Shown here one piece after another: positions 1-42,960 of a stretch of DNA of 42,960 nucleotides (the stretch's first letter is position 1; every line of letters starts with the position of its first letter). The stretch spans positions 1 to 42,960 of the forward strand of contig RBNJ01000082.1 of assembly GCA_003990765.1 (NCBI GenBank). Reading direction: 5' to 3'. This DNA comes from Jimgerdemannia flammicorona. Lineage: Eukaryota. The position numbers and the translations under genes were made by a program. The notes beneath the pieces were generated by a model, which saw only the letters and a program-made list of their open reading frames with translations, did no database searches and had not been told where the DNA came from.

Positions 1-223
1 GTAAAAGGGTAATAATGTTTTGAAAATTTTACTTTTATAAATAATATCTCTATAAATAATTAATATAATGAAATGTAACTTATATTTTCCAAAAGCTCTT
101 GCTTTTCTTTACCATTGGTTAAAATATCATTTTGATACCATTATTATTTAGCTTATAATAAATTTTTATATTAATACTATGTATTGTTACTCTTTTGGTT
201 TTTCTACCACCATTTTTGCTATT

Positions 224-1240
224 TTAATATTTTACATAATCTCCTTTGGTCTTGTATATAGCAGCAATGCGTCTTGGCATACTCTCAATTAGGTCAATGT
301 ATTTTTCGGTCAATATGCCTTCCCATTCATGCTCTATACATTCCCAAAGCTCTTGCATTCCTTTGGGTGGTTCATCATATACATTGAGCAGTTGTTTGAG
401 ATGTCTCCAAAGATGTTCGATTGGATTAAGATTGGGAGACTGTGCTGGCCAATCTAGCAAATGGATGGAATTGTTCTTGAACCAGTTGTACACCATCTTC
501 GATGTATGTTTTGGATTATTATCTTGTTGAAATATCACCTTCTTTTTGTCCATTCTAAAGAATTTAATAGATTCCTTTAATTCATCTTCGAGGATTTCTG
601 TATATAGCTCCGAATTCATATGCCTGTCGATTCTGCATGTATATCCAATGCTATAGTAACTCATACATCCCCAAATCATAATCGATCTGTCACTGAATTT
701 CAACATCAGAGTTATGTGATATTGCTCAAGCTGCACCCCAGGCCTCTTCTATGCCCATTCTCATCTGTCTGACCCCAAACGGTTGACTTTTGTTTCATCC
801 GAGAATATCACCCATTTTCAGTCATCTATGGTCCAGTCTTTGTATTTTTGTATGAATTCATACCATGATTTGATATGACGTGGCAACAATAATGACTTTT
901 TCTACTTCACAAATAACTTCAAACTGGCACCTTTTAACATTCAATGTACTGTGGTTGTGCTCACACTGGCTCGGCCCTCTTCTTGAAGTATTTTTGCGAT
1001 GTTTGCAGTGGTTTCAACCTTGCCACTGGACACCTGGCAGACAATCCATAATCTATCTTGAGTAGATAACTTTAGTGGACAACTGCCTTTTGATATGTTT
1101 GCATTGTTACAATGCTCGTTTCGGATGTGGCTAACCAAAGTAATGCTTATACCGATTGCTTTAGCAATCTTTTTTGCTAACTGCCCAGAATTCAACCTAT
1201 TAATGATAGTGTTGCAAATCTCAATAGATAGCTTCTGCAT
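224..1240 (-). pseudogene. Tc1-family transposase, disrupted by stops and frameshifts
   Basis: N-terminal HTH-like segment (MQKLSIEIC...IAKAIGIS), VIFSDETKVNRLGS (~770-812), IMIWGCM, FQQDNNPKH and WPAQSPNLNPIEHLW. There are 34 residues between the second D and the E. Split over ORFs 941-1240 and 224-736. Confidence 0.93.
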
Positions 1241-1285
1241 TTCATATAAGAAATGAATATCGGTATGAATTTTTACACCATTTTT

Positions 1286-1327
1286 ATGCCAAGAATGACG
1301 TCAAGAATGATGCCAAGAATGATGCCA
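1286..1327. repeat. 12-bp tandem repeat (ATGCCAAGAATG) x3.5 upstream of the transposase
   Basis: atgccaagaatg acgtcaagaatg atgccaagaatg atgcca. Confidence 0.85.
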
Positions 1328-1892
1328 TATGTCGCAGCTATATAAAAGGTTGAGCAGGTTATGTGAAATATTAAAATAGCAAAAATGGTAGTAGAAAAGC
1401 CAAAAGGGTAACAATACATAGTATTAATGTAAAAATTTATTGCAAGCTAAATAATAATGGTATCAAAATGATATTTTAACCAATGGTAAAGAAAAGCAAG
1501 AGCTTTTGGAAAATATAAGTTACATTTCATTATATTAATTATTTATAGAGATATTATTTATAAAAGTAAAATTTTCAAAACATTATTACCCTTTTGCTCA
1601 CCACTGTAATTGGAACTTAGTACTTTCTTACAAGAACTCAGAACTTAGGACCAATAGTCATCTTGATTATCTACAATATATTAATTCTATTAGTATATAG
1701 TTTTATTATATAAAGTATTCATTTTATATCTCAGAAAATATAATTTAGAAAAGAAGGTTCTAGAGAAAACTTATTATCAAATAATGATATAATTTGGAAA
1801 TATATAGATATATCAATCTGAAGATTATATCAAATAAGAAAGAAGATAGAGAATTATATAATTAAAATACAAGTATAATAGAAGATAAATGC

Positions 1893-1917
1893 AAAAAAAA
1901 AAAAAAAAAAAAAAAAA

Positions 1918-1975
<58 letters not shown>
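1893..1975 (+). repeat. Poly(A) tract, ~83 nt
   Basis: Homopolymer with a single T interruption. Confidence 0.95.
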
Positions 1976-1978
<3 letters not shown>

Positions 1979-2565
1979 ATAAGCCACTAAAGTCTATACA
2001 AATTAGAGATCAGATCTTATTATATTAGAATATAGCTGAAGCCTTATGATTCTATATGCAGAACACAAAAGGAATTACCTTTTGGCTATCCACAATGGTA
2101 AATTCAAAGGCTACAACAATAACTCATAGGTTTTCCCAAACTTATATCTGCTTCTTTTCCACCATCCTTGTCATCTTCGGCAGTGGGGATCGACAATGGT
2201 TCGGAGAATGAGCACTGGGCCATGATTTCACCAAATGAGTTGCGAAACAACAAAGTACGCATTCGTGAACTCTTTTGTCGGAGTAGAATGCTGTCGGCGC
2301 ACGTGCCTGGTGTTTCGAGAGCATGTACCAGTAATTAAATAACCACAACAAATTCGAACGCACAAGAGAAGTAAAATAAGAACCAATCGTATTATTCATC
2401 TAACGATACAGCTCAACTCCGTCGCGATCTCCGTGCGGGCAAGTATACAAACGAACAAAGCTGTCCGTGTGGAAATGTTATTAGCGGAAACGCGTGTAGC
2501 TTTTAAAGACGTTTACCAGTATTTTAGTTCACGATGCTATGTGTTACTGGCGCTTCGCCATACTT

Positions 2566-3152
2566 TCACACAACAAAACAGAAGCTAGCACAAGGTTTAT
2601 TTCGAGTATAATATATACATTGGAAAAAAAGAAGAAAACAATACATCGGAATGGTGATCAAAAACATCAACCCCCCCCCCCCTTTACAATCAAGCAAATC
2701 GATTTGGATCACTAAAACGCCAAACAGGACGAGAAAGGTACCGAGTGCGACCATCAAGAAGTTAATTTTCCACCACCAAGCCTCGTTCGGGTTGGCGCTG
2801 TACATGAGGAACAGGCCGAAAAACCAGAGATCCTGTGCATATTAAGATGGGTGGTGATAGGATTTCGACAAGGCGGGTGAGAGCGATCACGGCTCACCCC
2901 TACCGCCGCCTCTTCCCAAGATGTCGGCGACCATTAACAGGTAGAAAAAGCTTGCCATCCCAACTTAAAAAAGAGCTTGGCAACGGGGTACGCCGGCCAG
3001 TGCTCTTCGGCACGTAGGAGTGGCTGGCTCTCGTCGCTGATGTATACGATACGGGTCTGCACAGTGTTCCCGGCGGGCTTGCCACCTCGACTGGGTGCTG
3101 GGAGTGTTGGTGTTCCTGGCGGGGGAAATTTTGCGTCGTTGGTGGTAGCCAT
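2566..3152 (-). pseudogene. Small two-exon membrane protein, copy 1 (frameshifted)
   Basis: Exon 1 reads MATTNDAKFPPP...ESQPLL...KLFFKLGW. The donor is GCAAGC (GTAAGC in copy 2). Exon 2 reads LWFFGLFLMYSANPNEAWWWKINFLMVALG and has a 10-nt deletion at its start relative to copy 2. The 3' end is approximate. Confidence 0.6.
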
Positions 3153-3271
3153 TTGGGTATGTGTCTGGAGATAAGGACCAAATGTCCGGTGGACCCAGGA
3201 GTGATGAGGTGACATACTCTATTTCTGGATGTCGACGTTGCACCAGATGGTGAAAGAGGAATTGGTCCAGT

Positions 3272-4708
3272 TTATTTTTTCGCTTTTGCTCGATTGGGTG
3301 ATTGTTTACTCCCTATCCCCGTTTCATCTTCATTATAAGCCTTCTCGATTACGCCACAAATATGGTTGTCCCCATCCGGCGTGGTGAACTTCTGAGCGAT
3401 GATGTTGCGCACGTACTGAGAGGTTGAATTACGGAAGTGCGGCTTCGGGTTCTCGACGATATCGTTTGTGATGATGTTTGCAACCTCGTCGGCGGTCTGC
3501 ATGACACCAGCCAGGACCTGATAGCCTTACTGTAGGTGGCAGCGTGTTCGTGGTACGGGTCCGTGGGGTCCGTAATCGCGAGATTGCTGCCAAAGATGGG
3601 GTTAGATGAAGGTGATGGTTTAGTGAGAGTGGCAGATGATCGAACGAGAGAATACAAAGAGGAAGGTTGGCGTGGCTTACGTTATCGAAGAACTTGGTAC
3701 TGATGGGCCCGGGCTCGACAACCGAGACCTTAATGTTGAAGTGGGACAGGCTGACGGCCATGGCCCTCCACGGCAACTTGGCGGCGCAATAGGCGTCGTT
3801 GAGGGGCTAACCCCTGTGTAGGTTGGATTGTTCACATAGCACGACGTAAGGCGTTAGCTTGAGAGCTGATTCTCCATGAAAAAAATGAGAGGGAAAATAA
3901 AAAAGAGAGGAAAATATATACAGCAAACCACCAACGCTGCCAATGGTAATGATTTGACCTTCCCTGCGTTCACGAATGGAGGGAACTATGTGTTGGATTG
4001 CAGCGTGGGTTAGTTCTAAAATATATTCGAATTCGAATCGAATATGGAACACGGAAGAAGTGTGGGCGGACGGGACCGAAGAAATTCGTTTCAAAGATCT
4101 CACGGATCTCCTGGAGTGAGGCCTGTTCTAAAGCCTCGGGGAAGCCGAGTCCGGCGTTATTGACTGTGGAAGTAATGGCAGTTCGCCAGGATAAAGTGGA
4201 GGAAATGGACACATGAAGATTGGGTTTGAGAAATTCGCGTCTGATCAATCCGTATCAATGCTCTATATTCGAAAAGAAACTCACTCAACACATCGATCTT
4301 TCCTTCAGCTTCCAAGATCTCCTTGATAGCGGCCTTAATAGATTCCTCCTTCACGCCAAGCTGCCTGATCTCGATTGAAGCCGCAAAAAAAAAAATAAAA
4401 TAAAATAAAAAAATAAAAATACGAGGGTCCCCAATCGGACCCACGGCCGAATGGACCAACGTACGTGCTCAGCGGCGGCCTGCTTCAAATCGTTGTCTTT
4501 GCCGAGGTTGCGCATAGTCGCGTGCACCTTATACTTATCGGCCTGTTTGCCAATGGAGGACGGCGAGGGAAAGACCGACCTAAGGTGGTGTGAATGAGAG
4601 AAAGGTAGGTAATTTTGAATGGAAAGTCGTCAAAGGCGACATTGAACCATGGAGTTTGGCACATACGCCATACGAGTAGCCAGTGATGAGAACGACGCGA
4701 GGAGACAT
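3272..4708 (-). pseudogene. Short-chain dehydrogenase/reductase (17beta-HSD1/retinol dehydrogenase-like), multi-exon, frameshifted
   Basis: ATG at 4708 gives MSPRVVLITGYSYG|VGLSLAVL, a TGxxxGxG motif across a GTATGT..TAG intron. Also KVHATMRNL, GKIDVL|INNAG, FETNFFGP, IGSVGG, catalytic [13 protein letters not shown] and PKPHFR. Frameshifts near 4545 and 3777; LSES is deleted. Confidence 0.88.
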
Positions 4709-4762
4709 GTAAGAGACGATTGTTGTTTGGTGCAACGATTTTTAGTGGAGTGGTCTGAAGGG

Positions 4763-4770
4763 TATTTATA
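4763..4770 (-). promoter_or_regulatory. Putative TATA box of the SDR gene
   Basis: TATAAATA on the minus strand, ~55 bp upstream of the ATG. Confidence 0.5.
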
Positions 4771-5747
4771 AGTGAAGAGGGGAGACACGCGTCGGTTCCA
4801 CTGATTCCGTTCTGGGCCGACTTGCTTACGTATATACCATTTTTCTCACACTTGTTTGTTGATACCTCAATTCTAGGATAAAAATGCGTGAACATAATTA
4901 CGGTGGTGACGGAAGAGGTCCCGACGTAAGTTGGAGTGACATTTGAAGGCCGAAAATGTATATTCGACACGGTTTGTATCTGCTTGAATGGAATACGTGA
5001 AGCTTTTGATATTTACAATGCATAATCCCAAGATCCGCGGGTGGTTCCTTGGCCAAATCGGACAAACAACCGTGGCTCACGACACGCAAGCTCCCTGGTC
5101 GGAGGGACATTTACCTGCTTGGCTTGGCAAACTTATTATACGGATCTGGCGCTGTAGATAATGAACTGATTCTCGAGCGGCGTATGTTCTTTCTTACTTG
5201 CCCGATGGCGGGCTGCGATGAAACGATCCCATCATCTTCGTTTTGACCATCTGTTGAATGGAGGGATCGACAAGGTGGGAGTACGAGCACACTGGGCCAT
5301 TATTTCACCAAATGAGTTGGAAACCACAAAGTATATACGCATTCACAAAGCCGCTCTTGAGTAGAATGCTGTCAGCGCACGTGCCTAATTACATAACCAT
5401 AACAAAATCGAACGCACAAGAGAAGTAAAATAAGCGCGAACCGCATACCAATCGTGTTATTCATCTAACGGTACAGCTCAACTTCGTTGCTATCTCCGTG
5501 TGGACAAGTATACAAACGAACAAAGCTGTCCGTGTGGAAATGTTATTAGCAGAAACGCGTGTAGCTTTTAAAGACGTTTACCAGTATTTTAGTTCACGAC
5601 GCTGCGTGTTATTGGCGCTTCGCCATACTTTCGCACCAAAAAACAGAAGCTGGCCCAAGGTTTATTTCGAGTATAATATATACATTGGAAAAAAAAGAAG
5701 AAAACAATACATTGGAATGGTGATCAAAAGCATCAACCCCTCCCCCT

Positions 5748-6294
5748 TCACAACCAAGCAAATTGATTTGGATCACTAAACAGGACGAGCGAGGTAACGA
5801 GTGCGACCATCAAGAAATTAATTTTCCCCCACCAAGCCTCGTTCGGGTTGGCGCTGCACATGAAGAACAGGCCGAAAAACCAGAGAGCCGGGAAAATCCT
5901 GTGCATATTGAGATGGTTGGTGATAGGGACAAAGAGGATTTCGACAAGGCGTCAGCAAGAGGATGAGAGCGAAAAAAATAAATCGCGTGTATTGATCACG
6001 GCTCGCCCCTACCGCCGCCTCTTCCCAACAAGAAGTCGGCGACCATTAACAGGCAGAAAAAGCTTACCATCCCAACATGAAAAAGAACTTGGCAACGGGG
6101 AGTGCCGGCCAGTGCTCTTCGGCACGTAGGAGAGGCCGGCTCTCGTCTCTGATGTATACGATATGGGTCTGCACAGTGTTCCCGGCGGGAGTGGGGGAGG
6201 TCGAAGGTGATGGACCTGCCGCCTCGACTGGGTGCTGGGGGTGCTGGGGTTCCTGGTAGGGAGGGGGAAGTTTTGCGTCGTTGGTGGTATCCAT
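5748..6294 (-). CDS. Small two-exon membrane protein, copy 2 (~125 aa; exons 6294-6068 and 5898-5748); C-terminus possibly frameshifted
   Basis: The GTAAGC donor at 6067 and CACAG acceptor at 5899 join in frame to give KFFFMLGW-IFPALWFFGLFFMCSANPNEAWWGKINFLMVALVTSLVLF. Pro-rich N-terminus. An 8-nt deletion relative to copy 1 lies near the end. Confidence 0.6.
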
Positions 6295-6429
6295 TTGGGT
6301 ATGTGTCTGGAGATAAGTAGCTCAACCAAATTACCAAATGTCCACTATTTCTGGGTGTCGACGTTGCACCAGATGGTGAATTTGGAATGCTGCACCTCGT
6401 GAAAGAGGAATTGGTCCAGTTTATTTTAT

Positions 6430-7040
6430 TTTATTTTATTTGATTGGGTATCAATTTCCTAATTGTTTACTCCCTGTCCCTCACGGCCATTATAAGCCCT
6501 CTCGATTACACCACGAATATGGTTGTCCCCATCCGGCGTGGTGAACTTCTAAGGTTGGGTTACGGAAGTGCGGCTTCGGGTTCTCGACGATATCGTTTGT
6601 GATGGTGTTTGCGACCTCGTCGGTGGTCTGCATGACACCGGCCAAGGCAAAGCGGGACCTGATGGCCTTACTGAAGGTGGCAGCGTGCTCGTGGTACGGG
6701 TCCGTGGGGTGAGATTGCCGCCAAAGACGGAGGGTTAGATGAAGGTGATGATTTAGTGAGAGCGAACGAGAATACAGAGAGGAAGGTTGGTGTGGCTTAC
6801 GTTATCGAAGAACTTGGTGCTGATGGGCCCGGGCTCGACAACCGAGACCTTAATGTTGAAATGGGACAGGCTGCTGGTGGCCATGGACTCGCTCAGGCCC
6901 TCCACGGCAAACTTGGCGGCGCAATAGGCGCCGTTGAAGGGCTGGCTCCTGTGTAAGTTGGATTATTCACATAATATGATGTAAGGCATTTGCTTGAGAG
7001 CTGATTCTCTATGACCAAAATGAGGGAAAATAAAAAAGCA
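6430..7040 (-). pseudogene. SDR gene copy 2, 3' half only
   Basis: [22 protein letters not shown]...[13 protein letters not shown] is intact. The 5' exons are replaced by TE sequence at ~7041, and the last exon carries a deletion. Confidence 0.82.
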
Positions 7041-7340
7041 TTCATCTTCAAAGGACTAGTCAAATACTAGAAAGTAGATGTACTTTCAACAACAGTGCTG
7101 TAAGAAACTTATCAATCAGAAACTCATTGAGAAATGTAAGATCCTCATCAAACTAGTGAAAAAAGGTACCAGAGTAATTACTATCAATAGAATCTCTTAT
7201 CTAATTATTGAAATTATAGTCAAGCTTCTCTCTGAGATTTAAAAGTATTAGAAATGTTTAGATTTTAAAATTATACCAATTGAAGATCATAACCTTACAC
7301 TTGGAAAATGCTAGCTTTTATATTATATTCTCAGATTAAT
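7041..7340 (+). mobile_element. Heavily decayed aspartic-protease fragment of a family-B-like retrotransposon
   Basis: FIFKGLVKY*KVDVL...INQKLIEKCKIL...LDFKII..DHNLTLGK aligns with the B protease LIFKGLVKGQELDVL...INKNLIDKLKIL...LDFKVA..DHDLILGK. Confidence 0.75.
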
Positions 7341-7426
7341 TAATATAAGAATAAAGTCAATCTTCTATAATAAGGAGAAAATATCATAATTAAATCAGAT
7401 ATAGTTCAGAAGAAAGAGTTATTTAT

Positions 7427-9090
7427 TATGATGACACCTTTGAAACCAGTGACATCAGAATTCAGAAGACTGTCTTGACTTTACAAGCCATCAGTTGTAA
7501 ACCATAACTCAACTATAACTCATCCTGATTATAAGATAATCTATATCTAAACTTATAATAACTCATGATGACTCTAGCAGTATACTACTACTAGTTAGAT
7601 GACCCTATTCTCTGGACTAAAGGAGAAGACCTTCAAGATATAAAAGAAGCATTAAGAGAAGAAGTATAAAGTATTAACTATAAATAGAAGACTTACTACA
7701 AAACAAAATATCTATTATCTACCAAACAGCCAGATCAAGGAGCCATCCAGGTCTATCAGTTCAAGAATAGATATTCACTGATATCAAGAGAGCAATGAGG
7801 CTGTATATAAGAAAGACCCCTAGTCTGAACCTTTATATAAGAGACTCATACTACTATATCTTCAACTACTAAGAAATAGAGACAAGAATCACCACTGCTA
7901 CTGAGTATTTTTGAATATATGTAGCAAGAATATAAGCTGGAATATCACTTCTACTAAGAGTTTACATAAGAAATTATAGACACTATAAATATAGATGGAT
8001 ATGAATAGAAACTAGTAAAAAGAGTCCACCAGATCTTCAGACATATATCCTGAACTATTCCCAACATAGAATATATCAAAGTCTCTGATATCTAAGAATT
8101 GATAAGCTATCATATAGATCATTCTTGAGAAAATAGTTGCAGAAGAGGCCCAATCTACTATTATAGTTAAGAGTAATAAAGCTCAAGACCTTTGGAACTC
8201 CATCTTAGAGGACAATTTAGACCAATTTATTTATAATCTAATTGTACTATTTTAAGACTCTTTCTTGAGAGTCTACTATCTCTAGAATTCCACAGATATT
8301 CCCTACTTTGTAAATGACCTCAGTATTGACTGGAGGCCTTAAGAGTAGAATGATCTTATACTCTTTGATAATATCACTCCTTTAGACAATTTGGAGGATA
8401 ATAACAACCTACTTATTTTATTGGAAGATAATATCAACAACTTCCTTTCTATACTCCTAGAGCCCACTACTGACTTCAGTATAACTATAGAGGATATAGA
8501 AAATGATTTGGTCAGACTTTCTGAAGAAAATGAGAAGGAGGATGAGAATAATTTAATCCTAGTTATATTGAATTTTAAGATATATAAAGATGGCTCCATT
8601 AGTCAAATTGAGTAAGTTAGTTAGTTATATAAACAGTAACTATATATTAACTAGTTAAATTCATTACAAATATAAAATTAGTCTTATCTAGTTAGTTAGT
8701 TATCTAAATTCCAAAGATGTGCTAAATAGTATCTTCTAGTAATTATGAGTTACAGTCAATTACCTAGCCTTATTTTTAATCTAAAAGTTGTATAAATATT
8801 CTCTGATCTGTAGTAAATAAATCTAAGTCAATTGATTTGTAATACTAACTTAAGTTTGAGTATAAAGAACTTTGAGAAAAAACTCCAAGAGCTGAAGTAA
8901 TACTCTTACTACTACTGCTTCAGAAAATCATTACAAAACTCAAGATATAAGATCAAGACCATGCTTTCAAGACATGAGTCAATTGATATCCAATATAAGT
9001 CAATTAGTTCTGAAAGACAAGAGAAGTCAAGTGTAAGAACTTTAGAAAAAACTCCAAAAGCTGAAGAAATTTACTCTTACTGCTGCTACT
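7427..9090 (+). mobile_element. Old ORF-bearing LTR of family D (related to the family A LTR); right end uncertain
   Basis: Starts TATGATGACACCTTTGAAACCAG, matching TGTGATGACACC at 31304. Translates to IFTDIKRAMR..KTPSLNL..ETRITTATE..KRVHQIFRH..IPNIEYIKVSD. TATAAATA at 8791. Confidence 0.8.
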
Positions 9091-9104
9091 AGTACTTCAA
9101 ATGA

Positions 9105-9385
9105 GTTAGTTTGAACCAGTTCAAATTGTGACTATTCTTAATTCAAACTGATTTGAATTAATCATATAATCAATTTGAACTGATCAGAATCAGTTTATAA
9201 TTAATTTGAATCAGTTCAAATTGTGACTGCTCTAATTCAAACCTCTAAACTGATAATTCAAATCAATGAATTTAAATTATCAAATTTGAATTACTGAATT
9301 CAAATCATCAGATTTGAATTGTCAGATTTGAATTATTAGATTTGAATCTTAGCTAGATTTGAATTATCTGATTTGAATTCTATAA
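9105..9385. repeat. AT-rich TTGAATT/TTCAAA repeat array, including ~13-bp units AGATTTGAATTAT
   Basis: Repeated gatttgaatt at ~9280-9380, and duplicated cagttcaaattgtgact at ~9117 and ~9212. Confidence 0.7.
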
Positions 9386-9500
9386 ATAAACAAAACTTAT
9401 TATATAATTTACTTACATATATAAACAGAGGAACATAAGAGAAAATATTTACAAACATGTTCACAAACACTAATGTGAATATATATATATATATATATAC

Positions 9501-11059
9501 TGTAACAGTGAATCCAGAATGATGATATCAGTACAGGAGACAGCCTTTCCATATAAGCTACTAGATTGGAGCACAAGAAGATCATATGGCATATGAGATG
9601 AGCAATGATGACCAACTGTAAGTCATTGTGACCACAGTACAAGCATCCTGAAGAATATAAAAGAAGGATCAAGGAACTGCAGTAGCAGCAACTAACAAGA
9701 ATCACCAATCCCAAAATAGCTCAAAGACTTACCACAAATGAAATGCCTGCTGCCTGCCAAACCTCAAGGTCAAGGAATTACCAAAATATCTCAGTTGAGG
9801 AAAGGATGTTCCAAGACATCAGAAGAATGGGGACCTACTCAAAAAGGACTCCTAGTGTCCACCTGGATACTGTAGACCCTTATCACTTCATTCTCTACTG
9901 CCATGAAATGGAAACAAGGATCACCATTGCTACTGAATGCCTCCAAATGTAGCAGGAGTATGAAATAGGAAATCTCCTCTACTGGAAGTTCCCACAGGCC
10001 AGCACCCAAGAGCTACAAGATACTACTTCTATGGATATATGTAAAATAAGAATAGTTAAGAAGATCCATCAGATCTTCAGGCATGCACCATGGTCAATCC
10101 CCAACTTGGAGTATGTCAGAGTCTCAGACTTCAGAGACCTATCATCCTGCTATATCAATGTACTAGAAGCCAGGGTGGCTACAGAAGCTCAGTCCACTAT
10201 CACTCTCAACAGTAAAGAAGTAGAAGACTTCTGGCATCCTATCCTTCAGAACAACCTAGACCAATTCCTACAAGGATTGATCTCAGTATTCCAAGGCCCA
10301 AGCATCCAGGTTAGACCTCTCCAAGATCCCACATTTGCTCCCTATTTTGTAAAAGAGAACCTCATAGACTGGAGAGCTCCAGATCTCCTTGTTCCTTGTT
10401 CCTGATTTCTCTGCCACAGCTGAATGTGATGACATCATCGGTAATGACATCATCTTGTGCAATATATGCAAAATGCACAACCTACATGATGAGTTCGCAG
10501 ATCTCATCTCCTTCAGTGATGATGATGATGAAGCCCCCATAATCCTGAACTTTCTGCTCTAAGTTCTTTGTTACACTGGATAATGCCAGCACCAATATTC
10601 TCATGTAATACTGGATAATACCAGCACCAGTATTCTGAGGTGATGCGAAATTGTTCTAGCACTAGCATTTTGATGTGATACTAAATAATGCCAGCATCCT
10701 GAACCTGTACAACCATCAGTGCCAGCCCTGAAACTTAGTAGTTTTAGTTATTGGAATTTATATTTAGCTTTATATCTTAGCAACTATTGAATTATATTTT
10801 GTATAAATACCTCTCTTATTTCCTCTGAAATAAAGTCAGTCAATTCAGTGCATTCAGTCAACTCAGTGCAATACACACACTTCCTTGCAAGCAATCTAAG
10901 AGATAACAAGACAGTTTAAAGATAAGAATTTTGAGGACTATAAGACCTTGGGAAGATACTCCAATAAGAACTTGCTTATAACAAACTTGAGTTAGTCTAA
11001 GAGATACACCTTGAAGAGAATCTGGCATATTTGAAGGACTCAGCAACTACTATGTGACA
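9501..11059 (+). repeat. A1 5' LTR (~1.56 kb)
   Basis: TGTAACA...TGTGACA ends. Homologous to 32613-34105 and 39787-41308. TATAAATA at 10802, AATAAA at ~10829, and PBS-like TGGTGCCC at 11063. Confidence 0.92.
9593..10562 (+). pseudogene. LTR(U3)-encoded protein of unknown function, ~320 codons
   Basis: ORFs 9743-9952 and 10031-10405 share a frame and are joined across TAG, which is TGG in both A2 LTRs. The upstream stops are CGA/CAG-type. The end reads DEAPIILNFLL*, reached via a late frameshift in this copy. Confidence 0.72.
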
Positions 11060-11116
11060 ACTTGGTGCCCATTGGCTGATGATTTAAGACGAATCCCTCA
11101 CTTTCAAGCTAAAAAA

Positions 11117-13254
11117 TGAACAATCCTCACAATAACTACCCTGACTACAAGAGTCACCTCTGCAAGAATTCAAGATAAGATGGAAATATGCCCCCCCATA
11201 TTCTATGGATATACTACTGAAGAGTCAATTCTAACCTTCATTGAAGACTTTGAACAATTCACCACCATACGAGCCCTTGGTGTGGATGCTCAATTGGCCC
11301 TTCTACTAGTCAGCCTTAGAGGACCTGCTAGAGACAAGTTCAATGCAGCCACCATTACTGATGCTGGTGCAGCCAAACTTACCAACATGAAGGTCTTCCT
11401 CAGAACAACATATTATACCAAAGAGATCAAGCAAGCTCTCAAGGATCAACTCAATACTATCTGCCAGGAACTTAGTGAAGATCCCAACTCATTCTATACC
11501 CAAATTTACTACTAGATTGTCTTGGCTGGCTATGATGACTGCCTCAAGGAACAAATAGCAGATTCAACCTTCCTCAAAGGAGTTCACCCTGAAATTGCCC
11601 TAGCAATCCAGTCTACCCCAGCTATACTGACCCTTGATCAGAAAGTGGTCTTTGCACAGAGATATTGGACTGCCAGACACTCTGCCAAACACTCAATGGA
11701 GAAAATAACTGGCATCAAGATGGAGCCATCAAAGCCAACTAGTATCTTACCTGCCACAGTCATAAACAGACAATCAACCCCACCTACTCCCAAGATAGCC
11801 AAAGCTGACCCAGTGAAGGAACTCACCAAGCAGTTCACCGAGATGACTACACACCTTAGTGATGTTGTTAGAGAAGTCTGAAGTGCCAACAGGAGACCAG
11901 TACAGAGATTTGCAGCTGCTATAGAAGAATGTAATATTACATACTTCAGATGTAGAAAGAAGGCCACTATGCAAAGAGTTACATGACTGAAACAAGATGC
12001 AAAGCCCAACCAAGCAATGCTAGCAGAACCAGAGAACAAACTAATGCAGTAGTCATCAAGGAGATTGGTGATACTGATGATGAAGAATATTACAAGGAGC
12101 TCAAATTCAACTCTGCTACTGAAGGTACCAGAACCCAGTCCAAGCCTTATGACAAGAAGAGCAACAGCAAGCCAGTTAGAAGACCAAAGAAGACCCCAGC
12201 TATCACCATTCAAAGCAAGACTCAATCTGAAGAGATTGATCAAGATATAGAGTTAGACAAAGCTGCCCACCAAATCATAGAAGGAACTACTCCAGTCTCA
12301 GGAGAAAGCAAAAGCAAGAAGGAACAGAAGCTGTGCAAGACCAAGATCTACTAGTATAACATCTACAAGGACCTCAAGGAACAGAAGGTCAATGCCACTT
12401 TTAGACAGCTAGCTGAAGTCTCTGCCTTCAGACAGCAGTTGAGAGTAGGACTTGTAACTACTGCCAAGAATCAAGAGTACAAGATTGTAGAAGCTCACAA
12501 TGCACAAGAAGAATCCGAGAACTCAGGTGAAGAATCTGAAGACTAGTGCAAGACATCAGCCTATACCCCCTGCCAGATCGAAGACTGTATCTTTGATGCC
12601 ATCATTGATACTGGTGCTGGAGGATACCTCATGAGCAAGAAGGCAATTGACTGCCTAGGTTGGGACATTGAAGAGTCTACCAAGATGGTCTATGTTATAG
12701 CAGATGGTACACAAGCTACCCCTCTTGGCAAAATCTGAGAAGTCCCCATCAAGATAGAAGGAGTCACCATCTCAGTAGATGTGATTGTTACAAGTGCCAC
12801 CAACTATGACATCCTCATTGGCAACCAATGGCTTCACAAGGCCAAGGCCATCATTGACCTCAATGTCCAGAAGATGCAGATCAACTACAGAGGAAGAAAG
12901 GTATGAGTCTCTATCAATGTCCACAAAGGAGTCCTACCAGACATGGAGGAAGGAGATGAAGATACAGAGGTCTTCATGCACTTGGTGAACAAGAACAAGA
13001 GCAAGACACCCAAGCTCACAGATGAGCAGTGGTATAATAAGATCATTGATGGCTATGCCCCTCAAGAAAGATGCCCCCATGGTACTAGAATATACTGCTC
13101 CGAACACCTGAATGACTGCTGGTCCTGTATCAGTGAAGTCAGGAAAATCCACCAACAGAAACATAAGCAAGAAGCCACCAAAGCAAAAAGGAAAGCCAAA
13201 GAAGATGACCAGCCCCCAGAGCTTCAAGCTGACAGTGACGATGAGGAGGAATAA
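11117..13254 (+). pseudogene. A1 gag + aspartic protease
   Basis: PPIFYG...FIEDFE...SLRGPAR (Gag), decayed zinc knuckle at ~11940, AIIDTGAGG at ~12600, and YDILIGNQWL. Confidence 0.85.
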
Positions 13255-15200
13255 GAATCAGACATCACCCTTAAGGTCAAGAAGTTTCACCCTAAAGCCA
13301 AGATCCCAGAATATAAGACTGAAGGAGCCATAGGAATAGACCTTGCCAGTATTTAAGATGCTACTCTCGAACCACAGACCACCACCCTACTTGGCACTAG
13401 AATTGGAGTCAAGCTGTCAGAAAATCATGCTGGAATTATCAAGACCAGGAGCAGTCTGGCCAAAAGCGAAATCTCAGTTGAAGGAGGAGTAATTGACCTT
13501 GATTACACTGGCAAGATCTTCCTCATAGTTAGAAATTACAACCACACCACCCCCTTCGAAGTTAAGAAGTATGACAGGATTGGCCAGATGCTGATCAATG
13601 AAATCAAGAAGCCCAAGATCATAGAAGCCATCAAACTCATCAAGACCAAGAGAGGAGAATAAGGCTTTGGATCTACTGGAAGAGAAGCCTATGCTGCTAC
13701 CAAGATTACTGAACTTGAGTACAAGAAAGACAAGAACCAGAACAAGCACATATATACCATTGGAGAAAACTTCCCCTGGAGGAACAACTTCTCAAGATCC
13801 TGCACTAGAATGAAGAAGTACTTGCTACAGACTTTAGGGATATCTACAATCAAGAACCCAAGTACTACTATAAAGTTAACACCAGTGATACCAAGCCTAT
13901 CTACCAGAAAGCCAGACCCATACCACCTGCCTACAGAGAGTAGCTGTGAGCAGAACTCAAGAAAATAGAAGAAGCCAGAATCATCAAGCAAGCTATCAGT
14001 CCCTGGGCCTCACCCATTGTCCTAGCCCCGAAGAAAGAAAGCAAGCCTGGAGAGTTTGTGCCAAGACTCTGCATTAACTACAGAAAACTCAAAGCCATCA
14101 CCAAGAAGGATAGGCAGCCCTTGCCAAATATTCAAAAAATCCTTACTGCCCTTGGAAGTGAAGCCAAATACTACACCATCTTAGATCTGTTCTCAGGCTT
14201 CTACCAGATCAGTCTCACTCAAGATGCCAGTAAGAAATCAGCCTTCATCACACCTGACACCACCTATATCTATCTGCAAATGCCATTTGAAATATGCAAT
14301 GCCCCAGCAAGTTTCCAGTGAATGATGAACAGAGTCTTCAGCAATGAGATTGGAAAATGGCTCTTTATCTATATTGATGATGTGATTATCTTCAGCAATA
14401 CTGCACAGGAATATATCAATCACATACAGCTAGTCCTCAAGAGGCTCAAGGAGCATGGCCTCTACATCAAGCCCAAGAAATGCAAGTTTGCAGCTCAAGA
14501 AATTGCCTACCTAGGACACCTCATCAATCAGACTGAAATCCACACAGACCCCATGAAGATCAAGGCTGTTGCAGCCTACCCAAGACCCAGAACAACCACA
14601 GAAGTCCATGCCTTCCTTGGACTGGCCAGCTACTACAGAAGATTCATCAAAAGATACTCCAACATTGCAGCACCTATCTACGAGCTACTGAAGAAGGAGA
14701 CCAAATTCGAATGGACTAAGGAGTACCAAGAAATCTTCAATGAACTCAAGACCAGATTGACCCAAGCACCCATCCTCAGAAGACCAGACTGGAACCTAGA
14801 ATTCATTCTGCAGACAGATGCGAGTGCTATAGGACTTGGAGCAGTCTTAGCTCAGAAGAAAGATAGACATGAATATGTCATCTCCTATACAAGCCAAGGT
14901 ACCTACAGAGTAGAACAGAACTATGAGTCATGCAAGCTTGAATGCTTAGCAGTAGTTTGGACAGTAGACAAGTTCCACTACTACCTAGCCAAGAAATACT
15001 TCACCATTCAAACAGATCATTCTGCTCTTGCCTGGCTATTCCACACTCTAAACCCCAAAGGAATATATGCCAGATGGATCTACAGACTACAAGAGTATAT
15101 CTGTACTGTCAAGCACTACTCAGGAAAGACCAATACCAATGCCGATGCACTCTTAAGGATATCCCGAAACACTCTCATCAAGACTATTCAACATGAATAA
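13255..15200 (+). pseudogene. A1 dUTPase-reverse transcriptase-RNase H
   Basis: GIDLAS, RSSLA, GGVIDxDYTG and RGE*GFGSTG (dUTPase). RLCINYRKLK, LDLFSGFYQI and YIDD (RT). TDASAIGLGAVL, TDHSAL and NADAL (RH). Confidence 0.92.
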
Positions 15201-15486
15201 GGAGCTATACTATGGATTAATCAGCTATCTTAGGCAGTGGAAGATGTCCAACCACCTCAAACTCTGGACAATCACCATTATCAACCAAACTTGGAAACAG
15301 TTTGAATTAGACAACACTACACTCAGAAAAGGAGGAAAGCTAGTAATACCCGAACACAAGAAGTATCAAGTAATGAAGGAAGTATATGAGCAAGGACACT
15401 TAGGAGGAATCAACACATATAACAAGGTAAGAAGAACTATGTGGTGGTCCAAGATGGAAGAAGACCTGCACCAATTTGTCAAAGAG
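15193..15486 (+). pseudogene. A1 integrase N-terminal part (HHCC zinc finger, cut by B)
   Basis: MNKELYYGLISYL...GHLGGINTY...WWSKMEEDLHQFVKE, continuing as CDKCQK at 21503. Confidence 0.88.
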
Positions 15487-16214
15487 TGTAATGGTTCTAG
15501 TTTCTAAATAAGGAAGCAACTAATTCTGATATTCCTAAGTAACTCAAAGAGATACTAAGGATTCAAGTATTCTCAAAAGATTTCTGAGAGAAAATATTCT
15601 GAGACTTTATTCATGAGAACAAAGAGGATATTTATATAAGATCTGAAAGAAGGATCCAGAAGGATCTGAGAAATCAAAGGAAAATGCCAAGAGGAAAGTT
15701 CTCGGCAAAGATGACAAATGATGACAAATAAAGTTCTACAAGTTTCCAGGACATTCAGTGACTAACTAAATAAGTACTAGTTAATGCTCAGTGCTAAGAA
15801 AGGATTTCTAAGCATTTGGAAAGTACCAGAAGGTTGTAGAATATTGAAGAAAGACAAAGAAAAGGAATAAACTATACTAAAATGTTACATCTCCCCCTCC
15901 TTAAGAATCAATGTCCTCATTGAATTCTCAAAGTTACATACAATAAACAATAAGACTAAAAGAAACTTCAAATTAAATATACTGACTCATTGGCAAGGAT
16001 TGGCTATCCTTATACGTATAAGGTGAGGGCCAAAGTATCATCTTGATCAGATGAGAACTGGTTCGAACCTCATTAGTTGCAGGATTTATAGGGTTCTCCT
16101 GTATGTATCTCTTACTTCTGATACTGTATCCCTTAGAGAGCCCTGATATATAATGTGTCTGATCAGTACAGTAGGTCATCTACTATCCAAGGGGAGAACC
16201 TCATGGGTAGTCAA

Positions 16215-19040
16215 TGAGTTCCTTTTTGCTTGAACTCTTGGATGAGATCTTGGGAGTTTTTGAGATTGGTGGTAGGTTCCCAGGTGGTGTCATATTCAGA
16301 GTAACCCATCCACTTGACTAGGTATTCTGTGCGATGGTATCAGACTCATTTGTCTAAGATTTTCTCAACTTCATACTTGATGTGGTCTTCAACTATGACT
16401 GGTGCTGATGGTGTTGGAATTTGGCCAGGATATGGGGGTGACTGATTCCAGACCTTGAGTTGTGACATATGGAATACTGGGTATATATGCATAGTTGTTG
16501 GTAAGTTGAGACAGTAAGACCAAGTAGAGACTTGCTCAGTGATCTCGAAGGATCCAAGGTACTTGGGCTGGAATTTGGCTGACTGGCAGTTGACTTGAGA
16601 TTGAGCCTTGATATTGTTGGCTTTGAGTAGAACCATATTGCCAATGTTGTATATGACATCTTGCCGCTTCTTATCTATATACTTAGCTTGATATTTCTGA
16701 GCCTTTTGCAGGTTCATAGTGGCAATCTTGAGAAGGGAATCTATTTTGTTGATAAGGTTCTGGGCTGTGGGAACTTGTGTATAACTGGATTGCTGGAATT
16801 GGACTAGGCTTACAGGGGTCTCAGAGTTTTGACCATGAAGTAGCTGAAATGGGGAAAGACTAGTTGATGATTGGTTGGTATTGTTGTAGGCGAACTTGGT
16901 ATAGGTCAGATAGTGGTCCCAATCATCTTGCTCATAAGACACATAGTTTCTGAGTATTTGTTCAAGTATTCTGTTCATTCACTCTATCTGTCCATCAGTT
17001 TGAGGATGGAAGGTAGTGGATATAGCAATTTGGGTTCCAAGGGTCTTGAAGAATGCTTACCAGAAGTGACTTGTGAACTTGGGGTCATGGTCACTGATAA
17101 TTACTCAGAGAAGTCCATAATGGCAGAAGACAGTCTTGAAGAAGATTCTTGCAATTTCTGGAGCAGTGGCATTGGTTGTGGTTGGCTCAGCAATTGTAAT
17201 CTTGGTGAGATGGTCCACAAATACAACAATAGCATCATAGCCTGTTTTGGTTCATGGGAGTTGCACAATGAAGTCCATTGTAACTTGTTCGAACTTCTTG
17301 GTTGGAATTGACAAGGGTTGTAGAAGACTAGCAGGTACTTGGTTGCTTGACTTGTTTCTTTGGCAAAGATTGCAGCTTTGAACATACTCCTTGATTTCCT
17401 TGAGCATGTTTGGCCAGTAGTAGTCTCGTTGGATATTCTTGATGGTCTTCTCAGTTCCAAGGTGACTAGCTAGTGGGGAGTCATGATGTTCATGAAGAAT
17501 CTTGTACCATAGTTCAGAGTTAGCAAAAATATATACTTTGTCTTAATAGTACATGAGGTTGTTCTTGATGATGTACTTTTCCTTGAATTCCTTGGTGTTC
17601 CTTTGTAGAACCAGAGAGTCTTGTTTGTACACCTTCTTGATCTGGTTGAGGAATTCAGGTGCCACAGTGACTTGTAAAATCACAGCAAGGTCAGGTCTCC
17701 TTGAAAGTGCATCTGGTACAACTAAAGTTTTGCTGGACTTATAGATGATGTTTGGAGTAAAGGTCTGAAGTAGTTGACTCCACTTGGCTTGTTGGCAAGA
17801 AAGGGTTGGTTGAGCATTGATGTACTGAAGGGATCTGTGATTAGTGATCACATTGAACTCAACTCCTTCTAGATAGTATCGCCAGGTCTTGAGGGCATGC
17901 ATAATTGCCAGGAGTTCCTTTTCGTGAGTAGCCAGCTTTTGTTCTGCTGGGGATAATTTTCTTGACTCAAAGGCAATAGGTTGGTGTCCTTGACCATTAT
18001 CTTGAGAAATGACTGTACTAATGGCAAAGTTAGATGATCTGTAGTGACTGTGAACTTCAAGTTTAGGTCTATGTTTCTAAGGACAGGTACATGGGTCAGA
18101 CAGTTCTTGAGTTCTTGAAAGGCTTGTTGACAGAAAACATCCCAGATGTAGGGGACATAGAGGTTAGAGTTGGGTTCCTTTTGCAGGAGGTTTGTCAAAG
18201 ATTCTGCAATGTCAGAGAAGTTCTTGACAAATCGATGGTAGTATCTAGCCAGACCAAGGAAGGACCTGAGTTCAGTGAGGTTTGCTGGTACAGGCTACTG
18301 TTCAATGGCTTGTATTTTCCTTGGGTCTACTTGAATTCCTTTGGCTGATACAATGTGTCCAAGATATTCGACTTGATCCTTGAAAAATTCATATTTCTTG
18401 AGCTTTGTGTAGAGCTTGTTCTCGCAGAGGATCTTGAGGACTTGTTCAATGTGCTTGAGATGTTCTTCTTCAGTGCTACTGAAGATCAGGATGTCATCAA
18501 TATATACAAGTATGAAGATATAGAGCTGGTCCTTGAAGACAGTTTGTATGAGATCTTGAAAAGTTGCTGGTATATTGGTGAGACCAAAGGCCATGACTAG
18601 AAATTCGTAGAGTCCAAAGGGTGTTATGAAGGTAGTCTTGGGTATGTCTTCTGGCTTGATTTGGATTTGGTGATACCCAGAGGTGAGATCAATCTTGGTG
18701 AAGTACTTTGCATTCTTGAGAGCATCAAAGATTTGATCTATGAGTAGTAGCAGATAGTGGTTCTTGACTGTGATCTTGTTGAGTACTCGGTAGTCTATGT
18801 ACATTCACAGAGTATCATCCTTTTTCTTGACAAATAGGACTGGGGAGCCAAAGGATGACTTGCTTGGTTGGATGGCTCCTCACTCAATGAGTTTATTGAG
18901 TTCCTTCTTGACTGCTTCAATTTTGAGTGGAGACATACGGTACATTTTCTCCTTAGGTATAGCTGCATCAGGTACCAACTTGATCTCGTGGTCATGGTCT
19001 CTTGAAGGTGGTAGACCTGGTAGTTTGTCCAAGAAGACAT
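16215..19040 (-). pseudogene. B RT-RNase H-integrase-chromodomain
   Basis: IDLTSGYHQI, YIDD, DALSRRPD and KYLGSF (GPF/Y-like). Chromodomain YEVEKILDK*V*YHRTEYLVKWMGYSEYDTTWEP. Confidence 0.92.
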
Positions 19041-19259
19041 CCTTGTACTTATTCAGCAGTAACTTGACACTTTCACTAATTGATAGCTTCTTGTCTTCTT
19101 TCTTTGATCAGATCAGTACCACAAAGGCACAGGTAGCTTTCTTGAGAGCCTTCTTGAACTGAATTGCTGAGAGGGTAGCAATTGGGGTTCTTGTCTGAGT
19201 CTTGTCTGGCTTGATTGTAATATTGGCTCCATCCTGGATCAAGGTAACTTCATTCTTAG

Positions 19260-21027
19260 TCTAATTAATCTGAGGGTTGTGTCATGTAAGCTAGGGTTTG
19301 CCTAGGATCAGGTCATGGTCTCCTAGTAGTGCTACCTTGAAATCTAAATGTTCCCAGTACTTCTGAATCTTGAGGGGAAGTTTAGCAGCAATTGAGTCAA
19401 TTGGTAAGATGGTGCCATCTGCAGTGACAACTCCACTATTCTTGCTGGCTGGTTTGGTGAGAATTTTGAGCTTGTCAATGAGGTTCTTGTTGATGAAGTT
19501 CCCAACAGCTCCACTGTCTATGAGAACATCTAGTTCTTGTCCCTTGACTAGACCTTTGAAAATGAGCATTGAATTGGCTTGGTTCTTAGCTATGCTTGCA
19601 ACTTTGTCAGTGCTGCCAAAGCCTTTCTGATCTCACTTGGTTGAAGACAGCTTGGTGACTTCTTTGATGACTGGTAGGATAGCTTGCTCCAGAATGAGCT
19701 GTGCAATTCTGTCTCCTTCATTGATGATATATGGTTGGTTCTTGTGATTGACTAGCAGGACTTGCATTTCACCTTGGAAGTCAGAGTCAATGACTCCAGC
19801 ACCAATATCTAATGAGTGCTTGAAACTAAGGCCAGATCTTGATGCAATTCTTGCATAATGTTCCTTGGGAATTTCGACTGAAAGACCAGTTGGAATGAGC
19901 CTTCTTTCATGTGCCAGAATAGTGACTTGTTGTACTGCTTAAAGGTCTAAACCAATGGCTCCTTCTGACTGTGCTTGAGGGATCTGGGCCTTGGGGTTGA
20001 CTTGTATGAAATTGAGTACAACTTTTTGTTCAACTGGTTGACCTTGAGTGTCTTTGGACAGGACCAGAATCCTCTTTGGTTCAGCAGTTTTCTTGGGACA
20101 TTTAGTTGCAATGTGACCAGGCTGGCAGCAAAAGAAGCAGACTCCAGCCTTCTTGGGGCACTCCTTTTCCTCAGGTGTAAGTTTGCCTTTCTTGTTCTTA
20201 TTGATAGTATCTAGGTCCATGGGGGCAGGTCCAATAGTTCTGACTTTGGGTTCCTCTCTTCTGTGATTGTTACTGTGACCATAGGTGATGATATCAAATC
20301 TATCAGTAATTTTCATTACTGTATCTAGGTCCTTGGGTTCTTCTAGTTCAACATGAACTTGGGTTTGACCTTTCAGGCCTCAGATGTACTTGTCAACCTT
20401 CTCATCTTCAGTGATATGTGGTAATTCTAGCAGAATTGACAGGAATTGTGCATTGTATGCTTGTACAGACTTCAGTTGTTTGACATTTGCCAGATGGTCT
20501 CGCATGGCTTTGGTGCTGTTGACTGGTTTGAATTGGTCTTAAATAGCATCAGAGAATTTGCCCCAGGTCTTGATTTGGCCAGAGAATCTGGTATTCTGGA
20601 TATGATTTTGCCACCAGATTGCAGCATTCCCTTAGAGGAGTATGGCAATAAATTGGACTAGTGTTGCTTCTTTCAAATTGGTCAGTTCTCCATATTGCTC
20701 CAATTAGAAAAGCTAGGCATTGGTAGACAGTCTTCCTCTTTGACCATCAAAGGTATTGGGCTTCTGAGGCTTGATAGTGACTGCTGTCAGATATATTGAT
20801 ATTGATGGGGGTGTAGAGGTATGAGTGGGGGCCTTGCCTTCCTTTCTTTCTATGCATTCTTGAAGTTGTGCAATCTGAGCTAATGTGGTCTGCAAAAGAC
20901 TCTCAATGGCCCCATTCGACTGAGTAGGATTTTGCTGTTCCTCTTCTTCTTGCTGATTGTACTGATTGTATGAGGCATTACCTGGACCATAGGTACTATA
21001 TGAAGGGTTCCACCTGTTGTCCTCCAT
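19260..21027 (-). pseudogene. B gag-zinc knuckle-dUTPase-protease (knuckle to protease in one frame)
   Basis: KPQKPNTFDG, PAPMDLD and CFFCCQPGHIATKC, then GAIGLDL..RIASRSGL..GAGVIDSDFQGE..GDRIAQL..KGFGSTD, then LIDSGA. Confidence 0.9.
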
Positions 21028-21502
21028 AGTGTTGTGACTGATATCTTAAGAGGTGTCTTGATAAGGCTAGGTGTAACCACCCACTGCTACCAAGTGTAAC
21101 GGTTCTAGTTTCTAAATAAGGAAGTGACTAATTCTGATAGTCCTAAGTAACTTGAAGAGATACTAAGGATTCAAGTATTCTTGAAAAATTTCTGAGAGAA
21201 AATATTCTGAGACTTTATTCATGAGAACAAAGGGGATATTTATACAAGATCTGAAAGAAGGATCCAGAAGGATCTGAGAAATCAAAGGAAAATGCCAAGA
21301 GGAAAGTTCTTGGCAAAGATGACAAATGATGACAAATAAAGTTCTACAAGTTTCCAGGATATTCAGTGACTAACTAAATAAGTACTAGTTAATGCTCAGT
21401 ACCAAAAAAGGATTTCTAAGCATTCAGAAAGTATCAGAAGGTCATAGAATATTGAAGAAAGACAAAGAAAAGGAATAAACTATGCTAAAATGTTACAAAG
21501 GA

Positions 21503-21975
21503 TGTGATAAGTGCCAAAAACAGAAATAAGATCAGCAAGACCAGGCACCCAGGTCATCAAGAATTGAGCCTATCCCCTTCCACTACATTGCAATGGATAT
21601 CATTAGATCACTACCAGTAATACTATCAGAAAACCACTATATTATAGTTATTGTAGACCTCTTCACCAAATGGATAGAGGCAGGAGCATTACAAGAAGCC
21701 AATGCCCTCTCTATAGCCAACTTCCTATATCGAGAAATCATCTGCCACTACAAGACATCAAAGCAAATCACAACAGACCATGGAATGGAATTTGTCAATG
21801 GATTCCATAAGATAATGTATCAGAAATACAAGATCCAGCACATCAAGACCACTGCATACCACCCTCAAGGAAATGGATAGACAGAGAGAACCAACAAGAC
21901 CCTCAAGAACATCCTAGTGAAGATCTCAGAGACATATGAGAATTGGGATAACTATCTCCTAACTGCCCTCTCTGT
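21503..21975 (+). pseudogene. A1 integrase core, truncated
   Basis: CDKCQK, IAMDIIRSLP, VDLFTKWIEA, TDHGMEF and YHPQGNG. Confidence 0.9.
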
Positions 21976-24533
21976 AGGCCTGATTATGTAACTGTTCAGC
22001 CTTCTTGAGAAGATCTCTGAGGTTCTCATGGTCAGCAGTTCTTGTTTTCTTGGCAAACATCATTTCAAATGGCTTTTATTTGGTTGAGGCAGCAGGGGTG
22101 TTCTGAATTTCCCATAGGATCTCAGATAAGCAGAGGTCCCAATTGGTAGAATTGACTTAGGTAAGTCATTTCTTGATGATCTGGTTCATCCTTTCTGTCA
22201 TGCCATTGGTCTGGAGATAGTATGATGTGGTCTATTTTGAGATGTATCTTGTGAATTCAAGTATAACTTGTAATTATATTGTTGATGAATTCTGTGCCTC
22301 AGTCAGAGATGAGTTCTTCTGGAGGTCCATATCTGAGTGTGAGTCTATGGAGAAGGCCTACAATGGTTAAGGCATCTGTGATTTCCATTAGGAAAGTCTC
22401 AGACCACTTAGTCAGATGTTTCACAAATATAAGGATATATTTGTTTCTTCTTGATATAACTGGTAGAGGTCTAATTATATCTATTCCCTATCTCTGAAAG
22501 ATATTATCTGGTAGTGTGATTGGTTGTAGTGGTACTTGATAGTTCTTCCTTCCTTGGTACTTCTGGCAGATGTTACATTTCTTGAGTATGTCTTGGACTT
22601 GTGTTCTAAGGTTGGGCCAATATTGGTATGTTGTTTGCAGCTTTTCTTCTACATTCACCTGTCCTTGGTGGGCTTTCTGATGTTCTTTTTGGATGAGATC
22701 TTTTTGTACCTTGATGGTCTGAGGAGCTTTATTTAGGGTATAGTTTATTGGGGTTGGCAGAAAAGTACATCAACATTGTTGTGGGCTTTCCCTACTTTGT
22801 AGATGATAGTGATTTTGTAATCCTGAAGAATAAGGATCTATCAGGCTAGAATTTCTTGTAGTTGAATAACCATTTGAGGGCTACATGGTCTGTGATCAGG
22901 GTGAATCTTTTCCCGATAAGGTAATGCTTGAACAAAGTGACTGCCTATATGACTGCAAGATATTCCAGTTTAGTGCTACTATAGTTCATCTGCTGCTGAT
23001 TGATAGCTCTGCTTGTATAAGCTATTATATGGTGCTGTTGATCAGGTCCTTCTTGGGCTAGAACTGCTCCTAGGCCATCTTTGGAAGCATCTATATACAA
23101 GATGAATGGCTTCTGTAGATTGGGGCATACAAGGATTGGTGCTGTAGTCATGCAGTTCTTGAGTTTTTTAAAGGCTTTTTCTTGTGATTCTGTCTATTTG
23201 AATGGTACTTCTTTCTTGAGAAGGATTCAGATTGGGGCAGTGATTTGGACAAAATCTTTGATAAACCTTCTGTAGTAGGATACTAGTATCAGGAATGATA
23301 GTGTTTCCTTTGGGGTCTTGAGTACTGGCCACTTGTTGATCTTCTTGGTTTTCTTTGGATCTGCATGAGTTCCTTCTTTTGAAACCATGAATTCCAGGAA
23401 TTCAAGTTTCTGTTTTCCAAAATAGCATTTCTTTGCATTCAATCTCAAGTGATTCTTATGGGTGAGCTTGAAGAATTCCTCTAGGTAGTGCAGATGTTCT
23501 TCAAAATTTGCTAAATAGATGTTGGAATCATCCATATATATAATTAGGCAGTGGTGGATCAGAGAAGCATAGACTGAATTCATCATCCTCTAGAAGGTGG
23601 GAGGTGTATTGTAAAGTCCAAATGGCATTTAGAGGTATTCAAACAGTTTTCCTAGGGCAAGAAAGGCTGTCTTTTGAATTTCTTTGGGGTCCATGGGGAT
23701 CTCATGGAATCCTGTGAAGAGGTCCATACTGCTGAAGTATCTGGCTTCTTGTAACTGGTCCAAAAGGTCATCGATTCTGAGCAAAGGATAAGCATTCTTC
23801 TTAGTGACTGAATTGAGTTTTCTGTAATCCACATAAAGTCTCCATTCTCCTTTCTTTGGTACAATAAGTATAGGGCTAGCCCAAGGGCTGGTAGAGGGTT
23901 GGATGACTCCATTGTCTAAGAGTTCTTAGATGTGCTCCTTTTTGAATGTTTTCAAGTGATGGGGTATTCTATAGGGTTTCTGCCAGATGGGTGTTGCATT
24001 TTCTGTATTTATGCTATAGTGATATGATGGATTGTATGGAAGATTGCCATAATCAGTGGTAAAGATGTCTTGATATTTATTAAGAAGTTCTACTAGTTGT
24101 TGTTGTTGTTGAGGTGTTAATTCTTCTCCAATATTGGTGGAAGGCTTCACTGTCTCCTGGGTCACAAAGGGACCTTTCCTTTCTTCTGAGACCTTTTGCT
24201 ATTTCCCAATAGATTTAGTTCATAAACTTTCCTATGAGTTTGGTTGAGAAAAGGCACCAGATGTCCTATGATGATTCCTTTCAGCAAGATGATGGTCTCC
24301 CAACTTTGGTTGATTGCTTGGGAGTGTACTGGGTTTATCTTGTCAGGGAATGTGTGTCCCTCTATGTCCAGATGGGGAATATCTTCCTTGGGTTCAAAGA
24401 AAAGGTTTCTGGGGTTGGGTGGTACAAAGATTTCGAAGGTTGTTTGTTCTCTGGACTCCAGGATAAGATTCTTGAATAGTCTGACTGATTGCCAGTACAC
24501 TTGCTGGGGAATATTTCTCTTAAGATGGTTGAC

Positions 24534-24960
24534 TTAAAGGAGGTATACTTTCTTCCTATCTGAACTTCCAAATCCCTTGGCTTGTCTTATTCCTTCAGTT
24601 AGTTCAGAGACTTCTTGTAACTGTGGGGTCTTGACTTTCATGAAGACTGCTTGAGCAATCTTCTGTCCTCTAATAATTCGGTGCCATTCTGTACTGCTGT
24701 TGTATAAGATGACCTTGATTTTGCCTGTATATCCTGGGTCAATAGTTCCTCCTTCCATAGTTATTCCTTGTCTGGCAAGTCTGGACCTTGAGGTTAGTTG
24801 GATGTAAGCTCCTTGGAGTGGCTGTATGGCTAATCTGGTTCTGATTATAAAGGTTTTTCCAGGCTTGATAGATTCGTCCTTCGGGCTGTGAAGATCATAT
24901 CCTACATCCTCTGGGTGGACTTTGGTCAGGGGTTTGGGCTTGGGGTGGAGCAGGGTATAC
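24534..24960 (-). pseudogene. C dUTPase domain
   Basis: DVGYDLHS, LTSRSRLA, EGGTIDPGYTGKI, GQKIAQ and RQAKGFGSS. Confidence 0.9.
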
Positions 24961-27900
24961 TGGGTGATATCCTTGCTGAGTTCAGGCCTTCCTAAGGCTG
25001 TGGATCCACTAGCGGAGAGCCTCTAAGCTCTAAGGTTGAGGTATGGCCATCTGGCTCTAGTAGAGGGATCTCAGAGATAGTTAATTCTCTTTCTTCCTGT
25101 AGGGTCAAGGGCTTCTATGAAGTTGGTGGCATCTTTTGCCCATCCTTGGCAGATTGTATGTCTGATGAGAGCTAGGTTGTCTTTATATAAATTATAGATC
25201 TTGAGGGTCCTTCTTTCTGACTTTTTGGTCTGGCTTTTTCGGATCTGGCTTTTTTGGATCTGACTTCAGTTATCTCCTTTCTTCAAGGTGTGGACTGCAA
25301 TATCATAACTGAGATGGATCTTCTGATGTCTGCAGTCTTAGCAGTCTAGGTGTCTTCTATGGTTGCAATATCCCATTGCTCAGAAATGATATTCTTGGTT
25401 ATTGATTTCTTGTTGTCTTGGGAAACAGTACCCATCTTGGTCATAGGTGGGTGGAAGAGTAGACAAGGGATATATTTCTGTCCAGGTGAAGAAGCCTTAT
25501 CCTCTGAATCAGCTTTGCAACTTAGTAGTAATTTCTTGGAAGGTAGTTGACTGTACAAGTATGTTTGGGGGTTCTAGTCTCTGGGGTCTCTGTCTTTTCT
25601 GTTGATCTAGTAAGTGGCACTGATAGCAGTAGTCTCAGGGGGAGTGGAAGATCATTTGGTGTGGACATCTTCCTAGCTGAAAAGTCTTTTCTTAGTGAGT
25701 TTCTTTCTTGGGGATAATGGTGATTGTACTGGGTCCTTCTTCTATATTCCAAGAGTCATTGTCTTCAGGTAGTATCCAATGAGGATTATCCCAGAGAATG
25801 AGTTCAGAGACTTCTTCTTCTTCAGGTGCTTCTTGTTCAGAGACTTCTTGATCAGAAGTTTCTTCTTCCTTGGATGATTCTTGATCCCAAATTGCTTGTA
25901 CTTCTGTAACTTCAGTTGCAGGTATTTCTGGAACATGTCTGCATTTCTTCTTCTTCCTTCTGCACTCTGGGCAGACTGTGCCAGGTGATTTCCTTGTTTC
26001 TATGATTTCGGAGGAGTGCTCAGGACACTTGTATCTCTTAAGGCAGACAGGGCATCCTTTGGCTTCTCCTGCAATGGCTCCAATGGTGATGGGGATAGTG
26101 TTCTTAGCCCACACATTGTCTTCTGGTCTGTCATCCACCAGGTTAATTTGGGGATTGAGTCTGGGATCATTTCCATCTTTGGATTCTTCCTCTTCTTCTG
26201 TGGTAGATTCTTCACTACTGGTATATTCTTCCTGAATAGTGACCTTCTTCTTCTTCTTTGATTGCTCATAACTGGTCATCTTAACTCTATATTTCTTGTC
26301 TTGGTAATCAAACTTAAGTACTTGTTGGCCAATATCAACAACTGCATTTATTTCCTTCATCCAGTTAGTACCAAGAATTATGTCATAGGTGACAGCTTTA
26401 GTGACAACAGCTTTGGGGATAGAGAACTGAATGTGTTCAAGAGAGATGGTGATATTTCATACTTCTCCAAGGGGTTGAGTTTGGGCTCCATCTGCTACTA
26501 TGATACTGAGATTGGATGGTCCATCAATGGGTCATTGAAGGGTATCCAGGAACCATTTAGCAATAACACAGATAGCTACTCCTGTGTCTATAAGGATCTT
26601 CACCTTTTGTCCTCCAATATCTCTATATAGATAGATACTGACATATCTTTCAGCTGCCTGAACAGAGATGGAAACTGGTTCTTGCTGTGGGATCAGGACT
26701 TGGCCAGTACTAGACCTGGTGGTTCTCAGCAATTTGTTTCAGACTCCAGCTGGTGTCAATTGCAGGAACTACAAGAGGGGAACTTCTATCTTGGCCTCTT
26801 GGATCTTCTGCCAGGCTTCATTGTAGATATCTCTAGGCATGGTCTTTGGGGTATACTTTTTCTTGGGCTTTGGGGCAATAGGTTCCTGTTCTTCTTGTTC
26901 CATTTCTTCATCTTCTGGTGGTAACTCATTTGTTTTAGGAACAAAATATGAAGGGGTTTGGGGAGGTGTTTCTACCTGTTCCTCTTCATGTTCTTCATCT
27001 TCTTCTTGGATGATTCTTCTGCTGATATTCCTGGATGGCCTTCCCACAGATCTCTTCCTTTTCTCTGCTGGGTAAATTGTTTTTTGAGAGGTGACCTTGG
27101 TAGGATATAAGTCTAGATCACTATAGTCTTCACTATTGCTTGCTTTCTCGAAATCTTCCACAAGATGGACTTCAGTCTTCTTGTACTGAGTGTCATTCCT
27201 TCAGTTTGGTGGTTCTGGGTCCCTTTGGTCACTTCTTTTATTATCACATTCAGTGGCATAGTGTCTGAATTGTCCACAGTAGAAGCATTGGACTTGGGCT
27301 CTGTCTTGGACAGGATATCTTCTCTCTTCTTGCTGATAACTCCTGTTATCTCTGGGTGGATAACCTTGGCTCCTCTGTGGTGGGTATCCTCTATTGTCTT
27401 GGTAGCTCTGATTTTCACGTATAGTGAGTTTTTCAATCTGTTCAACCAATCGATCCAACTTGGAGCTGAGGTCTTGGATTTCACTTCTGTCCTTCTTTCT
27501 TCAGATCTTTCTTGTCCTTGAAGGAGTCCTTGTAGGGCTTTGACCAGGATGTCTTCTTTCTCTTCTTTCCTATCATGATTGCTCCAGGTAATTCCTTGTC
27601 TGACATCAAAGAATCCTTGGGCTGCATCTACTTGCTCTTTGAACCTTCTGATGCCTAGAGTGCAGACATACTGGGCAATGTTTGGGGGAATTCCATTCAT
27701 GAAGGTCATTGGACCAATGATGTTCTGATTGGTGGCATTGAAACCAGCAGTATGCATTTTCTTCTGGATTCTTGTGAAGAAGGCTCTGGGTGATTCTCTA
27801 AGATTCATTTTCATCCCTATAATGGATTCTTGGGCCTTGTGGCAGGTTTTGTTTCCTGCATACTTTTTGATGAGCCAGTGGACCATGGTCTCATATTCTA

Positions 27901-29728
27901 GCTCATAAGACATTGCTGCTCATATCTGTCTTGCTAGTTCTGAATCTGAGTTGTTTGCTGTTCAGTGGAAAATTCCTCTGACTGGTTCTCTGAGCTGAGT
28001 CTTATAGATGGTGATTTTTCTTTCATCTGAGAGATTCCTCAAGGCTGTAATTCCTTCAATTTCATCAAGAAATTCTCTGGAATCTTCCTCCAGGTATCTT
28101 GCAAAGGTTGGCAATGAGGTGATCATTTCATTATCACTTTCTTCTGATTCTGGTTTGGGTTTGGATTCTGATTCTAATTCACTTTCTGAACTGTCACTGA
28201 GGTGGAGGTGCTTGGATATCCTGAGGATGGTGTTCTGGGCCTTGGATGAAATGGAATGAGTCTAGGTATTCTTGTAGAAGCTACTTCAAATTCTGCAAGA
28301 GGTTGTGGTAAAGGTTCTATTGGTGAAATTAGTGGAGCTGATGTGGGGCATCTGGCTGTAAGGTCTCAGGTTCATGTAATAAGATCTTCTAGTTCTTGTG
28401 CAAGTTCTTTGAAATCTCTAGCAGGGCTGCCTGTATTATCTGGTTGATCTGGTTGGAGATTTCAGACTATACTGCCTTCTGGTTGAGAACCTTCTAATAC
28501 TGGGTAGTTGGCAAGTCTTGAGGTGATTACTTCTCTTCTTATCCAGATACTGGTGATAACTGGTTCTCCTGTAGTAGCGGAGGTTGGTATTGTATCAAAT
28601 ATATCCAGTTTGACTGTGGGTTTTTATGAGCTGAAAAGTTATATTGATTTTGAAATCTTCTCAGTTGAGCCCCCAAATGTAACATGCCTGGCTCAATGGA
28701 GGCAAATTACAAGGTTGGGGGTTGATATAGTTTGACTTGAACCCCCAGTTACTTTGTCAAAAAGCAATAAAATGTTCTAAGATTCCTGAGGTCCTTGGTG
28801 TTTAGTGGTATAATAGTTAAGGCTGGATATCTGTGAGTGATTCTGGCGATTTCCTTATTGGGATGGTTCTCTAGGTATAGCAGCAATATATGTGAATGGG
28901 TTTTCTTCTTAGGTCAACTGGGAATGGCAGAATTTGTATATAGTGTGAGTGGTTTCCTTTCTGGGTGACAGCAGTCTTCAAAAGTATATAATTTCTGTGT
29001 AGCAATCTCTTGTATAGTGTGATAATCTTAGATATGATGATCTGGGGTTGACTGGGAATTAGTAGAATTTCATGTGTAGTATGATAATCTCTGTATAGCA
29101 TGATGATCTCCAAAAGTATATGACTCCTTTCTCTGCTACCTTACTGGTCACAAGGTTTGGTAGGCAATCTTCTGAGTCTTCTTTTCCCTATTATTACCCC
29201 CTCTACCTCAGGTTGATTTGCTGTACCTGCATGGGCATAGTGGGAGGAGAGCAATAGTGATGAGTTACCCCTTTATCAGTGTCAGATCAGTGTCTTCTTC
29301 ACTTTTTCGCAATTTCTGGTATCTTCAGCTATGTCTGGAGTGCATCTGTTTTGGTGTGGTACCTTCTTTCTTTTGCCATCACTAACAAGGTACTGTCTTG
29401 GTATATCTCAGGCTATATAGAGAGTCGGCTGACCTTGGGCATCAAGTGCTCAGTATAGGTTACCTACAGGTCCTCGGTATCTGTGGTGGGGCCCTCTGGC
29501 TTTGGTGAGCTTCCCATCGAGCATGGTTCTAGTGTAGGTGACTGTTTTTCAGATGTTGTCAGGATGGGAAGGGAGATGGCCATCACAGATAGAAGAATGG
29601 GTGATTATGGTGAACCAGTAGGGTGCCAGACTGGGGGCAGTCATTGGGGCTAGAGCAGACAATATTTCAGTATGGCCTTTTGATTGGCTGGTGGGGGGTG
29701 GAGTGGTACAGGGGCCAGCATCCTGGTT

Positions 29729-29885
29729 GTACCCAACTGGAACTGGGAGCTGACACAGCAATGCGATCGAGGCCCACAGACTTGGGGAGTGGGGCCTTCC
29801 TCATTTGGTAGTACCCGACTGGAACCAGAAGCTGACACAGTAATGTGATTAAGACCCACAGACTTGGAGAGTGAGAGTGGGGTCT
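29729..29885. repeat. ~82-bp direct repeat x2 within the C LTR
   Basis: gtacccaactggaac...gctgacacagcaatg...cccacagacttgg occurs twice. Confidence 0.85.
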
Positions 29886-30305
29886 CTTCAGGCCCTAGCC
29901 CATGTATAAGTCCTTTGAGGAAGGTGCTGCATGTAAGTCCTTTACTCACTCACTTTGAATCTACTTTGCTCTCTGTTGGTTGATTGGGGGGTTTTTTCTT
30001 TGCCTCAGGCTTTCTTTTGGAGTTTGGGGGACTATTCTTTATTTGGTCCCAGCACTGCTAGATCCGATGCATAGGTGTGCTCTTGTATGTAAACAATGAT
30101 CCAGCTCTGGTGAGTAGACAAATCTAGTCTATGTTGTGGGGATCAACATAACCAGTGTTCGACAGATATAACTGGAGTAGTGGGACTGCTGGACAATTTA
30201 GTAGCCTAGATTAATGGGGGAATATTGTTTGGTGGGTAGTGGGAGAGGGTTTTGGCCTATATAGTCTAGGTTCTCTTCCAATAAAAATCTGCGGAACTAT
30301 GAGTC

Positions 30306-30309
<4 letters not shown>

Positions 30310-30377
<68 letters not shown>
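30310..30377 (+). repeat. Poly(A) tract, 68 nt, inside the C LTR
   Basis: Homopolymer. Confidence 0.95.
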
Positions 30378-30380
<3 letters not shown>

Positions 30381-31069
30381 CCAAAAGTATGTGATTTCTG
30401 GTAGATAACTCGATTTGACTCACTGGGAATAAAGGATGGCATAGGTTCTTCTGTATCAGGAATAATACTGGCAGCAGATAACTCGATAACTTGGGCTTGC
30501 TGGGAACAACAAATAACTTAGAAATGGTAAATACTGTGGGTTTTTCTGAATTGACAGACTTCTTGAAAATGGTGGTTTCAACTGGGAATTAACTTGGATG
30601 GCACGAGTTCTTCTAAATTGAGTTCTTCTGGGAATATGATGGCATGGATTCTTCCTGAATCAGTAGCTTCAACTAGGAATATGGCAGATAACTCAAAAGA
30701 CAGTGAAGTTCTTTACTTGAACTTAGTAACAAACTCAGATTCTTCAGGCTTATCTGGTAAGTGAATCAAAAACAGACTTGTTCTTTGTATCAGAAAGTGG
30801 ACCAGAGTGGAAGAGAAGAGAACCAAGCTCACAACTTCTTAGCAGTGGCTCATTGGCAGATGTATCTCCTAAGTATTGCAATCCTTCCTAGATCAAGTGA
30901 CTTTTGGCAGATGTTTCTTCTAAGTGTACCAGACAATTGACTTTTGCTTTAATTTGTATTCAACTTTCGGACTGAGGTTTATTCACTCTTATCTCTGGAG
31001 TAATTTATACAAGTTGGTTGCTATCTGGTTGCTATGTGGATAACTATAGATTTACTACTTATAGCAAGT

Positions 31070-31132
31070 TGTGCAGGTCCTATACAGGTGTGCAGGTCCT
31101 GTACAGGTGTGTAGGTCCTGTATAGATATGTA
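31070..31132. repeat. 19-bp tandem repeat (GTGCAGGTCCTGTACAGGT) x3
   Basis: gtgcaggtcctatacaggt gtgcaggtcctgtacaggt gtgtaggtcctgtatagat. Confidence 0.85.
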
Positions 31133-31303
31133 TACCTTATCTGGTAGTTTGGCTATTTCTACAGTTTCCACAACAATAGTTGCTAGTTACTATGCTGTAT
31201 GTTCATGTCATCTGGCTAAGGTATAATTTGGGTAGTATGTCTTAGTTTGTCACACTATATAACTACTACTACTGAAGATAGCTCTAATTTTACAAAAGGC
31301 AGA

Positions 31304-32330
31304 TGTGATGACACCTTTGAAACCAGTGACATCAGTATTCAGAAGACTGTCTTGACTTTACAAGTCACTAGTTGCAAACTGTGACTTATTCTGATCATAA
31401 GATGATCTGTATCTGAACTCATAATGACTTATGATAACTCTAGTAGTATACTATTACTAGTTAGGTGACCCTATCCTCTGGACTAAAAGAGAAGACCTTC
31501 AAGATATAAAAGAAGTATCAAGAGAAAAAGTACAAAGTATTAACTATAAATAGAAGACTTACTATAAAATAAAATACCTGTTATCTGTCAAATAGCTAGA
31601 TCAAGAAGCCACCTAGGTCCATTGGTTTAAGAACAGATGTTCACTAATATCAAGAGAGCAATAAGACTACATATAAGAAAGATCTCTAGTTTGAACCTCT
31701 ATATAAGAGACCTCTATCACTACACTCTCAACTGTTAAGAAATAGAGATAAAAATCACTACTACTACTAAGTATCTTTAGATATAATAAGAATATGAGCT
31801 AGGATATTACCTCTACCAAGAGTTCACATAAGCCAGCTCTCAAGAAATTGTAAATACTACAGATATAGATAGACATGAACAAAAACTGACCAAAAGAGTC
31901 CACCAGATCTTTAGATATATACTCTAGACCATTCCTAATCTAGAATATATCAAAGTCTCTAATATTCAAGAATTAACAGACTGCCATATAGACTATCTTG
32001 AGGAAATGATTATAGAAGAAACCCAATATACTATCATAGTCAAGAGTAATGAGGCTCAAGACCTTTGGAACTCTATTCTAAAAGATAATCCAGACCAATT
32101 TATTTATAGTCTGATTGCACTATTTCAAGGCCCTCTCTTGAGAGTCTGCTATCTCTAGAATTCTATAGATATTCCCTACTTTATAGATAACCTCACCATT
32201 GACTGGAGATCTCAAGAGTAGAATGATCTTATACTCTTTGATGATATCAAAGATACTCTATATTATAAGATTGGCTTCTTACTCCCTACTGAAGAGGAGT
32301 AACTAAAATTTACTCAACTCTAGTAGTAAC
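31304..32330 (+). mobile_element. Family D LTR remnant (probably a 3' LTR)
   Basis: TGTGATGACACC start, preceded by purine-rich AAAAGGCAGA. Collinear with ~7427-8370. Confidence 0.8.
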
Positions 32331-32364
32331 TCTAATATATTAATAGTTTAGTTGATAATAGTAG

Positions 32365-35300
32365 TACTCTTAAACAAATTGAATCAATTTAAATCAAATC
32401 AAATTGGGAATTTTTTAATTTAAATAAAGTTTAAATTGAATTAAATTTGAATTAAATTAAGGGTCTAATTTGAACTCTATTTTTCAAAATATAATAACTC
32501 AATAAAACATATCTAAATTTAACAATCTTTAGCTTTTTAAATTTCTCTTATATAGAGGAATCTAATAAGCTAAAGATTATTAAATTTGAATATATTTCTA
32601 TTAAGTTATTATTGTCATGTAATGGTCACTGAGTCCTTCAAATATACCAGATTCTCTTTAAGGTATACATATCTCTTAGACTAACTCAAGTTTGTTATAA
32701 GCAAGTTCTTATTGGAGTGCCTTCCCAAGGTCTTATAATCCTCAAACTTCTTATCTTTAAACTGTCTTGTTATCTCTTAGATTGCTTGCAAGGAAGTGTG
32801 TATAAGTGAAACCAGAACTGACTTTATTTCAGAGGAAATAAGAGAGATATTTATACCAAATATAATTCAATAGTTGCTAAGATATAAAGTTAAATATAAA
32901 TTCCAATAACTAAAACTACTAAGTTCTAGGGTTGGTACTGATAGTTGTACAGGTTCAGGATGCTGGTATAATTCAGTGTTACATCAAAATACCAGTGCTA
33001 GCATTATTCAGTATAATAAAGAACTTAGAGCAGAAAGTTCAGAATTATGGGAGCTTCATCCTTGTTATCACTGAAGGAGATAAGATCTGCAAATTCATCA
33101 TTATCATCATACAGGTCATATGTCTTGCATATGTTGCACATTTCATATGCTTCGATGTTGTGTGGGATGACATCATTGCTGATGATGTCATTATATTTGG
33201 CAGCAGCAAGAACAAGGAGATCTGGAGCTCTCTAGTCTATGAGGTTCTCTTCCACAAAATAAGGGACAAATATGGGTCTTGGGGAGGTCTAACCTGAATG
33301 CTTGGGCCTTGGAATACTGAGATCAATCCTTACAGGAATTGGTCTGGGTTGTCTTGGAGAATGGGGTACCAGAAGTCTTCTACTTTATCACTATTGAGGG
33401 TGATAGTGGACTGGGCTTCTGTAGCCACCCTAGCTTCTAGTGTATTGATATGGCAGAATGACAGGTCTCTGAAATCTGAGACTCTAACATACTCCAAGTT
33501 GGGAATTAACTATGGTATATGCCTGAAGATCTGATGGATCTTCTTAGCTGTCCTTGTTTCATATATATCCATAGGAATAACATCTTGTAGCTCTTGAGTG
33601 CTGGCCTGTGGGAACTTCTGACAGAGAAGGTTTCCTATTTCATACTCCTGCCACATTTGGAGGCATTCGGTGGCAATGGTAATCCTTGTTTCCATTTCAC
33701 AGCAGTAGAGGATATAATGATAAGAGTCACCAGTACCCAGGTTGACACTAGGAGTCCTTCTTGAGCAGGCCCTCATAGCTCTTCTGATGTTTTGGAACAT
33801 TCTTTCTTCAACTGAGGTGTCTTGGTGGTTCCTTGACCTTGAGGTTTAGTGGGCAGCAGGCATTTCATTTGTAGTAAGTCTTTGAGCTATTTTGAGATTG
33901 GTGGGTCTTGTTGGTTACTGCTATTGTGGTTTCTTAATCCTTCTTTTATATTCCTCAAGATACTCATACTGTGGTCACAATGACTCACAGTTGATCATCA
34001 TTGCTCATCTCATATGCTGTATGATCTCCTTATGCTCTGATCTGGTAGCTTGTAAGGAAAGGCTGTCTCCTGTACTGATGTTATCATTCTGAGGTCACCA
34101 TTACATCTTCCTCCTGAATAAGGATCTTCTTGAGCATCCTTATTCATTGGTTTAGTCCTGAAAAATTTGCTGATCCCATAACCTCTGGCAAGGGATCAAA
34201 AAGTAGTGTTTATGGGCTGGCATTTTCTCTTTGTATTTTGGCATGATGGTGAAGAGTCACTTCCTTCATATAGAGCAAGGGCCTGATTCTGATCTTGACC
34301 AATCAGTTGACAGTTCGAACTCCTCTGACTTTGAAAGTCTCATGAATGAGTAGTTGCTAATGCTGTATCCCTTAGAGAATGGTCTAGACAGATAGCTTGC
34401 TGGTTATGGGATATGATATTACAATTCATGGACTAGAACCTCACAGGCAGTCATCATGTTTTGCTTCTCTTGTATAGGTTTGTGGTACTTCTTGAGTCTG
34501 TTCCTATGTACTGTAGTAGGCAGTATAGTCTCTGAGATTTTTCTAAGCCAGAAGGTAATTCCCTTGATATCTTGCACATAGAAGGGTTCTTCTCATTTGA
34601 GCTCCAGTTTTCATGACTATGAGGCTTCTACTATATTTTGATACAGTAGAATCTTTTCTCTGATTCAGATGGGTTCTAGAGCCTTGTGATTCTTTTCTGC
34701 ATTCTTCCTTGTCAGCACTTGTGACTTGGTGATATAATCTTCAGCCTTCTTTCTGATTTAGTGTAGTCTCCAGATTTCTGCATCAACCTATCTCCAAGTT
34801 AGGTCTAGATTTGTGGCTGAGGTTCCATCAGAATCTTCTTCTCCAAAGAGCAGCTCTCTTGGGGTAAAGTGTGTGCTCTGTGACTATATGTCTCATAGGA
34901 TAGAGAGAGCAGTTGGGAGATAGTTATCCCAATTCTCATATGTCTCTGAGATCTTCACTAGGATGTTCTTGAGCATCTTTTTGGTTCTTTCTATCTGTCC
35001 ATTTTTTTGAGGGTGGTACATAGTAGTCTTGATATACTGGATCTTGTATTTCTGATATATTATCTTGTAGAATCCATTGACAAATTCCATACCATAGTCT
35101 GTTGTGATTTGCTTTAGTGTCTTATAGTGGCAGATGATTTCTTGATGCAGGAAGTTAGCTATAGAGAAGGTATTGGCTTCTTGTAATGCTCCTGCCTCTA
35201 TTCATTTGGTAAAGAGGTCTATAATAACTATAATATAGTGGTTTCCTGATAGTATTACTGGTAGTAGCCCAATGATATCCATTGCAATGTAGTGGAAGGG

Positions 35301-38300
35301 GATAGGCTCAATTCTTGATGATCTGGGTGCCTGGTCTTGCTGATCTTGTTTCTGTTTTTGGCACTTGTCACACTCTTTGACAAATTGGTACAGGTCTTCT
35401 TCTATCTTGGGCCACTATATAGTTCTTCTTGCTTTGTTGTATGTATTGGTTCCTCCTAAGTATCCTTGCTCATGTACTTCCTTCATTACTTGATACTTCT
35501 TATATTTGGGTATTACTAGCTTTTCTCCTTTTCTGAGTATAGTGTTGTCTAGTTCAAACTGTTTCCAAGTCCAGTTGATGATGGTGATTGTCCAGGATTT
35601 GAGGTGGTTGGGCATCTTCTGCTGCCCAAGGTAGCTAGTATAGCTCCTTATTCATATTGAATGGTCTTGATGGGGGTATTTCGGGGTATCCTTTGAGAGT
35701 GCATCGGTATTGGTGTTAGTCTTTCCTGAGTGGTGCTTGACAGTACAGTCATACTCTTACAGCCTGTAGATCTATCTGGTATATATTCCTTTGGGGTTCA
35801 GAGTGTGGAATAGTCAGGCAAGAGCAGAATGGTCTGTTTGAATGGTGAAGTGTTTTCTGGCTAGGTAGTAGTGGAACTTATCTATTACCCAAACTACTGC
35901 TAAGCATTCAAGCTTATATGACTTATAGTTCTGTTCTGCTTTATTAGTACCTTGGCTTGCATAGGAGATGACATATTCATGTCTATCTTTCTTCTGAGCT
36001 AGGACTGCTCCAAGTCCTATAGCACTCACATCTATCTGCAGGATGAATTCTAGGTTCCAGTCTGGTCTTCTGAGGATAGGTGCTTGGGTCAACCTGGTCT
36101 TGAGTTCATTGAAGATTTCTTGGCACTCTTTGGTCCATTTGAATTTGGTTTCCTTCTTCAGTAGCTCATAGATAGATGCTGCAATATTAGAGTATCCTTT
36201 GATAAATCTTCTGTAGTAGCTGGTCAGTCCAAGGAAGGCATGGACTTCTGTGGTTGTTCTGGGTCTTGGGTAGGCTGCAACAGCCTCAATCTTTATGAGG
36301 TCTGTATAGATTCCAGTCTAGTTGATAAGGTGTCCTAGGTAGGTGATTTCCTGGGCTGCAAACTTACATTTCTTGGGCTTGATGTAAAGGCTATGCTCCT
36401 TGAGCTTCTTGAGGGCTAGCTGTATGTAATTGACATATTCCTGTACAGTGTTGCTGAAGATGATCACATCATCAACATAGACAAAGAGCCATTTTCCAAT
36501 CTCGTTGCTGAAGACTCTGTTCATCATTTGCTGAAAACTTGCTGAGACATTGCATATTCCAAATGGTATTCACAAGTAGATATAGGTGGTATCAGGTATG
36601 ATGAAGGCAGATTTCTCACTAGCATCTTGAGTGAGACCAATCTGATGGAAGCCTGAGAACAGATCCAAGGTGGTGTAGTATTTGGCTTCACTTCTAAGGG
36701 TGGTAAGGATTTCTTGAATATTTGGCAAGGGCTGCCTATCCTTCTTGGTGATGGCATTGAGCTTTCTGTAGTCAATGCAGAGTCTTAGCACAAACTCTCC
36801 AGGTTTGCTTTCTTTCTTTGAAGCAAGGACAATGGGTGAGACCCAGGGGCTGATAGCTTGCTTGATGATTCCAGCTTCTTCTATTTCCTTGAGTTCTGCT
36901 CACAGCCATTCTCTGTAGGCAGGTGGTCTGACTTTCTGGTAGATGGGCTTGGTATCACCAGTGTCAACTTCATGGTAGTACTTGGGTTCTTGATTGTGGA
37001 TATCCCTGAAGTCTGTAGTAAGTACTCCTTCATTTTGGTGTAGGATCTTAAGAAGTTGTTCCTCTAGGGGAAAGTTTTCTCCAATAGTATATGTGTGCTT
37101 ATTCTGGTCCTTGTCTTTCTTATGCTCAAGTTCAGTAATCTTAGTGGTAGCATAGGATTCTCTTTCAGTAGATCCAAAGCCTTGTTCTCCTCTCTTAGTC
37201 TTGATAAGTTTGATGACTTCTATGATCTTGGGCTTCTTGACTTCGTGGATCAGCATCTGGCCAATCCTGTCATGCTTCTTGACTTCAAATGGGGTGGTGG
37301 GGTTGTGATTTCCTACTATGAGGAAGATTTCACCAGTGTAATCAGAGTCAATTACTCCTCCTTCAACTGAGATTTTGCTTTTGGCCAGACTGCTCCTGAT
37401 CTTGATAATTCCAGCATGGTTCTCTGGCAACTTGACTCCAATTCCAGTGCTAAGTAGGGTGGTGGTCTGTGGTTTGAGGATAGTATCTTGAATGCTGGCA
37501 AGATCTATTTCTATGGCTCCTTCAGTCTTGTATTCTGGGATCTTGACTTCAGGGTGAAACTTCTTGATCTTGAGAGTGATGTCTGATTCTTATTCCTCCT
37601 CATCATCACTGTCAGCTTGAAGCTCTGGAGGCTGGTCATCTTCTTTGGCTTTCCTTTTTGCTTCAGTGGCTTCTTGCTCACATTTCTGTTGGCACATTTT
37701 CCTGACTTCACTGATACAGGACCAGCAGTCATTCAGGTGTTCAGAGTAGTATATCCTAGTACCATGGGGGCATCTTCCTTGAGGGGCATAGTCATTGATG
37801 ATCTTGTTATACCACTGCTCATCTGTGAGCTTGGGTGTCTTATTCTTATTCTTGTTCATCAAGTGTATGAAGACCTCTGTGTCCTCTTCATCTCCTTTCT
37901 CTATGTCTGGTAGAACTCCTTTGTGGACATTGATAGAAACTTGTATCTTTCTTCCTCTGTAGTTGATCTGTATCTTCTGGGCATTGAGGTCAATGATGGC
38001 CTTGACCTTGTGAAGTCATTGATTGCCAATGAGGATATCATAGTTGATGGTACTTGTAACAATCATGTCTACTGGGATGGTAGCTCCTCCTATCTTGATG
38101 GGGACTTCTCAGATTTTGTCAAGGGGAGAGCTTGTGTACTATCTGCTGTGACATAGACCATCTTGGTGGACTCTTCAATATTCCAGCCTAGGTGGTCAAT
38201 TGTCTTCTTACTTATGAGGTATCCTCCAGCACTGGTATTAATGATGGCATCAAAGATACAGTCTTCAATCTGGCAGGGAGTATAGGCTGATGTCTTGCAC

Positions 38301-41300
38301 TGGTTTTTGGATTCTTCACCTAAGTTCTTGGATTCTTCCTGTGCATTGTGAGCTTCTACAATCTTGTACTCTTGATTCTTAGCAGTAGTTGCAAGTCCTA
38401 CTCTCAACTACTGTCTGAAGGCAGAGACTTTGGCTAGCTGTCCAAAAGTGGTATTGACCTTCTGTTTCTTGAGGTCCTTGTAGATATCATACTGGTGGAT
38501 CTTGGTCTTGCACAGCTTCTGTTCCTTCTTGCTTTCACTTTCTCCTGAGACTGAATAGTGCCTTCAATGATTTGGCAGACAGCTTCATCTAACTCCATAT
38601 CTTGATCAATCTCCTCAGGTTGGATCTTACTTTGAATAGTGATAGCTGGGGTCTTCTTTAGTCTTCCAACTGGCTTGCTGTTGCTCTTCTTATCATAGGG
38701 CTTGGACCAGGTTCTGGTATCTTCAGTAGTAGGGTAGAATTCGAGCTCCTCATAGTATTCTTCATCATCAGTATCACCAATCTCCTCAATGACTACTGCA
38801 TTGGTTTGTTCTCTAGTTCTGCTAGCATTGCTTGGTTGGGCTTTGTATCTTGTTTCAGTTATGCAACTCTTTGCATAGTAGCCTTCTTCTCCACATCTGA
38901 AGTATATGATATTACATTCTTCTGTAGTGGCTACAAATTTCTACACTGGTCTCCTATTGGCACTTCAGACTTCTCTAACAACATCACTAAGGTGTGCAGT
39001 CATCTTGGCAAACTGCTTGGCAAGTTCTTCCACTGGGTCAGCTTTGGCTATCTTGGGAATAGGTGGGGTTGGTTATCTGTTTACAACTGTGGCAGGTATG
39101 ATACTAGTTGGCTTTGATGGCTCCATCTTGATGCCAGTTATTTTCTACATTGAGTGTTTGGCAGAGTGTCTGGCAGTCCAATATCTCTGTGCAAAGACCA
39201 CTTTCTGATCAAGGGTCAGTGCAGCTGGGGTAGACTGGATTGCTAGAGCAATTTTAGGGTGAACTCCTTTGAGGAAAGTTGAATCTGCTATTTGTTCCTT
39301 GAGGCAGTCATCATAGCCAGCCAAGACAATCTGGTGGCAGATTCAGGTATAGAATGAGTTGGGATCTTCACTAAGTCCCTGGCAGATAGTATTGAGTTGA
39401 TCCTTGAGAGCTTACTTGATCTCTTTGATATAATATGTTATTCTGAGGAAGGCCTTCATGTTGACAAGTTTGGCTGCACCAGCATCAGCAATGGTGGCTG
39501 CATTGAACTTGTCTCTGGCAGGTCCTCTGAGGCTGACTAGTAGAAGGGCCAATTGAGCATCCACACCAAGGGCTCATATGGTGGTGAATTGTTCAAAGTC
39601 TTCAATGAAAGTCAGGATTGACTCTTCAGTAGTATATCTATAGAATGTGGGGGGATGTATTTCCATCTTATCTTGAATTCTTGCAGGGGTAACTCTTATA
39701 GTCAGAGTAGTTATTGTGGGGGTTGTTTATTTTTCAGCTTGAAAGTGAGAGATTTGTCTTGAATCACCAATCAATGGGTACCAAGTTGTCACGTAGTGGT
39801 TGCTGAGTCCTTCAAATACACCAGATTCTCTTCAAGGTGTATCTCTTAGACTAACTCAAGTTTGTTATAAGTAAGTTCTTATTGGAGTACCTTCCCAAGG
39901 TCTTATAGTCCTTAAACTTCTTATCTTTAAACTGTCTTGTTATCTCTTAGATTGCTTACAAGAAAGTATATGTAAGTGAAACCAGAACTGACTTTATTTC
40001 AGAGGAAATAAGAGGGGTATTTATACAAAATATAATTCAATAGTTGCTAAAATATAAAGCTAAATATAAATTCCAATAACTAAAACTACTAAGTTCCAGA
40101 GTCAGTACTGATGGTTGTACAGGTTCAGGATGTTGGTATAATTTAGTATTATATCAAAATACCAGTGCTGGTATTATTCAGTGTTACATCAAAATACCAG
40201 TACTGGTATTATTCAGTGTAACAAAGAACTTAGAGCAGAAAGTTCAGGATTATGGGGGCTTCATCCTTGTCATCACTGAAGGAGATGAGATCTGTGAATT
40301 TGTCATTGTCATCATATAGGTCACACATCTCATGTATATTACACATTTTGCATGCTTCGATATCGCATGGGATAATGTCATCACTGATGACGTCATCATG
40401 TTCGGTGGCAGTAAGAACAAGGAGATCTAGAGCTCTCTAGTCTATGAGGTTCTCTTCCACAAAATAAGGAACAAATGTGGGATCTTGAGGAGGTCTAATC
40501 TGGATGCTTGGACCTTGGAATACTGAGATCAATCCTTGCAGGAATTGGTCTGGGTTGTCTTAAGATAGGGTGTCAGAAGTCTTCTACTTCATCACTATTG
40601 AGGGTGATGGTGGACTGGGCTTCTGTAGCCACCCTGGCTTCTAGTATATTGATATAGCAAGATGACAGGTCTCTGAAATCTGAGACTCTAATATACTCCA
40701 AGTTAGGGATCAACCATGATATATACCTGAAAATCTGATAGATCTTCTTAGCTATCTTTGTTTTGTATATATCCATGGGAGTAGCATCTTGTAGCTCTTA
40801 AGTACTGGCCTATGGGAACTCCCAGCAGAGGAGGTTTCCTATTTCATACTCCTGCCACATTTGGAGGCATTCAGTGGCAATGGTGTTCCTTGTTTCTATT
40901 TTATGGTAGTAGAGAATATAATGATAAGGGTCACTAGTACCCAGGTTGACACTAGGAGTCCTTCTTGAGTGGGTCCTCATAGCTCTTCTGATGTCTTGAA
41001 ACATCCTTTCTTCGACTGAGGTGCCTTAGTGGTTCCTTAACCTTGAGGTTTGGCAGGTAGCAGGCATTTTATTTGTAGTAAATCTTTGAGCTATTTTGGG
41101 ATTGGTGGGTCTTGTTGATTGCTGCTACTGCAGTTCCTTGATCCTTCTTTTATATTCCTCAAATATTCATACTGTGGTCACAATGACTCACAGTTGGTCA
41201 TCATTACTCATCTCATATGCTGTATGATCTCCTTATGCTCTGATCTGGTGGCTTATAAGAAAAGGCTGTCTCCTGTGCTGATGTCATCATTCTGAGGTCA

Positions 41301-41414
41301 CTGTTACATTATATTTCAAAAAATAGAGTTTGAATTGAATCTCAAATCAAATTAGATCTTTGATTTGATTTAAATTGAATTAAATTAGATTTTTGATTCA
41401 ATTTATTGAGAGTA
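32365..41414. mobile_element. Fold-back/MITE-like element (~350 bp net: 32365-32612 + 41309-41414), split by A2
   Basis: Arm 32473-32535 is the reverse complement of 32567-32612 + 41313-41330. Outer ends TACTCT..AAATTGAATCAA and TTGATTCAATTT..AGAGTA. Confidence 0.72.
32613..41308 (-). mobile_element. Full-length Ty3/Gypsy element A2 (8.7 kb)
   Basis: LTRs at 39787-41308 and 32613-34105, 4-bp TSD TTAT, PPT AGGAGGAAGA at 34115-34106, and PBS-like TGGTACCC at 39783. Gag, PR, dUTPase, RT (YVDD), RH and IN (35655-34419) are all disrupted. Confidence 0.95.
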
Positions 41415-42561
41415 TTAGATAATAGTATTCTACTAATTCTCCAAAATATGATATACTGCAATAATCTCTATTATATTATATATACATAAGACTGCTAAAG
41501 AGAGAATAGGTCAGAATTTCAACCTTTTGCTCAATCTTATAATCTTTAAAATCAGAAAATAGAATCTATACTAATATAATCTCTCTACTATCTCTGAAGT
41601 TAGTATCATTATTGCTAAGAACTCTTCTGATATCAATACTACTCATAATATCATTATCCAATTCTATAGCAGTTAGCTCATTGCTTTACTTAAGATATCT
41701 TTCTCTCTGCTTTCCCCTTCTCTATCTCTATGAGAAGCCTAAATAATATCCTAAGATTTCTTTTTCTAGAGCAAACTGACAACTTCAGAAAGGTAATGGT
41801 GATGTGGAGAGAGAGAATGATTAGGATAGGAGAGCTCAGACTATAAGGTTGGATGATGAAAATAACAAAGATACTAAGAGTACTGAAGATAGAGCCAATA
41901 GGGCAAGAGGTATATTTGTCTCAGATTTTATATATCTGTTTCAAATCTTACTTAGTTTTTGATTTATTAAACTCAGTTTTTTTACTCTCTTTTACTCTCC
42001 CTTTAAGATTATATCTTCTAACTCTAATTCTATACCTATCATCTACAAATATATAATAATGTCTTTTCAATTATCTATTACTCAGATTGTCTCTTTTAAG
42101 AATAGTTAGTTGATATATTTATCCAAATTAAAAATAACTATTTTCAGTTCTATTAGATAAATTAGGATAAACTTTAAGCCAAGCTCTAGATAGACTATAA
42201 GATGCAGTTTTAAGTAGTATCAATCTTATTGATATTAGTCAATAGACTATCCTCTCTTTGACATTCATTAGCAGTCTACAACATAAAGTCTAATAGTATT
42301 AAAACATTATGACCATCATAGACAGCACTTCTAACCCTGATATATTTATTATCTTTACTACTAATCCTCAATAGTTTGAAGTCACTAAAGCTATTCTGCT
42401 CAGTCAGATTACTTAGAAATGCCCCCTGATATCATCTCCTGCATCTTTAAGCTCAAACTTAATATATTTTATAAGAAACTATTTAATAAGTATATTCTGG
42501 ATAGAGTTAGAGCCTAAATATTATTATAGAGTTTTAGAAGTATGGCTTACTTTATACCTAC

Positions 42562-42816
42562 TGTGATAATATCTTTGAAACCAGTAATATCAGAATTCAG
42601 AAGACTGTCTTGACTTTACAAGCTACTAGTTATAAATTATGACTTAACTATGACCCATTTTGATTATAAGATAATCTGTATCTAAACTTATAATGACTCA
42701 TAATGACTCTAGTAGTATACTACTATTAGTCAGGTGACCCTACTCTCTGGACTAAAGGAGAAGACATTCAAGATATAAAAGAAATATTAAGAGAAGAAAT
42801 ATAAAGTATTAACTAT
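42562..42816 (+). mobile_element. Third family D LTR 5' fragment
   Basis: TGTGATAATATCTTTGAAACCAG... is collinear with 7427 and 31304 up to aagtattaactat. Confidence 0.85.
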
Positions 42817-42960
42817 TGTGACGGTACAGCCAAATTTGGAAGAAGGAAATAGGGAATAGACACTTGATCGCACCCATTCCCAAAGTAGTATAGCCTTATA
42901 GTTAGCAGTCCTCGATTTTGACATTGTCTAATTTCTTAGACATTATCCAAATCGAATACC
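42817..42960. mobile_element. Start of a younger insertion (probable LTR) running off the window
   Basis: D homology stops abruptly. The new sequence starts TGTGACGG and retains CpGs. Confidence 0.5.

Follow-up and report, generated by a model that had tools for sequence, protein, structure and literature searches.

We find that the long terminal repeats (LTRs) of two related retrotransposon families of the Ty3/gypsy type in Jimgerdemannia flammicorona very probably contain a real protein gene that has been kept under selection. The gene was recognised in the window, by which we mean the whole stretch of 42,960 nucleotides that was analysed, and which is a nest of LTR retrotransposons comprising families A and D and the elements B and C. 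In family A the open reading frame (ORF) lies wholly inside the LTR, and is present in both LTRs of a minus-strand element and in the 5' LTR of a plus-strand one. Judged from the arrangement of sequence motifs around the frame, it is on balance probable that this dUTPase-bearing LTR of the Ty3/gypsy type holds a complete sense-strand accessory gene in its U3 region, transcribed from a promoter of its own. The copies in the window are themselves dead relics, mutated by a C-to-T decay that is targeted at transposable elements (TEs).

Retrotransposons of the window and the frame in their LTRs

The family-A LTRs are ~1,560 bp long and 87.0–89.3% identical among the three copies, as determined by self-BLAST and a three-way alignment (Table 1). 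Two of them, A2 and A3 (89.3% identity), are the LTR pair of one gag-pol element on the minus strand, which is complete (3' LTR, internal region and 5' LTR). The remaining copy, A1, belongs to the plus-strand element, whose internal region starts at 11061, is interrupted by element B (minus strand) at ~15485–21480 and resumes at 21489–21973. The LTR termini are TGTAAC...TGACA and the sequence CTTGGTRCCCATTG follows both 5' LTRs. In a check for a target-site duplication, a possible 4-bp ATAA was seen at both ends of the minus element, where the flanks are AT-rich. The TG...CA termini, the PBS-like site at the 5' LTR and the polypurine tract at the 3' LTR are those of Ty3/gypsy-type LTRs, and Pfam searches found the domain order of this type, that is reverse transcriptase, RNase H and integrase (RVT_1, RT_RNaseH and rve), together with a dUTPase, which is present in all three of the elements A, B and C. 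No match was obtained with Rfam in the region 7300–11300.

The observed/expected ratio of CpG is 0.04–0.09 in the elements and 0.00 in D, against ~1.0 in the non-element region 2000–7000. The two LTRs of the minus element, A2 and A3, differ by 157 transitions and 2 transversions. Given this excess of transitions and the depletion of CpG, we conclude that a TE-directed C-to-T process has degraded the copies.

The first-pass annotation of this DNA, made from the sequence alone, described the same sense-strand frame in the three family-A LTRs, and our alignment agrees with it: a homologous frame of 279 codons followed by TAA is common to A1, A2 and A3. It had placed the start at 9593, giving ~320 codons. 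We have corrected this to the ATG at 9743 and ~279 codons, since three stops within 9593–9742 (codons 3, 13 and 31) are present in all three A copies, and since the intact homologues described below begin MPAA, MPAL or MPP, matching the ATG at 9743 and giving the gene as 9743–10562. The end of the frame lies where the annotation had put it, ~240 bp before a TATA box; the stop at 10560–10562 and TGTATAAATA at 10800 are 240 bp apart.

The gene is disrupted in all five A and D copies of the window, through stops of transition type and small indels. The A frame has 10 premature stops at 9 positions, divided among the copies as listed in Table 1, and at every one of the 9 at least one other A copy has a sense codon (CAA, CAG or TGG) that is a single transition away, which bears out the earlier observation that stops in one copy are sense codons in another. 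The 16-bp insertion in A1 consists of 2.6 copies of the 7-bp unit TCCTTGT. A2 and A3, the two LTRs of the minus element, have the stop at codon 211 in common. The gene may therefore already have been truncated when this element transposed, which speaks against its being needed in cis.

Homology among the family-D LTRs begins at the identical base in all three copies, as expected of an element terminus. The gene segment is found in each of the five A and D LTR copies that are long enough to hold it. The claim that the frame is kept in these diverged LTRs holds in a decayed form: D2 is collinear with A and gap-free over 186 codons at ~64% nucleotide identity, and two frame changes are needed for the remnant in D1 to follow the A frame.

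Table 1 Positions of the LTRs, the gene copies and the adjoining sequence modules in the window
Feature	Position	Strand	Details
Family-A LTR, copy A1	9501-11060	+	5' LTR of plus element, TGTAAC...TGACA(A); from self-BLAST and three-way alignment
Family-A LTR, copy A2	34105-32612	-	3' LTR of minus element, purine tract AGGAGGAAGA directly before
Family-A LTR, copy A3	41308-39786	-	5' LTR of minus element
PBS-like CTTGGTGCCCATTG	11061-11074	+	Adjoins A1; identical sequence at 39785-39772 (-) after A3
LTR gene, copy A1	9743-10562	+	Premature TAG at 9950, 16-bp frameshifting insertion near 10395, in-frame gaps of 3, 24 and 9 bp
LTR gene, copy A2	33025-33863	-	4 premature stops, 1-bp deletion near 33277
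LTR gene, copy A3	40230-41067	-	5 premature stops, 2-bp deletion near 40562
TATA1 ATATAAAAGAAG	9655-9666	+	87 nt before ATG in A1
Leader AGACTTACCACAAA	9725-9738	+	8 matches against 1.16 expected; five at this position in A1, A2, A3, D1 and D2
35-bp direct repeats	10569-10708	+	Each starts TGT(T/A/G)A(C/T)ACT and contains ACACTGRATAAT
TATA2 module TGTATAAATA-N18-AAATAAA	10800-10834	+	TATA2 and putative poly(A) signal; 3 matches against 0 expected (A1, A3, D1)
Family-D LTR, D1	7429-8821	+	AT-rich (29% GC, CpG observed/expected 0.00); gene remnant ~7708-8615 in three frames; TATA2 and AAATAAA at 8789-8821
Family-D LTR, D2	31306-32254	+	Gene remnant from 31574 in one frame, 7 stops in 186 codons; C-terminal part lost or rearranged
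Family-D LTR, D3	42564-42816	+	First 253 bp only, ends before leader, without ORF

Selection on the frame, its homologues and the predicted protein

Comparison of the A copies with D2 in the proposed frame (Nei–Gojobori, bootstrap ranges in brackets) gave pN/pS values of 0.48 (0.38–0.62) for A1, 0.39 (0.33–0.53) for A2 and 0.37 (0.34–0.53) for A3, calculated over 178, 158 and 127 codons, respectively, after stop-bearing codons had been dropped; the exact value means little, since it combines selection on the active lineages with neutral decay of the copies. The A–D values in the two shifted frames are 0.82–1.12. The in-frame deficit persists despite neutral decay after insertion. Transversions are fewest at codon position 2 in all six A–D pairs (18–20 versus 35–41), although these pairs are not independent of each other. 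The A copies differ from one another evenly at all codon positions, as expected for decay after insertion.

A profile search found 13 homologues among 6,234 candidates. They are 26–80% identical to one of their number, P0003, and all are located on short jgi/ena metagenome contigs, none having an NCBI or UniRef name. When the window copy was used for the search, 6 of 23 candidates were homologues, and in a 50%-representative library 6 matches at E ≤ 1e-3 were found among 1.84 billion representatives. One of these 6, P0011, was dropped as a low-complexity repeat, and P0007, with its aberrant C-terminus, was excluded from two of the protein alignments. ORFs are intact in P0002/P0017 (247 aa), P0003 (271), P0009 (342), P0012 (325) and P0013 (247). 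The last of these is an intact D-type protein with a tail end like that of D1, and intact A-type ORFs were also found. The frame has been kept open in at least five divergent lineages, with intact ORFs down to 26–31% protein identity. A frame-specific deficit of non-synonymous change and a frame open in divergent relatives are the marks of purifying selection, and the contrast between in-frame and out-of-frame pN/pS, together with these intact divergent homologues, upholds the original proposal of a selected protein-coding gene.

Only one related DNA locus was found in metagenome contigs, and none in viral contigs or in prokaryote genome contigs. This locus, L001 (1,535 bp), is the only relative with DNA context. 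Its ORF runs for 291 codons with no stop, the other five frames having 6–22 stops, and a length as great was reached in 0 of 1000 shuffles. The GC content at codon positions 1, 2 and 3 is 0.56, 0.37 and 0.57, which is the typical coding asymmetry, and the encoded protein is 42% identical to that of the window. The stop is followed by AAGGAGGGAGGA and then by TTGTAATAAG, resembling a polypurine tract and the start of an LTR, so that the gene could be internal, rather than in the repeat, in the L001 lineage. The idea that L001 is a tandem or circular LTR was ruled out, as it contains one 28-nt internal repeat only. The 20 sequencing runs listed as sharing sequence are soil metagenomes and two coded organisms, with every share at or below 0.28, and none of them is on record as RNA. 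Together with the dUTPase-bearing Ty3/gypsy elements (PMC2864245) and the TE-directed C-to-T decay, these metagenomes suggest that the host is a soil fungus.

Two other accounts of the conserved segment can be set against this evidence. It is scarcely credible that the conservation is that of cis-acting DNA in which the open frame is incidental: short non-coding motifs of the LTR are indeed strongly conserved (see below), but the excess of synonymous change is specific to the frame, D2 and A align without a gap over 186 codons at ~64% nucleotide identity, and the intact ORFs of the most distant homologues and the length of the L001 ORF contradict it. A captured fragment of a host gene, or a nested foreign insertion, with no role for the element is also very improbable, although having no relatives of known function and a structure predicted at low confidence is what such a fragment might display. 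Against it are the presence of the segment in 5/5 of the A and D LTR copies of sufficient length, the frame open in at least five divergent lineages, the purifying selection between A and D, and the origin of 13/13 homologues in short metagenome contigs with no named protein among them. A longer, fused form of the protein was absent from 8,000 scored candidates, which is weak evidence in the same direction.

The N-terminus of the protein of ~270–280 codons is basic, 10 of its first 45 residues being K/R; a helical core follows, and then an acidic tail (18 D/E in 57–60 residues) that ends LNFLL and carries the conserved hydrophobic patches DLISF and LNFLL. AF2 models show the helical core at ~47–184, a small hairpin at 200–212 and a disordered tail, at low confidence (mean pLDDT 50.7 and 53.6), and because these models are weak nothing in them supports DNA binding. 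That the protein has no recognisable domain, as first noted, is borne out by all of the searches. Pfam gave 0 families for the window copy, and the 15 members examined had chance-level matches only (best E 0.026), none of them to a retroviral family. A sequence profile search of the PDB gave 0 matches at E ≤ 10, Foldseek against the PDB gave none at E ≤ 1e-3 (best E 0.91) and VIA-align wide gave 0 of 48,161 chains at Z ≥ 5 (best Z 4.1). The best scores in the ESM Atlas, 0.86 and 0.88, are below the meaningful level, and when its profile was compared with two pieces of gag from the element itself the probability was at most 0.1. A homodimer prediction of the core scored 0.00, which carries no weight either way. 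Motifs resembling an Atg8-interaction site (4 of 5 tails) and a clathrin box (2 of 5 tails) are too degenerate to use. The layout of charge along the chain fits a nuclear regulator, and it equally fits other roles.

Modules around the gene and its transcription

A TATAAAAGAA box is found 65–87 nt before the ATG in A1, A2, A3, D1, D2 and L001, and the leader AGACTTACYACAAA, just before the ATG, is common to A, D and L001 (at 361–374 in the latter). Beyond the stop, the number of copies of the 35-bp repeat varies among A1, A2 and A3, and downstream of the L001 ORF there is a 14-nt exact match, TACACTGAATAATA, with a score reached in 0 of 200 shuffles. The TATA2–AAATAAA module is common to A and D, where it lies 180–240 bp after the stop; its counterpart in A2 is GGTATAAATA. 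Each of the TATA1 box, the leader and the ACACTGRATAAT module is better conserved than the protein. The conservation of TATA1 and the leader in A, D and L001 would point to a separate transcription unit within each LTR.

From these features the anatomy of the LTR can be proposed, in the 5' to 3' direction, as TGTAAC, ~155 bp, TATA1, ~55–60 nt of leader with AGACTTACYACAAA, the ORF, the 35-bp repeats, TATA2 with AAATAAA and a final ~225 bp. In this arrangement TATA1 would serve the gene itself as core promoter, and TATA2 and AAATAAA would be the genomic promoter with a shared poly(A) signal at the U3/R border. The gene would fall in U3 because TATA2, to judge from its position at 10800 and from the 35-bp repeats, would drive the genomic gag-pol RNA. 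A short monocistronic mRNA of ~1.1–1.2 kb would be initiated at TATA1 in any LTR, and it and the genomic RNA would end at the common poly(A) signal. As the gene is present in both LTRs, any solo LTR would also carry it.

A side observation concerns the depth of contigs in the sequencing runs. In those of run X11, guessed to be RNA though it may be DNA, the depth is 35–2691 in 11 of 12 LTR bins, and in the internal bins it is ≤2.7 in 17 of 18 and 140 in one. DNA-like runs have similar depth in the LTR and internal regions (208–917 versus 392–654 in X1, and 2.7–58 versus 9.7–32 in X5). The X11 depths could mean LTR-only transcripts; we have left them out of the evidence, as contig depth is flat and the X11 contigs continue beyond the LTR ends into unrelated sequence.

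In A, the 35-bp repeat nearest to the stop opens with TGTTACACTGG, a sequence similar to the LTR terminus TGTAACAGTG. This likeness, and the purine run and TTGTAATAAG of L001, hint at a former internal position, and we offer the speculation that the gene once lay in the internal region, directly ahead of the 3' LTR, and became part of the repeat through an upstream shift of the plus-strand priming site.

The same modules can be read in other ways. Were TATA1 the sole promoter, R would be ~1.1 kb long and the gene would lie in R/U5, as first cistron either of the genomic RNA or of LTR-only transcripts with premature polyadenylation, with TGTATAAATA...AAATAAA acting as a polyadenylation module only. 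We consider this unlikely. TATA1 is conserved farther (A, D and L001) than TATA2 (A and D only, the L001 sequence ending 284 nt after the ORF), and a UA-rich element ahead of AAUAAA is similar to the poly(A) signals of fungi. On the other hand, most genomic transcripts would be expected to stop at a poly(A) signal that lies in the 5' LTR at more than 1 kb from the cap, translation of gag would probably be hindered by a preceding leader of ~1.35 kb that contains a 279-codon ORF, and the 35-bp repeats directly 5' of TATA2 look like the enhancer repeats of a U3. The model put forward in the first-pass annotation, in which the gene lacks a promoter and its protein is made from a subgenomic RNA, spliced and reaching into the 3' LTR, like sag or nef, seems to us distinctly unlikely. 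It would suit the sense orientation of the gene at the 3' end of the genomic RNA and the AG that immediately precedes the conserved leader in A, D and L001, with a CTAAC 24 nt upstream in A1, but this CTAAC is kept in neither A2 nor A3 and a conserved TATA box at the right distance is left unexplained. There was also no splice joint into the site among the joints listed, which come from contigs and so have little weight. The self-promoted unit in U3 remains the reading that we prefer.

As to the product, it may be a regulator of LTR transcription or silencing, a role that we propose tentatively from the features of its sequence; the regulator or anti-silencing factor suggested in the first-pass annotation would fit its layout of charge. 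It would act in the nucleus on the LTR of its own element, as a transactivator or an anti-silencer, perhaps through the repeated ACACTGRATAAT motif. In a fuller form of this proposal, which is more doubtful, each LTR, with its promoter, ORF and poly(A) signal, would be a mobile gene complete in itself; solo LTRs would go on expressing it and its dose would track the number of LTR copies. The protein would then be a sequence-specific factor that binds ACACTGRATAAT, between its own stop and the genomic promoter, and activates the element or shields it from TE-directed methylation and C-to-T mutation. Such a factor would be the retrotransposon counterpart of foamy-virus Tas or of VANC, the VANC proteins being anti-silencing proteins of plant DNA transposons. 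The dose could instead serve as a brake, the level of the protein reporting LTR copy number and limiting further transposition, as does p22, the fragment of gag that exerts copy-number control in Ty1. A self-promoted gene in the LTR does make the dose scale with LTR number, and the minus element has apparently transposed with a truncated copy, but the LTR protein has no similarity to gag, unlike p22, and we regard a brake as a rather poor prospect.

Comparison with known systems and implications

To our knowledge, a gene placed within an LTR is otherwise known mainly from a few retroviruses. Lentiviral nef and foamy-virus tas and bet are 3'-terminal accessory genes that partly overlap U3, and tas has an internal promoter and transactivates the LTR. 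In these vertebrate retroviruses the overlap with U3 is only partial, and the PDB profile search, Foldseek and VIA-align gave no link in sequence or fold between their products and the LTR protein. The nearest known arrangement is that of sag in mouse mammary tumour virus (MMTV), a complete gene within the LTR and hence in both LTRs. The available sections of the source call Sag an 'LTR-encoded ERV protein', under purifying selection, and describe MMTV as carrying a dUTPase (PMC11998498), an enzyme that the elements here share. MMTV differs in that it is a betaretrovirus of vertebrates, with Sag a type II membrane protein, whereas the protein here is predicted to be soluble and helical with basic and acidic ends. 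Pfam gave no link between the LTR protein and Sag at E ≤ 1, and homology to Sag or to any other retroviral accessory protein was not found.

Among LTR retrotransposons, additional ORFs (aORFs) include env-like ORFs and the antisense ORFs of Grande, RIRE2 and Retand, some of them with their own promoter (PMC7264820, in the part consulted). They resemble the LTR gene in being family-wide extra genes of unknown function beside gag-pol. They differ in place, being located in the internal region and mostly between pol and the 3' LTR according to the same text (PMC7264820), whereas the gene of family A is inside both LTRs. None of the phrases 'in the LTR', 'within the LTR' and 'inside the LTR' occurs in the available text of that review (PMC7264820). 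Fungal Ty3/gypsy elements of chromovirus type (Postia, Phanerochaete and Tuber) have, in the available article text, a dUTPase at variable places in pol and in some cases an 'add. ORF' of unknown function (PMC2864245). The dUTPase is a likeness to elements A, B and C of the window; the position of the 'add. ORF' is not stated in that article text (PMC2864245). The CERV protein of Cer1 in C. elegans, as described in the portion available, is a Ty3/gypsy accessory protein that acts in the nucleus on the RNA of the element, and it is not reported there as LTR-embedded (PMC10309623). Our literature search on LTR-embedded ORFs, which covered sources other than subscription journals and supplements, returned papers on the MMTV 'LTR ORF' and no case from an LTR retrotransposon.

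The feature is real and uncommon, and its mechanism is still a proposal. A selected gene of this kind would be systematically missed, since LTRs are treated as non-coding and are repeat-masked before genes are called. All of the homologues lie on metagenome contigs that lack annotation, and none is a named protein from a genome, which is consistent with genes in LTRs being missed. The proteins form a new orphan family with conserved cis-motifs adjoining the gene, so that binding and reporter tests would be straightforward. If the gene is a self-promoted unit, the copy number of LTRs, solo LTRs included, gains a meaning at the level of protein, and the family would offer a tractable case of how a regulatory gene enters the repeat of a retroelement, the step by which 'complex' retroviruses are set apart from simple ones.

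Decay of the elements and the LTR gene

A comparison of the two LTRs of the minus element (32612–34105 and 39786–41308) shows 157 transitions against just 2 transversions. The ratio of observed to expected CpG lies between 0.04 and 0.09 across all of the elements and is 0.00 in the copies of the related family D, which have a GC content of 29%. This excess of transitions, together with the loss of CpG, is the signature of deamination directed at transposable elements or of a RIP-like process. Both LTRs of the minus element share a TGG-to-TAG stop at codon 211 of the LTR gene (positions 33234 and 40439) that is not found in A1, the 5' LTR of the plus-strand element. The shared position suggests that the minus element may have inserted with an LTR gene that already lacked the acidic tail.

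A 28-nt motif (GTCAGGCGGAAC...CAGAACA) is found, 86% identical, on either side of the homologous intact ORF in the metagenome contig L001, at 170–197 upstream and 1481–1508 downstream.

Contig depth over the minus element

Between 32400 and 41500, contigs of X11, a small run that is RNA only by guess, have word depths of 35–2691 over the LTRs, and those over gag-pol are mostly at or below 2.7. For the DNA-like runs, the depths of LTR and gag-pol contigs in the same interval are similar.

Neighbouring elements

Elements B and C, beside family A, bring the dUTPase-bearing lineages of Ty3/gypsy type within 43 kb to three. The LTRs of element B, a repeat at 15485–15784 and 21093–21392, are short and do not carry the LTR gene. 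At the start of the window, an inverted repeat pair and the transposase remnant that it flanks look like a DNA transposon of the Tc1/mariner type with long terminal inverted repeats.

Other features of the window
Feature	Position	Strand	Details
Inverted repeat pair	3–245 and 1353–1595		243 bp, 96% identity; flanks DDE_3 remnant
DDE_3 transposase remnant	227–748	−	E 8.8e-13
Direct repeats	2382–3077 and 5447–6189		89–93% identity; spacing ~3.07–3.11 kb
Element B	15485–21480	−	Ty3/gypsy-type, dUTPase-bearing
Element C	22491 to ~31000	−	Ty3/gypsy-type, dUTPase-bearing

The stretch holding the direct repeats has a GC content of 48% and a normal CpG frequency (observed/expected ~1.0), and none of the nine ORFs tested there matched Pfam. 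The two repeats may represent the LTRs of a single short, non-autonomous element spared the C-to-T decay.
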